From contig JBIQKJ010000004.1 in NCBI GenBank assembly GCA_044506615.1, positions 134,383-198,382 on the forward strand: DNA of 64,000 nt, in the 5' to 3' direction. The notes under the pieces were generated by a model that was not told the DNA's origin, ran no database searches, and was given only the letters and a program-made list of their open reading frames with translations. Of the stretch, positions 1-64,000 are shown one piece after another. This DNA comes from Chloroflexota bacterium. Its GTDB lineage: Bacteria > Chloroflexota > Limnocylindria > Limnocylindrales > CSP1-4. Positions within the stretch are counted from its first letter, which is position 1. Each line of letters starts with the position of its first letter. The translations under genes and the position numbers were made by a program.

Positions 1-280
1 AGTGACCGACGACATGCGCCGCCTCGAGGCCCAGCGCGTCCATGAGCCCGAGCGCGTCCGCCCCGAAGCCGCGCGTCGAGTACCGGTCGCGACCGGCCGG
101 CGTGTTGCCGGTGCCGCGGTGGTCGAACGTGAGGACGGCGTGGTGCTCAGCCAGGCGCTCGACGAGCGCCGGATACCAGGTGGCGCCGGGATAGCCCGTG
201 CCGGCCACGAGGACGAGCGGCGTTCCGGAGCCGGTGAGCTCGTAGGCGATCGATGTGTCGTTGACGACGATGGTGGGCAT
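1..280 (-). CDS. alpha/beta-fold hydrolase (N-terminal part only; the gene runs off the left edge)
   Basis: Reverse translation from ATG (280-278) reads MPTIVVNDTSIAYELTGSGTPLVLVAGTGYPGATWYPALVERLAEHHAVLTFDHRGTGNTPAGRDRYSTRGFGADALGLMDALGLEAAHVVGH. This is the typical N-terminal strand/loop pattern of alpha/beta hydrolases. The start overlaps the stop of the upstream MFS gene (TGATG). Confidence 0.65.
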   Translation of the reverse strand, partial: MPTIVVNDTSIAYELTGSGTPLVLVAGTGYPGATWYPALVERLAEHHAVLTFDHRGTGNTPAGRDRYSTRGFGADALGLMDALGLEAAHVVGH

Positions 281-1611
281 CAGACCTCCTGGATGGCGCC
301 GGGTTCGGGGCGCGGCGATTCGCCCATCCCGGCAAGGAGCCGGCGGGCGACGAGCGCGAGCACGAGATAGACCGACAGGAACGCGAGCGGCAGGATGCGG
401 AACATGGCGTCGAGGCCGACGGCGCTCGCTGTCAGACCGCCGAGGAGCGGACCGACCATCTTCCCGACGTCGAGGCCACCGGTCATCAGCGCCGCGGCCG
501 CGCCGGCCTGGCGGGGCGGCGTCGCCTCCATCGCGGTCGCGCTCGTGGTGACCCGCAGCAGGCCGCGACTGACCCCGTTGAGCGCGAACAGCGGGAGCAA
601 CGCCAGGTAGCCGCCGCCGGACGGGATCAACGCCAGCGTGCCGGCCGACAGCACGAGCAGCGGCACATGGAGGCGGGACGCGCGAACGTGGCCCATCAGC
701 CAGCCCGCGCCGAACCGGGTCACGGCCGACACGCCGGAGCGGATGCTCGAGAGCGTGCCGATCTCCGCGACGGTCAGCCCGATCGCGAGGCCGAGCAGCG
801 GGAAGAACGTCTGGAGCAGGCCGTTCATCACGTTCACGTAGACCGCGACGACGGCCGCGATCCAGACCGGCCACGGGACCGCCCCGAGCCGCCCCGTCAC
901 GCTCCTCCGCAGGCTGGGCGCGGCGATGCTGGTGGACGGTCCGGGCCCCGTGGCGCCCGTGGGCTGCGGGTCATCCGCCGCGGTCGGCGGCAGGCGGAGT
1001 GCGATGAGCGACGCGGCCACGACCGGGATGACCGCGAGCGTCAGCATCGCGGCCGGCACGCCGATCAGCTCGGCGAGCACGCCGCCGACCGTCGTCGCCA
1101 TCGCCATCGCCGCGCCCTGGAACCCGATGTACCAGCCCATCGCGACCGCCGGCGAGATGCCGCGCGGCGTGCGCAGGATGACGAGCGCGAGCAGCGCGGT
1201 CGTCGCGACGCCCCAGCCGAAGCCGTCGACCGCCATGAGCAGCGTGAACAGCCGCGCGTCGTCGACCCATGGAACGGGCAGGTAGGCGAGCGTGCTGGCC
1301 AGCCCGGCGACCACGATGAGCACCCGCGCCCGATCCGCTCGAAAGAGGGTGCCGGCGACGCCGCGCGAGAGCAGGCTCGTAAGGGAGAAGGCGAAGATGA
1401 TGAGCCCGATCTGGGACGGTCCGATCCCCCGGTCGTGCAGGTTGATCGGCACGAGAAACCGGAGCGCGCCCTCGGCGAGCTCGAACAGCATCGTCGCGAA
1501 GTAGATGCCGGCCAGCGGGTTGCGCGGGTCGAGCGGATTCCGGGGCGGCCCGTCCGGGCGATCGGCGATGGAATCGGCTCCGGAGGTTCGACGCCACCGG
1601 AGCCGTGCCAC
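280..1611 (-). CDS. MFS transporter
   Basis: 443-aa ORF with about 12 hydrophobic segments split by a central Pro/Ala-rich loop and GC-rich third codon positions. GTG start lies 9 nt after the stop of the bicupin gene. Confidence 0.8.
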   Translation of the reverse strand: MARLRWRRTSGADSIADRPDGPPRNPLDPRNPLAGIYFATMLFELAEGALRFLVPINLHDRGIGPSQIGLIIFAFSLTSLLSRGVAGTLFRADRARVLIVVAGLASTLAYLPVPWVDDARLFTLLMAVDGFGWGVATTALLALVILRTPRGISPAVAMGWYIGFQGAAMAMATTVGGVLAELIGVPAAMLTLAVIPVVAASLIALRLPPTAADDPQPTGATGPGPSTSIAAPSLRRSVTGRLGAVPWPVWIAAVVAVYVNVMNGLLQTFFPLLGLAIGLTVAEIGTLSSIRSGVSAVTRFGAGWLMGHVRASRLHVPLLVLSAGTLALIPSGGGYLALLPLFALNGVSRGLLRVTTSATAMEATPPRQAGAAAALMTGGLDVGKMVGPLLGGLTASAVGLDAMFRILPLAFLSVYLVLALVARRLLAGMGESPRPEPGAIQEV

Positions 1612-1620
1612 GTCCTGGCC

Positions 1621-2697
1621 TCAGCCCTCCCGTGCGCCGGCGAAGGCCGCACGGTCGGCCTCGAGGACGTTCGGCCATCGGTCGGGGAAGCGGCCGTCGA
1701 GCGAGGTGTTGCCCTTCACGCCGAGCGCGCGCTCGATGAACGTGTTCTGGACCCGCAGGTAACGGACCGGCTCGTCGCCGACCTGGTCGTGCCGGCGCGT
1801 CGTGTTGAACGGCACCGACAGCAGGTCGCCGGCGGTCCACTCGACCGTGGCCTCGCGGCCGTCGTCGGAGCGGATCGTCGTCCGACCCGATCCCTGGAGG
1901 ATCAGCATCGCCTCTTCGGCCAACGGCCGGTGCTCGCGGACGTGGCCGCCGACCGCGATCTCGAGGAGCGCGTGGTCGATCGTCCGGTGGCCGCCCATCG
2001 AGAAGCGGGCGATCCCCACCCCCTCGCCGGCGTCCGGGTACGGCTCGACCGGCTCGCGCACCACGTCCGGGATGTGGTTGACCTTGACCTTGCCGTAGTT
2101 GCCCGGCTCCCGCCGGGTCCAGTAGTCGGGCTCGTCGTCGTACCGATCGTGGAACCGGAAATCGTTCTGGTAGACGAACTCGCGGCTGTGGAAGATCTTG
2201 CGCAGGAAGCGGGTGTTCTTGAACGCGAGCTGGAGGGCCGGCTCGGTTGCGCTCGCGTTGTAGTGCTTGTGCCAGGCGTTCGAGGGGATCGTCACGACGT
2301 CCCCGGCCTTCCAGTCGATGCGCTGGTCCGGCTTGTCGTCGCCCTGGCGCAGCTCGCTCCAGCCAGCCCCCGAGACGATGTAGAACGTCGCCTCGTCGAG
2401 ATGGCGGTGCCCCTGCTTCTCGCCGCCGGGCGGAACCTCGCTCAGGTGGATGCCCAGGGTCGTGTTCCCGGCAAGGCCGTCGAACGCCGCAGCGTGCGGG
2501 ACCGGCCCGTCGGCGCCGTTGGCCCGGTTCCGCCGCTTCGGGCGGGGCATCAGGGGGAAGGTGGGAATCCCGCGGGCGATGACGCCCTCGACCATGAGGA
2601 ACTGGCGCGCCTCGTCGAAGTAGAGGCTGCCGCCCCCCGGCCCGGTCTCGCCGGGTGCGTCCGGCGCGACCGCGTTCGACGTTCCCTGCTCGGTCAC
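1621..2697 (-). CDS. bicupin protein, gentisate-1,2-dioxygenase-like
   Basis: 358 aa. The N-terminal cupin has both motifs intact (GEKQGHRHLDEATFYIVSGAG and GDVVTIPSNAWHKHYN). The second cupin is degenerate (GGHVREHRPLAEEAMLILQGSG). GGAGGAG lies upstream of the GTG start. Confidence 0.7.
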   Translation of the reverse strand: MTEQGTSNAVAPDAPGETGPGGGSLYFDEARQFLMVEGVIARGIPTFPLMPRPKRRNRANGADGPVPHAAAFDGLAGNTTLGIHLSEVPPGGEKQGHRHLDEATFYIVSGAGWSELRQGDDKPDQRIDWKAGDVVTIPSNAWHKHYNASATEPALQLAFKNTRFLRKIFHSREFVYQNDFRFHDRYDDEPDYWTRREPGNYGKVKVNHIPDVVREPVEPYPDAGEGVGIARFSMGGHRTIDHALLEIAVGGHVREHRPLAEEAMLILQGSGRTTIRSDDGREATVEWTAGDLLSVPFNTTRRHDQVGDEPVRYLRVQNTFIERALGVKGNTSLDGRFPDRWPNVLEADRAAFAGAREG

Positions 2698-2701
2698 CGG
2701 G

Positions 2702-3220
2702 CTACTCCTCCCCGGCCGGGCTGTCGGGATGGCGCTCGATCTGGTGGAGACCCATCGCCTTCACGGTGAACGTGTCCTGAATGGCCAGGTAGCGCGCGGT
2801 CTCGGTCTCCGAGTCGTTGAAGTGCTGGTGCCACGCCCACAGCGGGATCCCGATGAGGTCGCCCTCCTCCCAGTCGATCCGCTGGAGCTCCTCGCCGTCG
2901 TAGCCCATGATCGTGTGGCCGGTGCCCTTGACGATGTACAGCACGGCCTCGGTCGTGTGCCGGTGGTTGACCGAGGCCTTGCCCGGCGGCAGCTCCGACA
3001 GGTGTGGCTGCAGGCGGATGGCGCCCGACAGGCGATAGAAGCGGGCCTTGGTGCCGCGGTACTCACGCGCGACGAGCTCGGTCGTCTTCAGGTTCTTGAC
3101 GATCGTGGCCTCGACCGGCGGGTGCTTCTTGTTCCACTGCTCCCGCTGGGTCATCTCGGTGATCGCCGTGCCGCTGAGCGGCTGCTCCTCGTGGGCGATC
3201 AGCTTGTTCGCGTCGGCCAC
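2702..3220 (-). CDS. single-domain cupin protein (paralogue of the N-terminal cupin of the adjacent bicupin)
   Basis: Cupin motifs GKASVNHRHTTEAVLYIVKGTG and GDLIGIPLWAWHQHFN. The six-frame ORF extends to 3298, but its first about 26 codons use AT-rich third positions atypical for this genome. GTG at 3220 is preceded by GAGGAGGAA, so that start is preferred. Confidence 0.65.
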   Translation of the reverse strand: MADANKLIAHEEQPLSGTAITEMTQREQWNKKHPPVEATIVKNLKTTELVAREYRGTKARFYRLSGAIRLQPHLSELPPGKASVNHRHTTEAVLYIVKGTGHTIMGYDGEELQRIDWEEGDLIGIPLWAWHQHFNDSETETARYLAIQDTFTVKAMGLHQIERHPDSPAGEE

Positions 3221-3353
3221 CGGTTCCTCCTCGGTCGTGTGCACACTCGGACGTTCAAGGGAGACAATACCAGAGAAAATGTAGCCATCATCATCCACCG
3301 ACCGCTATGATGGCAGCCGGCCCCGACCACCGTACCGCCGATCGAGGACGCCC

Positions 3354-4229
3354 GTGATCCCGCGCTTTGCGCTCGCCCGCCCCGACACGTTGCAGGACGC
3401 CTTCGAAGCGTTCGATGCCGCCGGCGGCGACGCTGCCTGGTTCGCTGGGGGGACCGAGCTGCTCCAGGTCATGAAGATGGGCTTCGCCCAGTTCGACACG
3501 CTCATCGACCTGAAGCGGATCCCCGACCTCCATGGCATCGCCGCCGACGCCGACGGCTGGCTCGTGATCGGCGCGGCCACCACCCACCGGGAGATCGAGC
3601 GCTCCCCGCTCGTGGCGCAGCGCGCAGCGGGCCTCGCCGCATTGGCCTCGCGCGTCGCGAACGTGCGCGTTCGCAACACGGGCACGCTCGGGGGCAACCT
3701 CGCGTTCGCGGAGCCGCACTCGGATCCCGCGACGTTCCTGCTCGCATGTGGCGCCACCATCCGTCTCGCCGGGCCGCGCGGCACGCGCGAGCTGCCGATC
3801 GGCGAGTTCGTCCTCGGGCCGCTGTTCACCGCGCGCGAGCCCGACGAGATCGTCGTCTCGGTCCGGATCCCGCCGGCCGCGTCGGGCGAGGGCCGGGGGT
3901 ACGACAAGATCGCCTTCTTCGAGCGGCCTGCGGCCTCGGTCGCCGCACGTCTCATCGTGGAGGGCGGGGCGGTCACGGCCGCGACGGTCGCGGTCGGCTC
4001 GCTGACCGAGGTGCCGACGCTCGTGCCCGCGGCGGCGGAGCGCCTCGTCGGCGCGGCCGCGGAGGAAGGATCCATCACCGCATCGCTGACCGCGGCCGCG
4101 GAGACGTTCGAAACCCTCGAGATCGTGCCCGACCTCAACGGGTCGGTCGACTACAAGCGCCACCTCGCGACGCTGCTGCTGGGCAACGCGACGCGGGCCG
4201 CGCTCCGGGAGGCCCTCGCGCATGGCTGA
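3354..4229 (+). CDS. molybdenum hydroxylase FAD-binding (medium, CoxM/XdhB-like) subunit
   Basis: 291 aa with AGGTELL and TLGGNLA motifs typical of the FAD-binding subunit of the xanthine dehydrogenase/CO dehydrogenase family. Overlaps the next gene by 8 nt. Confidence 0.85.
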   Translation: MIPRFALARPDTLQDAFEAFDAAGGDAAWFAGGTELLQVMKMGFAQFDTLIDLKRIPDLHGIAADADGWLVIGAATTHREIERSPLVAQRAAGLAALASRVANVRVRNTGTLGGNLAFAEPHSDPATFLLACGATIRLAGPRGTRELPIGEFVLGPLFTAREPDEIVVSVRIPPAASGEGRGYDKIAFFERPAASVAARLIVEGGAVTAATVAVGSLTEVPTLVPAAAERLVGAAAEEGSITASLTAAAETFETLEIVPDLNGSVDYKRHLATLLLGNATRAALREALAHG

Positions 4230-4710
4230 CGCAGTCGGGATCGAGCTTGCGGTCAACGGCGTCGCCCGGCGGCTCGACATTGAGCCGCGCGAGACGCTGG
4301 CGGAGGTGCTCCGGGCCCGTCTCGGGCTCACCGGCACCAAGATCTCGTGCGACGCCCAGGTGTGCGGGGCATGCACGGTCCTCGTCGACGGCCTGGCGGT
4401 CAGTGCCTGCACCTATCTCGCGGTCGATGCCGACGGCCGGGCCGTGCGGACCGTCGAGGGGCTCGCCGCCGGCGGTGCGCTGAGCCCGCTGCAACAGGCG
4501 TTCATCGACAAGGCGGCGTTCCAGTGCGGCTTCTGCACCGCCGGGATGCTGATGACCGCGACCGCGCTGCTGGAGGACGACCCGCGCCCGACACGAGAGG
4601 CCGTCATCCACGGTCTCGAGGGCAATCTGTGTCGGTGTACGGGCTACGTCTCGATCGTCGACGCGGTCCTTGCGGCAGCCGGCGTCGAGCCCGAGGAGGG
4701 GGCGGCATGA
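4222..4710 (+). CDS. molybdenum hydroxylase [2Fe-2S] small (CoxS/XdhC-type iron-sulfur) subunit
   Basis: 162 aa carrying both 2Fe-2S motifs (CDAQVCGACTVLVDG...SC and QCGFCTAGMLM...CRCTGY). Confidence 0.9.
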   Translation: MADAVGIELAVNGVARRLDIEPRETLAEVLRARLGLTGTKISCDAQVCGACTVLVDGLAVSACTYLAVDADGRAVRTVEGLAAGGALSPLQQAFIDKAAFQCGFCTAGMLMTATALLEDDPRPTREAVIHGLEGNLCRCTGYVSIVDAVLAAAGVEPEEGAA

Positions 4711-7016
4711 GACGGGTCACGACGCGACCCACCCCGCCCGAGCCGATCGGTCTGTCGGTTCCCCGTCGCGACGGGCTGGCCAAGGTCACCGGGACCGCAC
4801 GGTTCACGGTCGACATCGACCTGCCCGGCATGGCCCACGCCAAGGTGCTTCGGAGCCCCTATCCCCACGCGCGGATCCGCTCGATCGACACGAGCGCCGC
4901 ACAGGCCCACCCGGGCGTCGTGGCCGTCGTCACCGCCGACGACCTGACCGACGTCCACCTCGTCTACGGGCACGCGGTCGCCGACCATCCGCTCATCGCC
5001 GTCGAGAAGGTGCGGTTCGCGGGCGAACCGGTGGTGGGCGTCGTCGCCGACGACGCGGTGACGGCCGAGGAGGCGCTCCGCCTCGTCAGCGTGGACTACG
5101 AGCCGCTGCCGTTCGTCACGACCGTCGAGGAGGCGCTCGGCGAGGACGCGCCGATCATCCACGAGAAGCCCGGCGAGCAGCGACCGCATCGCGGTTTCGA
5201 AGAGGACATCACCCGGACCCACCAGAACGTCTGCTCGCACTCGCGCCAGGCCTGGGGCGATGTCGAGGGTGCGCTCGCGACGGCGGATCTCGTCGTCGAG
5301 GGCGAGTATCGCTACCCGATGTGCTACGCGTACGCGATGGAGCCGTACACCGCGGTTGCGCGCTGGGACGAGTCCGGGCTCAGCGTCTGGTCGTCGGCCC
5401 AACACCCGTACATGGTCCGCGAGGACCTCGCCCACTGCTTCGGCTTGCCGCTGTCGGCGGTGCGCGTGATCGTCCCGTACGTCGGCGGCGGCTACGGCAG
5501 CAAGTCCTATACGAAGATCGAGCCGCTGACCGCGGCCCTGGCGCTCCGCGCGGGCCGGCCGGTCCGGCTCGCGCTGACGGTCGAGGAGGCGATCCTCACG
5601 ACCCGTGGCGACGCGGCGACGATCCGTCTCCGGACGGGCTTCGATCGGGACGGCCGGATCGTCGGTCGCCAGGCGAACGTCCTGCTGAACACCGGCGGGT
5701 ATGCGGAGAACTCCCCGCTCGTCGCGCGCAAGGCGGCCAACCGCCTCGGGGGGCCGTACCGGATCCCTGCGCTCGAGGTCAACTGCTCGGCTGTCTACAC
5801 CAACACGGCGCCGGCGTCGTCGTTCCGTGGCTTCGGCGCGCCCCAGGTCACGCTTGCCGCCGAATCGCAGATCGACGAGGCAGCGCAGCGCCTCGGGCTG
5901 GACCCCCTGGAGATCCGCCGACGGAACGTGCTCGCGCCGCGCGAGCGGCCGTGGCCGCGCGTGCGCGGGATCGACGCGGACCTCGCCGCCGATCTCGACC
6001 TCGTCGCGGAGGAGCTCGACTGGGACGCGCCGCTCGAGCCGGGACGCGGCAAGGCCGTCTGCATCTCGGCGTCCGACGCCGGCTCGGAGCCGATGACGAC
6101 CGCGGTCCTGCGTGTGCACTCGGATGGTTCGGTTACGGTCCTGTGCGGGAGCACCGAGATGGGTCAGGGCTCGTCGACCGTCCTGGCCCAGATGGCGGCC
6201 GGCGAGATGGGCGTCCCGATGGAGCGCGTCCACCTCCTCCAGAGCGACACCGCGGCCGTCACGTACGACCGCTCGACGGGTGCCAGCCGGACGACGACGC
6301 TGATGGGCCTCGCCATCCAGGCAGCCGCCCAGGACGCGCGGGCCCAACTCGTCCAGTGGGCGCAGGAGTCGCTCGCGCCGGACGGGCCGACGGTCCGCGA
6401 GGAGCACGCTGGCGTTCGGATCGGCGACGCGTTCCACGACTGGGGCGCGATCGTCCGCGGGTGGTTCGGCGGAAGCGCCGGCGAGGTCGTCGGACGCGGG
6501 TACATCCGGCGCGCCGGGATCACCGAGGAGATGCCGCCCTTCTGGGAGATCGGCTGCGTCGGAGTCGACCTGAGCGTCGACGAGTCGACCGGTGAGATCC
6601 GGATCCACCGCCTCGTGACCGTGGGCGATGTCGGCAACGCGGTCAATCCACAGCTGGTCGAGTCCCAGGACATCGGCGCGGCCATGATGGGGCTCGGCAT
6701 GGCGACGCGCGAGGAGCTCGTCTACCAGGACGGCAACCTGATCAACGGCAACCTCTTCGACTATCGCGTCCCTCGCACGATCGACCTGCCCGACTGGCGA
6801 TCGATCATCGCGGAGCGCGGCGACGGCGTTGGGCTGTACGGCGCAAAGGGGGGCGGCGAAGGCTCGCTCAACCCGGTCGCCGCGGCCATTGCCAATGCCG
6901 TGTACCGCGCGGCGGGCATCCGGCTCCGCGAGGCGCCGTTCACGCCGGAGCGGGTCTGGCACGCGATCCAGGAGCGCGACCGGGAGCGCATGGCGGCGGG
7001 TGGCCCCGACGCCTGA
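4707..7016 (+). CDS. molybdopterin-binding large subunit, xanthine dehydrogenase/aldehyde oxidase family
   Basis: 769 aa starting at the ATG in an ATGA overlap with the small subunit. Motifs GGGYGSKS, FRGFGAPQ and GAKGGGEGS (catalytic Glu region) are present. The CO-dehydrogenase VAYRCSFR active-site loop was not seen, so this is a generic hydroxylase rather than a CODH. Confidence 0.9.
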   Translation: MRRVTTRPTPPEPIGLSVPRRDGLAKVTGTARFTVDIDLPGMAHAKVLRSPYPHARIRSIDTSAAQAHPGVVAVVTADDLTDVHLVYGHAVADHPLIAVEKVRFAGEPVVGVVADDAVTAEEALRLVSVDYEPLPFVTTVEEALGEDAPIIHEKPGEQRPHRGFEEDITRTHQNVCSHSRQAWGDVEGALATADLVVEGEYRYPMCYAYAMEPYTAVARWDESGLSVWSSAQHPYMVREDLAHCFGLPLSAVRVIVPYVGGGYGSKSYTKIEPLTAALALRAGRPVRLALTVEEAILTTRGDAATIRLRTGFDRDGRIVGRQANVLLNTGGYAENSPLVARKAANRLGGPYRIPALEVNCSAVYTNTAPASSFRGFGAPQVTLAAESQIDEAAQRLGLDPLEIRRRNVLAPRERPWPRVRGIDADLAADLDLVAEELDWDAPLEPGRGKAVCISASDAGSEPMTTAVLRVHSDGSVTVLCGSTEMGQGSSTVLAQMAAGEMGVPMERVHLLQSDTAAVTYDRSTGASRTTTLMGLAIQAAAQDARAQLVQWAQESLAPDGPTVREEHAGVRIGDAFHDWGAIVRGWFGGSAGEVVGRGYIRRAGITEEMPPFWEIGCVGVDLSVDESTGEIRIHRLVTVGDVGNAVNPQLVESQDIGAAMMGLGMATREELVYQDGNLINGNLFDYRVPRTIDLPDWRSIIAERGDGVGLYGAKGGGEGSLNPVAAAIANAVYRAAGIRLREAPFTPERVWHAIQERDRERMAAGGPDA

Positions 7017-7470
7017 GGCGCGCCTGGCGGAGCTCGGGCTGCGCCTGCCGGTCCTGTCGCCGGCGCGCGGCCACTACGTCCGGGCGCGACGCTACGGCAA
7101 CCTGCTGTATCTCGCCGGTCACGGCCCGGCCCCCGACGCCGACGGCACCCGCCCGACGGGCCGCGTCGGCGGGGAGTTCACGGTCGACGAGGGCTACGGG
7201 CTCGCCCGGCGCTCGGGGCTCGCGCTGCTGGCGACGCTGTCCGCCGAGCTGGGCACGCTCGAGCGGGTCCGGGCCGTCCTGCGCGTCTTCGGGATGGTGG
7301 CCGTCGCCCCGGACTTCGACGCGACCCCGGCCGTGATCGACGGCTGCTCCGACCTGCTCGTGGACGTGTTCGGCGAGGACGTCGGACGCCATGCCCGATC
7401 GGCGGTCGGCGTCGCCGCGTTGCCCTACGGGCTCCCGGTCGAGATCGAGGCGGTCGTCGCGGTCGAGTAG
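7000..7470 (+). CDS. RidA/YjgF/L-PSP family protein
   Basis: C-terminal 156 aa of ORF 6829..7470 (ARGHYVRARRYGNLLYLAGHGP...ARSAVGVAALPYGLPVEIEAVV). GTG at 7000 overlaps the end of the large subunit by 17 nt. The start is uncertain. Confidence 0.65.
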   Translation: MAPTPEARLAELGLRLPVLSPARGHYVRARRYGNLLYLAGHGPAPDADGTRPTGRVGGEFTVDEGYGLARRSGLALLATLSAELGTLERVRAVLRVFGMVAVAPDFDATPAVIDGCSDLLVDVFGEDVGRHARSAVGVAALPYGLPVEIEAVVAVE

Positions 7471-7474
7471 CCGA

Positions 7475-9004
7475 TCAGACCGCGGCGGGCGCTCCGGCCC
7501 GCGACGCCGCGATCGCCCTGGCCGCGATCTCGCCGACGAGGATCGCGGCGAGGTTCGTGTTGGCGTGCGGCACGGTCGGGAGCACCGATGCGTCCGCCAC
7601 GCGCAGCCCGTCGATCCCGTGCACGCGCAGCTCGGGGTCCACGACGGCGCTCGAGTCACCCGCCGGTCCGATGCGGCACGTCCCCACCCCGTGGTGGTAC
7701 GTCTCGTACGTGGTGCGCACGTGTTCGGCGAGATCGTCGCCCTCGGCCGGCGTCAGCCGCTCCCCGTAGAACGCGGCAAGCGCGGGGTGGTCGGTGAGCC
7801 GATCGACGAACCCGATCCCGCCGACGAGGGCCTCGACGTCCGCGGGGTCGGCGAGCAGTGCGGTGTCGATCCGGGGCAGCTCGTCGGGATCGGCGGAGGC
7901 GAGCGTGACGCGGCCGCGCGAGCGCTGCTCGAGCAGGTGGAGCGAGACCGGGAGCAGCGGGGCCATGCCGGTCATCCGGATGCTCGGCCGGAGGAAGACG
8001 TGCAGGTCGGGCGTCGCGACATCGTCCCGGCTTCGAGCGATGAGCCGGACCTTGGGGATGACGTAGTCCTCGCGCAGCTCACCGGTTCCCGCGTAGGTCA
8101 CGTAGACCACCGCGTGGTCCTGGAGGTTCTCGCCGACGCCCGGCAGATCGTGCACGACGGAGATCCCCAGCCGGGCGAGCTCCGCGGGACGACCGATCCC
8201 CGAGAGCTCGAGCAGCTGCGGCGAGTGGTAGGCGCCGGCGGCGAGCACGACGTCGCCGGCGGCGATCTCGCGTGGTCCGTCGGGGGACGCCAGCTCGACG
8301 CCGGTCGCCCGGCGCCCGTCGAGGACGACCCGGCGGACCGTGGTGTCGGCGACGATGTCGAGATTGGGGCGATTGCGAGCGGGATCCAGGTAGGCCACGG
8401 CGGTCGACTGCCGCACGCCGTCGCGGATGTTGTAGGGCGACGCGCACACGCCGTACGGCTCGGGGACGTTCAGGTCGGGGCAGCGCGGGATCCCGAGATC
8501 GTCCGCCGCTTCCAGCAACGCCCGGACCGGCGGGTCGGCCGGATCGTCGAGCTTCCAGGCCCGCTCGAGGACGAGCGGGCCGTCGGCTCCGTGGATGGGG
8601 CTGTCGGCGAAGTCCGCGTCGCTCTCGACCGCGCGCATGAGCGGGAGCAGCGCCTCGTACGTCCAGGCGGGACCGCCGTACGCCGCCCAGGCGTCGAAGT
8701 CGACCTGCATCGGGCGGACCACGACGCAGTTGTTCACCGCCGAGCCGCCGCCGAGGATCCGGCCCGACAACAGCGGGAACGTCGAGCCGTCGGCGCGCTC
8801 GACGTCGTACATGCGGACGTAGTCGCTGCCGAGCACGAGCTCGCCCTGCCGCTTGGGGTTCGCGACGATGTCCGGAACCGGCTGCGGATCCGGCCCGGCC
8901 TCGACGAGCAGCACGGTGCGCGCAGGGTCCTCGCTGGCGCGCGCCGCAACGACGCATCCGGCCGTGCCGCCGCCCACGACGATGAGGTCGTAGCGGTCCC
9001 TCAT
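7475..9004 (-). CDS. GMC-family FAD oxidoreductase (choline dehydrogenase-like)
   Basis: 509 aa from MRDRYDLIVVGGGTAGCVVAARASEDP (Rossmann GxGxxG). The C-terminal GMC signature region is HHGVGTCRIG...VADASVLP. The upstream 136 codons of the six-frame ORF are Arg/Gly/Pro junk. ATGA overlap with the CoxG gene. Confidence 0.85.
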   Translation of the reverse strand: MRDRYDLIVVGGGTAGCVVAARASEDPARTVLLVEAGPDPQPVPDIVANPKRQGELVLGSDYVRMYDVERADGSTFPLLSGRILGGGSAVNNCVVVRPMQVDFDAWAAYGGPAWTYEALLPLMRAVESDADFADSPIHGADGPLVLERAWKLDDPADPPVRALLEAADDLGIPRCPDLNVPEPYGVCASPYNIRDGVRQSTAVAYLDPARNRPNLDIVADTTVRRVVLDGRRATGVELASPDGPREIAAGDVVLAAGAYHSPQLLELSGIGRPAELARLGISVVHDLPGVGENLQDHAVVYVTYAGTGELREDYVIPKVRLIARSRDDVATPDLHVFLRPSIRMTGMAPLLPVSLHLLEQRSRGRVTLASADPDELPRIDTALLADPADVEALVGGIGFVDRLTDHPALAAFYGERLTPAEGDDLAEHVRTTYETYHHGVGTCRIGPAGDSSAVVDPELRVHGIDGLRVADASVLPTVPHANTNLAAILVGEIAARAIAASRAGAPAAV

Positions 9005-9459
9005 CCCGGCGACTCCGCCTCGAGGTTCGTCCGGAGGCAGCGGGTGACCTGGCCGATCATGACCCCGGCGGTGGCGCGGAGGACCATCTCGCCGAGGATC
9101 GCAATCCGCCCGTGGACCTTGAGGTTCGCGTCGTAGTCGAGGCGGGTCGACCGTGCCCCGCCGGCCGCGAGCGTCACGAGGACATCCGCCTCCAGCCGGC
9201 TCTTCGTTACCGAGTCCGTCCCCTCGACGCGGACGGTCAGGCGCTCGGCCGGCACCTGGTCCGTCAGGACCGCCGTGAACGTGAACTGGCCCTCGATCGG
9301 GCCGACCGACGCCGTCACGGCCCCCTCGAACGTCCGGTCGTCGACCTTCCGGACGCCCTCGACCCCCGGGATGCACGAGGCGAGACTCGTGGGATCCACG
9401 ACGACCGCCCACACGGCCGCTGCCGGCGCGGCGATCTCGATCTGATCGCGGAACTTCAT
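9001..9459 (-). CDS. CoxG / SRPBCC-family protein (carbon monoxide dehydrogenase subunit G-like)
   Basis: 152 aa, MKFRDQIEIAAPAAAVWAVVVDPTSLASCIPGVE..., the typical CoxG N-terminus. Translationally coupled to the GMC oxidoreductase. Confidence 0.75.
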   Translation of the reverse strand: MKFRDQIEIAAPAAAVWAVVVDPTSLASCIPGVEGVRKVDDRTFEGAVTASVGPIEGQFTFTAVLTDQVPAERLTVRVEGTDSVTKSRLEADVLVTLAAGGARSTRLDYDANLKVHGRIAILGEMVLRATAGVMIGQVTRCLRTNLEAESPG

Positions 9460-9624
9460 CGGTTTGTGTACAAGAGGCGCTTCAGTGGATACATCTTACT
9501 CACTGTAGCGCGGGTCGCACCCGGCCGCACGTCTCCTGAGGGACGGCGCGCTGTCCCGTGATATGCATACAATCCGGTTCATGTTGGACACCATTCGGGC
9601 CGCGTCCGTGCGAGGAGCGACCTC

Positions 9625-10335
9625 GTGACCGAACCGCGCATCTGGGACGCGTATCTCACCGAGCGCGACCGGGCGTACACCGCGGCCCACCCGACCCGCC
9701 GGAAGGGCGCCGGCACGCGGCCGTGCCTGCTGCTCCTGGACCTGTACCGGGGCGCCTTCGGCGACTTCCCCGAGCCACTGCTCGAGGCCGTGCGCAGCTG
9801 GCCGGCGAGCTGCGGTGAGGCAGGCTGGGAGGCACTGCCGTCGATCCGGCAGGTCCTCGACGCTGCCCGCGCGGCGGGCATCCCCGTGATCCACTCGACG
9901 GGGCTCGGCGACGTCCCCGCGTGGGGGCAGGGAAATCCGCGCAACCCGGGCTCCGGTGGGCCCGCGGACGAGGCCACGTTGGATCGGCAGCGCCGCAAGT
10001 ACGAGATCATCGATGAGGTCGCCCCGCTGGACGGCGAGCTCGTGGTCCGGAAGGCGGCGCCGAGCGCCTTTTGGGGCACGCCCCTGCCGGGGCTCCTGGT
10101 CGGCCTCGGGATCGACACGCTGGTGGTCGTCGGGGAGACAACGAGCGGATGCGTTCGTGCGACGGTGGTCGACGGGCGGAGCCACCGCTACAGGATCATG
10201 ATCCCGGAGCCGTGCGTGTTCGACCGGACGGAGGCAAGCCACGCGCTGAGCCTCTACGACATGGACCAGAAGTACGCCGACGTCGTCCCGTTGCAGGCGG
10301 TCCTGGACTACCTCGCGGGGTTCCGCCCGGCCTGA
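9625..10335 (+). CDS. isochorismatase-family cysteine hydrolase (amidase-type)
   Basis: 236 aa with catalytic triad context LLLLDLY (Asp), VRKAAPSAF (Lys) and GETTSGCVRATV (Cys). GTG start. Confidence 0.8.
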   Translation: MTEPRIWDAYLTERDRAYTAAHPTRRKGAGTRPCLLLLDLYRGAFGDFPEPLLEAVRSWPASCGEAGWEALPSIRQVLDAARAAGIPVIHSTGLGDVPAWGQGNPRNPGSGGPADEATLDRQRRKYEIIDEVAPLDGELVVRKAAPSAFWGTPLPGLLVGLGIDTLVVVGETTSGCVRATVVDGRSHRYRIMIPEPCVFDRTEASHALSLYDMDQKYADVVPLQAVLDYLAGFRPA

Positions 10336-10961
10336 CGCCCGGCGGCGTCCCGCGTCCAGCCAGCCCGGGCGGCATCCCACCGGCCGACGACACGCACCGC
10401 GTCCGGGCCCTCGATCGCGGCCTGTCGACGCCGCCGCGAGACGACGGTCTCGCGCCAGCCGGGCGGCACGAGCCGCGGCGCGAGGTCGGCCAGCGGGGCG
10501 AGGACGAACAGCCGTTCCCCGGCGTCGCGATGCGGCACCTCGAGGAGTCGGGCGGCCTTCGCAGGATCGGCGTCGGCGTCGAGCGACCGCGCCTCGGGGG
10601 CCCGCTCGACCGAGATCCGCGCCCGGCCGAACACGAGCAGGTCGAGGTCGAGCTCGCGCGGTCCCCAGCGTCGTCGCTTGCGGCGGCCGAACTCGCGCTC
10701 GAGGCGCTTCAGCTCCCCGAGCAGGGCCAGGGCGCCGGTCTCCGGATCGGGGCCGCGCGGGACGTCGAGCGCCACGACCGCGTTGTGGAAGTCCGGCTGA
10801 TCCGTGACGCCGACGGGGGCCGTCGCGTAGAGCCGCGACACGCCCCGGAGCCCCACCCCCGGAAGCGACGCGAGGGCCCGCACCGCTTCCGCGAGCGTCG
10901 CGCGTGCGTCCCCGACGTTGGCGCCGAGACCGATGTAGGCGCGAACCCGTCGCTGGGGCAC
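10308..10961 (-). CDS. folK: 2-amino-4-hydroxy-6-hydroxymethyldihydropteridine diphosphokinase (HPPK)
   Basis: C-terminal 217 aa of ORF 10308..12026: VRAYIGLGANVGD...RLYATAPVG..QPDFHNAVVAL...GPRELDLDLL...PHRDAGERLFVLAPLADL. GTG at 10961 is preceded by GGAGGAGGAG. The 3' end overlaps the convergent isochorismatase gene by 28 nt. Confidence 0.8.
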   Translation of the reverse strand: MPQRRVRAYIGLGANVGDARATLAEAVRALASLPGVGLRGVSRLYATAPVGVTDQPDFHNAVVALDVPRGPDPETGALALLGELKRLEREFGRRKRRRWGPRELDLDLLVFGRARISVERAPEARSLDADADPAKAARLLEVPHRDAGERLFVLAPLADLAPRLVPPGWRETVVSRRRRQAAIEGPDAVRVVGRWDAARAGWTRDAAGRQAGRNPAR

Positions 10962-10994
10962 GGCTCCTCCTCCGTCCGAGGCTAGACTCGGCTG

Positions 10995-12077
10995 ATGGAC
11001 CCCGTCGCGACCTGGATCCTGCACGCGGAGCCCGGCACGACCGCCGGCCCGATCGAACGGTGGGTCGCGGCCGCGCGTCGGGCGATCGCGGACCGGCACC
11101 GCGACGGGTTCCTCGCCGCCGGCGCGGCATCGGCGACGGTGATTGCCGGTCCGCCCGACGATACACCGTTCGGCGCCCGGCTCCGGCGGCTCGTCGAGCG
11201 CGAGCGGCCAGCCGGCGTGATCGTGCTGGGTTCCGGCGCGGTGCCGCTGGCCTCGGCGGCGGATCGGCGTGCGCTCGTTGCCGCGGCAGCGTCCGCCGCG
11301 CCGATCGCACTCGCCAACAACCGGTACTCCGCCGACGTCGTCGCGATCCCCTGCGCGGAGCGGCTGACCGCCTTGCCAGACCTTCCGTCCGACAACGTGC
11401 TCCCGCGCTGGCTCGCGGAGATCGGCGGGTACGAGGTCCGGGACCTGGGCCGCCGGTGGCGCCTCGCGCTCGACGTCGACGGACCACTGGATCTCCTGCT
11501 GCTCGGGCGTGCCCCGGACGACGGCGACGGCGACGGCGACACCGACGTTTCGCGCGCGCGCGCGAATCTTCGTAGCGTGGCTGCGGTCGCCCGCGATCCG
11601 CGGGCGGAGCTGCTCGTGGCAGGGCGGACGTCCGGGGGCACGCTTGGATGGCTCGAGCGCGGGGTCGCCGCACGGGTCCGCGTCCTCGTCGAAGAGCGCG
11701 GCCTTCGGGCGTCCTCGCCACTCGCCTGGGGCGGTGAGCCGAGCAGGCTCCGCGTCCGACCGCCGCGCTCGGTGCTGGGCGCCCTGCTCGATCGCGACGG
11801 CCCCGGCGCGGTCGGCGCCCGGCTCGCCGAGCTGGCCGATGCGGCCGTCGTCGACACGCGGGTCCTGCTCGCCCACCGGTTCGGGCCGTCGGAGCGCGAC
11901 TGGCCCAGCCCCGAGGATCGTTTCGCGTCCGACCTGCTCCTCGCCGACCGCGTCGCGAATCCATGGCTCCGAGCGCTCACCGAGTCCGCGGCCTCGGCGC
12001 CGATCCCCGTGGTCCTCGGCGGGCACACGCTCGTCGGACCGGGGCTGCGCCTGCTCGGGAGCCGGCGATGGAGCTGA
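10995..12077 (+). CDS. hypothetical protein (360 aa), translationally coupled to the DUF185 methyltransferase
   Basis: GC3-rich ORF with normal amino-acid composition and no motif I can name. A TAGACT hexamer (10983-10988) sits 6 nt before the ATG, which suggests a leaderless transcript. The 3' end overlaps the next gene by 10 nt. Confidence 0.5.
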   Translation: MDPVATWILHAEPGTTAGPIERWVAAARRAIADRHRDGFLAAGAASATVIAGPPDDTPFGARLRRLVERERPAGVIVLGSGAVPLASAADRRALVAAAASAAPIALANNRYSADVVAIPCAERLTALPDLPSDNVLPRWLAEIGGYEVRDLGRRWRLALDVDGPLDLLLLGRAPDDGDGDGDTDVSRARANLRSVAAVARDPRAELLVAGRTSGGTLGWLERGVAARVRVLVEERGLRASSPLAWGGEPSRLRVRPPRSVLGALLDRDGPGAVGARLAELADAAVVDTRVLLAHRFGPSERDWPSPEDRFASDLLLADRVANPWLRALTESAASAPIPVVLGGHTLVGPGLRLLGSRRWS

Positions 12078-13261
12078 GCGCCGGCTTCCGGCGGGAGCCG
12101 GCCGTCGATCTCGAGGCCGTCGGCGAGGACGAGGGGCTCGCCGCGCGCATCCGCGCCGAGATCGACCGGGGCGGGCCCATGACCTTCGCGCGCTTCATGG
12201 AGCTCGCGCTGTACGACCCTGACGGCGGCTACTACCGAGCCGAGGCGTCGCGGCCCGGCCGCGCGGGGGACTTCCTCACGGCCCCCGAGACCCACCCGAT
12301 CTTCGGTGCCGTGCTCGCCGGTCAGCTGGCCGAGGCCTGGGACGTCCTCGGGCGTCCGGATCCGTTCGCGATCCGCGAGCACGGGGCCGGAGCCGGGGCG
12401 CTCGCGGAATCCGTGCTCCGCACGCTCGCCGCGGAAGCGCCCCCGGTGCTGGCGGCCGTTCGCTACGAGCCCGTCGAGGTCGATCCCCGGCGCATCGCGC
12501 AGCTCACCGATCGCCTGACCGCCGCCGGGCTGGAGCGGCACCTGGCCCAGCCGCAGGAGGAGCCGGTCACCGGCGTCGTGCTCGGCAACGAGGTCCTCGA
12601 TGCGCTGCCCGTCCACCGCGTCGGGGTCCGGGAAGGTCGGCTGCTCGAGCGCTACGTCGGGGTCGAGGGGACGGCGTTCGTCGACGTGTGGGGCGAGCCG
12701 TCGTCACCGGCGCTCGCGACCCGGCTGGCCGCTGAAGGCGTCTCGCTCGCCGAGGGCCAGTCGGCGGAGATCGGCCTCGCGCTGGACCCATGGGTGGCGG
12801 AGGCCGCCGGCGGCCTGGGCCGGGGACTCATGCTGCTCGTCGATTACGGCGCCCCGGCCGGCGAGCTGTACGACCCGGCCCGCCGGCCGCACGGGACGCT
12901 CCGCGCCTACCTTCGACACCGGGTGCACGACGATGTCTACCGCCACGTCGGCCGGCAGGACCTCACCGCACACGTGGACCTGACGGCGCTCGACGAGGCG
13001 GCGCGAGCCGCGGGTCTCGAGCCGGTCGGCGCGACGACGCAGGCCGAGTTCCTGGTCGGGGGCGGTCTCGAGCGACGACTCCAGGCGGTTCGCGACGACC
13101 CCGCGACGTCGCTTCGCGACTACGTCGAGCTTCGCTCCGCGGTCATGCGGCTCATCGACCCGGCCGCGACCGGCGGGTTCCGCGTGCTGGCCTACGGTCG
13201 CGGCTGGCCGGCGGGCGTCGCGCTGTCGGGGTTCGCCTTCCGCGGGCCGAGACGGCGCTGA
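12068..13261 (+). CDS. SAM-dependent methyltransferase, DUF185 / MidA / NDUFAF7 family
   Basis: 397 aa from MELSAGFRREP. The segments PMTFARFMELALYDPDGGYY...GDFLTAPE..PIFG...EHGAGAG...GNEVLDALPVH...YGR are characteristic of the COG1565/NDUFAF7 family. Confidence 0.75.
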   Translation: MELSAGFRREPAVDLEAVGEDEGLAARIRAEIDRGGPMTFARFMELALYDPDGGYYRAEASRPGRAGDFLTAPETHPIFGAVLAGQLAEAWDVLGRPDPFAIREHGAGAGALAESVLRTLAAEAPPVLAAVRYEPVEVDPRRIAQLTDRLTAAGLERHLAQPQEEPVTGVVLGNEVLDALPVHRVGVREGRLLERYVGVEGTAFVDVWGEPSSPALATRLAAEGVSLAEGQSAEIGLALDPWVAEAAGGLGRGLMLLVDYGAPAGELYDPARRPHGTLRAYLRHRVHDDVYRHVGRQDLTAHVDLTALDEAARAAGLEPVGATTQAEFLVGGGLERRLQAVRDDPATSLRDYVELRSAVMRLIDPAATGGFRVLAYGRGWPAGVALSGFAFRGPRRR

Positions 13262-13499
13262 CCCGTCCCGGACCCCACCGCACCGGTTCGGACCGCACTA
13301 CGGCGAACGCCCTATTGCCCGCGGGTCGCCCGATCGGCGACGCTCGGACGCGGTCCGGGGACCACCCGGGAGGGGAGCGGCGACGGACCTGCACGCGCGC
13401 TCGACGTTTCCGCTTCCCTCCCGGCACCACGCTCCCGTCGGCCCGGACTCGCGCCGGCCGGCGGATGCCGCGGGGCGGACCGCCTCCGTGCAGCACCGC

Positions 13500-13508
13500 T
13501 GCTAGAAT
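13500..13508 (+). promoter_or_regulatory. candidate extended -10 promoter element (TGCTAGAAT) for the nuo operon
   Basis: TGnTAnnnT match about 90-105 nt upstream of nuoA, in a 335-nt intergenic region. No good -35 element. The inverted repeat CCGTGG(13511-16)/CCACGG(13529-34) follows immediately. Confidence 0.3.
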
Positions 13509-13595
13509 GACCGTGGTTCGTGGCTGCCCCACGGCGGGGTTCTCCTGCCACGCGAACGGGTCCCCGATCCCGACGACAATCGACGGCGGGAGCGA

Positions 13596-13970
13596 GTGCC
13601 CACAGGAGTTCGGTTGGAAGCGATCTGGTACATCCTGGGCTTCGCCTTCGCCGGCGTGTCCTTCGTGTTCCTCACGATCGGCGCGGCGTGGCTCGTGTCC
13701 CACCGGACGCGCGGTGACGAGCACAAGGGCCTTCCCTACGAGTCCGGCATCGACACCTACGGCGACACCCACGGACGCTTCGGTCTCTCCTTCTACATCT
13801 ACGCGCTGCTCTTCGTCGCGTTCGACATCGAGGTGGTCTTCCTGTTCGTCTGGGCCCTCACGTTCGACGACCTGCTGCTCGGCGGGTTCATCAGCATGGC
13901 GATCTTCGTGATCGTGCTGCTCGTCGGCCTCGCCTACGCCGTCCGGAAGGGGGCGCTGACGTGGCATTGA
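13596..13970 (+). CDS. nuoA: NADH-quinone oxidoreductase subunit A
   Basis: Three TM segments plus the conserved PYESGI...F...FY..ALLFV.FD.E..FL motif. An alternative TTG start at 13614 has AGGAG 5 nt upstream. Confidence 0.9.
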
Positions 13971-14668
13971 ATCCGGACGGCGCGCCCGAGACCGCGGGCG
14001 GCATCGTCGTGGCCGAGCCGGCCGACCTGACCGAGCCGCTCATCGTCCCCAACACCCTCTGGCAGTCGCCCCACCCGAACGCGTACGCCAACGCGCTGGG
14101 CCCGGCCAACGACCACCTGCGCGAGCTCGAGGAACACGGGGTCGGGCGGCGCGACGACGCCCGCTGGGGCGGCCCGCTCGAGGTCATCCCCACCAAGGCC
14201 GACTACGTCCTCGACCTGATCCGGATGAACTCGCTCTGGCCGCTGCTGTCGGGCCTAGCCTGCTGCGCGATCGAGATGATGTCGTCCGCGACGTCGAAGA
14301 ACGACATCGACCGCTTCGGCCACTTCCCGTTCCGCGCCTCGCCCCGCCAGGCGGACGTGCTGATCGTCGCGGGCACGCTGACGACCAAGATGGCCGGCCC
14401 GCTCATCCGGCTCTGGGAGCAGATGCCCGAGCCGAAATGGTGCGTGGCGATGGGCGACTGCACGTGCTCGGGCGGTCGCTACAAGCGGAGCTACTCGACG
14501 ATCGAGGGCATCGACCGGGTCATGCCGGTCGACGTCTACGTCCCCGGCTGCCCGCCCCGTCCGGAAGGGCTGATCTTCGCGATGATGAAGCTCCAGCAGC
14601 TCGTCAAGCAGCGCCGCGGCCACTGGCCCGAGCGGATGATCGGGCCGAACGTCCCGGAGGGCGTCTGA
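13961..14668 (+). CDS. nuoB: NADH-quinone oxidoreductase subunit B (N2 cluster)
   Basis: [17 protein letters not shown] and VPGCPPRPE cysteine motifs, with an approximately 60-aa N-terminal extension. GTG overlaps the nuoA stop by 10 nt. Confidence 0.9.
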
Positions 14669-14670
14669 CC

Positions 14671-15240
14671 GTGGATCGCCGCTTCAAGGCGCGCCTGGAG
14701 GCGCGCTTCGGTGACCAGTTGCTCGGACCGGTCCGGCAGCGCCACGATCAGACCGAGATCCGGATCGGGCCCGGCGACGTCGTGCCCGTCCTGACGACGC
14801 TCCATGACGACCCCGAGCTCCGGTTCGAGTTCCTCGCCGACCTGTGCGGCGTCGACACGGGCGACGCGATGCAGGCCGTCTACCACCTCTGGAGCGACGT
14901 GACGCCCGACTGGCTCCGCGTCATCGTCGACGGGCTGTCCCGCGAGGACCCGCGCGTGCCCTCGCTGACCTTCCTGTGGAAGGGCGCCGAGTGGATGGAG
15001 CGCGAGGCGTACGACATGTTCGGGATCATCTTCGAGGGCAACCGCGACCTGCGGCGCATCTACATGCCGCCCGACTACTCGAGCTTCCCCCTCCGCAAGG
15101 ACTTCTACCTCGCCGACGACGCGGCCCGCTCCCCGGGCGCCGGCATCCGACACATGGAGCAGACCCATCTCCCGGTGAACACGCCGTCGGCGGCGATCCG
15201 CCGCACGCCGGCCGCTCGCCAGCTGCCGCCAAGCCGATGA
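14671..15240 (+). CDS. nuoC: NADH-quinone oxidoreductase subunit C
   Basis: 189 aa from GTG at 14671. Conserved WKGAEWMEREAYDMFGIIFEGN..LRRI segment. Confidence 0.85.
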   Translation: MDRRFKARLEARFGDQLLGPVRQRHDQTEIRIGPGDVVPVLTTLHDDPELRFEFLADLCGVDTGDAMQAVYHLWSDVTPDWLRVIVDGLSREDPRVPSLTFLWKGAEWMEREAYDMFGIIFEGNRDLRRIYMPPDYSSFPLRKDFYLADDAARSPGAGIRHMEQTHLPVNTPSAAIRRTPAARQLPPSR

Positions 15241-16457
15241 CGACGACGACCCCGCGTCCTTCCGCCGACGACCCCCGCGTCCTGCTCGAGCAGGAGGTCG
15301 GGGTGTTCGAGCCGGTCCCGCCGTACCCGCCCCGCACCGAGCGGGAGGCCGAGTTCTACACGCTCGGCGACGGCCAGATGTTCATCAACATGGGTCCGCA
15401 GCACCCGTCGACCCACGGCGTGCTCCGGGTCGTGCTGAAGATCGAGGGCGAGAACGTCGTCGACCTCGACCCCGTGCTCGGCTACCTCCACCGGGGCGTC
15501 GAGAAGCTGTGCGAGAACTCGGACTACCACCAGGTCATCAGCCAGGTCGACCCGCTCGAGTACGTCAGCGCCCTGTTCAACGAGTGGGGCGCCGTCGCCT
15601 CGTTCGAGAAGCTGCTCGACGTCCAGGTCCCGCGCCGCGCCGAGTACATCCGCGTCCTGTCGTCCGAGCTCAACCGGGTCGCGAGCCACGCCCTGTTCAT
15701 GGGCTGGATGGCGCTCGACCTCGGCGGGCTGACGCCGATCCTGTGGTCGTTCATCGAGCGCGACGAGATCGTCGAGATGCTCGCGTCGCTCACCGGCCAG
15801 CGGATGCTCTTCAACTACTTCCGGATCGGCGGCGTCAACGGCGATCTCAACCACGACTTCATGAGCAGGCTCGGGGACTGGATGAGCCGGGCGACCGAGC
15901 AGATCGAGGCCAACGCCGGGCTGCTCAACGAGAACGAGATCTTCGTCCGTCGCATGCGGGGTCTCGGCACGATCGACACGAAGACCGCGCTCCGCATGTG
16001 CTTCACCGGACCGAACCTGCGGGCGACCGGTGTGCCGTTCGACGTCCGCCGGGCACACCCGTACTCGGTCTACCCCGAGCTCGACTTCGACATCCCCACT
16101 CGGAGCGAAGGCGACTGCCTCGCGCGCTACCTGCTGCGCGTCGACGAGATCAAGCAGAGCCTCCGGATCATCGACCAGTGCCTCCACGAGATGCCCGACG
16201 GGCCGATCATGGCCAAGCTCCCGCGCCTGCTGCGCCCGCGCCCGGGCCGCGCCTACAGCGCCGTCGAGTCGCCGCGCGGCCAGTACGCGACGTACGTCGT
16301 CTCGGACGGCACCGACCAGCCGTACCGCATGCGCATCCACGACCCGTCGTTCATCCACCTGCAGTCGGTCGGGCTGCTCATGGAGGGGCAGCTGATCGCC
16401 GACACCATGGCGATCATGGCGAGCCTCGATCCCATCATGGGCGGGGTCGACAAGTGA
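15237..16457 (+). CDS. nuoD: NADH-quinone oxidoreductase subunit D
   Basis: 406 aa with an ATGA overlap to nuoC. NMGPQHPSTHGVLRVVL, GYLHRGVEKL and the C-terminal DPIMGGVDK. Confidence 0.9.
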   Translation: MTTTTPRPSADDPRVLLEQEVGVFEPVPPYPPRTEREAEFYTLGDGQMFINMGPQHPSTHGVLRVVLKIEGENVVDLDPVLGYLHRGVEKLCENSDYHQVISQVDPLEYVSALFNEWGAVASFEKLLDVQVPRRAEYIRVLSSELNRVASHALFMGWMALDLGGLTPILWSFIERDEIVEMLASLTGQRMLFNYFRIGGVNGDLNHDFMSRLGDWMSRATEQIEANAGLLNENEIFVRRMRGLGTIDTKTALRMCFTGPNLRATGVPFDVRRAHPYSVYPELDFDIPTRSEGDCLARYLLRVDEIKQSLRIIDQCLHEMPDGPIMAKLPRLLRPRPGRAYSAVESPRGQYATYVVSDGTDQPYRMRIHDPSFIHLQSVGLLMEGQLIADTMAIMASLDPIMGGVDK

Positions 16458-16632
16458 TCGTGGCACGACCTCCGGCGTGTCGCAGGACGGCCGATCGCTG
16501 CGTTGCCCGCTCCGCTGCTCGCTCACGCACGCCGCAGTGCGCTCGCTTCGCTGCTCGCGGGCGCCTTGCGCTCGGCTCGTCCGGCGACACGCAAGGCGGT
16601 TCGGCGCGGCCTGATCTTCGGGTGGTGACGGC
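16458..16632 (+). other. 175-nt structured non-coding spacer inside the nuo operon, at the position where nuoE-F-G normally sit
   Basis: No plausible ORF. A 9-bp inverted repeat CGCCTTGCG(16562-70)/CGCAAGGCG(16590-98), a GCCCGC...GCGGGC pair flanking 16507-16560, and a repeated CGCTGCTCGC motif. Confidence 0.5.
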
Positions 16633-18003
16633 ATGACGGTCATCGGGCGCTCCTGGAACCGGCTGACGCTGCCCGGGAAGATCGTCTTCACGGCCGTTCC
16701 GATCCTGCTCGCGCTGACGGTCGGGCTCATCGCCGCGGTCGCGATCCTCGGCGGACCGGCGCTCGACCTGCTCGCCGCGAACCTGCCGATCGTCCGGTTC
16801 GTCGTGGCCGCGACGGTCATCCTGCTGATGACCGTGCCGACGGCGTTCCTGATCATCTACATGGAGATGAAGATCATCGCGCTGATGAACCTCCGGATCG
16901 GCCCGGACCGGGTCGGCCCGTGGGGCTCGCTGCTGTCGGTGGTCCACGGCCTCAAGGTCCTCATGAAGGAGGACTTCACGCCGACCGGCGCGGACGCGCT
17001 CGTCTTCACCTGGGCGCCGGTCGTGGTGTACCTGACGAGCGTGATGACGCTGCTCGTGATCCCCTTCGGACCCGGGCTGGTCGGACAGCACTTCGACCTC
17101 GGCCTGCTGTACTTCTTCGCGATCAGCGGCCTGTCGGTCGTGGGCCTGCTGATGGGCGGCTGGGCGAGCTTCAACAAGTACTCGCTGCTCGGCGGCCTGC
17201 GCTCGGCCGCCCAGGTCGTGAGCTACGAGATCCCGCTCGTGCTGTCGGTCGTCGGCATCATCATGATCGCCGGGACGATGGACCTCGACGTGATCGTCCG
17301 CAACCAGGCCGGCTGGTTCACCGACTGGTACATCTGGCAGCAGCCGCTCGGCGCACTGATCTTCTTCATTGCCGCGACCGCCGAGGCGAACCGCACGCCG
17401 TTCGACCTCACGGAGGCCGACTCGGAGATCGTGGCCGGCTTCGCCACCGAGTACTCCGGCATGCGCTTCGGCTTCTTCTTCTTCGCCGAGTACGTCAACG
17501 TCTTCATCATCTCGGCGCTCACGGTCACGCTCTTCTTCGGCGGCTGGAACGCGCCGTTCGCGTGGCCGGAGGCCTGGGCGATCAACCTGTCGCTCGATCC
17601 GGGCTCGCTCGGGATCGGCCTGCTGCTGCTCGTCCTCGTGGCGCCCGTCGTCCTGACCCTGATCTTCGCGATCCCGTTCTGGCTGGCCAGCTCGCGGGTG
17701 AAGGGTTGGCAGGCGCTGGTCGCGGGGTTCGTGCTCGCCAACCTGTTCATCGTCGGCGCGATCATCGGCGCCGGCTGGATCGGGTTCGAGTGGGTCGCCG
17801 GGGTCGTCTGGTTTATGCTCAAGACGTACCTGTTCGTGTTCACGTTCGTCTGGATGCGCGGAACCCTGCCCCGGGTGCGCATCGATCAGCTGATGAACTT
17901 CGCCTGGAAGTGGTTGATGGAGCTGGCGTTCCTCAACATCTTCATCACGGCGGCCGCGATCATCGTCATCAAGACCCTGAACCCCGAGGCACTGCCGCGA
18001 TGA
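16633..18003 (+). CDS. nuoH: NADH-quinone oxidoreductase subunit H
   Basis: 456 aa, multi-TM. Conserved MEMKIIALMNLRIGPDRVGPWG, LMKED, EANRTPFDL.EADSEIVAGF.TEYSGMRF and MRGTLPRVRIDQLM. Confidence 0.9.
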   Translation: MTVIGRSWNRLTLPGKIVFTAVPILLALTVGLIAAVAILGGPALDLLAANLPIVRFVVAATVILLMTVPTAFLIIYMEMKIIALMNLRIGPDRVGPWGSLLSVVHGLKVLMKEDFTPTGADALVFTWAPVVVYLTSVMTLLVIPFGPGLVGQHFDLGLLYFFAISGLSVVGLLMGGWASFNKYSLLGGLRSAAQVVSYEIPLVLSVVGIIMIAGTMDLDVIVRNQAGWFTDWYIWQQPLGALIFFIAATAEANRTPFDLTEADSEIVAGFATEYSGMRFGFFFFAEYVNVFIISALTVTLFFGGWNAPFAWPEAWAINLSLDPGSLGIGLLLLVLVAPVVLTLIFAIPFWLASSRVKGWQALVAGFVLANLFIVGAIIGAGWIGFEWVAGVVWFMLKTYLFVFTFVWMRGTLPRVRIDQLMNFAWKWLMELAFLNIFITAAAIIVIKTLNPEALPR

Positions 18004-18680
18004 GCTTCATCCCCGGGCTCGGGATCGTGAAGGGAATGGGTGTCACCCTTCGCCGGTTCTTCGAGCCCAAGGCCACGATCAAGTACCCCGAGGAGCGGGC
18101 CGACGTCGCGCCGCGCTTCCGCGGCCGCCTCCAGCTGCTCTACGACGAGTGGGGCACGCTCAAGTGCGAGACCTGCTTCCAGTGTGCGCAGGCCTGCCCC
18201 ATCGAGTGCATCGACATGGGCGGGATCGACACCCGCGGTCGCTACCACGTCCATTGGGGCCCGCCCGAGACGTACGACGAGCGGCGCGAGGAGTCCGCGC
18301 TGCGCCGGTCGGGGCGACCCGTGCCCGATCCGAAGTTCACCCACTTCCAGCCCGTCGACCTGGCGGCGGTCGACGCGGTCCTCGAGGACTACGACCACGA
18401 TCCGAAGGCGCTCCTCCCGATCCTCGAGGGCGTCCAGGCCGCCTACGGCTACCTCCCGGTCGCGGCGATCAAGCGGATCAGCCAGAAGACCGGCGCCTGG
18501 TACGCCTACATCTACGGGACCGCGTCCTACTACAAGCACCTCCGGTTCGAGCCGGCGATGGACGAGACCCAGGCGGCGGCGATGGACGCGCTGCGGCCGA
18601 ACGAGGCGTCCTACCTGGCCGCATTCGACGCCGCGCTGCGGACCGGCGGCGCGGGCTCCGGCTCGCAGGCTCGAGCGTAA
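18000..18680 (+). CDS. chimeric subunit: N-terminal half of NuoI (one 4Fe-4S motif) fused to a NuoE-like N-terminal helical domain that has no cysteines
   Basis: 226 aa with an ATGA overlap to nuoH. Residues about 1-75 (IKYPEERADVAPRFRGRLQL...KCETCFQCAQACPIEC) match the NuoI N-half. Residues about 110-170 (DPKALLPILEGVQAAYGYLPVAAIKRISQKTGAWYAYIYGTASYYKHLRFEP) match the NuoE N-terminal domain. There are no further Cys residues. Confidence 0.75.
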   Translation: MSFIPGLGIVKGMGVTLRRFFEPKATIKYPEERADVAPRFRGRLQLLYDEWGTLKCETCFQCAQACPIECIDMGGIDTRGRYHVHWGPPETYDERREESALRRSGRPVPDPKFTHFQPVDLAAVDAVLEDYDHDPKALLPILEGVQAAYGYLPVAAIKRISQKTGAWYAYIYGTASYYKHLRFEPAMDETQAAAMDALRPNEASYLAAFDAALRTGGAGSGSQARA

Positions 18681-18685
18681 CCGGG

Positions 18686-20008
18686 ATGCAGCGGCTCTCG
18701 ACGCCGGCCGATTGGCCGACGATCCTCCTCGCTCGCGCCGACGCCCCCGATCCGACCGATCTCGACGCCGCGGCCCGCGCCGGCGCGTTCGAGGGGCTGC
18801 GCATCGCCGTGCGCGACCTCGGGCCGACCGGCGTGATCGCGACCGTCGGGGCGTCCGGGCTCCGCGGGCGCGGCGGTGCCGGGTTCCCGGCCGCCGACAA
18901 GTGGCGTGCCGCGACCGCGGTCGAGGCGCCGCGCCGCTACGTCGTCGCCAACGGCTACGAGGCCGATCCCGCCGCATTCACCGACCGCACCCTGCTCGCC
19001 CGCGACCCGTTCGCTGTCGTGGAGGGGACGCTCATCGCCGCCTACGCCGTCGGTGCGGCCGAGGCATTCATCGCGGTTCGTGCCGGCGAGACCGAGATCG
19101 TGCGCGGCCTCGAGGCCGCGATCGCGGCGGCGGAGGAGGCCGGCTTCGCCGGACCCGACGTCCTCGGCTCCGGCCACGACATCGATGTCCACGTCCGCCC
19201 GGTGCAGGGCGCCTACATGCTCGGCGAGGAGACCGTCCTGCTCAAGGCGCTCGAGGGCCGACGCGGCCAGCCCGAGCAGCGCCCGCCGTACCCGGCCACG
19301 CGCGGCCTCTTCGACATGCCGACGGTCGTCCAGAACGTCCAGACCCTCGCGCTCGTCCCGTGGATCGTGCGCCACGGCGCACCCGCGTTCGCCGGGATCG
19401 GCGCACCCGGGAGCCCGGGCACGGCCCTCGTCCAGGTCCGGACCGGGGCCGGCGAGGGCATCGCGGAGGTTCCGCTCGGGACGCCGCTGCGCGACCTGCT
19501 CGGGCTCGCCGGGCCGCTCCCCACGAGCCCCGCGCTCAAGGCGATGCTGATCGGCGGCCCGTCGGGCGGCCTGCTCCCGGCGGACCTGCTCGACACGCCG
19601 TACGACTTCCGCGCGCTGCGCGACGCCGGGGCCCATGTCGGCTCGGGATCGATCGTGGTCGCCGACGAGCGCGCCTGCGTTGTCGACCTGGCCCGGCTGC
19701 TGACCCGCTTCTGCTCGAACGAAGCCTGTGGCAAGAGCATCCCGTGCCGCATCGGCACCCGCCGCCTGGTCGAGATCGCCGACCGGATGGCCGAGGGGAC
19801 GCCCCGCCGGAACGACCTGACGACCCTGGCCGACCTGTCCGCCGACATCGTCGGCTCGGGCCTGTGCGACCACGAGCGCCTGACGACGCTCCCGCTCGAG
19901 AGCGGGATGCGATACTTCAGGTCCGAGCTCGACGATCACCTCCTCCGCAGCTCCTGTCCTGCCGGCGTCTGTCACCCGATCGCGGTGACGGCCGGTGCGG
20001 CCCACTAG
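18686..20008 (+). CDS. nuoF: NADH-quinone oxidoreductase subunit F-like (FMN/NADH-binding)
   Basis: 440 aa. GLRGRGGAGFPAADKW, ANGYEADP, GAYMLGEETVLLKALEG, and an N3-region EACGKSIPCRIG...GLCDHE in which the second Cys of the canonical CxxCxxC is Ser. Confidence 0.85.
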   Translation: MQRLSTPADWPTILLARADAPDPTDLDAAARAGAFEGLRIAVRDLGPTGVIATVGASGLRGRGGAGFPAADKWRAATAVEAPRRYVVANGYEADPAAFTDRTLLARDPFAVVEGTLIAAYAVGAAEAFIAVRAGETEIVRGLEAAIAAAEEAGFAGPDVLGSGHDIDVHVRPVQGAYMLGEETVLLKALEGRRGQPEQRPPYPATRGLFDMPTVVQNVQTLALVPWIVRHGAPAFAGIGAPGSPGTALVQVRTGAGEGIAEVPLGTPLRDLLGLAGPLPTSPALKAMLIGGPSGGLLPADLLDTPYDFRALRDAGAHVGSGSIVVADERACVVDLARLLTRFCSNEACGKSIPCRIGTRRLVEIADRMAEGTPRRNDLTTLADLSADIVGSGLCDHERLTTLPLESGMRYFRSELDDHLLRSSCPAGVCHPIAVTAGAAH

Positions 20009-20016
20009 CGAGACCC

Positions 20017-22662
20017 ATGGCCGACCTGATCACGCGCCCCGAGACCACAGCACCAGAGCGAACCCCCGCCGCCACGCCGGAGGCACTGGCCGAGCGCCTG
20101 CTCGAGACGCAGTCGCCGCAGCGACCGCAATCGACGCCGCGGATCCGGATCGAGGTCGACGGCCGGGTCATCGAGGGCTCCGAGGGCCAGACGATCCTCG
20201 AGGTCTGCCGCGACAACGGGATCGAGATCCCGACCCTGTGCTACGAGCCGAAGCTCGAGGGCTTCGGGGCGTGCCGGATGTGCGTCGTCGACGTCGAGGG
20301 CGAGGAGCACCCGCCGATCAGCTGCTCGCGCACCGCCGAGGGCGGCATGAAGGTCCAGACCCAGACCGAGGAGATCCGTCGGATGCGGCGGACGAACCTC
20401 GAGCTGATCTTCAGCGACCACAACGCCTACTGCCTGCCGCCCTGCCAGAACAAGTGCCCGAGCCACATCGACATCCCGGGCTTCCTCAAGGCGAACGCCG
20501 AGGCGGACTGGCGCGAGGGCGCCCGGATCTTCAAGCGGACGATCCCCTTCCCGTCGATCCTCGGCCGCGTCTGCCCGGCACCGTGCGAGGAGCACTGCCG
20601 CCGCGACGAGGTCGACGAGGCGATCGCGATCCGGGACAGCCACCGCTACCACGGCGACCAGGTCCTGCGCCAGATGCTCGACGAGGGCATCGATCCGCCG
20701 ATCCCGTTCGAGCGCAAGCCCGCGACCGGCCGCAAGGCGGCGGTCATCGGGTCCGGCCCGGCCGGAATGAGCGCCGCCTACTACCTGCTGCTCAACGGCC
20801 ACGACGTGACGGTCTTCGAGCGCGACCCGGCGCCCGGCGGCATGCTCCGCTACGGCATCCCGCAGTACCGGCTGCCGAAGGTCGAGGTGCTCGAGGCGGA
20901 GTACGAGTCGGTCACCCGGCTCGGCGGCAAGATCGTCTGCAACGCCGAGCTCGGCAAGGACTACACGCTCGACGACCTGACGAACCAGGGCTTCGGCGCG
21001 GTGGTCGTCGCGATCGGCTGCTACGACACGAACAAGCTCGGGATCCCGGGCGAGGACGCGGCCGAGGTGCTCGACGGCCTGGAGTACCTGCGGACCGCCA
21101 CGCTCGGCCTTCCCTACCCGGATCACGTCGGCAAGCGGGTGGTCGTCATCGGCGGCGGGTTCACGTCGATGGACTGCGTCCGCACGTCGGTCCGCCAGGG
21201 CGCGACCGAGGTCACGCTCGTCTACCGGCGTGACATGAAGGACATGCCCGCCGCCAACGAGGTCCACGAGGCCATCGAGGAGGGCGTGACCGCCATCTTC
21301 CAGGCCGGGCCTGTCCGGGTCATCACCGACGACGCCGGCACGGTGACCGGGGTCGAGTTCATCCGCATGCGCCTCGGCGAGCCGGACGCCTCCGGCCGTC
21401 GCCGCCCGGAGCCCGCTCCCGGGACCGAGTTCACGATCCCGTGCGACCGCGTGCTCCTCGCGATCGGGCAGGGCCCCGACCTGTCGTGGGTGGGACCCGG
21501 CTCGGAGGGCGTCACTGCGACCCGCAACCGCCGCCTCCAGGCCGACGCGGTCACGTTCGAGACCGGCCGCCCCGGTGTCTTCGGGACCGGCGACGTGCGG
21601 GTCGGAGCGGCGACGGTCGTCCAGGCGATCGCCGAGGGCCGCCGTGCGGCGTACGCGGTCGACGCCTACCTGCGCGGACAGGACCTCGCCGCGATCCGGA
21701 CGCGCCAGACGCTGGCCGAGCCGCAGCCCGAGTTCCTCTCGATCGTCCCGTTCACGAGCGAGGTCAAGGAGCCGCGCTACCGGCTCACCTCGATGGACGC
21801 CGACGTCCGGAACAAGAGCTACGTCGAGTACGAGCTGCCGTACACGCGCGAGGAGGCGGTCGCCGAGTCGACCCGCTGCCTCCAGTGCACGTGCGAGGCG
21901 ATCGGGTTCTGCGATCTCCGACGGCTCGGCATCGAGTACGGGACGACGCTCCAGACGCTCGAGCCGCAGTACCACGACGGCGCCGGCTATCGGAGCGTGA
22001 CCGAGAACCGGTTCACCGGCGTCAACCACGACTACATCCGCGACGACAGCCACGCGTTCATCCTGCGCGAGCCGTCGCGCTGCATCGACTGCGGCCGCTG
22101 CGCGAACGTCTGCGCCGAGGTCGTCGGCGCCGCCTGCTACGACTTCATGCGGATCGGCTTCGACACGCTCGTGACGACCCCGCTCGACATGAGCCTCAAC
22201 GACACGCCGTGCGTGTCCTGCGGCCGGTGCGCGGAGACCTGTCCGACCGGCGCGCTCATGCCGAAGCCGCGCGTGCTCCAGAAGTACGAGGTCGACGAGA
22301 GCCGCTGCATCCTGTGCGGGATCTGCGTCGATGCGTGCCCCTACGACGCGCTCCGCGACGGCGCCGACATCGAGCTCGCGAGCACCAGCCGCGAGCAGCC
22401 GATGATCGACCTCATCGCGCTCTCGGCGATCAACCGCGAGACCGAGGTCACGTACATCCGCCGTGAGGCCGACTGGGCGACGCGCGCCGCCGCCGAGGGC
22501 CGGCTCATCGACGCGGGCCGGATGCTGCCGGTCCTGCCGGCGGGCGTGACCGGCGTCGCGACCGGCAACGGGCACGGCGGCAACGGGCACGGCGGCAACG
22601 GGCACGGCGGCAACGGGCACGGCCACGCCGGGGGTGGCTCGGCCCACGCCCACCAGAAGTAG
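20017..22662 (+). CDS. chimeric subunit: NuoG-type [2Fe-2S]/His-Cys3 N-terminus, GltD-like FAD/NAD(P)H oxidoreductase, NuoG-type 4Fe-4S motifs, C-terminal half of NuoI, and a (GNGHG)4 His-rich tail
   Basis: 881 aa. Motifs in order: [17 protein letters not shown]...ISC; [15 protein letters not shown]; [13 protein letters not shown]; [48 protein letters not shown] and [13 protein letters not shown] (two Rossmann sites, GltD-like); [11 protein letters not shown] and [16 protein letters not shown]; [24 protein letters not shown]...DIELAS (NuoI second motif). No molybdopterin-like C-terminal NuoG domain. Confidence 0.75.
22564..22623 (+). repeat. perfect 15-bp tandem repeat x4 (GGCAACGGGCACGGC) encoding (GNGHG)4 at the C-terminus of the NuoG/GltD chimera
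   Basis: Four identical head-to-tail copies read directly from the sequence, in frame, followed by [12 protein letters not shown]-stop. Confidence 0.95.
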
Positions 22663-22673
22663 CGGCGCTCGAC

Positions 22674-23264
22674 GTGCGGACGCTGATCCCGATCCTCATC
22701 GCCCTCGCGATCCTCGGCGCCGTCACCGGCGTCGCGGTGCTGATGCTGGTCCTGCTCGGGCAGGACTGGCCCGACGTCCTGCTGTGGCTGTTCGCCGCGG
22801 TGATGCTCGGGTCGGCGCTGCTGGTCGTGACGATGCGCGACATCATCCGCTGCGGCCTGGCGATGATCGTGTCGTTCGGCGCGCTCGCCGGGATCTACGC
22901 GCTGCTCGGCGCGCCGCTCCTCGCGGCCACCCAGGTCATCGTCTACATCGGCGCGATCAGCGTGCTGATCCTGTTCGCGATCATGCTCACGCAGACGAAG
23001 GATGCGCCCCGCGTGCTCGTGTTCCAGACCCAGGTCGCGGGCGCGGCCGTGGCGTCGATCCTCGTGGCGGTCATCATCGCGCTCGCCGTGACCGCCACCG
23101 ACTGGCCCACCGCGGCCATCGGGGAGTGGCTCGAGACGTCGGTGCTGTCGAGCGTGCTCTTCAACGAGAACCTGCTGCCGTTCGAGGTCGTCGGCGTGCT
23201 GCTGCTCGCGGCCGTGGTCGGCGGCGTCTTCATTGCGAAGCGCGAGCCGGGAGGGCCGGCGTGA
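22674..23264 (+). CDS. nuoJ: NADH-quinone oxidoreductase subunit J
   Basis: 196 aa, 5 TM segments. [22 protein letters not shown] and the position between the G-like gene and nuoK. Confidence 0.85.
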
Positions 23265-23587
23265 GCCAGTCGCTCGACACGTACCTCGTGCTGTCCGGCG
23301 TGCTGTTCGCGATCGGCACGTTCGGCTTCCTCGCCCGCCGGAACGCGATCAGCATGCTCATGTCGATCGAGCTCATGCTCAACGCGGTCAACCTCGCGAT
23401 CGTTGCGTTCGCGGCGTTCGGGGCGTTCGGCGGCAGCGACGCTGACATCGCCCGTGGTTCGGTGATCGCGCTGATGGTCATCGCGGTCGCCGCGGCGGAG
23501 GCGACCGTCGGGCTCGCGATCGTCATCGCCATCTACCGCAACCGCCGGACGCCGCTGGTCGACGAATACGACGCGATGAGCCAATGA
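23261..23587 (+). CDS. nuoK: NADH-quinone oxidoreductase subunit K
   Basis: 108 aa with a GTGA overlap. [35 protein letters not shown]...[12 protein letters not shown]. Confidence 0.9.
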
Positions 23588-25596
23588 CCGACCTGCCCTG
23601 GGGGACCTTGATCCCGCTCATCCTCGGGCTGCCGATCGCGGGCTTCGCGATCACCGCAGCGATCGGGCGTCGGCTGGGCAAGGCCGCGCACTGGATCCCC
23701 GTCCTCGCGGTCGTCGGCGCGTGGGTCATCTCGATGCTCGCGGCCTACGCGGTGCTGACCGGCGCGGCGCCGGTGCTCGAGGGGACCGACGAGGCGCACG
23801 GCTTCGCGGTCCACCTGTTCGAGTGGATCCCGGCCGGCACGTTCTCGGTCGACGTCGGCTTCCTCGTGGACTCCTTGACCGCCTGCCTGCTGATCGTCGT
23901 CACGACGATCGGCCTGCTGGTCCACATCTACTCGATCGGGTACATGGGCCACGACCCGGGGTACTGGCGCTTCTTCGCCTACCTCAACCTGTTCATGTTC
24001 TCGATGCTGCTGCTGGTCCTCGCGGACAGCTGGCTCGTGGTGTTCGTGGCCTGGGAGCTCGTCGGCCTCTCGAGCTACCTGCTCATCGGCTTCTGGTACC
24101 GCAAGAACTCGGCCGCCCTGGCGAGCAAGAAGGCCTTCCTCGTCAACCGCGTCGGTGACGTCGGGTTCGCGCTGGGGATCATGGCGATCTTCGCGAACAC
24201 GCTCGCCATGGGCGACCCGACCCTCGACATCCGCCACTCGATCGAGCTGCTGACCGCAGAGGGCGCCGAGCTGCTCGTGCCGCTCCCGATCGTCGCGCTG
24301 CTGCTGTTCGCCGGCGCGATGGGCAAGAGCGCGCAGTTCCCGCTCCACGTGTGGCTGCCCGACGCCATGGAGGGCCCGACCCCGGTGTCGGCGCTCATCC
24401 ACGCCGCGACGATGGTCAACGCCGGCGTCTACCTCGTCGCCCGTGCCAACTACCTGTTCGCCCATTCGGCCGAGGCGATGGTGATCGTGGCCTCGATCGG
24501 CATCTTCACCGCGATCCTCGCGGCGTCGATCGCGTTCACCCAGACCGACATCAAGCGCGTGCTCGCCTACTCGACGCTGAGCCAGCTCGGCTACATGTTC
24601 GCGGCGCTCGGTGTCGGCGCCTTCACCGCGGCGATCTTCCACCTCATGACCCACGGCTTCTTCAAGGGGCTGCTGTTCCTCGGCTCGGGCTCGGTGATCC
24701 ATGCCGTCCACGAGGAGCAGGACATGCGCCGGATGGGTGGGCTCCGCCGGAAGATCCCGATCACCTACTGGACGATGCTGATCGGCTCGGTGGCGATCGC
24801 CGGCATCCCGCCGCTCGCGGGGTTCTTCTCGAAGGACGAGATCCTCGGCGAGGCCTTCAAGCTCGGGTTCCAATGGGTCTGGGCGATCGGGATCATCGTC
24901 GCGATCATGACCGCGTTCTACATGTTCCGGCTCGTCGGCCTGACGTTCTGGGGCGACTTCCGCGGCCCGCGCGAGGTGTGGGACCGGATCCACGAGTCGC
25001 CCGCCGTGATGACCGTGCCGCTGATCCTGCTCGCGATCCCGTCGGCATTCATCGGGCTCGCGCTCGGGCTGCCGCTCGGCGACAGCGTCATCCACCACTG
25101 GCTGGCACCGATCTTCGACGAGGGTGTGCACCACATCGAGGAGCTGCGCGGGGTCGAGGTCCCCGTCTACAACCTGCTCGGGATCGACGGCTTCCTGATC
25201 GGCGCCAGCGTGGCCGTTGCCGTCGCGGGCATCCTGGCGGCGTGGCGCTTCTTCGGCGTCGAGCTCGACGGGCTTCGCCGGCGCGGCAACCCGGAGGCGG
25301 TTCGCGCCTGGACCGCGCGCCTGCCGTTCCTCTATCGCGGATCCCTCAACAAGTGGTGGTTCGATGACCTCAACCACCTGCTGTTCATCGTGATCGGCGG
25401 CCGCGTGGCGGCCTTCCTGTGGTGGTTCGACCGGGTCGTCGTCGACGGCACCGTGAACGGGGTCGGCAACCTCACGGTGGGTGCCGGCCGCGGGCTCCGT
25501 CACGTCCAGACCGGGCGCGTCCAGAACTACGCGCTCGGCATCGCGTTCGGGCTGATCGTCATGGCCGGCTCGTACCTCATCCTGGCAGGCCGATGA
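23584..25596 (+). CDS. nuoL: NADH-quinone oxidoreductase subunit L
   Basis: 670 aa antiporter-like subunit. [47 protein letters not shown], and a C-terminal lateral-helix region. Confidence 0.9.
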
Positions 25597-27248
25597 CCAT
25601 CGACGTCGCCTCGATCCCGATCCTCTCGATCGTCACGTTCCTGCCGCTGGTCGGGGCAGTCGTGCTGGCGCTCCTGCCGGCGAGCGCGGCGCGGCCGGTG
25701 GCGCTCGTCACGGCGCTCTTGACGTGGGCCGTCTCGCTGATCCTGCTCGTCGGCTACGCCCCGACCTCGCCGGGCTTCCAGTTCGAGGAGGAGATCGGCT
25801 GGATCCCGCTGTTCGGGATCGAGTACAAGCTCGGGATGGACGGCCTGTCGGCCGCGCTCGTCGTGCTGACGACGACGCTGACGTGGATCTCGATCCTCGC
25901 CAGCTGGCACCCGATCCAGCACCGGATCAAGGAGTACATGGTCTCGTTCCTCGTGCTCGAGGTCGGGATGATCGGCGTGTTCCTCGCGGCCGACCTGTTC
26001 CTGTTCTACATCTTCTGGGAGGTCGTCCTCGTCCCGATGTACCTGATCATCGGGATCTGGGGCGGCGCCAACCGGATCTACGCGACGATCAAGTTCGTCC
26101 TCTACACGCTCGTCGGGTCGCTGCTGATGCTCGTCGCGATCCTCGCGACCGCGTTCACCTACCAGTCGACGACCGGGTCGTGGGAGAACGCCTTCGACTT
26201 CGAGACGCTGCGCGCGTTCGCGCTGACCGGCGGCGGCTTCCCGCCGGAGCTCCAGATCGGCGCCTTCCTCGCGTTCTTCCTCGCGTTCGCGATCAAGGTC
26301 CCGATGTTCCCGTTCCACACCTGGCTGCCCGACGCGCACACCGAGGCGCCGACGGCCGGCTCGGTGATCCTGGCGGGGGTGATGCTCAAGCTCGGCGGGT
26401 ACGGCCTGCTGCGCTTCGCGCTCCCGCTCTACCCGGACGCGGCGCACACGTTCGCGCCGGTGATCATCGTGCTGTCGCTGATCGGGATCATCTACGGGGC
26501 GATCGTGGCGCTCGTCCAGCCCGACCTGAAGAAGCTCGTCGCGTACTCGTCGGTCAGCCACATGGCGTTCGTGACGCTCGGGATCTTCGTGTTCACGGAG
26601 CAGGGCATCCAGGGCGCGGTGCTCCAGATGATCAACCACGGCCTGATCACCGGCGGCCTGTTCCTCATGGTCGGCGTGATCTACGAGCGGACCCACGACC
26701 GAACGATCGCGAAGATGGGCGGGCTCGCGGCGCGCGTCCCCGTCTGGGTGGCGGTCTTCGGGTTCTTCTGCTTCGCCTCGGCCGGGCTGCCGGGCCTGTC
26801 CGGCTTCGTCGGCGAGTTCCTCACGCTCGTCGGCGCGTTCGTGGCCAACCCGTGGATCGCGGTCGTGGCCGCGTTCGTCATGGTCCTCGCCGCCGCCTAC
26901 CTGCTGTGGATGTTCCAGCGGATCGCGTTCGGCGAGGTCTCGGCCTTCCTCCAGGGTCTCGGCCACCACCTCACCGACATGACGCCGACCGAGATCCTGA
27001 CGCTCGCCCCGCTCGCCGCACTGGTGGTCGCGTTCGGCATCTTCCCGGGCCTCGTCCTCGACCTGTTCCCCGGCGCAGTGGCCGATACGCTCGAAAGCGC
27101 CGAGGCGGGCAGCGCGATCGCCGTGCCGACCGAGCTCGTGCTCGGGCTGATCGGGCTGCTCGTCGCCGGGATCCTTGCCCGCATCGTGTACGTGGCCCTC
27201 CTCGAGCGGTCGCCGTCGCTCGAGCCCGACGCGGGAGCCGCCCGATGA
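25593..27248 (+). CDS. nuoM: NADH-quinone oxidoreductase subunit M
   Basis: 551 aa with an ATGA overlap. FYIFWEVVLVPMYLIIGIWGG, KVPMFPFHTWLPDAHTEAPTAGSVILAGVMLKLGGYG. Confidence 0.9.
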   Translation: MTIDVASIPILSIVTFLPLVGAVVLALLPASAARPVALVTALLTWAVSLILLVGYAPTSPGFQFEEEIGWIPLFGIEYKLGMDGLSAALVVLTTTLTWISILASWHPIQHRIKEYMVSFLVLEVGMIGVFLAADLFLFYIFWEVVLVPMYLIIGIWGGANRIYATIKFVLYTLVGSLLMLVAILATAFTYQSTTGSWENAFDFETLRAFALTGGGFPPELQIGAFLAFFLAFAIKVPMFPFHTWLPDAHTEAPTAGSVILAGVMLKLGGYGLLRFALPLYPDAAHTFAPVIIVLSLIGIIYGAIVALVQPDLKKLVAYSSVSHMAFVTLGIFVFTEQGIQGAVLQMINHGLITGGLFLMVGVIYERTHDRTIAKMGGLAARVPVWVAVFGFFCFASAGLPGLSGFVGEFLTLVGAFVANPWIAVVAAFVMVLAAAYLLWMFQRIAFGEVSAFLQGLGHHLTDMTPTEILTLAPLAALVVAFGIFPGLVLDLFPGAVADTLESAEAGSAIAVPTELVLGLIGLLVAGILARIVYVALLERSPSLEPDAGAAR

Positions 27249-28732
27249 CCGCCGACGACCTCGTCACGACGGCGCCGTTCATCGCGGCGGTGCTGACCGC
27301 GATCGCGGTCCTCGTCGTCGACCTCGCGGTACCGAACCGCACGAAGCTCGCCGTTGCGACGTCGATGGTGGGTCTCGCGATCGCCGCCGCGCTCGTCGTG
27401 CTCATCGGCGTCGACCGGCCCCCGGCGTTCGGAGGCGCCTACGTCGCCGACGCGTTGACCGCGTTCCTCCAGCTCCTGCTGATCGCGATCGTCGCGATGA
27501 GCATCCTGTTCGGGCCCGACTACCTGCGCCCGCGCAACCTGCCGGTCGCCGAGTTCGCGACGGTCCTCATCTTCGCGCTGACCGGCGCGATGCTGATCTC
27601 GGCGTCGGGCGACCTCCTGATCCTGTTCATCGCGCTCGAGCTGATGGTGCTGCCGGGCTACCTGCTCGCGGGCTACCACAAGACCGACGCCTACTCGACC
27701 GAGGGCGCGATCAAGTACTTCCTGCTCGGCTCGTTCAGCTCTGCGATCTTCCTGTTCGGGCTCGCGTTCGTGTGGGGCATGACCGGGACGACGAGCATCG
27801 CCGGCGTCGCCGAGCGCCTCCAGGAGATTGTCGCGGGGACCGCGCTCCTCCAGCCCGGCCTGGCGCTCGGCCTCGCGCTGATGACGACCGGCGTGGCCTT
27901 CAAGATCGCGGCGGTCCCGTTCCACTACTGGACCCCGGACGCCTACCAGGGCTCGCCGACCCCCGTCACGGCGTACCTGTCGACCGGCCCGAAGATCGGC
28001 GGCTTCGCGCTGATCCTGCGCCTGTTCGTCGACGGGCTGTGGCCGCTCGCCGACTGGTGGCTGCCCGTCGTCATCGTCCTCGCCGCGATCACGATGACGC
28101 TCGGCAACCTCGTTGCGCTGACCCAGGACAACGTCAAGCGGATGCTCGCCTACAGCTCGATCGCCCACACCGGGTACATGCTCGTCGGGCTCGCGGCGTT
28201 CGGGGCCGGGCGGCTCAGCGGCCTCGAGGGGCTGCTGTTCTACGGAGCGGCGTACGCGTTCATGAACCTCGGCGCGTTCGCGGTCGTCGCGGCGCTCCAG
28301 AAGCGGGCCGGCGTCACCTCGCAGCTGACCACCTTCGCCGGTCTCGGGCGGCGCGAGCCGGTGCTCGGCGCGATCATGCTGCTGTTCCTGCTGTCGCTGA
28401 CCGGGATCCCGCCGCTGGCCGGCTTCTGGGCCAAGGTCTACATCATCATCGCCGCGGTCGAGGAGGGCGGCTGGCTGACGTTCCTCGCGGTGCTGACCGT
28501 GCTCAACGCCGCCGCGGCCGCCTTCTACTACCTGCGGGTCGCCGTGTACATGTACATGCGGGACCCGGCGAGCGAGGCGCCGGCCCAGCGCCACGGCTGG
28601 CTGCTGTGGGGCGGCCTCGCGGCCGCGACCGCGTTGACGATCCTGTTCGGCGTCCTGCCGAACTCCCTCCTCGACGCGGTGAAGGTCGCCGTCGAGAACC
28701 TGTCGAGCGTCGGCGCCCAGGCGCTCCGCTAG
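27245..28732 (+). CDS. nuoN: NADH-quinone oxidoreductase subunit N
   Basis: 495 aa with an ATGA overlap. ELMVLPGYLLAGY, FKIAAVPFHYWTPDAYQGSPTPVTAYLS. Confidence 0.9.
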   Translation: MTADDLVTTAPFIAAVLTAIAVLVVDLAVPNRTKLAVATSMVGLAIAAALVVLIGVDRPPAFGGAYVADALTAFLQLLLIAIVAMSILFGPDYLRPRNLPVAEFATVLIFALTGAMLISASGDLLILFIALELMVLPGYLLAGYHKTDAYSTEGAIKYFLLGSFSSAIFLFGLAFVWGMTGTTSIAGVAERLQEIVAGTALLQPGLALGLALMTTGVAFKIAAVPFHYWTPDAYQGSPTPVTAYLSTGPKIGGFALILRLFVDGLWPLADWWLPVVIVLAAITMTLGNLVALTQDNVKRMLAYSSIAHTGYMLVGLAAFGAGRLSGLEGLLFYGAAYAFMNLGAFAVVAALQKRAGVTSQLTTFAGLGRREPVLGAIMLLFLLSLTGIPPLAGFWAKVYIIIAAVEEGGWLTFLAVLTVLNAAAAAFYYLRVAVYMYMRDPASEAPAQRHGWLLWGGLAAATALTILFGVLPNSLLDAVKVAVENLSSVGAQALR

Positions 28733-28853
28733 GCCGTTCCGCAACAGACGCCGGACGCCGCTAAGGGGTCTTCGCGAGCCTGACACGCTCCCGAGAGGGG
28801 CAGACCACGCGCTGCATCCGGCCCGGCCGGGCCGCCCGCGGTACCCTGAAGGG

Positions 28854-30497
28854 GTGATCACCGCACCACCACCGGGACGCCTCACCGACATCCTGCCGCC
28901 CGGGGCGCGGCTCTTCGTTGCCTCGAATCGGGGCCCGATCACGTTCGACTGCCCGCCGCCCTCGCGCACGCCGGACGATCTCACGGCCTCGCGCGGCTCG
29001 GGCGGGCTCGTCACCGCGCTCGCGGAGCTCGGACGCCACGCGCCGATCACGTGGGTCGCCGCGGCGACGACGGTCGGGGACCGGATGGCGAGCGCGGAGC
29101 TGCGCCGCGCCGACCGACCGCTCGAGGCGATCCCGTCGCGCCGTCGGGCGCTCGCCCGGCGCGTCCGGAGCCTCGTCGAGGAGACGCTGCCCGGCCAGGA
29201 CCTCCGCCTCGACTACGTCGACATCCCCACGGACGTCTACAGCGCGTACTACGAGGTCGTGGCGAATCCGTTCCTGTGGTTCCTGCAGCACCAGATGTAC
29301 GGCCTCCCGTACGGCCCGATCGTCGACCGACCGCTGCTCGACGCCTGGCGCACCGGCTATCGCCCGGCGAACCACGCGCTGGCCGATGCCGTGGTCGACG
29401 CGACCGAGGGAGTCGAGCGCCCGGTCGTGCTCCTCCAGGACTACCACCTGTACCTCGCCGCGCCACGCATCCGCGAGCGCCGGCCCGACGCGACGATCCT
29501 CCACTTCAACCACATCCCATGGCCGCCGGCGAGCATCTGGCAGATGCTGCCCCAGGGGATCCGCCGCGCCATCTGCGAGGGGCTGCTGGCCTGCGACATC
29601 GTCGGGCTGCAGACCGATCGCTACGCCGGGCACTTCCTGGACACCGTGGCGAGCTTCGTGCGCGACGCACGGGTCGACCGCGACGGCCGGACCATCCGCT
29701 GGCACGACCGGAGGATCCGCGTCGCCACCTATCCGATCGCCCTCGACCCGGACGGCCTGCTCCGGTTCGCCCGCTCGCCGGGGGTCGCCGAGCGGGTCGA
29801 GCGGCTGGAGCAGCGCCTCGCGCGCGCCGACAACCCGCTCGTGATCGTGCGGGCGGACCGCATCGAGCCGTCGAAGAACGCCCTGCGCGGCTTCCTCGCC
29901 TTCGAGGATCTGCTCGACCGCCGGCCGGAGCTCCGCTCGAAGGTCCGCTTCGTCGCGGTCCAGGCGCCGACCCGGACGACGATCCCGGAGTACGCCGAGT
30001 ACGCGGCCGCCGTCCGGGAGGTCGTCGCCCGGGTCAACGGCCTCGCGGAGCCGGACGACCAGCCGATCTGGATCTACGACGGCTCCGACTACGCGATGGC
30101 GATCGCGGCGCTCCGCCGCGCCGATGTCGTGCTCGTCAATCCGATCGTTGACGGCATGAACCTCGTCGCCAAGGAGGCGGTCCTCGTCGGAGAGCGGCTC
30201 CCGGTGCTCGTGCTCTCGGAGACGGCCGGCGCGGCCGAGCAGCTCGCCGCGGACGCGCTCTCGATCGCGCCGGCCGACGTGGCCGGGACCGCCGATCAGC
30301 TCGAGCGCGCGCTGGCGATGGACGTCGAGGAGCGTCGCGCCCGGCTGCGACGGCTGCGGGCCGCCGTCCGCGAGCAGGATCTCGACTGGTGGCTGCGCCG
30401 CCAGCTGCGCGACGTCGCGGCGATCCGGCGGGGCGTGGCCCCGCCGTCGCGCCGCCTGCGCGACACCGTCCGGCGCGTCGAGGCCGAGCCGGCCTAG
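28854..30497 (+). CDS. otsA: alpha,alpha-trehalose-phosphate synthase (GT20)
   Basis: 547 aa. VASNRGP, SGGLVTAL, LLQDYHLYLAAPRIR, LHFNHIPWP, VRADRIEPSKN, and the C-terminal VNPIVDGMNLVAKE. Confidence 0.85.
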   Translation: MITAPPPGRLTDILPPGARLFVASNRGPITFDCPPPSRTPDDLTASRGSGGLVTALAELGRHAPITWVAAATTVGDRMASAELRRADRPLEAIPSRRRALARRVRSLVEETLPGQDLRLDYVDIPTDVYSAYYEVVANPFLWFLQHQMYGLPYGPIVDRPLLDAWRTGYRPANHALADAVVDATEGVERPVVLLQDYHLYLAAPRIRERRPDATILHFNHIPWPPASIWQMLPQGIRRAICEGLLACDIVGLQTDRYAGHFLDTVASFVRDARVDRDGRTIRWHDRRIRVATYPIALDPDGLLRFARSPGVAERVERLEQRLARADNPLVIVRADRIEPSKNALRGFLAFEDLLDRRPELRSKVRFVAVQAPTRTTIPEYAEYAAAVREVVARVNGLAEPDDQPIWIYDGSDYAMAIAALRRADVVLVNPIVDGMNLVAKEAVLVGERLPVLVLSETAGAAEQLAADALSIAPADVAGTADQLERALAMDVEERRARLRRLRAAVREQDLDWWLRRQLRDVAAIRRGVAPPSRRLRDTVRRVEAEPA

Positions 30498-31417
30498 CCG
30501 GGGGATCCTCGAGGAGGGCTGCCCGGACCCTCCCGCTCGAGCAGGGCCGCGATCCGTGCCAGGACCCGGGCCGCGGCGGCCGGATCGGGCAGCTCGGCGT
30601 CGGCGCTCTCACGAACGTCCGGCGGCGTCTCGATGGGCGCCCGGACCGCCAGCGACAGCCCGGCCAACCGGCCCGCGGCACGCGCCTCGGCCACGACGCG
30701 GAAGGCCTCCGCGTCGCTGCGGTCGTCCCCCATCACGAGGACCGCGTCCGGGCGCTCGCGCTCGAGCAGCCGCGCGACCGTCGTGCCCTTGGCGCCCGCG
30801 CCGGACGGCCGGAACTCGATCACCTTCCGGCCGGGGAACGCCACCAGGCCGTGGTCGCCCACCTCGTCCTCGACCGCCTCGATCGCGGTCAGGAGCGCCG
30901 CGCGAGCCGCCTCGGCGTCCGGGGCCTGGCGGAAGTGGAAGGCGACGGTCGGCCCCTTGTCCTCGACGAAGAGCCAGTCCGGCTTGCCCATGCGCCGGGC
31001 GACGGCCGTGCCGAGCGCCGTCGCCCCGGGCACGTAGGCCTCGAGCGCCGGGTCGACCGCGACCCGCAGGCGCTCGGCGCGGCCGCCGCGCGGCAGCACG
31101 CCGGCTTCGATGCCGTGGTTGCCGTGGTACGCCAGCCCACCGACCCGGACGCGCCCGGCGACGTCGCCGGCGGTCCGCCCGGAGAGCACGACGATCGCGA
31201 GGCGATCCGGCCGGGCTTCCGCGAGTCGCGCGAGCCGGCGCAGCGCGCGGCGCGCCACCGGGAGAATCCGGGCGCCCATCGGCTCGAGGACGATCGGGGA
31301 GAGGGTGCCGTCGAAGTCGGAGACGACCAGGAGCCGGCCGCCGGCCGACACGAGATCGGAGACGAGCCGGTCGACGGTCGGATCGAGTCCCGGTGCTCCC
31401 CTCGCTCGAACCGTCAC
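30494..31417 (-). CDS. otsB: trehalose-phosphatase (HAD family)
   Basis: 307 aa from the GTG in a GTGA overlap. LLVVSDFDGTLSPIV (HAD motif I), VLSGR, KGT, and MGDDRSDAEAF (motif IV). Confidence 0.8.
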   Translation of the reverse strand: MTVRARGAPGLDPTVDRLVSDLVSAGGRLLVVSDFDGTLSPIVLEPMGARILPVARRALRRLARLAEARPDRLAIVVLSGRTAGDVAGRVRVGGLAYHGNHGIEAGVLPRGGRAERLRVAVDPALEAYVPGATALGTAVARRMGKPDWLFVEDKGPTVAFHFRQAPDAEAARAALLTAIEAVEDEVGDHGLVAFPGRKVIEFRPSGAGAKGTTVARLLERERPDAVLVMGDDRSDAEAFRVVAEARAAGRLAGLSLAVRAPIETPPDVRESADAELPDPAAAARVLARIAALLEREGPGSPPRGSPG

Positions 31418-31725
31418 GGCCCCGCGGCGACGGCCACGCCGACCGGCGCCGGGCCATTGCCGGGACCGTCGCCCGGATCGTCGTCGCGGCTCGCCTCGTC
31501 GCCACCGACGAACTCGCTGGGCGACGCCGCCGGAGCGCTCGGCTCGGTGCTGGGGGCCGCGCTCGGGCCGGGCGAGGGCGGCGGCGTCAGCACGATCGTC
31601 GGAGCCGGCGTCGGGCTGACGGTCGCGAGCGGCTCGGGCGCGAGGACATAGATGCCGCCGAGCAGCAGGACCGCGACCACGATCCCCGCCAGCAGCCCCG
31701 CGACGATTGCCAGGCGCGACCACAT
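31414..31725 (-). CDS. small membrane-anchored Pro/Ala/Ser/Thr-rich protein
   Basis: 103 aa with one N-terminal TM (LAIVAGLLAGIVVAVLLLGGIYVL), then a low-complexity P/T/S/A tract and an acidic tail. The stop overlaps the otsB start. Coding status is supported mainly by this coupling. Confidence 0.45.
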   Translation of the reverse strand: MWSRLAIVAGLLAGIVVAVLLLGGIYVLAPEPLATVSPTPAPTIVLTPPPSPGPSAAPSTEPSAPAASPSEFVGGDEASRDDDPGDGPGNGPAPVGVAVAAGP

Positions 31726-31793
31726 GGGCCGGAGGGTACCAGTACGGCCGGCCCACGGCGCCTCGCCGGCGTCGGCGGTACGATGCCCGACCG

Positions 31794-32516
31794 ATGGAGC
31801 CCCACGACGAGCGCCTCCGTGACCGGATCGTCCCCGCGCTGCTGACAGCGCTCGGGGTGACGTTCCTCGGCGCCGGCCTGCTCACGTGGACCGTTCCCGC
31901 CGAGGCCGGACCGCCCGTCCCGGCGACCGACCCACCGACCGTGGGCGGCGCCACCGCGACCCCGATCGCGCCCGCGATCACGCTCCCGCCGCTCGGCACG
32001 CCGGACCCGAGCGCCTCGCCGTCCGACGATGCGTTCGTCGTGGAGCCGTCCGACACGCGAGTCGCGACGCGGGTCCGGATCGCGGCGCTCGACATCGACC
32101 TGCCGGTGATCCGTCCCCGGGGCGGCAGCGACGCGTATCCGCTGTGCGACGTCGCGATGTACATCCAGGAGCTCGGCCAGCCGGGCAACGGCCGAGCGAC
32201 CTACCTCTACGCCCACGCCCGCGAGGGCATGTTCCTCCCGCTGCTCGAGACGCGGCCGCGCCGGCAGATCGGCTCGATCGTCGAGGTCTGGACGAACGAC
32301 GACCTGCGCTTCCTGTACGAGATCCGGGAGGTGCGCCGCGACCAGCGCGACCTCGACGACGCGATCGCGGCCGACACCGAGGAGCTCTGGCTCCAGACCT
32401 CGGAAGGTCCGCGCGGGACGCCGGGCAAGACCCAGGTGATCGCCTCGTTCCTGTCGGTCGAGCGGGCGGATCACGCCGAGGCGAACCCTCGGGCACGGCC
32501 GGTCGAGTGCGGGTGA
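31794..32516 (+). CDS. sortase-fold protein with Ser at the catalytic Cys position
   Basis: About 240 aa from MEPHDERL. It has an N-terminal TM, a Pro-rich linker and then a sortase-like core: RVRIAALDIDLPVI, GQPGNGRATYLYAHAREGMF, IVEVWTNDDLRFLYEI, ELWLQTSEGP (expected L.TC.P). Confidence 0.5.
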   Translation: MEPHDERLRDRIVPALLTALGVTFLGAGLLTWTVPAEAGPPVPATDPPTVGGATATPIAPAITLPPLGTPDPSASPSDDAFVVEPSDTRVATRVRIAALDIDLPVIRPRGGSDAYPLCDVAMYIQELGQPGNGRATYLYAHAREGMFLPLLETRPRRQIGSIVEVWTNDDLRFLYEIREVRRDQRDLDDAIAADTEELWLQTSEGPRGTPGKTQVIASFLSVERADHAEANPRARPVECG

Positions 32517-32547
32517 TCGGCGACCGAACGCTGCCGCGCCGCCGCCC

Positions 32548-33597
32548 CTAGATCCAGTCGATCCGGCGCAGCACGAGGACCGCGGCCACCGCCGCCGCGA
32601 GCGTGCCGCCGGTCACGAGCCAGAACCCGCCGCCTTCGCCGCCGGCAAGCGCCGCCGACGCCTCGCTCATGCCGAAGATGCCCGCGATCGCGCCGATCCC
32701 CGCGAGGATCACGGTCACGCCGGTCAGTCGCTTCATGATCACCGACAGGTTGTTGTTGACCTGGGTGAGGTACACGTCGAGCGTGGACGCGGCGAGCTCG
32801 CGGTAGTTGTCGAGCTCGTCGGTGAGCCGGATCGCGTGGTCGTACACGTCCCGGAAGTACACCAGCTCGCCGGGATCGATCTGGGGGATGTCGCGGTTCG
32901 TGAGCTGGTTGAACACCTCGCGCATCGGGCTCGTCGAGCGGCGGACCTCGTGGAGCTCGCGCTTGAGCGCGAAGAGCCGCTCGAGGACGTCCGGGCTCGA
33001 GCGCCGGACGATGTCGTCCTGGATCGCATCGAGCGCGTCGCCGAGCTGATCGGCAAACGGGAACGACGCGTCGACGATGTCGTCGCACAGCGCCCAGAGG
33101 AGATGATCGGGACCGCGCCCGAGGATCGCGGGAAGCCCGCCGCGCAGGTGGTGGACCTCGGTCGGGTCCCATGCCCGGTCGTGGACGGTCAGCAGGAAGC
33201 CCCGCCCGAGGACGAGGTCGATCTCGGTCGAGCGGACGTGCCCGTCGAAGTCCAGCCGGAAGAGGACGACGTGGACGAACCCGTTCGTCAGCTCGAGCTT
33301 CGGTCGCTGGTTGCCTTCGAGCACGTCCTCGACGATCAGCGGGTGGAGCCCGAGGGCGGCCCCCGCCGCCGTGACCTGCGCGGCCGATGGCGACGCGAGA
33401 TCGAGCCAGACCGCAGGCGCCGGACCCGCCAGCAGCTCGCCGATCCGGCGGAGCGCACCGTCCCCCTCCGCCTCGCGGGTGGCCCCGCCGTCGAGCCACG
33501 CCAGACGGACCGATCCCTCCCCCGGCGACGTCGGGACGCGGTGACGGCGGCCGGCGGGCCGCTTCGCATGATCAGAGCGCGACGCCGACCTCTCCAT
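32548..33597 (-). CDS. corA: CorA-family divalent cation transporter (GMS variant of the GMN motif)
   Basis: 349 aa from ATG at 33597. Cytoplasmic domain plus two C-terminal TMs, with IAGIFGMSEA where canonical CorA has YGMNF. The start overlaps the end of the upstream MFS gene by 26 nt. Confidence 0.75.
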   Translation of the reverse strand: MERSASRSDHAKRPAGRRHRVPTSPGEGSVRLAWLDGGATREAEGDGALRRIGELLAGPAPAVWLDLASPSAAQVTAAGAALGLHPLIVEDVLEGNQRPKLELTNGFVHVVLFRLDFDGHVRSTEIDLVLGRGFLLTVHDRAWDPTEVHHLRGGLPAILGRGPDHLLWALCDDIVDASFPFADQLGDALDAIQDDIVRRSSPDVLERLFALKRELHEVRRSTSPMREVFNQLTNRDIPQIDPGELVYFRDVYDHAIRLTDELDNYRELAASTLDVYLTQVNNNLSVIMKRLTGVTVILAGIGAIAGIFGMSEASAALAGGEGGGFWLVTGGTLAAAVAAVLVLRRIDWI

Positions 33598-35209
33598 CCT
33601 CCACCTCGACAGCTCGCCGCTGGCCTCCGCGGCTCGGACCGCTCGACAGCGCGAGCCCGGGCGGGATCGCGACGATCGTGAGGCCTGCCGCGACGACGAA
33701 CAGGCCGACCATGATCGCGGCCGCCTCGCGCGATGCCCAGTCCTCGAGCGCCTCGACGACGAACGGATCGCGCAGCGGCCGGTCCCGGAGCGCCTCCGGG
33801 AGGACCTCACGGTACGCCTCCGGTGTCGCGTAGATCTGCTGGGACAGCCGGTCGATCGTCGTGGAGCCGTAGGCCGTCAGGATCGCGAGCCCGATCGCCA
33901 TGCCGATCATGCGCGCGACCGTCACGACCGCCGACGCGACACCGAAGGCGCGGCGGCCGGCGGCCTCCACGGCCGCAGTCGACCGTGGCGTGACGGTCAA
34001 CCCGAACCCCAGCCCGTAGACACCGAGACCCGCCGCCACGGCCTCGATGGAGATGCCGCTGTCCCACCGGGACATCGCGAGCAGCCCCCCGACGCTCAGC
34101 GCGAGCCCGATCAGCGTCACGAGCCGGAGCGACAGCACTCGGACGGCGAAGCCAGAGACGAGCGCACCGATTGCTGTCGCGCCGGCGAGCGAGCCGAGCG
34201 CCAGCCGCTGCTCGTCGGGGCCGCCGTAGAGGACCCGGTCGACGAACACCGCCCCACCGATGATCGCGGTGGCGAACGCATAGCCGGTCAGCAGCGACAC
34301 GAGCGCCGCCGAGCTGAACGAGACGCTCCGGAACAGCCGCACATCGAGGAACGGGTGATCGGCCCGCAGGTCGCGAGCGACCGTGAGCAGCGTCGCGATG
34401 ACGGCCACCAGGAACAGGCCGAGCGTGAGCGTCGCGGGCTCGACGCCGGGGAGTGCGACCTCGGTCGAGCCGATCAGCGTCAGGCCGACGAGCGCCGTGC
34501 CGAGCGCGAGCGTGAACAGGGCCGCCCCGGGAAGGTCCACGCGGCCCGGCCGGTGCGGGGTCTCCCATCCGCTCGACGCCGCCCAACCGAGCACGAGCGC
34601 CGCGATCCCGATCGGGACGTTCACGTAGAAGACCCAGCGCCAGGCGGGTGCGATGACGCCGCCGAGCCCCTCGTCGAGCCCGAGGCGGACCACGGCTGCC
34701 TCCGGGTGCAGCCCACCGAGGATCGCCGCGCCGGCGAACGGCCCGGCCGCCATGCCGAGGAACGTCAGCGCCCCGATGACGCCGAGCGCGCGGGGCCGAT
34801 CGTGCCCCTCGAACAGGTGGGACGCGGCGGCCGTGGCGACCGGGACGAGGACCCCGCCGCCGGCCGCCTGGACCAGCCGCGCGGCAATCAGGCCGTCGAG
34901 GTCCCCGGCAGCGCCCGCCAGCAGCGACCCGACGATGAACACCGCGAGCGCCCCGAGGAACAGCCGGCGCGCTCCCCACAGGTCGGCGAGCCGGCCCGCG
35001 AGCGGCATCGTCACGACGTACACGAGCAGGTACCCGTTGACGATCCAGCTCGCCTTGCGCAGCTCGATCCAGGCCGTCCCGCCGGTCGGGCTGACCAGGT
35101 CGACCAGGATCGACGGCAGCGCCACGGCCGTGATCATCAGCTCCAGGCCGGCCAGGAAGACGCCGGTCCCGAACACGACGAGGAGCACGAGCGCCGAACC
35201 GCGGGCCAT
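33572..35209 (-). CDS. MFS transporter, 14-TM drug:H+ antiporter (DHA2/EmrB-like)
   Basis: 545 aa from MARGSALVLL. LELMITAVALPSI, GRLADLWGARR (motif A-like), and about 14 hydrophobic segments. Confidence 0.8.
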   Translation of the reverse strand: MARGSALVLLVVFGTGVFLAGLELMITAVALPSILVDLVSPTGGTAWIELRKASWIVNGYLLVYVVTMPLAGRLADLWGARRLFLGALAVFIVGSLLAGAAGDLDGLIAARLVQAAGGGVLVPVATAAASHLFEGHDRPRALGVIGALTFLGMAAGPFAGAAILGGLHPEAAVVRLGLDEGLGGVIAPAWRWVFYVNVPIGIAALVLGWAASSGWETPHRPGRVDLPGAALFTLALGTALVGLTLIGSTEVALPGVEPATLTLGLFLVAVIATLLTVARDLRADHPFLDVRLFRSVSFSSAALVSLLTGYAFATAIIGGAVFVDRVLYGGPDEQRLALGSLAGATAIGALVSGFAVRVLSLRLVTLIGLALSVGGLLAMSRWDSGISIEAVAAGLGVYGLGFGLTVTPRSTAAVEAAGRRAFGVASAVVTVARMIGMAIGLAILTAYGSTTIDRLSQQIYATPEAYREVLPEALRDRPLRDPFVVEALEDWASREAAAIMVGLFVVAAGLTIVAIPPGLALSSGPSRGGQRRAVEVEDGEVGVAL

Positions 35210-35347
35210 CCCGCGGAGTGTACCGGCGCGCCGCCGATCGGCCCGTCCAGAACGGACCCGATGGCCGTGGCGTGAGCGACCCACCGGACCTCACGCTCAC
35301 GATCGGGCGTCCCGGCGCCGGCACGGCCGGCTCGGAGGATGCGGCAC

Positions 35348-36292
35348 ATGACGCTGGTGATCGACGACCTCGCGAAGCGCTTCGGGCAGGTCCAGGCGCT
35401 CGACGGCGTGACGTTCCAGGTGCGCCCGGGCCAGGTGTTCGGGTTCCTCGGCGCCAACGGCGCCGGCAAGACGACGACGATGCGGATCGTGCTCGGATTC
35501 CTCGAGCCCGACCGCGGCTCGGTGACCTGGCGCGACCGACCGGCCGCGTCGTGGCCGCGGGTGACGTGGGGCTACATGCCCGAGGAGCGCGGCCTGTACG
35601 GCCGGATGCCGGTGCTCGAGCAGCTCGTGTACTTCGCGTCGCTGTACGGGGTGCCGCGAGCGAAGGCCCGGCGGGATGCGCTCGACTGGCTCGCCCGCTT
35701 CCGGATCGCCGAGTACGCCGACCGCCGGGCGGAGAGTCTCTCGAAGGGCAACCAGCAGAAGGTCCAGTACATCGCGACGGTCCTGCACGACCCGGACGTG
35801 CTGCTCATGGACGAGCCGTTCTCCGGGCTCGACCCGGTCAACGTCGCCCTCCTGAAGGCCGCCTTCCTCGAGATGCGCGACCGCGGCAAGACCCTCGTGT
35901 TCAGCACGCACCAGCTCGAGCAGGCGGAGGAGCTGTGCGACGGCGTGGCGATCATCGACCGCGGCCGGATCGTGACCGCCGGTCCGACCCGGGACGTCAA
36001 GCGCTCGACCGGCCACCAGGTGGTCCGCGTCGCGACGGCCGGGAATGGCGATCTCGCCTGGCTGCGCTCGCTGCCGCAGGTGACGGTCACCCGAGCTGGC
36101 CGGGACTACACCGAGCTCCACGTCGACGACGGCGCCGACCCGCAGTCGGTGCTGCGGGCGGCGATCGAGCGGGGCGAGGTGCTGCGGTTCGAGGTCGCCG
36201 ACCCGTCGCTCGAGGAGGTCTTCGTCGAGCGGGTCGGTGCGCTCGACGCCGACGAGCGCACGCTGGCGGCGGCACGGGAGGATCGGTCATGA
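35348..36292 (+). CDS. ABC transporter ATP-binding protein (ABC-2/NatA-like)
   Basis: Walker A GANGAGKTT, signature LSKGNQQKV, Walker B LLMDEPFSGLD. ATG at 35348 lies 9 nt after GGAGG (35334-38). An in-frame ATG at 35339 is too close to that SD. Confidence 0.85.
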   Translation: MTLVIDDLAKRFGQVQALDGVTFQVRPGQVFGFLGANGAGKTTTMRIVLGFLEPDRGSVTWRDRPAASWPRVTWGYMPEERGLYGRMPVLEQLVYFASLYGVPRAKARRDALDWLARFRIAEYADRRAESLSKGNQQKVQYIATVLHDPDVLLMDEPFSGLDPVNVALLKAAFLEMRDRGKTLVFSTHQLEQAEELCDGVAIIDRGRIVTAGPTRDVKRSTGHQVVRVATAGNGDLAWLRSLPQVTVTRAGRDYTELHVDDGADPQSVLRAAIERGEVLRFEVADPSLEEVFVERVGALDADERTLAAAREDRS

Positions 36293-37611
36293 CCACGTGG
36301 CACAACATCGTGTCGGTCGCACGCCGCGAGCTGCTCGTCCGGATCCGCACCCGAAGCTACATCGCCGGCACGCTCCTGCTCGTTGCCGGGGTGCTCGCGA
36401 TCGCGCTGCTCCCCGTGATCGTGCGCGTGGTCGAGGGCGTGAGCACCAACCGCATCGCGGTGGTCGCCCCGAGCCCGACCATCGGCGAGCGGGCCTCGAT
36501 GACGATCACGAGCCTGCTCAACACGTCGGTCGTCGGGACCGCGGATCCCGAGACGCCGGACTTCGTCGTGACGATCGTCCCCGACCTCGACGAGGCGCGC
36601 TCGGGCGTGCTCGACGGCACGTACGGCGCCGTGCTCGGGATCGAGCGCACCGCCGGGGACGAGCTGTCGTTCACGCTCTACACGAACGAGTCCGCGACGG
36701 GTCGCACGGCCGGCCTCATCCAGCAGGGTGCGAACGCGATCGCGATCGGCGACCGGCTCGACCGCCTGGGGGTGGCGCCCGGCGAGCAGGCGACGCTCTT
36801 CACGCCGGCCGAGTTCGGCGTCCGGTGGCCCGACCCTGCCCGGACCGACCGCATCTCGACCACGACCGCCGGCACGATCAGCCAGGACATGCTCGGCTTC
36901 GGCATGACGATCCTGATCTTCATGATCATCCTCATGTACGGCAACTGGATCGCGATGAGCGTGGTCGAGGAGAAGTCCTCGCGCGTCATGGAGGTGGTGC
37001 TCAACGCCGCGACGCCGTTCCAGCTGCTGACCGGCAAGGTCCTCGGCGTCGGCGCGGCCGCGTTCCTCCAGTACGCGGCGATCGTCGGCGCGGGCCTGAT
37101 CGCGGTCGTCGGCCAGGGCGCGGTCGCCTCGCTGGTGCTCGACGATCCGGCGGCGGTCGTGGCTGTCCCCAACGGGCTGACGCCGGGCCTCCTGCTGCTC
37201 TTCGGCGTCTACGGCGTGCTCGGGTTCCTGCTGTACGCCTCGCTGTTCGCCGCAGCCGGGTCCCTCGTGAGCCGGCTCGAGGACGTCAACGCGGCCGTGA
37301 TGCCGCTCACGCTTGCCTCGACCGGGGGCTACCTGGTCGGCGTGTATGCCGCGATGGGGCTGCTCGACATCCGATCGGGCTGGATCGGGGCGCTGACCCA
37401 GGTGCCGTTCCTGAGCCCGTTCATGATCCTGGGCCGGATCACGACCGGCGTCGCCGAGCCATGGGAGATCGTCCTGTCGATCGTGCTCCTCGCGGCAGCC
37501 GTCGCGGCCGCGCTGTGGGTCGCCGCTCGGATCTACCGCGCGGGCGTGCTGCTGTACGGGCAGCGGCCCGGGATCCGGGCGGTCTTCCGGCTCGTCCGGG
37601 CGGGTATCTGA
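36289..37611 (+). CDS. ABC-2 family transporter permease (NatB-like, with a large extracytoplasmic loop)
   Basis: 440 aa with an ATGA overlap to the ATPase. One N-terminal TM, an approximately 170-aa loop, then 5 TM segments. Confidence 0.75.
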   Translation: MTTWHNIVSVARRELLVRIRTRSYIAGTLLLVAGVLAIALLPVIVRVVEGVSTNRIAVVAPSPTIGERASMTITSLLNTSVVGTADPETPDFVVTIVPDLDEARSGVLDGTYGAVLGIERTAGDELSFTLYTNESATGRTAGLIQQGANAIAIGDRLDRLGVAPGEQATLFTPAEFGVRWPDPARTDRISTTTAGTISQDMLGFGMTILIFMIILMYGNWIAMSVVEEKSSRVMEVVLNAATPFQLLTGKVLGVGAAAFLQYAAIVGAGLIAVVGQGAVASLVLDDPAAVVAVPNGLTPGLLLLFGVYGVLGFLLYASLFAAAGSLVSRLEDVNAAVMPLTLASTGGYLVGVYAAMGLLDIRSGWIGALTQVPFLSPFMILGRITTGVAEPWEIVLSIVLLAAAVAAALWVAARIYRAGVLLYGQRPGIRAVFRLVRAGI

Positions 37612-37724
37612 GGGTCGATCGCGAACCCGTCGGTCACGCCGAAGCGGGTCACGTACGACCCGGGTTCCGTCGCCTACGCGCCCCGTGCGTGGTATCCGCC
37701 CGCCAGAGGCGGGTTCCGGTCACC

Positions 37725-37741
37725 TACGCACGGCGTGCGTA
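37725..37741. promoter_or_regulatory. perfect 17-bp palindrome TACGCACGGCGTGCGTA within a pair of about 31-bp imperfect direct repeats
   Basis: Read directly from the sequence. The repeat units CGGGTTCCG-TCGCCTACGCGCCCCGTGCGT (about 37660-37690) and CGGGTTCCGGTCACCTACGCACGGCGTGCGT (about 37710-37740) lie in a 330-nt non-coding gap. Confidence 0.4.
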
Positions 37742-37906
37742 CTTGGCGCCGATCCACGCTCGACGCCGGGGCGAGGGTCGCCGAACCCGTGGATAGCACG
37801 CGCCCCACGCGTAGGTGCGAGAAAGACGGCGGCCGAGAAAGGGCGGCGCCCCGGCCGGCGCCACGGTCCCGGTGCAGACGTGGTGGGCGCACGAACCCCA
37901 GGGGGC

Positions 37907-37936
37907 TTGACGACCCGTTTCGCATCAATGTAGGTT
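37907..37936 (+). promoter_or_regulatory. candidate sigma-A type promoter for the ArsR/PI operon (-35 TTGACG, 18-nt spacer, -10 TAGGTT)
   Basis: The only AT-richer patch in the gap (cttgacgacccgtttcgcatcaatgtaggttgatataaacc). The predicted TSS is around 37943-37950, next to TTG 37951 and ATG 37954. Confidence 0.4.
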
Positions 37937-38036
37937 GATATAAACCGCCGTTGATGCGACGGCGCGGCATGCCCCACGCACCAGCACACCAGAGGCACAC
38001 ACCCTGTCCCCCTCCCCCGCCCGCGTCCGCAGCACG

Positions 38037-38387
38037 ATCGCCACGATCGTCGATCAGCCCGACGAGCTTCGGGCGCTCCGCGCGTTCCACAAGACGCTCG
38101 CCGACGTCAACCGCCTGCGGATCGTCCAGCGGCTCGCCGGCGGCGACGCCAGCGTGACCGAGCTCATCGACCACGTCGGGCTGAGCCAGCCGCTCGTCAG
38201 CTGGCATGTCGGCAAGCTGCGCGACGCCGGTGTCGTCGAGACGACGCGGATCGGCCGCGAGACCGTGTGCCGCCTCAACACCGACGCCTTTGCCGAGTTC
38301 GCCGCCCGGGAGCGCGCGGTCCTCGGACTCGATGCCCAGCGGCCGAACCCGCTCGCTCGACCCGCGACCGACCGGGCCGCCTCGTGA
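38037..38387 (+). CDS. ArsR/SmtB-family winged-helix transcriptional regulator (start codon unresolved)
   Basis: The in-frame translation ...IVDQPDELRALRAFHKTLADVNRLRIVQRLAGGDASVTELIDHVGLSQPLVSWHVGKLRDAGVVETTRIGRETVCRLN is a complete ArsR HTH. The frame is open from 37944 but has no ATG/GTG/TTG before GTG 38154, which lies inside the HTH. See the corresponding finding. Confidence 0.6.
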   Translation: MATIVDQPDELRALRAFHKTLADVNRLRIVQRLAGGDASVTELIDHVGLSQPLVSWHVGKLRDAGVVETTRIGRETVCRLNTDAFAEFAARERAVLGLDAQRPNPLARPATDRAAS

Positions 38388-39016
38388 CCGGCTCGCTGGT
38401 GACCCCCGAGTTCCGCAGCCGCGTCCGCGGTCTGGCCGTGCCGGTCGCCACCGCGCTCGGCCGGCTCGGGCTGACCCCGAACGCGCTGACCGTCATCGGC
38501 TTCCTCGGCACGTGCGCGGCCGCCGCAGCGGCTGCGACCCAGGCCTGGGCCCTCGCCGGCGTCCTCGTGATCGCCTTCGGGATCTTCGACCTCTTCGACG
38601 GGGCGCTCGCACGCGCCACCGGCCGGGCGACGCGCTTCGGCGCCTTCCTCGACTCGACGCTCGACCGCACCGGCGAGAGCCTCGTCCTCGCCGGCGTGGC
38701 CGTCGGGTGCGCGGCGAGCGGCTTCCTCGAGGGCACGCTCCTCGCGGGGACCGCTGCCACGTTCGCGTCCGGCGTCACGTACACCCGCGCGAAGGCCGAA
38801 TCGATCGGTCTCCACGGCGAGGTCGGCGTCGCGCCGCGACCCGAGCGGCTCGTCATCCTGGCGGCCGGGCTCGTCCTCGCCGGCGCGCTGGCCGCCGACA
38901 CCGGCGCCACCGCGCTCGCGATCGCGCTCGGGCTCATCACCATCCTCTCAGCCATCACGGTCCTCCAGCGGATCGTCCACGTGAAACACCAACTCGGACA
39001 GGAACAGCAGGGTTAG
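38384..39016 (+). CDS. pgsA: CDP-alcohol phosphatidyltransferase, phosphatidylinositol-phosphate synthase-like
   Basis: 210 aa with a GTGA overlap to the ArsR gene. The motif [27 protein letters not shown] matches D(x)2DG(x)2AR...G(x)3D(x)3D. Its position directly upstream of ino1 supports inositol-1-P as substrate. Confidence 0.8.
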
Positions 39017-39035
39017 CAGGAGCGACGGAGAGCAC

Positions 39036-40301
39036 ATGGCAGGCAACGGCAAGAACGGCAGCAGCGCCAACGGCAGCACGCCGAGCAACACCTGGGCGGG
39101 CAGCGCCCGACGCAAGGACGGCAAGATCCGCGTCGCGATCGTCGGCGTCGGCAATTGCGCGAGCAGCCTCGTCCAGGGCCGCTACTACTACGAAGACGCG
39201 AAGGAGACCGACTTCGTCCCGGGTCTCATGCACGTCAACCTCGGCGGCTACCACGTCCGCGACATCGAGTTCGTGGCAGCCTTCGACGTCGACAAGAACA
39301 AGGTCGGCAAGGACCTGTCCGAGGCGATCTACACGAAGCCGAACAACACGTACGTCTTCCAGCAGGTCCCGAACCTCGGCGTGAAGGTCGAGCGCGGCAT
39401 GACCCACGACGGGCTCGGCAAGTACCTCAGCCAGATCATCGAGAAGGCCCCGGGCCCGACCGCCGACGTCGTCGGCATCCTCAAGGAGCGCGAGGTCGAC
39501 GTGATGGTCTCGTACCTCCCGGTCGGCTCCGAGGAGGCGACCAAGTGGTACGTCGAGCAGGCCCTCAAGGCCGGCGTCGGGTTCATCAACGCCATCCCGG
39601 TGTTCATCGGCCGCGAGCCCTATTGGCAGCGCCGCTTCGCCGAGGAAGGCCTGCCGATCATCGGTGACGACATCAAGAGCCAGGTCGGCGCCACGATCAG
39701 CCACCGCGTGCTGACCCGCCTGTTCATGGACCGCGGCGTCCGGCTCGATCGGACCTACCAGCTCAACTTCGGCGGCAACACGGACTTCCTCAACATGCTC
39801 GAGCGCGAACGCCTCGAGTCGAAGAAGATCTCGAAGACCAACGCCGTCACCTCGATGCTCGATTACGAGCTCGAGGACGACGACGTCCACGTCGGGCCGT
39901 CGGACCACGTGCCGTGGCTCCAGGACCGCAAGTGGTGCTACATCCGGATGGAGGGCACGACCTACGGTGACGTGCCGCTCAATGCGGAGCTCAAGCTCGA
40001 GGTCTGGGACAGTCCGAACAGCGCGGGCGTCATCACCGACGCGATCCGCTGCCTCAAGCTCGGTCTCGACCGGGGCCTGAGCGGCACGCTCGTCGCGCCG
40101 TCGAGCTACTTCATGAAGAGCCCCCCGCAGCAGATCCACGACGACATCGCGTTCAACCGCGTCGAGGCGTTCATCCGCGGCGAGGACACCGAGACGCTCG
40201 TCGGCACCGAAGCGCCCCAGAAGCGGCAGCTCCGGAAGCTGGCCTCGACGAAGGCCAGCCCCGAGCAGGTCGCGACCCGGACGACGGCCGCCGCGAAGTG
40301 A
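39036..40301 (+). CDS. ino1: myo-inositol-1-phosphate synthase
   Basis: 421 aa. [16 protein letters not shown] (NAD site), [38 protein letters not shown]. These match the bacterial/archaeal MIPS pattern. Confidence 0.9.
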
Positions 40302-41341
40302 CGTCGCGCGAACGCGAGCTCGAGGCGCCCCACCGGCGCCTCGAGCCGGGCCCGCGCATCCTCGAGAAGACGGCCGTCCTCGGCTACCGTGCCGCGGAGG
40401 CCGTCCTCGGATTCCTGCCGCCGGGTCCGCCGCGCTGGATCCTGGGACGCCTCGCGCAGGCCTCGTACCTGCTCTGGCCGACGAAGCGGCGCTGGTCGAA
40501 CCGGAACTTCGGGCACGTGCTCGGCCTGCCCCCGAGCGACCCGCGGGTGCGCCGGCTCGCGCTTCGCGCGTACGCCGAGTACGGCCGCTACCTGACCGAG
40601 CTGCTGCGTCTGCCGTCGCGCGACGCGGCCGAGATCGACCGACTGGCCGGCGACCTCGACGCCGACGAGGTCATGCGCCTGCTTCGGTCCTCGCCGGGCG
40701 GGCTGATCCTGGCCGCCGCGCACGTCGGCAACAACGAGGCCGTGGCTGCGTCGATTGCCCGGCACGGGCTCCCGATCAGCGTCGTCGCCGACGACTCCTC
40801 GTTCCCCGAGCTGTTCGAGCACCTCCGCCGGCAGCGCGAGGGGTGGGGGATCAGCGTCATCGCGTGGCGCAACCTGCGCGGGATCTTCGGCGTCCTCCGA
40901 CGCAAGGAGATGCTTGCGCTGCTCGTCGACTGGGGGTACCGGTCGGACGGGATCCCGGTCCAGCTGTTCGGCGCGTGGACGGCGCTGCCCGCCGGCCCGG
41001 CCACGCTTGCGGCGAAGACGGGTGCGCACATCCTGTCGATCCAGATGGGCAGGCGGCCGGACGGCACCTTCGGCGTGACCTGGCGCGAGCCGGTCGTCGT
41101 CGCATCCAGCGACCCGGCTGAGCTCCAGCGGGCGACCCAGCAGCTCGCCGACGAGCTGGCCGACACGATCCGCCGCGCGCCCGAGCAGTGGTACAGCTTC
41201 AAGCCGATGTGGCCGTCCTCCCCCGATGAGGCCGCCGACCTCGAGCGCCGGGCGCGGATCATGCAGTCGGGTCGACCGGATCCCGGTCCGGACCGGCGAC
41301 GCCGACGCGATCCGGCCGAGCTGGCGGTCGAGGGCGCATGA
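40298..41341 (+). CDS. lysophospholipid/PIM acyltransferase (LpxL/HtrB/PatA family)
   Basis: 347 aa with a GTGA overlap. The family pattern includes AAHVGNNE (HxxxxD/E-like region), LVDWGY and the C-terminal [12 protein letters not shown]. Confidence 0.7.
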
Positions 41342-42330
41342 CCCGCGCGCGGGGAACCGTCGGGCAGCGGATCCGGGCGTGGCTGGTCGCGCTCGTGTCG
41401 GCGCTCGTCGTGCGCCTGCCCGAGGGTCCGCTCACCCGCCTCGCCGAGCTCGGCGGGGAGCTGTGGTATCGGCTCGCATCGGCCCGCGCAGCGCAGGCCC
41501 GGCGCAACCTCCGGCGCGTGGCACGCAGCCTCGCCCACCGCGATCTCGGCTCGCCGCTCGTGCGCGCCGCCGCGACCGACGACCGTGCGCTGGAGCGGCT
41601 CGTCCGCGCCGCCTTCCGCCACAACGCCCGCTACTACCTCGAGGTGGCGCGCGTCCCCGCGCTCCGCGACCGGGACATCGACCAGCGCGTCCTGATCGAG
41701 ACGCCCGACACGGTCGCGGCAGCGTTCGAGAACGACCGCGCCGTGATCTTCGTCGGGCTCCACTTCGGCGCCATCGAGCTCCCGGCGCGCTTCCTCGCCG
41801 CCCGCGTCGGGCAGGCGGTCGCTCCCATGGAGACGATCGGCGACCCGGCCCTCCAGGCGTGGTTCGTCCGCACCCGGGGCGCAAGCGGGATCCGGATCGT
41901 CGGGCTCCGCGAGGCTCGCCGGGAGCTCCTCGCCTCGCTGCGAAACGGCGTCTCGGTCGGGATCGTCGGCGACCGCGATCTGACCGGCGGCGGGCTGCCC
42001 GTGCCGCTGTTCGGCGCGCCGGCGGACGTGCCGCTCGGCCCGGCGATGCTCGCCGTCGAGAGCGGCGCGCCGGTGTTCGTGGCCGGGGTCCGCCGAGCCG
42101 GCGTGGGCCGGTACCGCGGGCGCCTCGAGCCCGTCGCCGTCCCGGCGGACGGCACCCGCCGCGAGCGGGTCGTGGCGACCACGCGGGCGATCGCCGCGGC
42201 GTTCGAGCGGATCATCGCCGATGCGCCCGAGCAATGGTGGGCGGTCTTCTTCCCGATCTGGCCGGACCTGGAGGCGGCCGAGGCCACGCCCGCGCCCCGG
42301 GCGACGGTCGCCGGAGAGCACGGCCGATGA
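41338..42330 (+). CDS. second LpxL/HtrB-family acyltransferase (paralogue)
   Basis: 330 aa with an ATGA overlap. GLHFGAIE, IVGDRDL and the C-terminal PEQWWAVFFPIWP parallel the preceding gene. Confidence 0.7.
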   Translation: MTRARGTVGQRIRAWLVALVSALVVRLPEGPLTRLAELGGELWYRLASARAAQARRNLRRVARSLAHRDLGSPLVRAAATDDRALERLVRAAFRHNARYYLEVARVPALRDRDIDQRVLIETPDTVAAAFENDRAVIFVGLHFGAIELPARFLAARVGQAVAPMETIGDPALQAWFVRTRGASGIRIVGLREARRELLASLRNGVSVGIVGDRDLTGGGLPVPLFGAPADVPLGPAMLAVESGAPVFVAGVRRAGVGRYRGRLEPVAVPADGTRRERVVATTRAIAAAFERIIADAPEQWWAVFFPIWPDLEAAEATPAPRATVAGEHGR

Positions 42331-43196
42331 CGCAGGGGACCCCCGCCACGACCGCGACGAGCACGGCCACGCCGACCGGCAAGGCAGACCTCCATCTGCA
42401 CACGCTGGCCTCGGACGGGACGGTCGGCGTCGGGGCGATCCTGGACCATGTCGAGCGGACCGACCTCGACGTCATCGCGATCACCGACCACGACCGGATC
42501 GACGCCGCGCTCGTCGGACGCCGCATGGCGGCCGATCGCGGGCTGCGCGTCGAGGTCGTCGTCGGCGAGGAGGTCACGACGCTGGGCGGCCACCTGCTGG
42601 CCCTGTGGGTCGATCGGCGCATTCGACCGCTGCGCACGCTGAGCGCGACGATCGCCGAGATCCACGACGCCGGGGGGATCGCGATCCCGGCTCACCCGCT
42701 GGTCCCGTACCCGTTGTGCGCGCAGGGCTGGGTCCTCCGCGGCCTCCTCGACCGCTCGGATCCGCGCTTCCGGCCGGACGCCCTCGAGACGTTCAACCCG
42801 ACGATGCTCGGTCGCCCCTGGCACACGCGGGTCGTGCGCTTCGCGGAACAGCACGGTCTCGCGATGGTCGGCAACAGCGACGCGCACGCGCTCCCTGCGA
42901 TCGCTGCGGGCTGGACGGAGTTCCCCGGCACGACCGCCGCCGAGCTGCGGCGGGCCATCGAGTCCGGCGCGACGCGGCATCGCGGCTCGTTCCACGGCTC
43001 GGCCGGGCAGCTCCGAACGTTCGGGCAGCAGCTCCGCAAGTACGGCCGCGACGCCCGCGCCGAGCTCGCGGGACGAGTCCGGCGCGACGGCACGGGCCGC
43101 GATCTCGGCTATCCCGGCGGACACCTCCGCCCGGTCCGCGAGCACGGCGGCGGCCTCGAGCCGGGCCGGGACGAGGAGCGGGAGGGGGCGCGATGA
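42327..43196 (+). CDS. PHP-domain metal-dependent phosphoesterase
   Basis: 289 aa with an ATGA overlap. ADLHLHTLASDGT, IAITDHD, IPAHP and GNSDAHA form a histidine/aspartate pattern typical of the PHP (polymerase and histidinol phosphatase) superfamily. Confidence 0.75.
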   Translation: MTQGTPATTATSTATPTGKADLHLHTLASDGTVGVGAILDHVERTDLDVIAITDHDRIDAALVGRRMAADRGLRVEVVVGEEVTTLGGHLLALWVDRRIRPLRTLSATIAEIHDAGGIAIPAHPLVPYPLCAQGWVLRGLLDRSDPRFRPDALETFNPTMLGRPWHTRVVRFAEQHGLAMVGNSDAHALPAIAAGWTEFPGTTAAELRRAIESGATRHRGSFHGSAGQLRTFGQQLRKYGRDARAELAGRVRRDGTGRDLGYPGGHLRPVREHGGGLEPGRDEEREGAR

Positions 43197-44515
43197 AGAT
43201 CGGTCTCGTCTGCCCGTACATCTACCCCGAGTCGGGCGGCGTCGCCCAGCACGTCGGGTACCTCTACGACAACCTGCGGCTGCGCGGCCACGACGTGCGC
43301 ATCATCACGGCCTCGCACGGCCCGCAGCGGGCATCCGAGGGCGACGTGATCCGGCTCGGCGTCGGGTTCTCCGTGCCGACCAACGGCTCGGTGGGGACGC
43401 TGACGTTCTCGCCGCGCTACCTGTCCCAGATCCGGGACATGCTCGAGCGCGAGCGGTTCGACCTGCTCCACTTCCACGAGCCGTTCGTGCCGTTCCTGTC
43501 GCTCTTCCTGCTGCGCGAATCGCGCAGCGTCAACGTCGCCACGTTCCACGCCTACGCCGGCTTCTCGCCCTCCTACGAGTTCGGCCGGCGCTTCCTCGGC
43601 GGGTACGCTCGGCGGCTCCACGGACGCATCGCGGTCTCGGCCGCCGCGCGCCACTTCATCGACCGCTTCTTCCCGGGCGACTACAAGGTCATTCCGAACG
43701 GGGTCGACGTCGACCGGTTCCAGCGGGCCGTGCCGCTCGCGAAGTGGCAGGACGGGACGAAGAACCTGCTGTTCGTCGGGCGCCACGAGCCGCGCAAGGG
43801 ACTGCTCGACCTCCTCAAGGCGTACCGGATCCTGCGCAAGACCGGCTGCGACTGCCGGCTGCTCGTCGTCGGGAGCGGGCCGCAGGAGCGCGAGGCCCGG
43901 CGATACGTCGCCACCCGCCGCCTCAGCGGCGTGGAGTTCCTCGGGCGCGTGAGCGACAGCGAGAAGGCCCAGCTGTTCCGGACCGCCGACGTCTTCGTGT
44001 CACCGGCGACCGGCGGTGAGTCGTTCGGCATCGTCCTGCTCGAGGCGATGGCCGCCGGCGCGCCGATCGTCGCGTCCGACATCCACGGCTACAAGGGCGT
44101 CGTCCGTCGCGGGCGCGAAGGTCTGCTGGTGCCGCCCCGCCAGCCGAAGCCGTTGGCCGCGGCCATGGCGAAGCTTCTCGGCGACGACGACCTCCGCGCG
44201 CGGATGAGCGAGAGCGGCACCGAGCGGGCGGCCGAGTTCAGCTGGCCGCGGATCACCGAGCGGGTCGAGGCCTACTACGGATTCGTCATTCGCCGGCTGG
44301 CGGCCGCGGACGCGCTCCCGCCCGGGTTCACCGCCGAGGTGCCGCCCAAGCCGGCGTCCCCCGAGCAGCTGCGGCTCATCGACGCCGCGGCGCTGCGGGC
44401 GACCGAGCCCGGGGGCCCAGCCGGCAGGACCGAGCCGGTGCCGCCCGCGACCGACGGCTCGGGGCCGGTCGACCCGGTCCGGGATCTGACCCGAACCTCC
44501 TCCGACGACCGCTGA
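43193..44515 (+). CDS. pimA: GT4 glycosyltransferase, phosphatidylinositol alpha-mannosyltransferase-like
   Basis: 440 aa with an ATGA overlap. MKIGLVCPYIYPESGGVAQHV, GRHEPRKG, and ESFGIVLLEAMAAGAPIV (E(x)7E). It has an approximately 70-aa Pro-rich C-terminal tail. The pimA assignment rests on context with pgsA and the acyltransferases. Confidence 0.75.
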   Translation: MKIGLVCPYIYPESGGVAQHVGYLYDNLRLRGHDVRIITASHGPQRASEGDVIRLGVGFSVPTNGSVGTLTFSPRYLSQIRDMLERERFDLLHFHEPFVPFLSLFLLRESRSVNVATFHAYAGFSPSYEFGRRFLGGYARRLHGRIAVSAAARHFIDRFFPGDYKVIPNGVDVDRFQRAVPLAKWQDGTKNLLFVGRHEPRKGLLDLLKAYRILRKTGCDCRLLVVGSGPQEREARRYVATRRLSGVEFLGRVSDSEKAQLFRTADVFVSPATGGESFGIVLLEAMAAGAPIVASDIHGYKGVVRRGREGLLVPPRQPKPLAAAMAKLLGDDDLRARMSESGTERAAEFSWPRITERVEAYYGFVIRRLAAADALPPGFTAEVPPKPASPEQLRLIDAAALRATEPGGPAGRTEPVPPATDGSGPVDPVRDLTRTSSDDR

Positions 44516-44516
44516 T

Positions 44517-44557
44517 CCCCGGCGCGGGACCGACCCGGCGTCGGCGCGGCCCGGGGG
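44517..44557. terminator. GC-rich hairpin between convergent genes (candidate bidirectional terminator, no U-tract)
   Basis: CCCCGG(44517-22)...CCGGGG(44551-56) outer stem, CGCG/CGCG inner stem, and a CCGAC-loop-GTCGG core. It occupies the whole 42-nt gap between pimA and the giant GT-C gene. Confidence 0.3.
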
Positions 44558-47500
44558 TCAGCCGGGCGCGGGCCCGGCGCTGCCGACCGTGGCATCGATG
44601 CCTCGCTCGCCGGCCGCCCGCTCCGCCTCGACGATCCGCCAGGACCATGCCGAGTAGGCCACGACGAGACAGGTGATCGCCACCGCCGCGAGCAGGAGCG
44701 CGAGCATCGGCGTGAACAGCGGCGTGACCGCGTTGCGCTCCGCGGTGTTCACCGGGAAGTCGAAGTAGTAGAGGTACGTGGGCAGCAGGCCCTGGTACGC
44801 GTTGACCACCGCCGACGGCAGCCGCAGCCCCGAGATGTTCGGGTAGAACGCGACGAACGTGGCGACGACCGCCACGAGCAGCCCGCCGACGAACCGGCGC
44901 GGATCCCGCGCCCGCAGCACCTGCAGCGCGAGCCAGCCGAGCGGGACCGCGACGACCAGCGCGATCGGCTCGACCGGGACGTTCTCGAGCCGCAGCAGCT
45001 CGCCGTCGCCGACGAGCGCGACTCCGAGCATCGCGACCGCGACGATCGCGGCGGTCACACCGAGGCGAAGGAGCGAGCCGGTCGGCGACCCGTCCCGGCC
45101 GCGCCCCCCGAGCAGCAGCACCTCGCGGATGAGGAACAGCCCCCCGAGCACGAGCACGGCCGCGAGCAGCGCGGTCCGGGCGGTCAGCACGAAGCTCGGG
45201 ATGAGCTCGGGGCAGGCCGGTCCGGGTTCCACGCCGACCGCCCAGCACAGCGGCCGCGACAGCAGGTGCAGTACGGCCGGCGCGACGATGGCCGCCGCAG
45301 CAGCGGCCTTGGCGAGAAGCCACGTCCGGCGCGACGGACCGTGCCACAGCTCGGCGACGAAGTAGGCGAGGGCGAGGATCACGAACGGCAGCGCCGTGTA
45401 GTAGTGGTACTGGAACGCCGCCCGGTCGATCCTGGCCCACGGCACCCATTGCGCCGCAAAGCCGATCGCGATCAGCGCGAGCGCGAGGCTGCGTCGCCGA
45501 TACGCCTGCCACGCCACGAACGCGAGCGCCGGCACCCCGATCCACCAGATCACGAGGTTGCCCGCGTCGTAGATCGACGCCGCGGTACCGGTGTCGAAGC
45601 TCTCCTGGTAGAACCAGACCGGCTTCAGGTTGAACGGCCACGCCCACCACGGCGAGGACGCCGCGTGCTCGGCGGTGAGCTGGTCGTGGTAGCGGTACAT
45701 CTGGGCGGTCAGGTCGGCCAGCGTCTGGCCGGTGTGGCCGGCCGGGAAGCCGGCGATGATTCGGTGGTTCTCGATGGCCGCCCATGGCAGGTACGACGCG
45801 ACGTAGATCGCGAGGGGGATCACGACGAGCGAGATCGCGGCCCACACGAGCGGCAGCCCGAGGAGCCAGCCCGGTCGCAGCCAGGCGGTCGGTGGCGCCG
45901 CCGGCGGATCGAGCAGCCGCACCGGGTCGTCGGGGGCCGGCACGCGTGCGAGCGGCCCGAAGCCGGCCCGGCCGGCCACGACGAACAGCCCGTACACGAC
46001 CGGCGCGAGGATCGCGAGCACGAGCGCCACCTCCAGCGGCGTCACCTCCAGCGGCCCGACCGCGACGGGCTGGGTCTCCCGCCCGAGCGCGAGGGCGCCG
46101 AAGAAGACGACGACCGCTCCCGCCGCGGGCGCGAGCACCGCGAAACGGAACTCGTCGGTGGACCAGGCGATGGGGTGCGTGACGGTCACGACCACGGCGA
46201 CGAGCGTGAGCGCGACCATCAGCAGCAGGAACGGCACGTTCCCGAAGCCGGCCTGCCCCTCGGGGACGCTCATCGCCATGTAGCCGAGGACGACCGTGAT
46301 CCCGACGAGACCGGCGATCGCGACGATCCGCCCGAGCGCGCTCCGCACGAGCAGCAGGAGCGCGATCGCCCCGATCGAGTAGGCGGCGATCCACTTCGTC
46401 GCGAGCGCCAGCCCGAGGAACATGCCGACGATCGGGAGCAGGACCCAGAAGGCCCAGCGCCCTCGCCAGCGTTCCGTCCAGAGCAGCGCGAACACGACGT
46501 AGGCGGCAACGAGGCACAGGCCGAGCACCGCGTCGATCATGCCGATCCGCGAATGGGCGAAGAGCATCCCGTCGAGCAGCGCGAACGCGCCGGCAAGGAC
46601 CGCGACGTCGCGGCGCCGGAAGAGGATCCGTGCGAGGAGGTAGAGCAGCCCCGCCATCAGGGCCCCGGCGACGACCCCCGGCAGCCGCCAGGCGAACGGG
46701 TTGCCGCCGATCTCGACGGTCGCGACCGACCCGGCCTCGTCCCCGGCAAAGGCGAGGAGCTGTTGGCGGTCGCTCTGCGGGCGCTCCGATGCGATGTCCC
46801 AGGCGAGCGCCGAGGGCTCGAAGGGCAGCACGGCGTCGGCGTAGGGCGCGTTGGCGTGCGGCTCGATCACGTAGACCGTCCAGCCGGCGCCGTCCTGGGT
46901 GCGCCCGAGCACGTGGACCATCTCGGTCGCGTCGTTGAACGCGATCCGGGTGCCGGGTCCGGGCAGGAAGTTCGTGCTGGCGATCTCCGGCGACGTCGCC
47001 TCGTCGCCCCCGAGCGAGACGACCGTGAACGAGGGATCGTCGGGCGGGCCGGTCGTCGCGTACAGCTGGTCGCTGTCGACGTGCACGCGGGTCAGGCCGT
47101 GGGCTCCTCCGGCGATGTCCAGCCGGGCCACCTCGGCGGCGCCGGCGACCTCGAGGAACACGATCCCGTCCGTGCCCGCGACCGCGATCCTGGCCAGGTC
47201 GGCGACCTCGATCCCCGGCAGCTCGCCGGCCGCGATTGCTTCGTCGATGTCGGTGCGCGCCGCATCGTCGGGGATCCCGGTGATGACGGTGCTCGCCTCG
47301 CCCAGCGCGAGCCGCTCCTCGTAGTCCGCCGCGTCGCCGCCGAGGATCTCGACCAGTCGCTGGGCGGCGGCGGCCGGATCGGGGACGTCGCCCGGCGTCG
47401 ACACGACCGCGGGTCCGGTCCCGGCCTCGGCGAGGTCTGCCAGGCCGGCCACGGAGGCCGACGCGAGGACCTCTCCGCTGTCGCGGTCGAGGATCGCGAG

Positions 47501-49957
47501 CTCGTCGCCGGACGCGGCCACGAGCGTCGTCCCGTCCCCGGTGGCGAGGAGGTGATCGACCGGTTGCCAGGTCGCGACGAGGAACGGCTCGAGCGGCGCG
47601 CCGCCGTCCGCCGCCGCGAGGTCGACGCCGTACAGGTCGCCGTCGGCCGTCCCGACGAACAGCTGCCGGAGCTCGTCGTCGAGCGTGAGCGCGCGCGGCT
47701 GCGCGACGTCGAGCGTGGCGATCAGGTCGCGCGACGCCAGGTCGTAGACGCGCAGCCCGTCGTCGGCGGCGACGTACAGGCGGTCGCCGACCTCCTGCCC
47801 GCTGCCGAACGGGTCGGTTCGTCGGGGCTCGACGAGCGCGTCGAAGACCGGCGAGCCGACGGCGCTCGTGGCGCTGACCCGGTTGTCCCCGAGCAGCGCG
47901 ATCCCGCCGGCCAGCACGTACTTGCCGAGGTGCGGGTGCGTCCACTCGTAGATGTCCTGCGATTCGCCGTAGCGCCAGACCTGGAGGAACTCCGCCGCGG
48001 TCTGGACGTGGTGCACCTCGTCGAAGTGGAAATGCGGCGGCTCGCCGAGCCGGAACGTGCGGAGGACGAGCGTGGCGACCACGAGCACGATGAGCAGCCA
48101 GACGTCGAGCCGGTCGATGCGACCGCCACCCTCACGCCTGAGCAGGAGGCTCCGGTCCGCCCGGATCGAGGGACCTGCCAGCCGGTCGAGGCGATCGTCG
48201 GCCGTCCGCCGCCGCGCGGCGAGCGGATCGACCGCCGCCGGGAGCGGATCGAGCGCCGGGCCCTCCGCCGCGCCGGGGCGCATCGTCGTGGGCGACGCCG
48301 GCTCGTCGTCGGGAGGCGGGGCGGTTGTCAGGCGCATCTCCGGCGGGGCGACCACCGCAGGGCGGTGCGGCGCGGCCTCGTGGCCCGGAGACGCGTCGCC
48401 GGGGGCCGCGGGCGCGTCCTCGGACAGCGGCTCCCGCGCGCCGGCCTCGGCAATCTCGTCCGCGAGGCGCTCGCGGCTGTCGGCGCGGAGCTGGGCGAGG
48501 CCCCAGGCGAACGCCACGAGATGGACCATCGCCACGATCGTCACGCCCGGCGCCGAGCGCAGGGCCTGCCCGATGCCCAGCCAGTCGACGACGCCGACCG
48601 CGCTGTGATCGAAGAGCGTCGTGAGGACCACGTACAGGTTCGCGAACGTCGCCGCCGACAGGACGACGTAGGCGAGCCGCCAGCGGATCGAGACCGCGGC
48701 GAGGATCGCGCCGAGCGCGAAGAACGGGAACATGTAGCGCTCGTGCACGCGGGTCGGGACGACGAAGAACGCCATCGCGAGCAGCGCGAGACCGACGAGC
48801 AGCGTCGCCCGGTCGGGCGAACGGGCGACGAGCCACAGCACGAGCGCGATCGACGCGAGCAGCAGCGTCGTGCCGACGAGCACCGCGGGAATGGGACCGA
48901 ACGTGACCGTGCCGGTGCTGCACCGGTCGCCGCCGCTGTCGTTCGGCGCGACGTTCGGGGTGTCGCAGATCCAGTACCCGTCGGCGGCCAGGCTGTAGCC
49001 GAGGTCCCCGGGGATCAGCGCCCACGGGTTGTAGGCGTTGACGGTCGTGTACGGATAGCCGCCGGCGGCCACGCCGACCTGCTCGAGCAGCCCCGAGCGA
49101 ATGAACGGCGCCTCGGGCGACGGCTCCACCACCGACAGCCCGAACGGCGCCGCGAGCACGACCGCGGTCACGAACCCCGCCAGCGCCGTCGTCAGGATGC
49201 GGACCGGTCGGTCGGTTCGGCGCTCCCAGGCACGGAACCGCTCCCCGGCGCCCGCGCCGGGAGGGGTGGCCGGGCGCTCGGGCGGCGGATCGTCGCCGTA
49301 GGCACCGCGCGGCCACAGCGCGCGGCGGATCGTGACGACGGCCACGAGCGGTACGAGGATCCCGAGCTGCGGCTTGATGATCGCCGCGGCCACGGTCAGG
49401 ACCGCCGCGCGCTCCGGCCGGTCGCGCCACAGCTCGCGCAGCGCGAGCAGGAGGAACACCGCCCCGAACGCGTCGACCTGGCCCCACACGGCGCTGTCGA
49501 ACCAGGTGACCGGATTGAGCACGACGAGGGCGGCGCCGAGGAGCGCGACTCCCTGGCGCGCGCCGAGCTCGCGAGCCATCGACCAGACCAGCCAGCCGAG
49601 GGCCGCGTCGGCGAGGATCGCGGGCAGCTTGACGAGGTCGCCGATGCCCCCGATCGCGCTCCCGACGACGCCGACCAGCCACAGCACGTAGAGGTAGCCC
49701 GGCGTGTAGTCGGCGAAGGCGACCCGATCGTAGAAGCCGTACGGCCCGCCGGCCGCCAGCTCGGCCGCCCACGCCCGGAACGAGACGACGTCGGTGATGA
49801 ACCCGGAGCCGGGCAGCAGGACGTATGCAATGATGAATCGGAGGGCGAGCCCGATCGCGAGCACGACCGCGACCGCGGCGACGGCCCCTGGGATCCCGGC
49901 AGACCGTGACGACGTTCGCGCGCTTCGCTCGGTCCCACCCCTGGCGGGGCCAGTCAC
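44558..49957 (-). CDS. 1799-aa polytopic membrane protein fusing two GT-C glycosyltransferase modules: an N-terminal GT-C domain (family not assignable by eye) and a GT39 protein-O-mannosyltransferase-like domain carrying a beta-propeller-like insert of about 390 aa
   Basis: Lower 1799 codons of ORF 44558..51748, with GTG at 49957. Module 1 (about aa 1-495): FADYTPGYLYVLW, KLPAILADA, WGQVD. A Pro/Ala linker follows (about aa 495-610). Module 2: FHFDEVHHVQTAAEFL, EWTHPHLGKYVLAGG, then repeats such as LYVAADDGLRVYDLASRDLIATLDV and LFVGTADGDLYGVDL, then AWRLPGVVAGALMAGLLYLLARILF, HSRIGMIDA, and the C-terminal SSPWWAWPFNLKPVWFYQ (PMT C-terminal 4-TM region). No stop codon separates the modules. 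Confidence 0.7.
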   Translation of the reverse strand: MTGPARGGTERSARTSSRSAGIPGAVAAVAVVLAIGLALRFIIAYVLLPGSGFITDVVSFRAWAAELAAGGPYGFYDRVAFADYTPGYLYVLWLVGVVGSAIGGIGDLVKLPAILADAALGWLVWSMARELGARQGVALLGAALVVLNPVTWFDSAVWGQVDAFGAVFLLLALRELWRDRPERAAVLTVAAAIIKPQLGILVPLVAVVTIRRALWPRGAYGDDPPPERPATPPGAGAGERFRAWERRTDRPVRILTTALAGFVTAVVLAAPFGLSVVEPSPEAPFIRSGLLEQVGVAAGGYPYTTVNAYNPWALIPGDLGYSLAADGYWICDTPNVAPNDSGGDRCSTGTVTFGPIPAVLVGTTLLLASIALVLWLVARSPDRATLLVGLALLAMAFFVVPTRVHERYMFPFFALGAILAAVSIRWRLAYVVLSAATFANLYVVLTTLFDHSAVGVVDWLGIGQALRSAPGVTIVAMVHLVAFAWGLAQLRADSRERLADEIAEAGAREPLSEDAPAAPGDASPGHEAAPHRPAVVAPPEMRLTTAPPPDDEPASPTTMRPGAAEGPALDPLPAAVDPLAARRRTADDRLDRLAGPSIRADRSLLLRREGGGRIDRLDVWLLIVLVVATLVLRTFRLGEPPHFHFDEVHHVQTAAEFLQVWRYGESQDIYEWTHPHLGKYVLAGGIALLGDNRVSATSAVGSPVFDALVEPRRTDPFGSGQEVGDRLYVAADDGLRVYDLASRDLIATLDVAQPRALTLDDELRQLFVGTADGDLYGVDLAAADGGAPLEPFLVATWQPVDHLLATGDGTTLVAASGDELAILDRDSGEVLASASVAGLADLAEAGTGPAVVSTPGDVPDPAAAAQRLVEILGGDAADYEERLALGEASTVITGIPDDAARTDIDEAIAAGELPGIEVADLARIAVAGTDGIVFLEVAGAAEVARLDIAGGAHGLTRVHVDSDQLYATTGPPDDPSFTVVSLGGDEATSPEIASTNFLPGPGTRIAFNDATEMVHVLGRTQDGAGWTVYVIEPHANAPYADAVLPFEPSALAWDIASERPQSDRQQLLAFAGDEAGSVATVEIGGNPFAWRLPGVVAGALMAGLLYLLARILFRRRDVAVLAGAFALLDGMLFAHSRIGMIDAVLGLCLVAAYVVFALLWTERWRGRWAFWVLLPIVGMFLGLALATKWIAAYSIGAIALLLLVRSALGRIVAIAGLVGITVVLGYMAMSVPEGQAGFGNVPFLLLMVALTLVAVVVTVTHPIAWSTDEFRFAVLAPAAGAVVVFFGALALGRETQPVAVGPLEVTPLEVALVLAILAPVVYGLFVVAGRAGFGPLARVPAPDDPVRLLDPPAAPPTAWLRPGWLLGLPLVWAAISLVVIPLAIYVASYLPWAAIENHRIIAGFPAGHTGQTLADLTAQMYRYHDQLTAEHAASSPWWAWPFNLKPVWFYQESFDTGTAASIYDAGNLVIWWIGVPALAFVAWQAYRRRSLALALIAIGFAAQWVPWARIDRAAFQYHYYTALPFVILALAYFVAELWHGPSRRTWLLAKAAAAAAIVAPAVLHLLSRPLCWAVGVEPGPACPELIPSFVLTARTALLAAVLVLGGLFLIREVLLLGGRGRDGSPTGSLLRLGVTAAIVAVAMLGVALVGDGELLRLENVPVEPIALVVAVPLGWLALQVLRARDPRRFVGGLLVAVVATFVAFYPNISGLRLPSAVVNAYQGLLPTYLYYFDFPVNTAERNAVTPLFTPMLALLLAAVAITCLVVAYSAWSWRIVEAERAAGERGIDATVGSAGPAPG

Positions 49958-49981
49958 CTGGGGAACGGCTCCTGCACGAGC

Positions 49982-51445
49982 GTGAAGGTGGATCGGAGCG
50001 TAGCACAGGGTCGGGCGCACGACGCCCGGTCGACCGAACGGACGGACGCGCACGGAGCGGCCTGGATCGCGGCCGCGATCGGCGTCGGTTTCATGGTGCT
50101 CGCCCTCGCGATCTACTCGCGGACGTTGGTCGAGCGGCCGTACGACCACTTCGTCTGGCAGGCGGCGGCCTACCTCGAGGGGCAGGTCGCGATCCGCTAC
50201 CCGACGCCGGACAACTGGTACTTCCAGGACGTGCTGCCGGTCGAGACCGCCGACGGTGTCGAACGGGGGCTCATCCCGTTCCCGCCATTGCCGGCGCTCC
50301 TGCTGCTGCCGTTCGTGGCGCTCCACGGCCTCGCCACCGACGACCAGCTGCTGTTCGTGGTGCTCGGTGCGGTCGACGTCGGGCTCTGCTGGTGGATGCT
50401 CGGGCGGCTCCGGATCCGCCCGGCGATCCGGATCGCGACGACCGGGTTCTTCGCCTTCGGCACCGTCTTCTGGTATACCGCGCAGCTCGCGACCACCTGG
50501 TACCAGGCGCACGTCGTCGCGGTCGGGCTCGCGATGCTCGCGATCGGCGTCGCGCTGGGCGGTGACCGCGCCGCCGCCGAGCCCGAGGTGGACGCGACGG
50601 AACCCCGCGACGCGCTCGCCGCGATCGCCCGTGACCGCCTCGCGGTCGACCCGCGCCAGTTCGCCGCCGGACTGCTCTTCGGGCTGGCCTGCACGGCCCG
50701 CCTGACGGTCGTGTTCGCGGCGCCGTTCTTCATGCTCGTCGGGAGCGGCGGCTCGTGGTGGCGGCGCAGCTGGTCGGCGGGGCTCGGTGCCGCGATCCCG
50801 GTCGGCGCGCTCGTCGCGTACAACCTCGCCACGACCGGGCACGTCTTCCACCCGGCGTACGAGGTGCTCTACGCGCTCGAGGCCACCTTCTACCCGACGC
50901 TCGGGTACAACCTCGACTGGGGCATCGAGGACCCGCGCTACATCCCGCAGAACCTCGGGATCATGCTGTTCTCGGCGCCGGACCTCCTTCCCGCAGCGGT
51001 CCCGGACTCGCTCGCGGTCGACCCGGTCCCGTACTGCACGGAGCCCGGCGCGGTGCGCGGGCTCTTCGACGCCACCTGCCCCCTCGCCGTGCCCCGCGAC
51101 GTCGGCATGAGCGTGCTGCTGACCTCGCCCGCCTATCTGCTCGTGCTGCCGGCGCTCCTCGGCCATCGCGGCAGCCGGCTCGCCGCCGGCGCGTTCGTCG
51201 CGGTCCTGCTCGTGGCGCTCGTGAACCTCATGCACTTCAGCCAGGGCTGGGTCCAGTTCGGCTACCGGTTCAGCAACGACTTCGCGCCGTGGGCACTGCT
51301 GCTGGTCGCGCTCGGGGCGGAACGGCTGGCGGCACGCGATCGCGGCGGCCCCGGTCCGGGACTGGCGCTCGTCGCGACGCTCGTGCTGGCCTCGGTCCTC
51401 GTGAACACCTGGGGCGTCGTGTGGGGCAACCTGCTCGGATGGTGA
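49982..51445 (+). CDS. GT-C fold glycosyltransferase (ArnT/PMT_2-like polytopic membrane protein)
   Basis: 487 aa with 10 or more TM segments. It has an early periplasmic-loop acidic motif region (YFQDVLPVE...PFPPLPALLLLPF). It is divergent from the giant gene, with only 24 nt between the starts, so the start is uncertain (GTG at 49982 or 49988). Confidence 0.6.
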   Translation: MKVDRSVAQGRAHDARSTERTDAHGAAWIAAAIGVGFMVLALAIYSRTLVERPYDHFVWQAAAYLEGQVAIRYPTPDNWYFQDVLPVETADGVERGLIPFPPLPALLLLPFVALHGLATDDQLLFVVLGAVDVGLCWWMLGRLRIRPAIRIATTGFFAFGTVFWYTAQLATTWYQAHVVAVGLAMLAIGVALGGDRAAAEPEVDATEPRDALAAIARDRLAVDPRQFAAGLLFGLACTARLTVVFAAPFFMLVGSGGSWWRRSWSAGLGAAIPVGALVAYNLATTGHVFHPAYEVLYALEATFYPTLGYNLDWGIEDPRYIPQNLGIMLFSAPDLLPAAVPDSLAVDPVPYCTEPGAVRGLFDATCPLAVPRDVGMSVLLTSPAYLLVLPALLGHRGSRLAAGAFVAVLLVALVNLMHFSQGWVQFGYRFSNDFAPWALLLVALGAERLAARDRGGPGPGLALVATLVLASVLVNTWGVVWGNLLGW

Positions 51446-52995
51446 GCCCTCCACGCTGGGTCGCGCCCGTCGCCGTCGGCCTCGCGGCGTTCGTGCTGGC
51501 TCGCTGGACGCTGCTCCCCGGGGTCGCCTTCTGGGACACCGCGGAGCTGCAGGCCGTCGCACCGCTGATGGGAACCGCGCATCCGACCGGCTTCCCGACA
51601 TACGTCGTGCTCGGCTGGCTGGCCTCCGTCGTGCTCCAGCCGTTCGGTGAGCCGGCGTTCCGGATGAACCTGTTCTCCGCGCTGTCGGTTGCGGTCGCGG
51701 CCGCCGTGACGGTCGACCTCGTCCGGGCCCTGACGGGGTCCCGTGCAATCGGCATCGCCGCCGGGCTGGGGCTCGCCGTCACCCCGGTGGTCTGGGACAA
51801 CGCCACCCACGCCGAGGCCCACACGCTGCACCTCGCGCTGGTCGCGATCCTCCTGCGGCTCCTTGTCGGATGGGAGGACCGCCGGCGCGCCGCTGACCCG
51901 GACGCCCGTGCCGGCGCCGATCGCTGGCTGGCGGCGGCGGCGGTCGTGTTCGGCCTGTCGCTCGGCAACCACTCGCTGACGCTGCTGCTGGCGGTTCCCG
52001 TCGGCCTGTTCGTCCTCGCGGTCGAGCCCGGCATCGTCGGCCGGCCGCGGTTCATCGCGGCCTGCGCGGCGGCGCTCGCGGCCACGGTCGTGCTGGTGTA
52101 CCTCGAGCTCCCGCTGCGGGCCGGGCCGTTCCGGGCCCCGCTGGTCTACGGTCGACCCGAGACCTGGGACGGCTTCTGGTACATCGTGCTCGCGGAGCAG
52201 TTCCGCGGCAGCCTCAGCGCGCCGTTCGCCGACATGGCCGGCAAGGTGGCCGCGCTCGTCGACCGAAGCGTCGGAGCGTTCGGCCCACTGACGCCGCTCG
52301 TGCCGCTCGGGCTCGCGGCGACGGTCGTGGTCCGGCCGCGGTACGCGCTCCTCACCGGTCTCGGGGCGCTCATCACGGTCTTCTTCGCCGCGTCCTACGA
52401 CAACGCCGCGATCGAGCGGTACGACCTGGGGCCGATCCTGTTCGCCTGGACGTGGCTCGCGATCCTCGCCGCGTCGGCGGCCGGCCTTCTCGCCCGGGCG
52501 TGGCGCGGCGGCATCCGCCGGGAGGAGCCGCGGGGTCAGTGGCGGCCGGCGCTCCCCGCCGGCGGGGTGGCGCGGGTGCTCGTCGCGACGCTGCTCGTGC
52601 TGGCGGTCCTGCCCGGCGTGCCGCGGACGTTCGAGCGCGTGGATGCGAGCGGCGACCGCCTTGCCGAGCGCTGGCTCGACGACGTCGACGCGGCGCTCGA
52701 GCCGAACGCGGTCGTCGTGAGCTGGTGGAGCTTCTCGACTCCGCTATGGTACGCGCAGCACGTCGAGGGCCGGCGACCGGACATCGAGATCATCGACGAT
52801 CGAACCCGTCTCGATCGCGACCTCGGGTCGGTCGCGGACGTGATCAACGCGCACCTCGGCGCGCGGCCCGTCTACGTGATCCGCCCGGCGAACGAGCTGG
52901 CGGCGCTCGAGGAGGACTACGTCATCGAGTCGATCCATGTCGGCATGCCGGACCCGCTCGCCCGGGTGCTCGCACGACGCGAGGCCGGCTCATGA
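51442..52995 (+). CDS. DUF2723 / TMEM260-like GT-C glycosyltransferase
   Basis: 517 aa with a GTGA overlap. The N-terminal signature is GVAFWDTAELQAVAPLMGTAHPTGFPTYVVLGW. It is polytopic with a C-terminal soluble domain. Confidence 0.7.
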   Translation: MSPPRWVAPVAVGLAAFVLARWTLLPGVAFWDTAELQAVAPLMGTAHPTGFPTYVVLGWLASVVLQPFGEPAFRMNLFSALSVAVAAAVTVDLVRALTGSRAIGIAAGLGLAVTPVVWDNATHAEAHTLHLALVAILLRLLVGWEDRRRAADPDARAGADRWLAAAAVVFGLSLGNHSLTLLLAVPVGLFVLAVEPGIVGRPRFIAACAAALAATVVLVYLELPLRAGPFRAPLVYGRPETWDGFWYIVLAEQFRGSLSAPFADMAGKVAALVDRSVGAFGPLTPLVPLGLAATVVVRPRYALLTGLGALITVFFAASYDNAAIERYDLGPILFAWTWLAILAASAAGLLARAWRGGIRREEPRGQWRPALPAGGVARVLVATLLVLAVLPGVPRTFERVDASGDRLAERWLDDVDAALEPNAVVVSWWSFSTPLWYAQHVEGRRPDIEIIDDRTRLDRDLGSVADVINAHLGARPVYVIRPANELAALEEDYVIESIHVGMPDPLARVLARREAGS

Positions 52996-53759
52996 CGGCC
53001 CGGGTCCCGCGGCTGTCGTACTTCTTCCCGGCGCACAATGAGGAGGCCAACCTCGCGGCGCTCGTCGAGGAGGCCCTGGCGACGCTTCCCGGGCTGGCCG
53101 ACGCGTTCGAGATCATCGCGGTCGACGACGGCTCGAGGGACCGCACGGCGGCAATCGCCGAGGAGCTGGCCGCGGCACATCCCGGGCTCGTGCGGCTCGT
53201 CCGCCATCCCGTCAACCTCGGCTACGGCGCGGCGCTGCGCTCGGGGCTCGCGGCCTCGCGCTACGAGCTCGTGGCGTTCACGGACGGGGACCGCCAGTTC
53301 AGGGTGGAGGACGTCGGCCGGCTGCTCGAGCGGCTGGCCGCGCCCGACGCTCCCGACGTCGTCGTCGGCTTCCGCATCAAGCGCGCCGACCCGCTGATCC
53401 GGACCCTCTACGCGCGGCTGTACCGCCTCGCGAACCGGATCTTCTTCGGTCTCCGGGTCACCGACGTCGACTGCGCCTGCAAGGTGTTCCGGCGCGAGGC
53501 GCTCGACGGCATCCGGGTCGAGTCCGGCGGGGCCTTCTTCTCGGCCGAGCTCCTGATCAAGCTGCGCGCGGCCGGCCGGTCCGTCGTGGAGGTGGGCGTG
53601 CCGCACTACCCGCGGACCGCCGGGTCCCCGACGGGCGCGAAGCCGTCGGTCGTGCTCCGGGCGGTGAAGGACTTCTGGCTCACGCGCGTCCGGATGTGGG
53701 CGAACCGGCGACGGGCGCTGCGCCGCGGCGAGCCGATCCTGGGCGGCCCCGCGACCTAG
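52992..53759 (+). CDS. GT2 polyprenyl-phosphate glycosyltransferase (Ppm1/DPM1/ArnC-like)
   Basis: 255 aa with an ATGA overlap. SYFFPAHNEE, IIAVDDGSRDRT, FTDGDRQF, DVDCACKVFRR. Confidence 0.85.
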   Translation: MTARVPRLSYFFPAHNEEANLAALVEEALATLPGLADAFEIIAVDDGSRDRTAAIAEELAAAHPGLVRLVRHPVNLGYGAALRSGLAASRYELVAFTDGDRQFRVEDVGRLLERLAAPDAPDVVVGFRIKRADPLIRTLYARLYRLANRIFFGLRVTDVDCACKVFRREALDGIRVESGGAFFSAELLIKLRAAGRSVVEVGVPHYPRTAGSPTGAKPSVVLRAVKDFWLTRVRMWANRRRALRRGEPILGGPAT

Positions 53760-54307
53760 CTCTCGCGACCCTCGCCCTCGCCCGGGTCGAGGTCGAGCGA
53801 GTTGACGAAGTCGCGGAAGACGTCCAGCCGGGGGTCGACCACCCGCTCGCCGGTCGACTCGAGGGCCGAGCCGGGCTCGCCGTCGTCGCCGAGCCCGCCG
53901 TCCGCGCCGAGGCCCGCCTGGTCCAGCACGTCGAGCGCCGCGTAGACCCGGACGCTCGTCCGGACCGCCAGCGCGAGCGCGTCCGAGGGACGCGAGTCGA
54001 CCTCGACCACCCGACCGTCGAGCTCGAGGAAGATCCGGGCGTGGAACGTCTCCTCGGCGAGCTCCGAGATGACGACGCGGTCGACGTTGGCACCGAGCCC
54101 CTCGAGCGCTGCGACGAACAGATCGTGGGTGAGCGGGCGCTCCGGGGCGAGACCCTGGAGCCGCATCGCGATCGCGCTGGCCTCCCACGGACCGATCCAG
54201 ATCGGCAGGTAGCGCTCGCGCTCCTTCTCCTTGAGGATCACGACGTGGCGGTTGGAGAGCATGTGTACGCGCACGCTCTCGACGACCATCTCGACCAGCT
54301 CCGCCAT
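53756..54307 (-). CDS. bifunctional nuclease family protein (BFN/DUF151)
   Basis: 183 aa from MAELVEMVVESVRVHMLSNRHVVILKEKERERYLPIWIG..EA.AI....G...ERPLTHDL...SRPSDALALAVR, with an acidic C-terminal tail. Confidence 0.75.
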   Translation of the reverse strand: MAELVEMVVESVRVHMLSNRHVVILKEKERERYLPIWIGPWEASAIAMRLQGLAPERPLTHDLFVAALEGLGANVDRVVISELAEETFHARIFLELDGRVVEVDSRPSDALALAVRTSVRVYAALDVLDQAGLGADGGLGDDGEPGSALESTGERVVDPRLDVFRDFVNSLDLDPGEGEGRES

Positions 54308-54314
54308 GGCGCGA

Positions 54315-55022
54315 TTATCCCACGGGATGCGGTCCGGACGGCCCTGCCCGCCCGCCCGCGAGCAGCCGGATCGCGAGCGCGCCCGCGACGAAGCCGCCGA
54401 TGTGCGCGAAGAACGCCACGCCGCCCGTCGTCTCCGCACCGAGCGACGCCAGGCCGTCGAACAGCTGGAGGACGAACCAGAAGCCCAGCACGAGCACCGC
54501 CGGCACGTCGATCAGCTGGTAGAAGAAGCCGAGGAACACGAGCGTCGTGATGCGGGCCCGCGGGAACAGCACGAGATACCCGCCCAGGGTCGCGGCGATG
54601 GCCCCGGACGCGCCGACCATCGGAACCGTCGATTCGGGCGCCACGGCGATCTGGGCGAGCGCCGCGAGGACCCCGCCGGCGAGGTAGAACAGCAGGAACG
54701 TGACGCGCCCGAGCCGATCCTCGATGTTGTTCCCGAAGATCCACAGGTAGAGCAGGTTGCCGAGCAGGTGGATGACGCCACCGTGCAGGAACTGGCTCGT
54801 GACGAGCGTGGCGGTCTCCTGGGACAGCACCCCACCGGCACGCCACGCAGCGAGGACGTCGGCCGGCACGACACCCCATTCCCGGACGAACGGCTCCAGC
54901 GACGGCCGGGCGGTGGCGTCGAGGCCCAGCTCGTAGGCGAACGCGACGATGCACGCGACGATCAGCCCCAGCGTGACGATCGGCGTGCGCGTGGTCGGGT
55001 TCGCGTCCCGAAGCGGGATCAC
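54315..55022 (-). CDS. rhomboid-family intramembrane serine protease
   Basis: 235 aa, 6 TM segments. HGGVIHLLGNLLYLWIFG, catalytic GASGAI, and AHIGGFVAG (His). Confidence 0.85.
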   Translation of the reverse strand: MIPLRDANPTTRTPIVTLGLIVACIVAFAYELGLDATARPSLEPFVREWGVVPADVLAAWRAGGVLSQETATLVTSQFLHGGVIHLLGNLLYLWIFGNNIEDRLGRVTFLLFYLAGGVLAALAQIAVAPESTVPMVGASGAIAATLGGYLVLFPRARITTLVFLGFFYQLIDVPAVLVLGFWFVLQLFDGLASLGAETTGGVAFFAHIGGFVAGALAIRLLAGGRAGPSGPHPVG

Positions 55023-55037
55023 CGGGCGCGGTCCGCG

Positions 55038-57302
55038 CTACGACTCGTCGTCGGGCTCGGCGGTCGGCTCCCCGGATGGCGCGCCGGACGGCGCCGGCGT
55101 GGCCGGAGCCACGTCCGGGACGGCCACGAGCGCGGCCCGGTGGATCGTGTCCCTCGTGATCCAGACGAGCGTCGGCGGCTGCCCCTCCTCGGCGGGCGGG
55201 AGGTAGTAGAAGTCCCGAACGTCCTCCCAGCCGGGCTGGCCGCCCGCGAGGCGATACTGCTCGACGAAGGTGCCCTCCAGCTTGTCGATCGCCAGGATCC
55301 GCGCGTTCCGCCGGTCATAGGCGTAGAGGTTGCCGGCCCGGCGGTCGGCGGAGCCGTCGATGAGCGTGTACTGCGGCGCCCGACGCAGGAGCTCGTCACC
55401 CGGCGTGCCCGCCTCCCAGCCCTCGCTCCGACCCGACGAGAAGCGGATGAGCCCGCCGTTCTCGATCGCGTAGATGTCGCCGTCGATGTGGAGGTTGACC
55501 ATCGTGTCGGTCCGGCGCGACGTCGGGTCGGCCAGCCACATGGTCGGCCGGGACGGGAAGCCGCTGCCGTCGCGCGCCGGCGAGTAGGCCAGGATCTGCT
55601 TCTCCGACGGATCGACGACGTACAGGTTGTAGAGGCCCTCGCTGGCGCTCCGCACGAACGTCCCCATCGCGAGGATGTCGTCGCCCCAGCCGCTCGCCCC
55701 CTGGACGCGGACGCGGGTCAACGTGCCGTCGCCCTTCTTGTTCGCGGCGCGCCACCGCCAGAGGACGTTCTTCGCGTCGAGGATCAGCAGGTCGCGCACA
55801 CCGACCGCGATGAGGCGGGGCTCGGACTGGGTGGCGCCGGCGGCCTTGCGTCCGGCCCGGAAGATCGCCTTCGCCTCGCGCGCGGCGAGATCGACCCGGT
55901 AGACGCTGCTCGACGCGCCCTCGATGACATAGGTCGCGCCGTCGGGGCCCCGCAGGATCGACCGAAGGTCGATCGGGTCGCCGTCCTCGCGCGGGTTGAA
56001 GGTGAACAGGGCTTCCGGCGCCACCGGCACGACCCGGTACAGCCGATCCAGCCCCTCGACCGCACGCTCCCGGAGCGGGTCGACGGTCGACGCGCGGACG
56101 CCGTTCTCGCGGGCCACGTCGAGCTGCTCGTAGGCTTCGGTCAGCAGCTGGAGCGCCTCCTGCGGGTCCGCCTCGACCAGGTCGATGCCCGGGCCCATCA
56201 CCTCGTTGAGATTGGTCCGGGCGATGGTCAGGGCCCGCTGCCCGGCGTCGATCGAGCTGATGGCGTCGGTCCCGGTCCCCGGCGAGGCGAAGGCCCACAC
56301 CCCGAGGCCCAGCCCGCCCAGGACGAGGATGAAGGCGAGGATCGCGACCGCCGCCCGGCGCTGGGTCTCGCGCCGGGAGGCGAGCGGCGTCACCCGGCGA
56401 TACGCCGGCTTGCGCCGCGGCATGAGCTCCTGCACGCGCCCGACGACGCGCTCGAGTGCGCCGCCGACCGACTCACGGGCGGAGCCCGCCGCCGCGCTCA
56501 CGGCGCTGCCTGCAGCCTGGACGCCGTCGGCGAGCGGAATCGGCGAGCGGTCGGGCGCCCCTGCGAGCGGCTCGGCCGGCCGGACGGGCACGAGCGTCCG
56601 CTGGCGGCTCGTCGCGTTGACCTCGGTCGCCTCGAAGGCGATCGCGCCGTCGCTGCCGCTCCCGTCGGCAGCCACGAAGCGGTGGTGGAGGTGCTCCATC
56701 GCGGACTGCGGATGGAGCGTCAGCATGGCGTCCTTCAGCTCGTCGACCCCGAGCTTGGCCACGACGTTCGGCGAGATCAGCACGAGCGAATCGCCGACCG
56801 AGATCTCACCGCGCCACACGTCGGGCTCGAGCTCCCCGGAGGGCAGGCCCCGCTCGCGGTGCGGGTCGGGCAGCGTCGAGAGGCGCGCCTGCCGGATGAG
56901 GTAGGCCTCGGCAGGTCCGACGGTCGCGACGTACATCTCGTTGCCGCGGACGACGGCCACACCGACCCCGATCGGCCCGTTGCCGCCCTGGCTCTTCAGC
57001 CCCAGCCGGTCGCCCTGGTGCGACAGCCGCTTGTTGGCGGTCGCGATCGCCTTCTGCAGGCAGACCCGGATCCCGGCGGACTCGTCGTAGTAGTACTCGT
57101 TGCGGATCGTCTCGGCCGTCATCCGCGTCGCCTCGAGCGCGTGCCGGGTGCTGACCCGCGAGGTCACCAGCAGGTACAGGTGCCCCTTCGAGCGCGCGAC
57201 GGATCCGACGCTCGGCTCGACCACGACGAGCGTGTCGGGCGAGTCTGGGAGGCGGTCGTGCTCGGCGACGAGGCCGAGCTTCATGTGCAATCGGACGGCC
57301 AT
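55038..57302 (-). CDS. membrane protein with a cytoplasmic PP2C-like (apparently metal-site-deficient) domain, one TM, and an extracytoplasmic beta-propeller-like domain
   Basis: 754 aa (ATG at 57302; alternative ATG at 57284). The PP2C-like spacing reads HLYLLVTS / GVGVAVVRGNEMYVATVGPAEAYLI / GDSLVLISPNV / DGAIAFEATE, but the usual DG.GG, GDSR and SDG acidic ligands are replaced. TM: AAVAILAFILVLGGLGLGVWAF. The C-terminal repeats include YVIEGASSSVYRVDL, LYNLYVVDPSEKQILAY and IYAIENGGLIRF. Confidence 0.55.
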   Translation of the reverse strand: MAVRLHMKLGLVAEHDRLPDSPDTLVVVEPSVGSVARSKGHLYLLVTSRVSTRHALEATRMTAETIRNEYYYDESAGIRVCLQKAIATANKRLSHQGDRLGLKSQGGNGPIGVGVAVVRGNEMYVATVGPAEAYLIRQARLSTLPDPHRERGLPSGELEPDVWRGEISVGDSLVLISPNVVAKLGVDELKDAMLTLHPQSAMEHLHHRFVAADGSGSDGAIAFEATEVNATSRQRTLVPVRPAEPLAGAPDRSPIPLADGVQAAGSAVSAAAGSARESVGGALERVVGRVQELMPRRKPAYRRVTPLASRRETQRRAAVAILAFILVLGGLGLGVWAFASPGTGTDAISSIDAGQRALTIARTNLNEVMGPGIDLVEADPQEALQLLTEAYEQLDVARENGVRASTVDPLRERAVEGLDRLYRVVPVAPEALFTFNPREDGDPIDLRSILRGPDGATYVIEGASSSVYRVDLAAREAKAIFRAGRKAAGATQSEPRLIAVGVRDLLILDAKNVLWRWRAANKKGDGTLTRVRVQGASGWGDDILAMGTFVRSASEGLYNLYVVDPSEKQILAYSPARDGSGFPSRPTMWLADPTSRRTDTMVNLHIDGDIYAIENGGLIRFSSGRSEGWEAGTPGDELLRRAPQYTLIDGSADRRAGNLYAYDRRNARILAIDKLEGTFVEQYRLAGGQPGWEDVRDFYYLPPAEEGQPPTLVWITRDTIHRAALVAVPDVAPATPAPSGAPSGEPTAEPDDES

Positions 57303-57412
57303 GCGGTCTCGTATCGGCGGTCGCCTGTCACGGTCGGCGACCAGGGCGGCGAGCGGCGGAATCCCGGTTCGATCGAGGTCGCTCGCTCCGAGATGGCTGG
57401 CAGGTGCCGGGA

Positions 57413-57742
57413 TTATACGCGGGGCGGGTTGCGCCGGACGCGGATCCGAAGCTCGCGCACCCCGACGCCGCCGGGTGCCGCGGCAAAGGCCGCGAGCAGC
57501 TCGGTCGAGCGCAGCCGGAGCTCCTGGGCGACGATCGGCGCGTCGGTCTCGACGTCGAGCGCGAAGCCTTCGATGCCCACCACCCGACACGCGCCGCTGG
57601 CCGCCGGGACGCGCTCCTCGACGAGTGCCTCGAACGTGGCAATCGCTCGGGACAGCCGGAGCTCGTCCTCGAGCCCGAGCGCCCGCGCGGTCTCCGGCAT
57701 GAGGTCGCCGATGCGGACCATCGGCCGTCGCCGCGAGCTCAC
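57413..57742 (-). CDS. dciA: DUF721 protein (DciA-type helicase-loader family), conserved downstream of recF
   Basis: 109 aa with a GTGA overlap to the recF stop. The pattern GDLMPETARALGLEDELRLSRAIATFEALV...VVGIEGFALDVETDAPIVAQELRLRSTELL matches DUF721, and the recF-DUF721 synteny is typical of Actinobacteria. Confidence 0.65.
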   Translation of the reverse strand: MSSRRRPMVRIGDLMPETARALGLEDELRLSRAIATFEALVEERVPAASGACRVVGIEGFALDVETDAPIVAQELRLRSTELLAAFAAAPGGVGVRELRIRVRRNPPRV

Positions 57743-58896
57743 GGGGCACCGATCCCGGGGACGACCTCGGGCCCCGGCAGGAGCGCGGCGCCGGCCGGGC
57801 CGGCCACCACCTGCCAGGGGCGGGCGATCGCGAGCAGCTCGGGGTCGAGGTCGTCGAGCGTGGTCGTCGTGACGAACGACTGGGGGAGCGCGGCGATCCG
57901 GCGCACGAGGTGCGATCGGCGTTCCGGATCGAGCTCCGAGAAGACGTCGTCGAGCAGCAGGAGCGGCGGCCGGCCGTCGAGCGCGGTGAGCAGATCGAGC
58001 TCGGCCAGCTTGAATGCGAGGATCGCGGTCCGCTGCTGGCCGCGCGAGGCGAACGCCGCCAGGTCGCGGCCACCCATCTCGAACACGATGTCGTCGCGGT
58101 GGGGACCGATGAGCGTCGAGCCGTTCCAGACCTCCTTGTCCGCGGTCTCGACCAGCCGCCGTGCCAGCGCGTCGCGCGGCGACTCGCCGGGGAGTGCCGG
58201 CGCGTTCGTGGCATAGCGGATGTGCAGAGCCCCGGCGGCGGCCTCGTCGGGGGCAATCTCCGCGTGCGCCTCGGCCAGCGGACCCGCGAGGGCCTCGAGC
58301 AGGCGCAGGCGTTCGTCGACGAGCGCCGCCGCAGCATGGAGGAACGATGCATCCCAGAAACGGAGCTCGTCGCGCGTCGCGGCCTCCTCGCGGATCGCCC
58401 GGAGCAGACTGTTGCGCTGCTGGAGGATGCGCCCGTAGGTCGTCAGCGTGTCGCCGTAGACCGGGGAGCGGCTCGTGGCGAGCTGGTCGACGGCCGCGCG
58501 ACGGAGCGAGGGGGAGCCGGCGACGAGCAGCATCTCCTCCGGGGCGAAGACCACGATGCGCAGGACGCGGGCCAGGCCGGACGCGCGCCGGCCGACGCCG
58601 TTGACGCGGATCCGCTTGCGTCCGCCGGTGCCCGTCGCACCGGTTCGGGTCACGGCCACCTCGACCACCTCCCGACCGACCGCTCCCTCGATGCGGGCGA
58701 GGTCGGTGCCCCAGCGGATGAGCTCGCCATCCGCGGTCGTCCGGTGGGACCGTCCCCAGGCAAGCATGACGACGGCTTCGAGCAGGCTCGTCTTGCCGGC
58801 CGCGTTGGGACCCCAGATCAGCTGCGGGCCGCCACCCACCGTGGTGTCGAGGGTGGCGTATCCCCGGAAGTCGAGGAGGCGGATGGACTCGAGCAG
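57739..58896 (-). CDS. recF: DNA replication and repair protein RecF (probable non-canonical CTG start)
   Basis: Walker A GPNAAGKTSLLEA, signature LASRGQQRT, Walker B LLLLDDVFSELD. The conserved N-terminal strand LLESIRLLDFRGYATLDTTV lies upstream of the first canonical start (GTG 58839). CTG at 58896 is preceded by GGGGAG with a 6-nt spacer. Confidence 0.85.
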   Translation of the reverse strand: MLESIRLLDFRGYATLDTTVGGGPQLIWGPNAAGKTSLLEAVVMLAWGRSHRTTADGELIRWGTDLARIEGAVGREVVEVAVTRTGATGTGGRKRIRVNGVGRRASGLARVLRIVVFAPEEMLLVAGSPSLRRAAVDQLATSRSPVYGDTLTTYGRILQQRNSLLRAIREEAATRDELRFWDASFLHAAAALVDERLRLLEALAGPLAEAHAEIAPDEAAAGALHIRYATNAPALPGESPRDALARRLVETADKEVWNGSTLIGPHRDDIVFEMGGRDLAAFASRGQQRTAILAFKLAELDLLTALDGRPPLLLLDDVFSELDPERRSHLVRRIAALPQSFVTTTTLDDLDPELLAIARPWQVVAGPAGAALLPGPEVVPGIGAP

Positions 58897-58920
58897 GACC
58901 GACTCCCCGTCTGCGTGCCC

Positions 58921-60039
58921 CTAGGAGGTCGTCCGAACCGGCATGACGACGTGGACGTAGCGCTCGTCGCCGACCGGCTTGAACACGCCGGGCGACAGCG
59001 GTCCGTTGAGCTCGAGCGCGAACTGGTCCGCGTCGACGTTCGTCAGCACGTCGGCCAGGTAGCGGGCGTTGAAGGCGATCGTGGTGCCGTCGCCGTCGAC
59101 CGCCGCCTCGACCGCGCCGACGTGGTCGCCGACCTCGGCGTTCGCGCTGACCGTGATCCCGGTGTCGCTGTCCCCGCCGATCTGCAGCTTCACGATGTTC
59201 GCGGACTCGTGGGCGATGAGCGCGGCCGGGCGGACCGCGCGCAGCAGCTCCTCGCGGTCGAGCACCGCGCGCGTCGTGTGCGACTGCGGCATGACCTGCT
59301 GGTAGTTCGGGAACTGGCCGTCGATCAGCCTGCTGACGAGGTCCACGCCCTCGAGGTGGAACAGGACCTGGTTGCGACCGCCGGCCAGGATGACGTCGAC
59401 GGGATCGTCGCTGTCGGTCAGGATCCGGGCGAGCTCGTTGAGCGCGCGCGCGGGGATGACCACGCTCGTCTCGGGGACGGCGTCGAGGACGGGGATCGTG
59501 CGGACCGCGATCCGGTAGTTGTCGGCGGCGGCGAGCGTCAGCTGGTCGCCCTCGAAGCGGGCGAGGACCCCGGTCAGGATCGGGCGGGCCTCGTCGCTGG
59601 CCGCGGCGAACGTCGTCTCGGCCAGGGCCCGGCGCAGGACGTTCTGCGCGATCCGCGTCGTCGGCCGCTCGCCGGCGGTCTGGATCGCCGGGAACTCGTC
59701 GGCGTCGATGCCCTTGATGTGGGTCTCGAACCGGCCGGAGCGGAGGTTCAGGATGTCGCCGGCCTGGAGGTCCAGGTCGACCCGCTCGCCGGCGGGCAGC
59801 GAGCCGACGAGATCGGTCAGCAGCCGGGCCGGAACGGTCGTCGCGCCGTCGGTCTCGATCTTGCCCGGCACCCAGTACGTGATCCCGATCTCGAGGTTGG
59901 TCGCGGTCAGCTTGAGCCCCGCGTCCTCGGTCTTGAGGAGCACGTTGGCGAGCACCGGGAGCGTGCTGCGTGTGCTGACGGCGCGGCTCACGACCGACAG
60001 CCCGCGGGCCAGGTTCTCCTGCATGACCGAGAGTTTCAC
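58921..60039 (-). CDS. dnaN: DNA polymerase III beta sliding clamp
   Basis: 372 aa. MKLSVMQENLARGLSVVSRAVSTRSTLPVLANVLL...C-terminal YVHVVMPVRT. Position between dnaA and recF. Confidence 0.95.
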   Translation of the reverse strand: MKLSVMQENLARGLSVVSRAVSTRSTLPVLANVLLKTEDAGLKLTATNLEIGITYWVPGKIETDGATTVPARLLTDLVGSLPAGERVDLDLQAGDILNLRSGRFETHIKGIDADEFPAIQTAGERPTTRIAQNVLRRALAETTFAAASDEARPILTGVLARFEGDQLTLAAADNYRIAVRTIPVLDAVPETSVVIPARALNELARILTDSDDPVDVILAGGRNQVLFHLEGVDLVSRLIDGQFPNYQQVMPQSHTTRAVLDREELLRAVRPAALIAHESANIVKLQIGGDSDTGITVSANAEVGDHVGAVEAAVDGDGTTIAFNARYLADVLTNVDADQFALELNGPLSPGVFKPVGDERYVHVVMPVRTTS

Positions 60040-60507
60040 GTCGGGTTCACTCCACGCTTCGCGGGACGGGACGGACGGCGCTCGCGGGCGGCCGGGTCGG
60101 GGGGTGTTCGGACGGGATCCGGCCGGCGCCGATTCGTTGGTGGGTATCTTCTCTCTATCTTCTCACCCCGTCATCACCGTCATCATGGTGTGGATCGCGT
60201 GGATGCCGAGCGAGCGCCGTGCACGACGGGACGGTGGACGACCGCCCGCCGTCCGTGGATGACGCCGGGGACAGCGGGGAGCGTGTCGGGGAGTCGGTGT
60301 GGGCAGGCCCGGCGCGCCCGGTTGCGACGCGTGGAAGGGCCGTCGCCTCGTGCACCGGGCCCGGCCGGCGCTCCACGCCGGGACGGTGGACCTGTCCACA
60401 ATGCGGGATGGTTTTCCACGGATTCCCGGTGGTTATCCACACCTGCAGGGATCGGGCGGACCGGGATCGGGCGGATTCGAGGCGCGTGACAGGCCCACCC
60501 CCGGCCG
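60040..60507. promoter_or_regulatory. oriC candidate (dnaA-dnaN intergenic region with a DnaA-box cluster and a short AT-richer element)
   Basis: A perfect TTATCCACA at 60433-41. Variants: CTGTCCACA 60392-400, TTTTCCACG 60412-20, and on the other strand TGTGGATCG 60189-97, GCGTGGATG 60197-205 and CCGTGGATG 60253-61. The AT-richer stretch is tatcttctctctatcttctc (60145-64). A direct repeat GGATCGGGCGGA x2 lies at 60449-60 and 60464-75. Confidence 0.75.
60433..60441 (+). promoter_or_regulatory. consensus DnaA box TTATCCACA
   Basis: Exact match to the canonical 9-mer, read directly from the sequence. Confidence 0.85.
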
Positions 60508-61866
60508 TCAGTCGGAGTAGATCAGCTCCCGAACCGCGGCGATCTCGCGCCGCAGCTCGTCGTTCGAGGCGATCTCCCGGTTGATCTTGTCGCACGCGTG
60601 GAGGACCGTCGAGTGGTCCCGGCCACCCAGCTCGGCGCCGATCCGAAGGAGCGACACGTCGGTCTCCTCGCGCATGAGGAACATCGCGATCTGGCGCGGG
60701 ACGACGATCGCCTTGTCGCGCTTCTGGCCCTGGAGCGCGTCGAGCGGGACGCTGTAGTAGTCCGACACCGCCTTGGCGATCCGCTCGGGGGTGACCTGGC
60801 GCTTCTTCGGGTTGTACAGGACGTTCGACAGCACGGCCTGGGCAAGCTCGATGCTGATCGGCATGGCGCCCATGGAGGCGTAGGCCACGATCCGGTTGAG
60901 CGCCCCCTCGAGCTCGCGGATGTTGCTGACGACCTTGCGCGCGATGAACTCGATCACGTCCGACGTGATCGGCACACCGCCCTCCTCGGCCTTCGCGCGG
61001 AGGATCGCGATGCGGGTCTCGAGGTCGGGCGCGGTGAGGTCGGCGATGAGTCCCCACTCGAAGCGGCTGCGCAGGCGCTCCTCGAGCGTGAGGATCGCCT
61101 TCGGCGGCCGGTCGGACGAGAGCACGATCTGCTTGCCCTCGTCGTGGATCGCGTTGAACGTGTGGAAGAACTCCTCCTGGGTCCGCTCCTTGTCGGCGAT
61201 GAACTGGATGTCGTCGATCAGGAGGAGGTCGATCCGCCGGTAGCGTGCGCGGAACTCGTCGATCTTGCCCTGCTGGATCGACGTGATGAACTCGTTCGTG
61301 AACTTCTCGCTGGTCGCGTACACGACCCGCTTGCGCGGGAACTTGGCGACGACCTGGTTGCCGATCGCGTGCATCAGGTGGGTCTTGCCCAGACCGACGC
61401 CGCCGTACAGGAACAGCGGGTTGTAGGCGTGCCCCGGCCGCTCCGCGACCGACAGGCTCGCCGCGTGGGCGAGCCGGTTGGCCGACCCGACGATGAACGT
61501 CGAGAAGGTGTAGCGCGGGTTGAGGTTCGTCGCGCCGCCCTCGCCGCCGACTCGGGTCGGCTCGAGCCGGACCTGCGGTGCCGGGGCCGGCCGCGCGGCG
61601 TCCTCGCCGTTCGTCTCGGGCGCCGCCGTGACGATGAACTCGACCTGGACGCTGTAGCCGACGATGCGGGCGAGCGTCTGGCTGATCAGCGATCGATAGC
61701 GCGTCTCGAGCCAGTCCTTGGCGAAGCCGTTCGGGACGCCGATGCGGAACCGCTGGTCGTCGACGTCGACGAGCTGCGTCTCCTTGAGCCACGTCTCGTA
61801 GTTGGCGGGCGAGAGCGAGACCTGGAGCTCACCGAGCGCCGCGCGCCATACCTGCTTCGCGTCCAT
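60508..61866 (-). CDS. dnaA: chromosomal replication initiator protein DnaA
   Basis: 452 aa. MDAKQVWRAALGELQ, Walker A GGVGLGKTHLMHAIG, LLIDDIQF, and the C-terminal DNA-binding domain ...GGRDHSTVLHACDKI. Confidence 0.97.
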   Translation of the reverse strand: MDAKQVWRAALGELQVSLSPANYETWLKETQLVDVDDQRFRIGVPNGFAKDWLETRYRSLISQTLARIVGYSVQVEFIVTAAPETNGEDAARPAPAPQVRLEPTRVGGEGGATNLNPRYTFSTFIVGSANRLAHAASLSVAERPGHAYNPLFLYGGVGLGKTHLMHAIGNQVVAKFPRKRVVYATSEKFTNEFITSIQQGKIDEFRARYRRIDLLLIDDIQFIADKERTQEEFFHTFNAIHDEGKQIVLSSDRPPKAILTLEERLRSRFEWGLIADLTAPDLETRIAILRAKAEEGGVPITSDVIEFIARKVVSNIRELEGALNRIVAYASMGAMPISIELAQAVLSNVLYNPKKRQVTPERIAKAVSDYYSVPLDALQGQKRDKAIVVPRQIAMFLMREETDVSLLRIGAELGGRDHSTVLHACDKINREIASNDELRREIAAVRELIYSD

Positions 61867-62218
61867 TCGTCGTGTTTCGACCTTGACTCAGCGCATTGAT
61901 TGACCGGGTGGGTAAACGCCGACCACGGACGCGGAGACGGGGACCGGTGCCAAGACCTGTTCGCGCTCCCGGCGGACCGGGAGTGACGGCTCCGGGAGTC
62001 CCGTCCGAGGGCCTCCGAAGGGGCGACTCTCAGGCGTCCCGGCGCCGAGGGCCCGGTGAGGATAGCACCGCGTCCGTGGCCGTCGCAAGGCGATTCTGGT
62101 ATACCCCCCTGGAGTATCCGATCGCGCGATCCAGAACGGTCGGGCGAAGCCCTCGCGCGCGCCCGAATCGAATGGTGGGCGAGCCACCGGTCGGCCCTGC
62201 GGCGCCGGGCGGACGTGT

Positions 62219-62248
62219 TTGACACCCCTCTCGGGGCCGTCATATCAT
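62219..62248 (+). promoter_or_regulatory. candidate rpmH promoter (-35 TTGACA, 18-nt spacer, -10 TATCAT)
   Basis: TTGACA at 62219-24 and TATCAT at 62243-48, about 115 nt upstream of the rpmH ATG. GGAGAGGA (62341-48) serves as the SD. Confidence 0.45.
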
Positions 62249-62363
62249 CCGCCGGACGACGACGCGCCGTGCGCTTCCGTGCGCCAGGCGCGTCTGCGTG
62301 CCTCTACGGGGTTTGGAGCGACAAGTCCCCGAGGGCGGATGGAGAGGATCCCGGACAGTTCCG

Positions 62364-62501
62364 ATGACCAAGCAGACGTATCAGCCGAAGAAGCGCCATC
62401 GCGCCAAGGAGCACGGCTTCCGGGCCCGGATGAAGACGACGCCGGGCCGGCGTGTGCTCGCCGCACGGCGCGCTCGCGGCCGCAAGCGGCTGACGGTCTG
62501 A
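62364..62501 (+). CDS. rpmH: 50S ribosomal protein L34
   Basis: [45 protein letters not shown], 45 aa, the canonical L34 sequence. Confidence 0.95.
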
Positions 62502-62533
62502 CCGGGGGTCGCGGCACACACACGCCGCGGCTC

Positions 62534-62872
62534 GTGATGCTCTCCCGCCCGCAGGAGTTCGCGGCGTTCCAGGGCGCCGGGACCAGCCGGTCCCACCCCC
62601 TGCTCACCGCTCGCTTCGTGCGGAACGACCTGGGGACGACGAGGTTCGGGTTCGCAACCGGCCGAAAGCTCGGCTCGGCGGTGATCCGGAACCGCGTCCG
62701 ACGACGACTCCGCGAGGCGCTCAGGGTGATGGCGCCCTCGTTCCAGCCCGGCTGGGACGTCCTCATCATCGCCCGGCCCGCGATCGTCGAGGCCGACCAC
62801 GACGCACTGGTCGGGGCATTGCGCCGGACGCTCGTCCGGGGCGGGGTACTCGGAGGACCCACGGCCGCGTGA
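62534..62872 (+). CDS. rnpA: ribonuclease P protein component
   Basis: About 112 aa. [25 protein letters not shown] (RNR motif) and the position after rpmH. The start is GTG 62534 or ATG 62537. Confidence 0.8.
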
Positions 62873-63075
62873 AGCGACTCGGGATCGGCCTGATCAAGCT
62901 CTACCGGATCGTCTTCGCCTGGCTGCCGCCGAGCTGCCGGTTCGAGCCGACCTGCTCCCACTACACGGAGCAGGCGATCGAGAAGTACGGCCTGGTCAAA
63001 GGCAGCTGGCTCGGTGCGAAGCGCATCGCCCGCTGCCATCCATGGAACCCGGGCGGGTATGACCCGGTCCGCTAA
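62869..63075 (+). CDS. yidD: membrane protein insertion efficiency factor YidD
   Basis: 68 aa with a GTGA overlap. [34 protein letters not shown]...[13 protein letters not shown]. Confidence 0.9.
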
Positions 63076-63090
63076 CGAGGCACGCACCGC

Positions 63091-64000
63091 GTGACACTTT
63101 CCCGGCCCCCGCGGGCATGGCTCGGGCCCGCCCTCCTCATCCTCGCGAGCGTCGTCCTCGTCGTCGGCTGCGCTCCGGGGGCGACCGTGGATTCGTCGGG
63201 CAACACGGTCACGCCGACGCCCCACCCCCCGTTGCAGCCGGCCTCCCCCGGCGCGGATCCGGTCAGCCTGCTGGCGTGGCTCTTCACGCCGATCTTCCAG
63301 GCGCTGTTCATCATCCTGGCCGGCGTCTACCAGGTCCTCGAGAACCTGTCCGTACCGGCCGCGATCCTGTGGGCCATCGTGGTCCTGACGATCATCGTGC
63401 GGGCGGCGCTCATCCCGCTCTTCCGGAAGCAGCTCGTCTCGACGCGCCGGATGCAGCTGCTCCAGCCGGAGCTGCGCGAGGTCCAGAAGCGCTACAAGGG
63501 CGACCGGGTGAAGGCGCAGCAGGCGCAGCAGGAGCTCATGCGCGAGCGCGGCGTCAACCCGCTGGCCGGCTGCCTCCCGCTCCTCCTCCAGCTGCCCTTG
63601 CTGCTGATCATGTACTCGGTCATCCAGAACGGCCTCACCAACCAGGACCCGCGGGCGATGCTCGAGGTGTTCGGCGTCCAGCTCGTGAACCTCGAGTGCG
63701 TCAACATCCCGCCGGGCGGCACGGCGCCGGATCCGGCGCTCGGCCCGTGCATCGACCCGATCGCCCCCCTGCTCGGCGACGTGAGCAAGCCGCAGGTGCT
63801 CTTCGACTGGTACCTCGTGCCTGGTTTCGGGATCAGCGTCCTCGCCGTGATCTCCGCCGTGCTCCAGCTCGTCCAGTCGCGGATGATGCTGCCCCCGGCG
63901 GACGAGTCGGCCGGGAGCGATCCGAACGCGCGGATGCAGCGCCAGATGATGCTGTTCCTGCCGCTCATCTCGGTCGTGTACGGCGGCTTCCTGCCGGCCG
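63091..64000 (+). CDS. yidC: membrane protein insertase YidC (5' part; runs off the right edge), lipoprotein-type signal
   Basis: My own translation from GTG 63091 gives VTLSRPPRAWLGPALLILASVVLVVGCAPG... (lipobox VVGC), then ILWAIVVLTIIVRAALIPLFRKQLVSTRRMQLLQPELREVQKRYKGD...RGVNPLAGCLPLLLQLPLLLIMY. It is absent from the ORF track because no stop lies within the window. Confidence 0.85.
   Translation, partial: MTLSRPPRAWLGPALLILASVVLVVGCAPGATVDSSGNTVTPTPHPPLQPASPGADPVSLLAWLFTPIFQALFIILAGVYQVLENLSVPAAILWAIVVLTIIVRAALIPLFRKQLVSTRRMQLLQPELREVQKRYKGDRVKAQQAQQELMRERGVNPLAGCLPLLLQLPLLLIMYSVIQNGLTNQDPRAMLEVFGVQLVNLECVNIPPGGTAPDPALGPCIDPIAPLLGDVSKPQVLFDWYLVPGFGISVLAVISAVLQLVQSRMMLPPADESAGSDPNARMQRQMMLFLPLISVVYGGFLPA

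Follow-up and report, generated by a model that had tools for sequence, protein, structure and literature searches.

A respiratory complex I operon from Chloroflexota with a predicted Stn/NfnABC-type NAD(P)H input module encoded inside a split nuoI

The canonical 14-subunit complex I (NuoA-N or Nqo1-14; Thermus thermophilus 4HEA, E. coli, M. smegmatis 8E9G) has its E, F and G genes between nuoD and nuoH. The 11-subunit complex I-like enzymes (cyanobacterial and chloroplast NDH-1, Fpo, and those of many anaerobes) have the backbone ABCD-HIJKLMN with EFG absent between D and H, a lineage-specific input module, and an intact NuoI/NdhI/FpoI served by a separate electron partner such as ferredoxin or FpoF (PMC3144371). 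For Geobacter, Planctomycetes and Nitrospirae, a "Nuo-Bfu" complex I has been predicted that combines the usual gene order and an intact NuoI with a Bfu-type N-module, in which the bifurcating BfuBC core is complete and a GltD domain is absent; a split NuoI is not mentioned in that work (Schut et al. 2022, PMC9304861). The StnABC/NfnABC enzymes (Nfn-Bfu; PDB 8OH5, 9BOV, 9N5U) are soluble electron-bifurcating transhydrogenases, with genes in the order E-like, F-like, G/GltD-like and a bifurcation core made up of the BfuC [2Fe-2S] domain and the N- and C-terminal domains of BfuB (PMC10482914, PMC11829005, PMC12018979). No prior description of a complex I with a split NuoI was found in literature searches.

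The stretch of DNA analysed here (the window, 64 kb) contains a respiratory complex I operon of 13 genes in the order nuoABCD-H-p1-p2-p3-JKLMN, all on the + strand:

13596..13970, +, nuoA (Pfam Oxidored_q4, E 4.6e-30)
13961..14668, +, nuoB, the N2 cluster subunit (Oxidored_q6, E 2.3e-26), with the tandem CC motif within a ten-residue stretch of its translation
14671..15240, +, nuoC (Complex1_30kDa, E 1.3e-37)
15237..16457, +, nuoD (Complex1_49kDa, E 2.9e-88)
16633..18003, +, nuoH (NADHdh, E 1.4e-105), product of 456 aa, above the usual length
18000..18680, +, p1, 226 aa, NuoI N-terminal half and NuoE-like N-terminal domain
18686..20008, +, p2, 440 aa, NuoF/BfuB-like flavoprotein core
20017..22662, +, p3, 881 aa, StnC/NfnA-like protein with the NuoI C-terminal half
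22674..23264, +, nuoJ (Oxidored_q3, E 1.2e-31)
23261..23587, +, nuoK (Oxidored_q2, E 1.1e-25)
23584..25596, +, nuoL (Proton_antipo_N, Proton_antipo_M)
25593..27248, +, nuoM (Proton_antipo_M)
27245..28732, +, nuoN (Proton_antipo_M)

Pfam confirms the ten subunits around p1-p3 (NuoA, B, C, D, H, J, K, L, M and N). An earlier sequence-only reading of this DNA, whose coordinates and sequences were all correct, had likened the order ABCD-H-I...JKLMN to that of the 11-subunit type. The membrane and Q-module subunits are all shared with canonical complex I, whereas the E/F/G-like genes lie inside nuoI and NuoI itself is encoded as two polypeptide halves:

18024..18245, +, NuoI N-terminal half, p1 aa 9-82 (TIGR01971 and a custom NuoI HMM)
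22270..22455, +, NuoI C-terminal half, p3 aa 752-813 (same models)

The same reading had noticed a single cluster motif in p1 and the missing second one near the C-terminus of p3, and a motif scan bears this out. In p1 there is one CxxCxxCxxxCP motif (C56, C59, C62, C66-P67, from nt 18165), while p3 has three, the third being C764, C767, C770, C774-P775 at nt 22306, and these four are the only ones in real coding frames of the 64-kb window. A fifth match, at 39018 on the minus strand, was rejected, as it reads across a stop codon in an off-frame translation rich in Cys and Arg. Profile assignment likewise agrees that p1 and p3 carry complementary halves of NuoI. TIGR01971 (NCBIfam NuoI, 121 positions) aligns positions 1-63 with p1 residues 12-75 and positions 71-117 with p3 residues 752-798. 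The break falls in the loop separating the two cluster motifs of NuoI, where eight profile positions are absent. When residues 1-88 of p1 and 745-815 of p3 are concatenated, they give a single colinear alignment (E 1e-22) with full-length NDUFS8/NuoI chains from complex I structures. The custom HMM, built from 62 canonical NuoI sequences, scores p1 at 71.6 bits (positions 17-82), p3(745-830) at 44.9 bits (positions 91-153) and the concatenate at 116.3 bits in one domain (positions 17-152). This complementary match is far beyond chance, and in two canonical operons used as pipeline controls (L102 and L160) both NuoI halves were recovered in one ORF. Together p1 and p3 keep the eight NuoI cysteines that bind clusters in canonical complex I, along with the flanks typical of NuoI.

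The other domains of p1 and p3 are the following:

18351..18557, +, NuoE/StnA-like N-terminal helical domain, p1 aa 118-186 (PF01257, N-terminal part only)
20140..20367, +, [2Fe-2S] N-terminal domain of p3, N1b/A1-like (Fer2_4, E 5.5e-20, residues 42-117)
20431..21681, +, GltD/NfnB-like insertion in p3: Fer4_20 (two [4Fe-4S]) and FAD/NADPH-binding domains
21877..22257, +, NuoG-like cluster region of p3 (aligned to StnC/9bov_A and Nqo3 117-288)
22564..22659, +, C-terminal tail of p3, after the NuoI half, low-complexity and His/Gly/Asn-rich, a character kept in relatives

The best solved matches of p1, p2 and p3 are chains C, B and A of 9bov and chains A, B and C of 8oh5, with 9n5u also matched, and the cassette has the gene order of StnABC/NfnABC. 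These PDB matches refine the earlier description of E-, F- and G/GltD-like N-module material, identifying the cassette as of Stn/NfnABC (Nfn-Bfu) type and not canonical NuoEFG. From these likenesses, the three proteins form a module that is descended from a Stn/NfnABC-type NADPH/NADH oxidoreductase and takes the place of the NuoEFG N-module.

The E-like part of p1 matches 9bov_C 19-88 and 8oh5_A 16-85, and the 2Fe-2S_thioredx model covers residues 125-186 with only its positions 2-63 of 145; inspection of the p1 sequence found the 2Fe-2S cysteines to be absent. What is kept, the NuoE N-terminal helical domain, is the NuoF-binding part in known enzymes. The p2 protein has the Complex1_51K and NADH_4Fe-4S domains of Pfam, predicting an FMN/NADH site and an N3-like cluster. 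Its best PDB matches are 9bov_B (residues 108-526 of 584), HydB and StnB, and it lacks the cluster domains that bifurcating BfuB has at its N- and C-termini. GRGGAGFP, GEETVLL and C343/C348/C354/C394 are conserved in p2. The second N3 cysteine is replaced by Thr/Ser, and near the flavin NGY(G/E)ADPA stands in place of the canonical NADEGDPG; because of these two departures the activity of p2 is not certain.

The p3 protein matches 9bov_A (E 2.6e-162 over residues 43-774) and StnC, 8oh5_C (E 3.1e-148). In both StnABC/NfnABC and p3 the GltD insertion follows the [2Fe-2S] domain and precedes the NuoG-like clusters; in p3 it contains Fer4_20 (139-217) and Pyr_redox_2 (240-541), and its end was set by GltD-family matches reaching approximately residue 555 (TIGR01317 140-555, PRK12778 141-553). 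The NuoG-like region comprises a cluster at C621/624/626/632 and a 2x[4Fe-4S] ferredoxin domain with motifs at C689 and C732, with every Cys invariant in 59 sequences. The alignment reaches residues 3-701 of the 1172 of StnC, whose inactive FdhF-like domain occupies residues 683-1172 (PMC10482914). StnC and the 9bov protein have this domain in full and archaeal NfnA has part of it, whereas p3 lacks it and has half of NuoI in its place, the other half being on the E-like protein. Compared with canonical complex I, a NuoF-like FMN subunit and NuoG-type [2Fe-2S] and [4Fe-4S] domains are kept, the NuoE [2Fe-2S] (N1a) and the molybdopterin-like NuoG C-terminal domain are absent, and a FAD/NADPH-binding GltD domain has been added, bringing two clusters. 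In the present lineage the cassette is reduced, the NuoE 2Fe-2S domain and the extra NuoF cluster domains having gone.

With the N-half of NuoI ahead of the E-like part of p1 and the C-half behind the G/StnC-like part of p3, the two halves most likely re-associate as one 2x[4Fe-4S] ferredoxin fold. One motif would supply three of the cysteines of a cluster and the other motif the fourth, so that N6a and N6b would both be shared between p1 and p3, and the rebuilt ferredoxin would covalently tie the input module to the quinone module. This differs from the 11-subunit enzymes in that the electron partner is fused to both NuoI halves. NADH would give up its electrons at the p2 FMN, from where they pass to the N3-like cluster, and NADPH at the FAD of the p3 GltD domain, feeding its two [4Fe-4S] clusters; both routes would converge on the NuoG-like cluster chain of p3 and leave through the ferredoxin domain directly ahead of the NuoI half. 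The corresponding branch in StnC is a dead end toward the inactive FdhF-like domain. In canonical complex I, it is the His-ligated N5 cluster that feeds the NuoI clusters and not a ferredoxin-domain cluster. From N6a/N6b electrons would go to N2 (NuoB) and quinone, with proton pumping by NuoH and NuoJ-N.

The bifurcation site consists of FMN, B1 and the C1 [2Fe-2S] (PMC11829005), and clusters B2-B5 are missing in non-bifurcating homologues (PMC9304861). Given that this lineage has neither the [2Fe-2S] of NuoE/BfuC nor the additional domains of BfuB, bifurcation is not expected, and the motifs lead us to expect a plain NAD(P)H:quinone oxidoreductase, for which internal NADPH-NAD transhydrogenation is possible. 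We give a probability of roughly 0.75 to this reading as a whole, that is, a complex I with a Stn/NfnABC-type module inside nuoI, halves rejoining as one ferredoxin, dual NAD(P)H input and no bifurcation. If the halves do rejoin, a dual NADH/NADPH input module would be hard-wired to the quinone module.

Direction of operation and physiological substrates can be suggested from motifs only. Complex I is reversible, and the same architecture could run mainly backwards, with the proton-motive force pushing quinol electrons onto NADP+ (and NAD+) and so providing NADPH for biosynthesis. For NADP+ reduction it would make energetic sense to have a dedicated NADPH site on a complex that pumps protons, and the GltD/NfnB-type site is bidirectional in Nfn/Stn (PMC10482914). 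Nonetheless, the sequence does not indicate a direction, the operon context has no link to lithotrophy, and in heterotrophs complex I runs forward by default, which makes mainly reverse operation unlikely.

Ferredoxin motifs are interchangeable by sequence, and Fer4_7 and Fer4_9 (Pfam) align p3 residues 732-778 as a single dicluster domain, so that motif 3 could pair with motif 2 inside a self-contained p3, leaving the p1 motif vestigial or with a lone cluster and NuoI not rebuilt. Joining p1 to each p3 motif under the custom HMM gives a gain of 15 bits for motif 2 and 0.4 for motif 1, but 44.7 bits for motif 3, by far the best partner for p1 by this measure. Motifs 1 and 2 already make a full pair homologous to the ferredoxin domain of NuoG/HydA/StnC, and the flanks of motif 3 are NuoI-specific over profile positions 91-153, including the C-terminal helix. 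The four cysteines of the p1 motif are invariant in 81 sequences, those of the third p3 motif are invariant too, and without a rebuilt NuoI there would be no route to N2, though all other subunits are conserved. Such a pairing within p3 is accordingly improbable. AlphaFold2 models had pLDDT of 33 and 35, too low for use.

Many bacteria have more than one nuo cluster. The cassette might be an independent transhydrogenase, soluble as StnABC is (PMC10482914), with its NuoI pieces as relics and an intact NuoI encoded elsewhere. No intact nuoI was found in the 64-kb window or within ±10 kb of 82 related loci. Relics would decay, yet hundreds of species, divergent lineages among them, show strong conservation of the N-terminal membrane-proximal segment of NuoI and of the two motifs, and every variant has NuoI split at the same point. 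The StnC domain needed to assemble the Stn tetramer (PMC10482914) is absent from p3, the cassette lacks the bifurcation parts that Stn chemistry requires, and we regard this explanation as very improbable.

The survey of relatives shows the gene order to be kept. Relatives of p1 occur in at least 514 species-level genomes, all uncultured MAGs and nearly all labelled Chloroflexota, many of them Limnocylindria. The p3 protein is the best conserved of the operon (82-90% identity, versus 59-78% for NuoJ); little or no variation is seen at 31 of its 32 cysteines, at the five cysteines of p1 and at the N3 set of p2, and the FMN/NADH and FAD/NADPH motifs, among them a 14-residue motif and YRR in p3, are more than 90% conserved. 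A misassembled or frameshifted contig, which the sequence-only reading had named as grounds for refutation, can be set aside: although frameshifted gene calls are frequent in high-GC MAG data (P0145, P0150, P0166), two further sequencing runs yielded independent contigs that encode the identical protein, and over 60 independent genomes and metagenomes have the same reading frames and gene order, the arrangement recurring in every related locus of sufficient length. The D-H-p1-p2-p3-J-L order is found in all sufficiently long related Limnocylindria-type loci except L014 and L035, which appear rearranged or misassembled.

Seven divergent loci (L083, L084, L085 and L088-L091) have another cassette make-up with NuoI split at the same place, and fuller cassettes with a complete bifurcation-type core occur in one Thermoleophilia-labelled MAG and in unassigned metagenome contigs. 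Given that the insertion is common to the 514 or more genomes and to these divergent relatives, the earlier proposal of a cassette inserted in nuoI, with each half fused to a cassette protein, holds with the refinement that the insertion is, by its distribution, ancient and not an event of this genome. The G+C content of the cassette is the same as that of its surroundings. Those relatives that have the full core may additionally couple ferredoxin.

The genes for the complex I core subunits A, B, C, D, H, J, K, L, M, and N are all encoded together. Between nuoH and nuoJ lie three further genes, whose products are here called p1, p2, and p3.

Genes of the complex I operon (window coordinates, strand, product); each of the ten nuo genes has a Pfam match above the gathering score
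13596-13970, +, nuoA
13961-14668, +, nuoB
14671-15240, +, nuoC
15237-16457, +, nuoD
16633-18003, +, nuoH
18000-18680, +, p1 (226 aa; N-terminal half of NuoI followed by a NuoE-like helical domain)
18686-20008, +, p2 (440 aa; NuoF/BfuB-like)
20017-22662, +, p3 (881 aa; StnC-like, followed by the C-terminal half of NuoI)
22674-23264, +, nuoJ
23261-23587, +, nuoK
23584-25596, +, nuoL
25593-27248, +, nuoM
27245-28732, +, nuoN

In complex I, NuoI is one polypeptide that carries both CxxCxxCxxxCP motifs (N6a/N6b), whereas here the two motifs are found in two polypeptides. Real coding frames of the 64 kb contain only four CxxCxxCxxxC motifs, of which p1 has a single one and p3 the other three, so that an intact nuoI is absent from the window. 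The pattern is matched once more, at 39018 on the minus strand, in a Cys/Arg-rich off-frame where the match crosses a stop codon.

The split of NuoI had been proposed by the sequence-only reading, whose coordinates, lengths, and quoted peptides proved exact on re-checking, and it was confirmed by profile searches in which p1 and p3 fit NuoI models on complementary positions. With the NCBIfam NuoI model TIGR01971, residues 12-75 of p1 align with profile positions 1-63 and residues 752-798 of p3 with positions 71-117, with scores of 53.6 and 47.5 bits, each below the cut-off of 113.05. Eleven more NuoI models (NF00453x-NF00454x) match p1, with their own N-terminal parts only. A custom HMM built from 62 canonical two-motif NuoI sequences of the fetched loci gave 71.6 bits for p1 (positions 17-82), 44.9 bits for residues 745-830 of p3 (positions 91-153), and 116.3 bits for the concatenated halves, which form one domain at positions 17-152, so that the half scores are additive. 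When p1 is joined to the second or the first motif of p3, the gain is just 15 or 0.4 bits. The profile positions, the additive scores, and the poor gain with the other motifs therefore place the break in the inter-motif loop of NuoI, and indicate that the third motif of p3 is the specific partner of p1.

The concatenate of p1 (1-88) and p3 (745-815) can be aligned colinearly with complete NDUFS8/NuoI chains from solved complex I structures, with E-values of 1.2e-22 (7ar7_I), 3.8e-22 (Paracoccus 8qby_I), and 7e-18 (Thermus Nqo9), the sole difference being a junction loop that is 9 residues longer. A canonical NuoI query matched the related loci in two separate parts, residues 29-87 within p1 and residues 76-170 within p3, and found no intact nuoI gene in these loci; with the same pipeline, both halves fell in one ORF in the two canonical operons used as control (L102 and L160). 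AlphaFold2 models were too poor for use, with a pLDDT of 32.8 for the half-half chimera, run as a single sequence without an alignment, and of 35.2 for p3 with a shallow alignment (41 homologues, 83-89% identical).

In the 2x[4Fe-4S] ferredoxin fold, each cluster is held by three cysteines of one motif and a fourth from the other. The NuoI halves of p1 and p3 probably rebuild one such fold, and both clusters would then, given this sharing of cysteines, bridge the two proteins. A fifth cysteine of p1, Cys70 (18207-18209, +), lies in a CPIEC sequence just past the cluster motif. It is invariant in 81 Limnocylindria-type sequences, and is Ala or Val in distant relatives and canonical NuoI.

The material between the halves had been interpreted as an inserted cassette of the E/F/G type. 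Its place inside nuoI stands, but chain scores against solved structures show it to be of the Stn/Nfn-Bfu type and not canonical NuoEFG. The best solved relatives of p1, p2, and p3 come from the same entries, namely chains C, B, and A of 9bov, StnA, StnB, and StnC of Sporomusa ovata in 8oh5, and NfnC, NfnB, and NfnA in 9n5u, all of which are NADPH:NAD/ferredoxin transhydrogenases of the Nfn-Bfu or Stn family. A canonical NuoEFG origin is rejected: for both p2 and p3, Stn/Nfn chains outscore those of complex I, and the E-like domain of p1 is matched better by the E-like subunits of these Stn/Nfn entries than by the NuoE of complex I. A recent horizontal insertion of the cassette is likewise rejected, in view of the uniform composition (G+C of approximately 72%, even along the whole 64 kb) and of an arrangement that is clade-wide. 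None of the cassette proteins reaches the equivalog cut-offs for NuoE, NuoF, or NuoG.

Over most of its length, p3 aligns with 9bov_A (4-699, E 2.6e-162) and with StnC (3-701, E 3.1e-148). It has in common with them a [2Fe-2S] domain at the N-terminus, a GltD/NfnB-like insertion bearing two [4Fe-4S] clusters together with FAD/NADPH sites, a cluster of the CxxCxCx5C type, and a 2x[4Fe-4S] ferredoxin domain; the Nfn-type BfuA layout of [2Fe-2S], GltD FAD/NADPH insertion, and NuoG-like clusters is present, with its motifs conserved. StnC continues into an inactive FdhF-like domain (residues 683-1172), and its branching clusters have been termed a non-functional remnant (PMC10482914). In contrast, p3 is devoid of this domain and has the C-terminal half of NuoI in its place, approximately 20 residues past the ferredoxin domain. 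The approximately 130 residues that follow the last ferredoxin-type motif are filled by this half and a His-rich tail. No molybdopterin-oxidoreductase-like C-terminal domain of NuoG appears among the best 25 Pfam/NCBIfam matches listed for p3, and the NuoG model TIGR01973 covers only its N-terminal 100 residues or so, with 97 bits against a cut-off of 470. The His/Gly/Asn-rich low-complexity tail (22564-22659, +; [11 protein letters not shown]...HAHQK) is variable in sequence and keeps its character in all relatives inspected; metal binding or a part in assembly are possible roles.

The second protein, p2, is a NuoF/BfuB core that spans residues 108-526 of the 584 of 9bov_B, without the cluster domains that bifurcating BfuB has at both termini. 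It scores 350.7 bits with the NuoF equivalog TIGR01959, below the cut-off of 558.65. Its N3-type motif (residues 343-354; 19712-19747, +) reads C-x4-C-G-K-(T/S)-x-P-C, where the canonical form is CGKCxxC: the second canonical N3 cysteine is never present, being Thr or Ser, and an upstream Cys343 is found in 68 of the 71 sequences. The vicinity of the flavin reads NGY(G/E)ADPA in the p2 family and NADEGDPG in its relatives. The E-like portion of p1 consists of the N-terminal helical domain only (PF01257 covers p1 on profile positions 2-63 of 145). The thioredoxin-like [2Fe-2S] domain of NuoE (N1a) is absent from p1, which has no cysteine past residue 70.

The minimal bifurcation site is made of the FMN, B1, and the [2Fe-2S] of BfuC (PMC11829005), and the extra clusters of BfuB are missing from non-bifurcating homologues (PMC9304861). 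Given that p2 lacks the extra BfuB domains and p1 the C1 domain, and with them the conserved bifurcating BfuBC core, the module is predicted not to bifurcate between NAD, ferredoxin, and a third substrate. From its domain content, the enzyme would function as a complex I whose N-module is non-standard, having dual NAD(P)H input without bifurcation. The cluster chain of p3 would receive electrons both from NADH, by way of the FMN of p2, and from NADPH, by way of the FAD of p3 itself. These electrons would leave through the branch of the ferredoxin domain and pass to N6a/N6b, N2, and the quinone. In addition, p1 would tether p2 through its E-like helical domain.

The arrangement is widespread. 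The exact p1 protein is also found on contigs from two further sequencing runs, and a scan of one genome per species with a 4-sequence alignment found p1 relatives encoded in at least 514 genomes; in the 50%-identity representative library, many frameshifted high-GC gene calls were excluded by eye. Most of the records listed with p1 relatives are labelled Chloroflexia or Chloroflexota, many of them Candidatus Limnocylindrales or Limnocylindria, with a few Thermomicrobiales or Anaerolineaceae and three with non-Chloroflexota names. Typical Limnocylindria-type operons (p1 71-77% identical) were seen in L043, L057, and L080, from MAGs labelled Patescibacteria, Sulfomarinibacteraceae, and Polarisedimenticolia, and these odd labels are probably due to mis-binning.

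The same gene order recurs in the relatives. Among the 80 loci fetched, those with a sufficiently long contig have the order D, H, p1, p2, p3 (its N-terminal part contiguous with its C-terminal part), J, and L, with the exception of two loci. In one of these, L014, a match to the NuoI C-half lies on the opposite strand (12324-12593), right behind p2; in the other, L035 (7841-9487), p2 is not followed by p3 and a p3-like match (35% identical) lies upstream. Both may be rearrangements or misassemblies. The single NuoI-type motifs of p1 (C56-C66) and p3 (C764-C774) are invariant, and no variation occurs either in the remaining cluster cysteines of these two proteins or in the C348/C354/C394 set of p2. 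Conservation exceeds 90% for the FMN/NADH motifs of p2 and for the FAD/NADPH motifs of p3. Within the operon, p3 is conserved best, with 82-90% identity versus 59-78% for NuoJ. Domain content, complementarity of the halves, synteny, and motif conservation thus support, with the refinements described, the interpretation of a cassette within nuoI that has each half fused to a cassette protein.

More distant p1-like proteins (31-50% identity) have the same N-terminal half of NuoI, followed by a complete NuoE that retains the [2Fe-2S] cysteines. In a MAG labelled Thermoleophilia (L083) and in the metagenome contigs L085 and L087-L091, nuoABCDH is followed by the NuoI N-half with full NuoE, a full BfuB with both extra domains, a protein made of [2Fe-2S], GltD, ferredoxin domain, and NuoI C-half, and nuoJKLMN. 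The bifurcating BfuBC core that defines the Bfu family, including the extra N- and C-terminal domains of BfuB, is lacking in the window and present in the relatives L083, L085, and L088-L091. In a variant on a contig of 49% G+C (L084, 1321-6023), it is the F-like subunit (1048 aa) that carries the GltD domain, as a C-terminal fusion, and a 265-aa protein resembling the N-terminus of NuoG contains [2Fe-2S], a motif for a His-ligated cluster, the ferredoxin domain, and the NuoI C-half. The split junction is identical in the full-core type and in this variant. The simplest reading is that an E-F-G-ordered Bfu operon was inserted once, long ago, into the loop of nuoI, and that the parts for bifurcation were later lost in the Limnocylindria lineage.

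In the predicted 'Nuo-Bfu', NuoI is intact and the genes stand in their usual order (Schut et al., PMC9304861), and split NuoI is not mentioned in the surveys of complex I diversity PMC3144371, PMC4453560, and PMC4758237. [quoted passage not shown] The split-NuoI complex I is widespread and, as far as could be searched, undescribed. To the following reading we give a probability of about one half: these operons would encode an unrecognised, widespread class of complex I, in which an 11-subunit-type enzyme independently gained an N-module through a Stn/Nfn-Bfu operon inserted in nuoI, giving a proton pump with NADH and NADPH sites that is hard-wired by a ferredoxin subunit shared between two polypeptides. 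The fuller relatives, in the Thermoleophilia-labelled MAG and the unassigned metagenome contigs, would be membrane-bound enzymes in which bifurcation or confurcation links NADH, NADPH, ferredoxin, and quinone.

If this is true, complex I acquired an N-module by a second, independent route, and the docking problem was overcome by fusing genes to a core subunit that is split. This would have a bearing on how complex I evolved from modules, a subject of long debate. It would also give a function to the cluster branch regarded as a remnant in Stn. A proton-pumping complex I that oxidises NADPH (or reduces NADP+) is predicted, and would tie the pool of NADPH directly to the membrane potential of an abundant class of uncultured soil and freshwater bacteria. 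Databases annotate p1 as 'NAD(P)H-dependent oxidoreductase subunit E', 'ferredoxin', or 'hypothetical', and p3 as 'FAD-dependent oxidoreductase' or 'formate dehydrogenase major subunit'; as a consequence of such names, metabolic reconstructions of these genomes are expected to show a complex I without NuoI, NuoE, and NuoG.

Other features of the operon and its surroundings were also observed. NuoH is unusually long (456 aa, versus 372 aa in L083), with a Pfam match that stops at residue 366, and approximately 100 residues of NuoB (13961-14668) precede its Pfam domain; these extra lengths may be added contact surfaces for the new module. Directly 5' of nuoA lies a gene of the MidA/NDUFAF7 methyltransferase family (12068-13261, +; Pfam Methyltransf_28, E 4.5e-54), and a MidA-like gene adjoins nuoA on the same strand in 56 of the 66 related loci. 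Mitochondrial MidA/NDUFAF7 serves in the assembly of complex I and methylates one arginine of NDUFS2/NuoD, and the HGVLR motif is present in the NuoD of the window. A 360-aa ORF without a Pfam match (10995-12077, +), 5' of the MidA-like gene, is kept at the same position in most related loci, with 49-73% identity, and may be another factor tied to the complex. Upstream neighbours (7475-10335) are a GMC-family FAD oxidoreductase (-), a CoxG-like protein (-), and an isochorismatase-family hydrolase, and nuoN is followed on its 3' side by a GT20 trehalose-6-phosphate synthase-like gene (28854-30497).

Follow-up and report, generated by a model that had tools for sequence, protein, structure and literature searches.

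A complex I operon of a Chloroflexota bacterium encodes an iron-sulfur flavoprotein with an NADPH/FAD module, and NuoI, as judged from profile matches, is divided in this operon between the flavoprotein and a fusion protein encoded upstream. We propose that the operon probably specifies a non-bifurcating complex I with two hydride entries, NADH to FMN and NADPH to FAD, joined to the quinone module through the split NuoI. All coordinates refer to the window, that is, the whole stretch of 64,000 nt that was analysed (GCA_044506615.1, contig JBIQKJ010000004.1, positions 134,383 to 198,382, forward strand), and every feature described lies on its + strand.

A flavoprotein of the StnC/NfnA type

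The flavoprotein gene (20017..22662) is genuine and encodes an iron-sulfur flavoprotein of the StnC/NfnA type with an NADPH/FAD module, fused to the C-terminal half of NuoI. It starts with an ATG at 20017, its stop codon runs through 22662 and the product has 881 aa. A longer open reading frame from 18040 was rejected as out-of-frame, high-GC read-through. The N-terminal 2Fe-2S domain (aa 42-117, 20140..20367; Pfam Fer2_4, E 5.5e-20) is the counterpart of N1b, or cluster A1; its ligands Cys75, 86, 89 and 103 were 100% conserved and the domain was modelled with a pLDDT of ~90. The motif H135-x3-C139-x3-C143-x3-C147-P (20419..20460), invariant in relatives, marks the point where the NuoG-like part gives way to the GltD insertion, and C147 aligned with Cys108 of Csac NfnA, a ligand of cluster A7. 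The GltD/NfnL-like module spans aa ~139-560 (20431..21696; Pfam Fer4_20 at aa 139-217, Pyr_redox_2 at aa 240-541) and matched NfnB, NfnL and GltD with E values of 1e-68 to 1e-77. It carries two 4Fe-4S sites, with C186, C190 and C194 among their residues and H209 at the position of the ligand Lys170 of StnC/NfnA, together with a FAD site that includes GSGPAG, an NADPH site made up of GGGFTSMD and YRR, and the motif GTGD. In the predicted structure the module reached a pLDDT of 85-95, and Foldseek matched it to NfnI-L (TMt 0.77, rmsd 3.4). The signature of the predicted FAD and NADPH sites (GxGxxG, GG(M/L)LxYGIP, GGGxTAxD, YRR and GD) was complete and invariant, and the NADPH motifs GGGxTxxD and YRR were kept in all 120 of 120 Limnocylindria relatives.

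Downstream of this module lies the invariant motif C621-x2-C624-x-C626-x5-C632 (21877..21912), the second hallmark of GltD integration. It is followed by a HydA/NuoG-type 2x[4Fe-4S] region (22081..22245) that aligned with StnC, HydA and Nqo3 (2fug_3 residues 117-288), and whose motifs A (C689/692/695/699) and B (C732/735/738/742) match clusters A2 and A4 of NfnA. Next come the NuoI C-terminal half (aa 752-802, 22270..22422), with motif C (C764/767/770/774-P) and a conserved tail, and a variable C-terminal tail (22423..22659) with a Gly/His-rich repeat at its end, conservation being low past aa ~845. The C-terminal Fe-S region (aa 624-881) had a pLDDT <50 in the predicted structure; all Cys/His ligands and nucleotide motifs of the protein were invariant across the aligned relatives.

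The motifs HxxxCxxxCxxxCP and CxxCxCx5C mark the NsoC/StnC family, whose members are NuoG-like proteins with a GltD insertion (PMC7483475). In the flavoprotein, the GltD/NfnL module likewise lies between HxxxCxxxCxxxCP (aa 135-148) and CxxCxCx(4-5)C (aa 621-632). Residues 42-776 aligned with StnC (8oh5_C, E 3e-148) and Csac NfnA (9bov_A, E 3e-162) at an identity of 36-46%, well outside chance expectation, and the same two proteins were the best Foldseek matches of the model. The NuoG model TIGR01973 gave 97 bits for a cut-off of 470, and only aa 45-143 matched, at positions 1-98 of 606. By these measures the protein belongs to the StnC/NfnA lineage and is not a NuoG carrying an insertion. It keeps the invariant N1b Cys4 (C75/86/89/103) and N4-type cysteines (C689/692/695 and C742) of NuoG. 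The C-terminal Fdh/NuoG-like domain of StnC/NfnA is missing, as the alignment stops at their residue ~700 of ~1175, and no CxxCGxGC motif occurs in the 881 aa. Among the best 150 representatives at 50% identity, fragments of the window's own lineage being left out, P0253 alone also has three CxxCxxCxxxC motifs and a NuoI tail replacing the Fdh-like domain.

The best NCBIfam model for the flavoprotein was NF009454 (PRK12814), entitled 'putative NADPH-dependent glutamate synthase small subunit', with 559 bits versus a cut-off of 916 over aa 43-702. Automated names for the protein are 'FAD-dependent oxidoreductase' or 'formate dehydrogenase major subunit'.

The initial annotation had described a NuoG-like subunit with an embedded GltD-type module. 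All the motifs that it quoted were found (Fer2_4, the HxxxC site, Fer4_20, Pyr_redox_2, GTGD and the motifs from aa 689 and 732), the GltD-type module with its predicted FAD and NADPH site proved complete, and the molybdopterin-like domain that it had reported as absent gave no Pfam match in the flavoprotein. The 'His-Cys3 site' exists (aa 134-148) but is the hybrid motif of NsoC/StnC, not a plain N5 site; the return to NuoG-type 4Fe-4S motifs holds at aa 689 and 732, whereas the third motif (aa 764-779) is of the NuoI type; and the NuoG-like identity is borne out by the N1b- and N4-type cysteines but not by the lineage of the protein.

NuoI divided between two fusion proteins

The gene two positions upstream of the flavoprotein gene (18000..18680) encodes a protein of 226 aa in which, by homology and motif content, an N-terminal NuoI half is joined to the N-terminal domain of NuoE alone (hereafter the I-E fusion). 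Its residues 9-73 match residues 23-87 of 169 of NuoI/TYKY and include a single CxxCxxCxxxCP motif (C56/59/62/66), while residues 117-186 match residues 16-88 of StnA/NfnC. The C-terminal part of the flavoprotein aligned with residues 99-147 of 169 and 93-146 of 163 of TYKY/NuoI. Against the NuoI model TIGR01971 (cut-off 113), the I-E fusion matched positions 1-63 with 53.6 bits and the flavoprotein positions 71-117 of 121 with 47.5 bits; when the two halves were concatenated, one continuous match was obtained (positions 1-117 of 121, 104.5 bits). Concatenated NuoI halves from Thermoleophilia gave 88.6 bits. Both halves together thus make up the entire NuoI/Nqo9/TYKY model, including the N-terminal amphipathic region, YPEE...RFRG, both CxxCxxCxxxCP motifs and the DxEx tail; the difference is that two polypeptides share it, with each half fused to an N-module protein and the inter-motif loop gone. 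No intact nuoI was present in the operon, no further coding-frame CxxCxxCxxxC motif was found in the whole 64 kb, and exactly one motif occurred in each of the 68 complete copies of the I-E fusion (68/68, 170-244 aa). The spacing between motifs B and C in the flavoprotein would also allow a ferredoxin-like pairing of these two. Our search found no published report of a split NuoI.

The NuoE-derived part of the I-E fusion covers only positions 2-63 of 145 of Pfam 2Fe-2S_thioredx. The thioredoxin-like 2Fe-2S domain that carries N1a/C1 is absent, with no Cys past aa 70, and the same applies to all 68 complete copies.

A reduced F subunit

The F subunit (18686..20008, 440 aa) has a HydB/StnB-type FMN/NAD(H) core, as indicated by its PDB matches. 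The best of these were NfnB (9bov_B, 3e-105) and HydB and StnB (1e-100), versus 3.5e-87 to 1e-71 for NuoF of complex I. It aligns only with residues ~105-527 of the 584-630-aa NfnB/StnB/HydB, lacks both the N-terminal thioredoxin-like domain and the C-terminal 2x[4Fe-4S] (B3/B4) ferredoxin-binding domain, and stops directly past a vestigial CPAGVC. Its N3/B1 motif reads CGK[T/S]IPC, with the second Cys replaced by Thr or Ser in all 76 sequences that span the site, and the FMN-site NADEGDPG is replaced by NGY[G/E]ADPA, which alters two near-invariant acidic residues. The signature is otherwise kept across the clade (GRGGAGFP, KW, GAYxLGEET, PPYP and three cluster Cys). Because of these substitutions at the N3/B1 and FMN sites, entry of electrons from NADH through FMN could be altered or weak.

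Gene order and distribution

The nuo genes and the flavoprotein gene form, from their spacing and order, one operon. Profile matches to Pfam/NCBIfam models identified nuoA (13596-13970) and nuoC (~14665-15240); nuoB (13961-14668) and nuoH (16633-18003) scored above curated cut-offs, nuoB with the N2 Cys motif; and nuoD (~15240-16457) contains QHPSTHG and the quinone-site His/Tyr. Behind the flavoprotein gene, Pfam identified nuoJ (22674-23264), nuoK (23261-23587), nuoL (23584-25596) and nuoM (25593-27248), and nuoN (27245-28732) was assigned from frame and start analysis, homology to Thermoleophilia nuoN and synteny. The J/K, K/L, L/M and M/N junctions are 4-nt overlaps, and from nuoH through nuoN the genes overlap or are spaced 5-11 nt apart. 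The operon thus comprises 13 genes, including those derived from E, F and G, and not the 11-subunit nuo set of the initial annotation, which had rightly placed the flavoprotein beside an FMN-type NuoF homologue inside a complex I operon. The parts expected of a Q-module and membrane arm are present, namely NuoB bearing the N2 Cys, NuoD bearing the His/Tyr of the quinone site, and NuoA/H/J/K/L/M/N, with nuoH relocated directly 5' of the I-E fusion gene. Directly 5' of nuoA and syntenic in most relatives lies a gene (11963..13261) for an NDUFAF7-like SAM methyltransferase (PF02636); NDUFAF7 is a complex I assembly factor (bioRxiv 10.1101/2021.02.01.429150).

The order nuoA-B-C-D-H-(I-E fusion)-F-flavoprotein-J-K-L-M-N was the sole one in 80 Limnocylindria loci, of which those on short contigs display part of it. 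A flavoprotein of this type is encoded in at least 572 species-representative genomes, and soil Chloroflexota commonly have the rewired complex I. A further, deeply diverged lineage (28-56% identity per subunit) was found in Thermoleophilia, with the same gene order and the same split of NuoI. These relatives keep a full NuoE with the C1 Cys ligands and an F subunit of 633 aa with the N-terminal domain and B3/B4; therefore, the form in the window is a reduced derivative. In one Thermoleophilia subclade (12/120) the NADPH motif is lost, and the GltD site is therefore dispensable in some relatives.

The initial annotation overlooked the NuoI C-terminal half in the flavoprotein, the I-E fusion, the loss of domains from F and the relocated nuoH.

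Proposed electron path and alternative explanations

We infer that the flavoprotein is assembled into complex I, for which the divided NuoI, the shortened NuoE and the moved nuoH are the strongest evidence, next to the genetic linkage. A reduced Nfn/Stn-type (Bfu-family) module would stand in for NuoE, F and G, and the splitting of NuoI would fasten it to the quinone module, the inactive Fdh-like domain of StnC/NfnA being replaced in the flavoprotein by the NuoI C-terminal half. With motif 1 on the I-E fusion and motif 2 on the flavoprotein, N6a and N6b would each be ligated by Cys of both chimeras. The first entry would run from NADH to FMN on F, the N3-like cluster and the 2Fe-2S cluster, and the second from NADPH to FAD on the flavoprotein and clusters A7, A6 and A3, both joining at the N4-like cluster A2. 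From A2, electrons may pass through A4 and N6a/N6b to N2 and quinone and so drive a canonical proton-pumping membrane arm. The exit cluster A4 would sit on the branch that dead-ends in soluble NfnA/StnC; the cluster path of these proteins, the dead-end branch and the definition of the bifurcation site follow PMC10482914, PMC11829005 and the relevant sections of PMC9304861. The overall reaction would be NAD(P)H:quinone oxidoreduction coupled to proton pumping; NADPH-to-NAD+ transhydrogenation might accompany it as a side reaction. Dual NADH/NADPH input, one of the options raised in the initial annotation, still appears to be the best functional reading.

The FAD/NADPH site could instead be an output, yielding NADPH by pmf-driven reverse flow from quinol or serving mainly as an NADH-to-NADP+ transhydrogenase housed on complex I. 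Stn/Nfn enzymes are reversible transhydrogenases (PMC7483475, PMC10482914). Two reversible nucleotide sites that share one Fe-S wire would make transhydrogenation chemically unavoidable, and the NADPH site is strictly conserved. However, NADPH in cells tends to be more reduced than NADH, a difference that favours oxidation of NADPH; the complete set of proton-pumping antiporter-like subunits and the canonical Q site suit forward respiration, and the 64-kb window bears no sign of a lithotrophy that requires reverse electron flow. We consider an output role unlikely.

The substitutions in F raise the question of whether NADPH is the sole physiological donor, with F kept as a structural relic in which the FMN/NADH site or the N3-like cluster is dead. 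One N3/B1 Cys is gone in all relatives, two FMN-site acidic residues are changed, and NuoE is cut down to an anchor domain. Yet the FMN/NADH signature is otherwise conserved, a sign of purifying selection on a functional site, and had the cluster been lost there would be no obvious reason to keep an F of full core length; a donor role for NADPH alone is quite doubtful on this evidence.

The proposed two-entry enzyme is not expected to bifurcate electrons, because C1 (the N1a homologue) and B3/B4 are absent. The initial annotation had correctly recognised the building blocks of soluble bifurcating enzymes, since the three genes are homologous to those for StnA/B/C, i.e. NfnC/B/A, and had allowed for a bifurcating or confurcating respiratory complex. 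In such a complex, NADH, NADPH and ferredoxin would all be coupled to quinone, in line with the proposal for 'Nuo-Bfu'. The E-, F- and G-derived genes do descend from the bifurcating Stn/NfnABC family, the Thermoleophilia relatives retain the whole BfuBC core, and membrane-bound Nuo-Bfu is predicted in other phyla in sections of PMC9304861. In the window lineage, however, the minimal site B1-FMN-C1 is incomplete, with the NuoE C1 domain missing in 68/68 complete copies, and F has no ferredoxin-binding B3/B4 domain; homologues without B2-B5 are the known non-bifurcating ones according to the same sections. Judged by the features set out there and in PMC11829005, bifurcation in this lineage is very improbable.

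Lastly, it is scarcely credible that the juxtaposition is merely genetic and that a soluble Stn-like NAD(P)H oxidoreductase is encoded beside an 11-subunit Nuo with another donor: many bacteria do have an 11-subunit complex I without N-module (PMC3144371, PMC4758237), and automated annotation gives the flavoprotein oxidoreductase or formate dehydrogenase names, but the membrane/Q-module encoded here has no NuoI of its own, the sole NuoI sequence in the 64 kb is shared out between the E- and G-derived proteins, and the arrangement is kept in two phyla.

Comparison with known systems

The soluble Stn enzymes, equivalent to NfnABC ('Nfn-Bfu'), have known structures from Sporomusa ovata (8OH5), Caldicellulosiruptor saccharolyticus (9BOV) and Thermococcus sibiricus (9N5U). 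Up to aa ~775 the domain order of the flavoprotein is identical to that of StnC, NfnA and NsoC (the last from T. litoralis), and its partner genes are homologous to those for StnA/NfnC and StnB/NfnB. StnC/NfnA have an inactive Fdh-like domain of ~450 aa with the CxxCxxxC 4Fe-4S cluster A5, which mediates tetramerisation, where the flavoprotein has half a NuoI; a Lys is the ligand of their cluster A7, where the flavoprotein has the conserved H209; and its partners, unlike StnA and StnB (NfnC and NfnB), lack clusters C1 and B3/B4. The gene stands in a membrane complex I operon, whereas StnC/NfnA belong to a three-gene soluble enzyme of anaerobes. With NuoG/Nqo3/NDUFS1 the flavoprotein shares the N1b-like 2Fe-2S cluster, one N4-like 4Fe-4S cluster and the place behind nuoF. 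It differs in having no molybdopterin-like C-terminal domain, in the interruption of the N5 motif by a 420-aa flavoprotein insertion and in one 4Fe-4S cluster beyond NuoG, as in HydA.

Nuo-Bfu, as presented in sections of Schut et al. 2022 (PMC9304861), is a predicted complex I in which BfuABC replaces NuoEFG, in Geobacter, Deferribacteres, Planctomycetes and Nitrospirae. It shares with the window operon a Bfu-family module in the middle of a nuo operon, replacing the N-module, and the idea of a membrane-integral proton-pumping Bfu derivative. It differs in having 14 subunits (A-N) versus 13 genes in the window, in its phyla and in quinone as a third substrate. The passages that describe Nuo-Bfu mention neither a split NuoI nor an NADPH/GltD domain; the word 'Actinobacteria' is absent from the article, and in the sections concerned Chloroflexi appear with Mbh- and Por-type enzymes, not with Nuo. 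The F subunit of the window falls outside BfuB as these sections delimit it by domains, because it has no ferredoxin-type domain. In the Mbx-like complexes of Thermotoga and proteobacteria, a GltD-related flavoprotein replaces NuoI and has been proposed as the site of NAD(P)+ reduction (Degli Esposti 2015, PMC4758237). In them, too, a complex I-like membrane module is paired with an NAD(P)H flavoprotein of the GltD family, but they belong to a Mrp/Mbx hydrogenase-like lineage and have neither NuoE/F nor StnC-type Fe-S domains.

Implications

More broadly, and with slightly less than even confidence, we suggest that two lineages abundant in soil, Limnocylindria (Chloroflexota) and Thermoleophilia (Actinomycetota), respire with an undescribed class of complex I. 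In this class, an Nfn/Stn-derived input module would be combined with a route from A2-A4 to N6a/N6b that replaces the one from N5 to N6a, and the NuoI clusters would bridge two chimeras. The Limnocylindria form would lack N1a and the NuoG pterin-fold domain and pump protons on direct NADPH oxidation, the Thermoleophilia form would carry a full bifurcating core, and both would represent living stages of an exchange between Bfu and N-modules. We found no paper that describes this rewired complex I.

Complex I is among the most studied bioenergetic enzymes, and its 14 core subunits and cofactors are usually regarded as universal, the off-pathway cluster N1a among them. If the proposal is true, nature offers a complex I that has neither N1a nor the C-terminal domain of NuoG, which would make the debated role of N1a directly testable. 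The energy-conserving respiratory route for NADPH would change redox-balance models for lineages of very high abundance in soils and fresh waters. The division of an essential two-cluster ferredoxin subunit over two polypeptides would bear on the assembly and design of Fe-S proteins, and, together with the unreduced Thermoleophilia version, the operon would document module exchange between Bfu enzymes and complex I and bear on how the N-module was acquired. The assignments also correct a widespread mis-annotation, in which these proteins are called 'FAD-dependent oxidoreductase', 'formate dehydrogenase major subunit', 'ferredoxin' or 'hypothetical protein'.

G* is an StnC/NfnA-like protein encoded within a complex I operon

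According to Pfam and NCBIfam matches, the operon and its flanking genes are, in this order, a gene for an NDUFAF7-like methyltransferase, nuoA, nuoB, nuoC, nuoD, nuoH, a 226-aa gene, a 440-aa nuoF-like gene, the gene of the target protein G*, nuoJ-K-L-M-N and a gene for a GT20 glycosyltransferase. NuoB and NuoD bear canonical signatures. Since the G+C content of the window is 72%, long spurious ORFs occur throughout it. The third-position GC frame plot revealed only one coding frame at 19951-22650, and the G* gene runs from the ATG at 20017 to the TGA at 22662 (881 aa). A longer ORF starting at 18040 was discarded, its upstream part being an out-of-frame read-through. In a few assemblies G* and NuoJ are called as a single protein (P0062, 1075 aa with PF00499; G* up to 1124 aa), which is either a true fusion or a missed stop/frameshift.

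Pfam matches in G* corresponded to Fer2_4 (aa 42-117), the first 17 positions only of 4Fe-4S_3, the NuoG motif (aa 124-140), Fer4_20 (aa 139-217), Pyr_redox_2 (aa 240-541) and 4Fe-4S dicluster domains (aa 725-780). A molybdopterin domain had been noted as absent in the initial annotation, and no Pfam match to one was found along the 881 aa. All the motifs quoted in that annotation, which described G* as a NuoG with an embedded GltD, were also found. The top NCBIfam model was PRK12814 (aa 43-702, 559 bits, under the cut-off of 916), and the NuoG model reached 97 bits versus a cut-off of 470. In a PDB search, G* aa 42-776 aligned as a single stretch with NfnA of Caldicellulosiruptor NfnABC (9bov_A, E 2.6e-162), with StnC of the Sporomusa ovata Stn transhydrogenase (8oh5_C, E 3.1e-148) and with NfnA of Thermococcus sibiricus (9n5u_A); Foldseek with the G* model again gave NfnA/StnC as top matches. 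As described in PMC10482914 and PMC11829005, such proteins start with a 2Fe-2S domain, and an inserted NADPH-FAD domain of the GltD/NfnL kind, NuoG/HydA-type clusters and an Fdh-like domain without activity follow. The Cys motifs HxxxCxxxCxxxCP and CxxCxCx4-5C have been proposed as scars of GltD integration (PMC7483475), and because both occur in G* (aa 135-148 and aa 621-632), its embedded-GltD architecture is the known one. Thus, the architecture proposed initially is real but had already been described in StnC/NfnA, and G* differs from these in its C-terminus and its genomic setting.

AlphaFold2 modelling of G* with 28 close homologues gave a mean pLDDT of 31.7. With 74 Limnocylindria and Thermoleophilia sequences a good model was obtained for aa 40-560 only, aa 624-881 showing pLDDT <50. 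The protein ends in a Gly/His-rich tail (aa ~842-881, window 22540-22659) that is variable across relatives and might bind metal.

The NuoI sequence is split between two proteins of the operon

Pfam and NCBIfam scans detected no nuoI gene among the ORFs of the operon. A six-frame search of the 64 kb for CxxCxxCxxxC gave five sites, three of them in G* (motifs A, B and C), one in the 226-aa gene at 18000-18680 (+) and one that is an artefact outside any coding frame. The 226-aa protein, I(N)::E(N), begins MSFIPGLGIVKGMGVTLRRFFEPKATIKYPEERADVAPRFRGRLQL...KCETCFQCAQACPIECIDM, which corresponds to the N-terminal half of NuoI/TYKY (model positions 1-63 of 121 in TIGR01971, residues 23-87 of 169 in Arabidopsis TYKY and 17-81 of 163 in Paracoccus NuoI). 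The other half was located in G* aa 752-802 (TIGR01971 71-117, TYKY 99-147, Paracoccus NuoI 93-146); the NuoG-type 4Fe-4S motifs noted earlier downstream of the GltD module are present, but aa 752-802 match NuoI. When joined in silico, both halves matched positions 1-117 of 121 of TIGR01971 in one stretch with 104.5 bits, compared to about 50 bits for either half by itself. Because these complementary halves, once joined, match the NuoI model as a single stretch, the sequences indicate that NuoI is split, with one half on an E-derived protein and the other on G*. Such a split would explain the three Cys motifs of G*, since A and B pair as in HydA/StnC and C is left unpaired within G*; I(N)::E(N) supplies exactly one Cys motif, the partner that motif C does not have there.

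Alternatively, motifs B and C could pair with each other in a ferredoxin domain internal to G*, in which case the half-NuoI upstream would have no partner. This arrangement is less parsimonious and is disfavoured because the solved homologues pair A with B and because the C region and the upstream protein align to NuoI in register. A frameshift or assembly artefact was rejected as the cause of the NuoE truncation and the NuoI split, because the same gene boundaries are found in 68-80 independent assemblies and in independent gene calls.

The remainder of I(N)::E(N) includes, at aa 117-186, the N-terminal helical domain of NuoE/StnA/NfnC (residues 19-88 of 9bov_C and 16-85 of 8oh5_A). Neither a thioredoxin-like domain nor further cysteines were found after it, where the protein ends, and therefore the N1a/C1 cluster site is missing. 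The linker between both parts (aa 75-116, RYHVHWGPPETYDERREESALRRSGRPVPDP) barely varies within the clade, His83 and His85 being among its conserved residues, and it probably forms a structured interface and not a flexible tether. Cys70 (CPIEC), an additional conserved residue, is absent from Thermoleophilia.

The F subunit is a shortened HydB/StnB-type protein

The 440-aa subunit F (18686-20008, +) is nearer to NfnB, HydB and StnB (E 3e-105 to 1e-100) than to NuoF of complex I (3.5e-87 to 1e-71). As it aligns only to residues ~105-527 of the former, F is devoid of their N-terminal thioredoxin-like and C-terminal 2x[4Fe-4S] domains, and a vestigial CPAGVC is left at its C-terminal end. Two motifs of F, encoded on the + strand, are unusual. 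The N3/B1 motif (within aa 343-354) reads CGK[T/S]IPC rather than CGKCxPC, and none of the 76 sequences covering the position has the second Cys. Such a loss classically marks a 3Fe-4S site. At the FMN site (aa 89-96), NGY[G/E]ADPA replaces NADEGDPG as a conserved oddity of the clade, its fourth position being Glu in the window and Gly in 67 of 73 relatives. Upstream of the N3/B1 motif, Cys343 is conserved in 90%; together with the terminal CPAGVCH it may be a remnant of the B2 zinc site of BfuB, the corresponding subunit of the Bfu family to which the soluble Stn and NfnABC enzymes belong.

The re-wired operon is conserved in Limnocylindria and shared with Thermoleophilia

Relatives of G* are encoded by at least 572 species-representative genomes, in a sample of one genome per GTDB species. 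The best 80 of these are all 82-89% identical and, except for two, are labelled Chloroflexota or Candidatus Limnocylindrales. The two exceptions, L055 and L068, share 85-86% identity with the window and bear the labels Polarisedimenticolia (Acidobacteriota) and Sulfomarinibacteraceae, which most likely reflects MAG binning contamination and not the true distribution. In tblastn searches with the window proteins, MT-A-B-C-D-H-I(N)E(N)-F-G*-J-K-L-M-N (MT, methyltransferase) was the sole order in the 80 loci, short contigs showing part of it. All 68 complete copies of I(N)::E(N) are 170-244 aa long with a single Cys motif each, and the proposed cluster ligands and the FAD and NADPH motifs of G* are invariant in the aligned relatives.

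A profile search of 1.84 billion representatives retrieved mainly soluble-type StnC/NfnA proteins of 1000-1270 aa. Among the 150 best representatives, the three motifs plus the NuoI tail occurred in only one other 50%-identity cluster, P0253 (816 aa, 44% identity), whose relatives carry Thermoleophilia labels. The Thermoleophilia loci (L081 7324-9998, L082 and L083) present the window order, A-B-C-D-H-[I(N)::E]-F-G*-J-K-L-M-N, and the same NuoI split with a complete Bfu-type core. Their E part is full length with the four 2Fe-2S cysteines kept, and their F is of complete HydB/StnB type (633-638 aa), with NADEGDPGAFMD, CGKCVPC and the two C-terminal B3/B4 4Fe-4S motifs. Since Thermoleophilia keep a full-length E and a complete F, comparison of the sequences indicates that the window form derives by reduction from an Nfn-Bfu-type complex I. 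Identity between Limnocylindria and Thermoleophilia is only 28-56% per subunit, and hence the sharing of the operon is old. A crude neighbour-joining analysis of 125 G* homologues over 675 columns gave each lineage 100% bootstrap and their union only 23%; it is thus the rare characters in common, gene order and the NuoI split, and not the tree, that favour one origin for the complex I-linked form. In a P0253-like subclade of Thermoleophilia (12 of 120) the NADPH motif has been lost, with GDGFAAAE in its place and YRR missing.

In Schut et al. 2022 (PMC9304861), a 14-subunit 'Nuo-Bfu' is predicted in Proteobacteria, Deferribacteres, Planctomycetes and Nitrospirae, and a soluble 'Nfn-Bfu' is predicted separately. 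In contrast to Nuo-Bfu as presented there, the Limnocylindria/Thermoleophilia operons combine an Nfn-type BfuA on a nuo operon with a split NuoI, and the window lineage has also lost N1a/C1 and the accessory domains of BfuB. We found no mention of this combination in the retrievable text of PMC9304861 or other retrievable literature, nor any description of a complex I with GltD or a split NuoI in a full-text library with few papers from subscription journals. Source annotations read 'FAD-dependent oxidoreductase', 'formate dehydrogenase major subunit', 'NAD(P)H-dependent oxidoreductase subunit E', 'ferredoxin' and 'hypothetical'.

A proposed electron path with two entry routes

In NfnA/StnC electrons follow the path FAD-A7-A6-A3-A2-A1(2Fe-2S)-B1-FMN, while A2-A4-A5 is a dead-end side branch that enters the Fdh-like domain (PMC10482914, PMC11829005). 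Alignment assigned A7 in G* to C147, C186, C190 and H209, the last one standing where StnC/NfnA has its Lys170 ligand; A3 and A6 to H135, C139, C143, C194 and C621-C632; and A2 and A4 to motifs A and B. The NuoI half starts about ten residues past motif B, at the expected place of A5 and the Fdh-like domain. On the simplest model, NADH would enter at the FMN of F and NADPH at the FAD of G*, both routes converging on A2, and the former dead end A2-A4 would now be the exit towards N6a/N6b, N2 (NuoB) and quinone. In canonical complex I, the C-terminal domain of NuoG helps to anchor the N-module to the Q-module, and G* does not have this domain. Covalent tethering at two points, one through each NuoI half, might plausibly replace it, as might the retained N-terminal anchor of NuoE. 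In NfnABC, this NuoE-type anchor occupies the cleft between NfnA and NfnB (PMC11829005).

The initial annotation had suggested either dual NADH/NADPH input or a bifurcating/confurcating complex. In the Bfu family, bifurcation needs at least the B1-FMN-C1 site, and B3/B4 serve ferredoxin (PMC11829005, PMC9304861). Since the window lineage has neither C1 nor B3/B4, the second option is unlikely for it. While the gene architecture of the re-wired operon is secure, from sequence we infer that the window complex carries out dual NADH/NADPH:quinone oxidoreduction with proton pumping. Bifurcation by the Thermoleophilia form is possible, making its operon a candidate for a membrane-bound bifurcating/confurcating NADH/NADPH/ferredoxin:quinone enzyme.

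Other features of the operon and its neighbourhood

The NDUFAF7-like SAM methyltransferase gene (PF02636, 11963-13261, +) lies immediately upstream of nuoA; NDUFAF7 is an assembly factor of mitochondrial complex I (bioRxiv 10.1101/2021.02.01.429150). It is first in order at 59 of the 80 Limnocylindria loci, the rest being mostly ended by contig ends. The Thermoleophilia loci have no such gene at their head and carry tatA/tatC upstream instead. A non-coding gap of 175 bp (16458-16632) separates nuoD from nuoH in an operon that is elsewhere tightly packed. At 456 aa, NuoH (16633-18003) is unusually long, its Thermoleophilia counterpart having 372 aa; it is extended N-terminally by ~50 aa and C-terminally by ~90 aa. 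Scans of 11.5-31 kb were uninformative, with no promoter-like sites and two terminator-like sites versus 3.6 expected.

An ORF of about 2400 codons from stop to stop (44558-51778, -) has protein O-mannosyltransferase (PMT) domains towards its C-terminus, and on the opposite strand it is overlapped by a high-GC3 ORF without Pfam match (49910-51445). Finally, recF, dnaN and dnaA are consecutive at 57739-61887 (-), which probably places the origin of chromosome replication close to 62 kb in the window, about 30-45 kb away from the nuo operon.

Follow-up and report, generated by a model that had tools for sequence, protein, structure and literature searches.

We analyzed a window of 64,000 nucleotides, and this 64-kb window is the part of the host genome that our sequence covers. 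Seven genes follow one another in the same direction on the + strand between positions 38004 and 44515, in the order and of the families given by a first-pass annotation of this DNA; Pfam, NCBIfam, and PDB sequence searches recovered all seven, so that the family-level identities are directly supported. The genes are as follows, with coordinates in the window.

38004..38387, + strand: operon gene 1, an ArsR/SmtB-family winged-helix regulator (NF033788, 70.7 bits vs a cut-off of 55)
38384..39016, + strand: PIP synthase (PIPS), a PgsA1-like CDP-alcohol phosphatidyltransferase (PF01066), whose GTG start overlaps the ArsR stop (GTGA)
39036..40301, + strand: Ino1, myo-inositol-1-phosphate (inositol-3-phosphate) synthase (PF01658, 122.8 bits)
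40298..41341, + strand: PatA-like acyltransferase 1 (AcT1) of the LpxL/HtrB superfamily (PF03279, Lip_A_acyltrans, 96.8 bits)
41338..42330, + strand: PatA-like acyltransferase 2 (AcT2; PF03279, 127.2 bits)
42327..43196, + strand: PHP-family trinuclear-metal phosphoesterase (PHP_C match), candidate PIP (phosphatidylinositol 3-phosphate) phosphatase
43193..44515, + strand: PimA-like GT4 (phosphatidylinositol alpha-mannosyltransferase-like; GT4 Pfam domains), the last gene of the operon

All seven genes had been described as translationally coupled. This is true of five junctions, where start and stop codons overlap by 4 nt (GTGA at ArsR/PIPS and ino1/AcT1; ATGA at AcT1/AcT2, AcT2/PHP, and PHP/PimA), but not of PIPS and ino1, which are separated by a 19-nt spacer with a GGAG. 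The ATGA overlaps reported to flank the PHP gene can be read directly at its two junctions. Public gene calls agree on the starts of PIPS (210 aa), PHP (289 aa), and PimA (440 aa). The earlier start of the locus at 38384 needs correction, as it omits the ArsR gene that heads the operon. In the ArsR frame the first ATG, GTG, or TTG occurs only at 38154 or later; the gene most likely begins at the CTG at 38004, which aligns with the GTG and TTG starts of relatives and has a GAGG 8 nt upstream. Clusters of the Limnocylindria type, of Ktedonobacteria, and in part of the Anaerolineae type likewise open with an ArsR gene. The closest relatives are not Actinobacteria but MAGs of Chloroflexota that carry the label Limnocylindria, and the source organism is most likely a Limnocylindria-type member of this phylum. 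The arrangement is not due to chance because the identical order, ArsR-PIPS-Ino1-AcT-AcT-PHP-PimA, recurs in 29 independent genome loci.

In a PDB search, the top match of the PIP synthase is M. tuberculosis PgsA1 (6h53, 2e-24), compared to 8e-8 for AF2299 (4o6m) and 5e-6 for the DIPP synthase 4mnd. The protein stays below the cut-offs of both the PIPSynth model NF045883 (142.6 bits vs 170) and the archaetidylinositol-phosphate (AIP) synthase model NF040950 (148.5 bits vs 180); judged by these scores, it is a divergent member that falls between the PIPSynth and archaeal AIP synthase models. The CAPT signature DxxDGxxARx8GxxxDxxxD is complete (D69xxD72G73xxA76R77x8G86xxxD90xxxD94), and D69, D72, G73, A76, R77, G86, D90, and D94 do not vary among 12 Chloroflexota sequences. 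Its RPER motif (R152, R155) and R196 align to the ERPER and QR of the M. tuberculosis (Mtb) enzyme, with R155 and R196 equivalent to Mtb R155 and R195; the RPER arginines and R196 are invariant in the same 12 sequences. Mtb R155 and R195 are present in all PIP synthases, missing from eukaryotic PI synthases, and needed for binding inositol phosphate (PMC4634129).

Ino1 matches TIGR03450 across the full model with 538 bits, below the cut-off of 638 bits, and is 75-93% identical to its counterparts in related loci. The two acyltransferases are paralogues with ~30% identity, and most related loci retain both. For AcT1 the PIM acyltransferase model NF005919 is the top NCBIfam match (128.3 bits vs a cut-off of 209), and AcT2 scores 136.5 bits against the same cut-off; their only PDB matches are PatA chains (2e-21 and 1.8e-14, respectively), and each translation carries an H-x4-E motif (HVGNNE and HFGAIE). 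Both proteins are PatA-like and, with scores under the NCBIfam cut-off, at most putative orthologues of PatA. The GT4 aligns with M. smegmatis PimA (4n9w/2gej) over residues 1-362 at 8e-64, with the next family at 1e-22; this full-length similarity, clearly over other GT4 families, marks it as PimA-like.

Every one of these genes maps to a known step, leaving the conversion of PIP to PI as the sole gap in the pathway and PHP as the sole unassigned gene. [quoted passage not shown] A different way of closing the gap would be for PHP to act as a soluble inositol-monophosphate phosphatase giving free inositol from the Ino1 product, with the transferase using inositol like the eukaryotic PI synthases. 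The presence of ino1 in the PHP operon in many loci would suit this idea, as would the fact that we saw no IMPase-family gene in the operon. The same two arginines speak against it, however, and the transferase groups with PIP and AIP synthases, not with PI synthases (PMC4634129). Moreover, such an inositol-phosphate phosphatase would compete for the substrate of PIPS, and PHP lies beside PIPS also where ino1 is not nearby. We consider free inositol as the product of PHP to be improbable.

The two-step bacterial route to PI was reportedly defined in 2010. In 2015 the enzyme converting PIP to PI was called an 'as-yet-unidentified phosphatase' (PMC4634129), and the first-pass annotation likewise took its gene to be not firmly assigned. 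That view still applies to Actinobacteria, where a preprint of July 2026 speaks of an 'as-yet unidentified' PIP phosphatase, with EphE proposed (bioRxiv 10.64898/2026.07.15.738315), but not to Bacteroides, the one group for which the enzyme is known, where the PgpA-like BT_1525 has been shown genetically to be the PIP phosphatase (PMC9246714). The B. thetaiotaomicron cluster BT_1522-BT_1526 groups the genes for MIPS, PIP synthase, and PIP phosphatase, and PIP is made first and then converted to PI (PMC9246714); our locus would follow the same logic. The two differ in that the Bacteroides cluster has a PgpA-like phosphatase and inositol sphingolipid products, whereas the Chloroflexota locus has PHP and, by prediction, mannosides. 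No PgpA domain is found among the Pfam and NCBIfam matches of the PHP protein, so that PHP, if it is a PIP phosphatase, would be a non-homologous replacement.

The PHP protein matches PHP_C (PF13263) with 47.2 bits (cut-off 21.3) and scores 23.2 bits, below the cut-off of 26.4, against PF02811 (PHP); both domains are present in the Ktedonobacteria homologues. Its AF2 model (mean pLDDT 84.8, >90 over most of residues 20-220) has a PHP core spanning residues 17-222, followed by a helix at 225-247. This core is the distorted (beta/alpha)7 barrel of the PHP superfamily, and every Foldseek match at E <1e-3 is a PHP domain, with TM-scores of 0.5-0.6. The closest structural matches are TM0559 (2anu) and BVU_3505 (3e38), with E values of 1e-11 to 1e-9; TM0559 is similarly compact in domain size and BVU_3505 is a two-domain protein, but identity to the PHP protein is only 19-21% and the TM-score 0.5-0.6. 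To our knowledge, these are compact PHP/PHP_C proteins with no assigned function or known link to PI genes.

Nine residues, H23, H25, D30, H55, E82, H89, H123, D185, and H187, show 94% conservation or more across 66 PI-linked homologues and are identical in E. coli RNase AM in an alignment. We take this set (HxH, D, H, E, H, H, DxH) to be the trinuclear metal ligands known from published PHP structures, and the metal site is intact. A search of the protein sequence for a signal peptide or transmembrane segment found neither. With a hydrophobic moment of 0.64 and a net charge of +4, the helix at 225-247 is both amphipathic and basic, and its residues K238, R241, and R244 keep a conservation of 90% or more between Limnocylindria-type and Ktedonobacteria PHP proteins, which share only ~37% identity. 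[quoted passage not shown]

PHP-fold enzymes catalyze a variety of reactions, phosphomonoesterase, diesterase, and nuclease activities among them, and the substrate thus cannot be read from the fold. Public names for this family are generic ('TrpH', 'PHP-associated', 'phosphotransferase', 'CehA/McbA'). The protein could be a housekeeping enzyme of the TrpH/YciV type (RNase AM, pAp phosphatase) or a CehA/McbA-type hydrolase that is merely a passenger in the operon. Sources do name it 'TrpH', its top NCBIfam match is a CehA/McbA domain model (71.7 bits vs a cut-off of 80), and its N-terminal 70 residues align with RNase AM. It also shares the PHP fold and the nine metal ligands with TrpH/YciV (RNase AM) and with the Cv1693-type 3',5'-nucleoside bisphosphate phosphatases. 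Yet it scores far below the equivalog cut-offs of these enzymes, with 51 bits against 375 for RNase RNM (NF047791) and 32.6 bits against 400 for the bisphosphate (pAp) phosphatase (NF041577). It lacks the ~85-residue insert that TrpH and RNase AM carry between core strands 3 and 4, where residues 77-179 of RNase AM are matched by only residues 87-104 of PHP, and the distance that separates it from E. coli RNase AM (1.75) exceeds that within the family (0.96). Its genomic context differs as well, and a passenger gene would not have held its position by PIPS when the order changed at least five times between classes. The clustering with TrpH/YciV irrespective of PI genes that had been named as a refutation did not occur, given the low equivalog scores, the missing insert, and the linkage to PIPS; we regard a passenger role as very improbable.

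This linkage is seen from both directions. Scanning 185,579 species genomes for PHP yielded 42 loci that extend 5 kb or more to either side of it; PIPS lies within 6 kb of PHP in 36 of them, and 33 have PimA. Conversely, in a metagenome scan centred on PIPS, 17 contigs run 4.3 kb or further beyond PIPS, and every one of them carries the PHP gene. Chloroflexota classes show six or more gene orders. Besides the order found in the window, the genes occur as (ArsR)(Ino1)-AcT-AcT-PHP-PimA-PIPS, Ino1-PHP-PimA-PIPS, PHP-PimA-PIPS, and ArsR-PHP-PIPS. Because many linked loci are close relatives, there are fewer independent observations than the raw counts suggest; the independence of the linkage rests on about five or six distinct gene arrangements and classes. 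Ten loci have a PHP homologue with mixed neighbours and no PI genes nearby (six of the ten extend 5 kb or more in each direction). In neighbor-joining bootstraps, no more than 2 of the 80 replicates left the main PI-linked group free of unlinked PHP sequences; since the trees do not separate linked from unlinked sequences, PI linkage is not a clean property of a clade. We found no residue at 85% conservation or above that separates PI-linked from unlinked homologues. The coupling to the PIPS gene is nonetheless conserved, and the proposal, made at first on position, that PHP is a candidate PIP phosphatase gains support from linkage in several orders across Chloroflexota.

The minimal ArsR-PHP-PIPS arrangement is found in five Ktedonobacteria-type loci, including that of Ktedonobacter racemifer DSM 44963, and there PIPS is the partner still beside PHP where PimA, the acyltransferases, and Ino1 are all missing within ~10 kb. 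PI is a major polar lipid of Dictyobacter, a cultured genus of Ktedonobacteria (PMC12453558), which indicates that the end product in this class is PI, not PIP. These loci bear on the question of whether PHP might serve the PI/PIM pathway by acting on another phosphoester, such as mannosylated or acylated PIP, CDP-diacylglycerol, a lipid pyrophosphate, or the by-products CMP or GDP. PHP is directly upstream of PimA in every locus with a same-strand PimA, and a mannosylated or acylated PIP substrate would require the GT4 to act on PIP first. Diesterases and nucleotidases are among the structural neighbours of PHP (RNase AM; pAp phosphatase 2yb1), and a nucleotide-clearing PHP would parallel the Nudix/LemA protein that ends the mycobacterial operon (bioRxiv 10.64898/2026.07.15.738315). 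However, the pairing of PHP and PIPS without PimA in Ktedonobacteria-type loci argues against a role linked to GDP or mannosides, hydrolysis of CMP or CDP-DAG is needed by no known pathway step, and the nucleotide-binding insert of TrpH-type enzymes is missing from PHP. We consider a different substrate within the pathway unlikely.

The mycobacterial operon Rv2613c-pgsA1-patA-pimA-Rv2609c is similar in that a PgsA1-type PIP synthase, a PatA-type acyltransferase, and a PimA-type GT4 are encoded together, and the window proteins match solved mycobacterial structures best or solely. The comparison is one across phyla. The Chloroflexota locus adds ino1, a second PatA paralogue, ArsR, and the PHP gene, and is without the HIT-like and LemA/Nudix genes. 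Indeed, the internal ino1 and tandem acyltransferases that had been singled out as differences from pgsA1-patA-pimA are both present. The mycobacterial operon is without the PHP gene as well, so the Chloroflexota PHP would not fill the mycobacterial gap.

Taken together, comparative genomics and active-site conservation make the PHP gene a strong candidate for the enzyme that converts PIP to PI; another phosphatase may be encoded outside the 64-kb window. The locus is probably a self-contained operon for PI and acylated PI mannosides in a Limnocylindria-type Chloroflexota bacterium, under an ArsR-type regulator, with PHP making PI from PIP. In such a pathway, Ino1 would make L-myo-inositol-1-phosphate, which the PgsA1-like synthase would join to CDP-diacylglycerol to give PIP. 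The cytoplasmic trinuclear-metal PHP phosphoesterase, perhaps anchored at the membrane surface by its basic amphipathic C-terminal helix, would take off the inositol phosphate to yield PI. PI would then be glycosylated by the PimA-like GT4 and the product acylated by the two PatA-like enzymes. In this scheme we infer what PHP acts on, what its helix does at the membrane, which sugar donor the GT4 uses, and where the product is acylated. The assignment would be specific to this lineage, because the Bacteroides enzyme belongs to the PgpA family and PHP is missing from the mycobacterial operon. The chances seem to us evenly balanced for a broader, joint claim: that PHP is the Chloroflexota PIP phosphatase, non-homologous to PgpA, that many Chloroflexota make acylated PIMs, and that the second PatA performs a second acylation. 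In its widest form, this reading would make the compact PHP/PHP_C family lipid head-group phosphatases.

A PHP candidate with phylum-wide genomic support is an immediately testable hypothesis, as the protein is small and soluble and a short-chain substrate is commercially available. By itself, the PHP finding would reveal neither the enzyme of mycobacteria nor a drug target. If true, it would be a non-orthologous replacement at the PIP to PI step, beside the PgpA-type enzyme of Bacteroides and the actinobacterial enzyme, and thousands of proteins labelled 'TrpH' or 'PHP-associated' could be annotated correctly. Chloroflexota are an abundant phylum of soil and freshwater whose envelope is poorly known, and acylated phosphatidylinositol mannosides have so far been seen as an actinobacterial hallmark. 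If our reading is right, a PIM-type glycolipid pathway would be documented in Chloroflexota.

Family matches for every gene bear out the first-pass annotation's description of this stretch as a row of genes from a phosphatidylinositol (PI) and PI mannoside (PIM) pathway headed by an ArsR regulator. The window's high G+C content (~73%) gives rise, on either strand, to numerous long ORFs that are spurious, some reaching 1547 aa; we told genes from these by family matches, third-position GC content, and conservation. Overlong ORFs in the wrong strand or frame lie over real genes at 44376-47945 (minus), 45266-49909 (plus), 41226-43196 (plus), and elsewhere, and are not genes. The seven genes run head to tail, all on the plus strand.

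Genes of the operon, each with a match to the family named
frame ending at 38387, plus strand, ArsR/SmtB regulator
38384-39016, plus strand, CDP-alcohol phosphatidyltransferase (PIPS, the phosphatidylinositol phosphate synthase)
39036-40301, plus strand, ino1
40298-41341, plus strand, Lip_A_acyltrans protein (AcT1)
41338-42330, plus strand, Lip_A_acyltrans protein (AcT2)
42327-43196, plus strand, PHP/PHP_C protein
43193-44515, plus strand, GT4 glycosyltransferase

Read from the sequence in gene order, the junctions are GTGA, a 19-nt spacer containing GGAG, GTGA, ATGA, ATGA, and ATGA. Five of the six are thus 4-nt overlaps, and PIPS and ino1 are separated by a short spacer; the ATGA overlaps on both sides of the PHP gene are present as claimed. 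Public gene calls agree with the starts of PIPS, PHP, and GT4 in the window. An exact look-up of the 421-aa Ino1 ORF returned no database record, so the true start of Ino1 may lie downstream of 39036. A scan for promoters and terminators over 37500-44800 turned up three weak hairpins of terminator type (1.3 expected) and nothing resembling a promoter; an Rfam scan of the window gave no match, with no rRNA or tRNA.

The ArsR frame (37944-38387) has no ATG, GTG, or TTG upstream of 38154, and its helix-turn-helix begins earlier than that. Since the ArsR genes of relatives begin with GTG or TTG at the codon aligned to CTG 38004, this CTG is the likely start; a GAGG lies 8 nt upstream of it. Two homologous loci, L012 and L019, likewise have no canonical start at that codon.

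Converging on the end of the operon is a gene for a 1780-aa PMT-family GT-C protein (44558-49900, minus), followed by one for a 511-aa protein (49910-51445, plus); in L001, a related locus, the counterpart of this second protein matches TMEM260_N. The PMT gene occupies the same place in 30 Limnocylindria-type loci, 24 of which have a detectable TMEM260-like gene; neither was seen in the loci of other classes. These proteins might extend the glycolipid, or might mannosylate proteins with polyprenol-phosphate-mannose. The region upstream of the operon (28683-37611) encodes a GT20 resembling trehalose-6-phosphate synthase, a weak match to a sortase domain, CorA, an MFS transporter, and an ABC ATPase/permease pair; L001 has CorA and the MFS transporter upstream as well, and the ABC pair is absent among its called genes. 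Farther away, a 1540-aa ORF (18040-22662) within the NADH-dehydrogenase gene run (13.5-27 kb) fails the codon-composition filter.

A search of solved structures assigns the GT4 protein, the two acyltransferases, and PIPS sharply to families. The GT4 protein aligns with M. smegmatis PimA along its entire length (8e-64; next family, 1e-22), and PatA is the only match for AcT1 (2e-21) and AcT2 (1.8e-14), each of which has an H-x4-E motif in its translation. At ~1e-24, PIPS is closest to M. tuberculosis PgsA1 and to Renibacterium PIPS, with AF2299 at 8e-8 and DIPP synthase (4mnd) at 5e-6. Inositol phosphate is bound through its phosphate by R155 and R195 of the M. tuberculosis enzyme; this arginine pair is reported to occur in all PIP synthases and to be missing from eukaryotic PI synthases (Clarke et al., PMC4634129). 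By alignment, the window's PIPS keeps both, as R155 within RPER and R196 within QR, and both are invariant in 12 Chloroflexota homologues. Its product should therefore be phosphatidylinositol phosphate (PIP), in which case conversion to PI, the substrate of PimA, requires a phosphatase. The same arginine pair speaks against PHP being an inositol-monophosphate phosphatase, and so does the fact that PHP stays with PIPS at loci lacking ino1; we regard that role as quite improbable.

AcT1 and AcT2 (40298-42330) are paralogues of ~30% identity, and both are kept in most Chloroflexota clusters. In mycobacteria, acylation of the PIM inositol has yet to be assigned to an enzyme (PMC9490103), so the second PatA-like paralogue is a candidate for a second acylation.

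The closest homologues of the PHP protein are 65-72% identical and, like the nearest whole loci, belong to MAGs that carry the labels Candidatus Limnocylindria/Limnocylindrales or 'uncultured Chloroflexia', so the window most probably comes from Chloroflexota and not from Actinobacteria; the family's members have generic names in public annotations. Modelled with AlphaFold2 from 50 homologues (mean pLDDT 84.8), the protein has a barrel predicted with confidence at residues 17-222, followed by a helix at 225-247 and a disordered tail. Foldseek returned only PHP-fold proteins, at modest TM-scores of 0.5-0.6, including BVU_3505, the RNase AM PHP domain, TM0559, PsfC, and Cv1693. Nine residues (H23, H25, D30, H55, E82, H89, H123, D185, and H187) show at least 94% conservation across 66 homologues encoded near PI genes, and all nine are identical in the aligned E. 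coli RNase AM. We take them to be the nine-ligand trinuclear metal site of PHP enzymes. The helix is amphipathic and basic, with K238, R241, and R244 common to Limnocylindria-type and Ktedonobacteria proteins of ~37% identity, and could serve in membrane binding.

We rejected a TrpH-type identity for the PHP protein: it scores 51 bits against the RNase RNM model (cut-off 375) and 32.6 against the bisphosphate phosphatase model (cut-off 400), and ~85 residues of RNase AM between conserved blocks are missing from it. The mean distance between the PHP family and E. coli RNase AM is 1.75, compared with 0.96 within the family. Given these failed membership tests, and a synteny that survives rearrangements, we give very little credence to the idea that PHP is a passenger, a TrpH-like or CehA/McbA-like hydrolase that merely rides in the operon.

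The first-pass annotation had proposed looking for co-occurrence of PHP and PIP synthase genes. A PHP-centred scan of GTDB, with one genome per species, yielded 80 loci, in which the seven window proteins were then located by tblastn. Among the 42 with at least 5 kb on each side of PHP, 36 have PIPS within 6 kb and 33 have a PimA gene; many linked loci are close relatives, so that independence rests on five or six arrangements and several classes.

Gene orders among the PHP-centred loci
ArsR-PIPS-Ino1-AcT-AcT-PHP-PimA: 29 loci, Limnocylindria-type
(ArsR)(Ino1)-AcT-AcT-PHP-PimA-PIPS: loci labelled Anaerolineae, Thermoflexia, or Dehalococcoidia
Ino1-PHP-PimA-PIPS: a further order
PHP-PimA-PIPS: a further order
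ArsR-PHP-PIPS alone: five Ktedonobacteria-type loci

From the other side, a PIPS-centred scan of metagenomes, whose contigs are mostly short, found a PHP gene in all 17 of the 17 contigs that reach at least 4.3 kb past PIPS, and added a variant arrangement without ino1.

In Ktedonobacter racemifer DSM 44963, ArsR (9183-9584), PHP (9860-10723), and PIPS (11120-11923) have no PimA, acyltransferase, or ino1 match within ~10 kb; PIPS is therefore the partner that PHP retains when all others are gone. PI is a major polar lipid of cultured Ktedonobacteria (Dictyobacter; PMC12453558), which fits a two-gene route of PIPS and phosphatase ending at PI. Where PimA is present, PHP always lies just upstream of it, as might be expected if PHP acted on another phosphoester within the PI/PIM pathway; a role tied to mannosides or GDP is hard to square with the Ktedonobacteria module, and we consider this reading unlikely.

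In the Dictyobacter formicarum draft (L084, 9040-9811), ArsR-PHP is followed by a PIPS homologue that is broken across two frames and has no gene call, which points to a pseudogene or else to an error in the assembly. All or part of the Chloroflexota-type cluster also occurs in MAGs binned as Verrucomicrobiia (L008, contig of 5.8 kb), Actinomycetes (L047, 31.9 kb), and Candidatus Udaeobacter (L070, 3.3 kb); these labels are probably binning errors, not transfers.

At ten loci, six of them with at least 5 kb on each side, PHP homologues of 35-46% identity have no PI genes nearby. Their neighbours include QueA, GT4, LytR, an MGDG-synthase-like protein, an aminotransferase with a radical SAM protein, and an SLT protein, and form no second consistent context. 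An MGDG-synthase-like glycosyltransferase gene lies between two such PHP genes in L069 (5452-8809). In two Actinobacteria MAGs (L077, 6847-10699; L081, 7299-10702), PHP is near B12-radical-SAM and class I/II aminotransferase genes; the aminotransferase directly precedes PHP in L081, and a small cNMP-binding gene intervenes in L077. The unlinked homologues could be the linked enzyme itself, encoded away from the PI genes, or paralogues acting on different substrates. An initial NJ tree seemed clean, with the unlinked proteins apparently basal, but bootstraps gave no support for monophyly of the PI-linked proteins: the large linked group was free of unlinked members in at most 2/80 replicates, and Ktedonobacteria formed the only robust clade (80/80). 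Beyond the shared catalytic set, no residue at ≥85% conservation separates linked from unlinked proteins.

Proteins joining PHP to GT4, or an acyltransferase to PHP, are listed in a 50%-identity library. In local BLAST most fusion proteins are partial-domain mosaics, such as a 1253-aa AcT1+AcT2+PHP+PimA; because the genes overlap by 4 nt, a single indel can fuse them, and we rejected the fusions as unreliable Rosetta-stone evidence.

Family membership, operon structure, synteny, and site conservation are observed here; the substrate of PHP and the pathway products are predicted. Ino1 would make inositol-1-phosphate and PIPS would convert it to PIP, from which PHP would release PI; the PimA-like GT4 would then form PIM1, and the two PatA-like enzymes its mono- and di-acylated forms. 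The operon has no PimB'-like second mannosyltransferase. PIP to PI is the sole step without a gene, and PHP the sole gene without a step. Only PIPS has membrane spans, and the other proteins would act at the cytoplasmic face. Synteny and site conservation thus uphold PHP as a candidate PIP phosphatase, a well-founded prediction that we think is probably right.

The premise that this phosphatase had not been firmly assigned fails for Bacteroides thetaiotaomicron, where genetic and lipidomic evidence identifies the clustered PgpA-like BT_1525 (PMC9246714). It stands for Actinobacteria, where the enzyme is still described as unidentified and EphE, an alpha/beta-hydrolase, was put forward in July 2026 with biochemical proof still lacking (bioRxiv 10.64898/2026.07.15.738315). 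In the literature searched, neither a PHP-type PIP phosphatase nor PIMs or PimA from Chloroflexota are described. The locus is thus of the same kind as known PI/PIM biosynthesis operons, with a non-homologous candidate for a known reaction; the prediction concerns the phylum Chloroflexota, not Actinobacteria, and PHP is not the mycobacterial enzyme.
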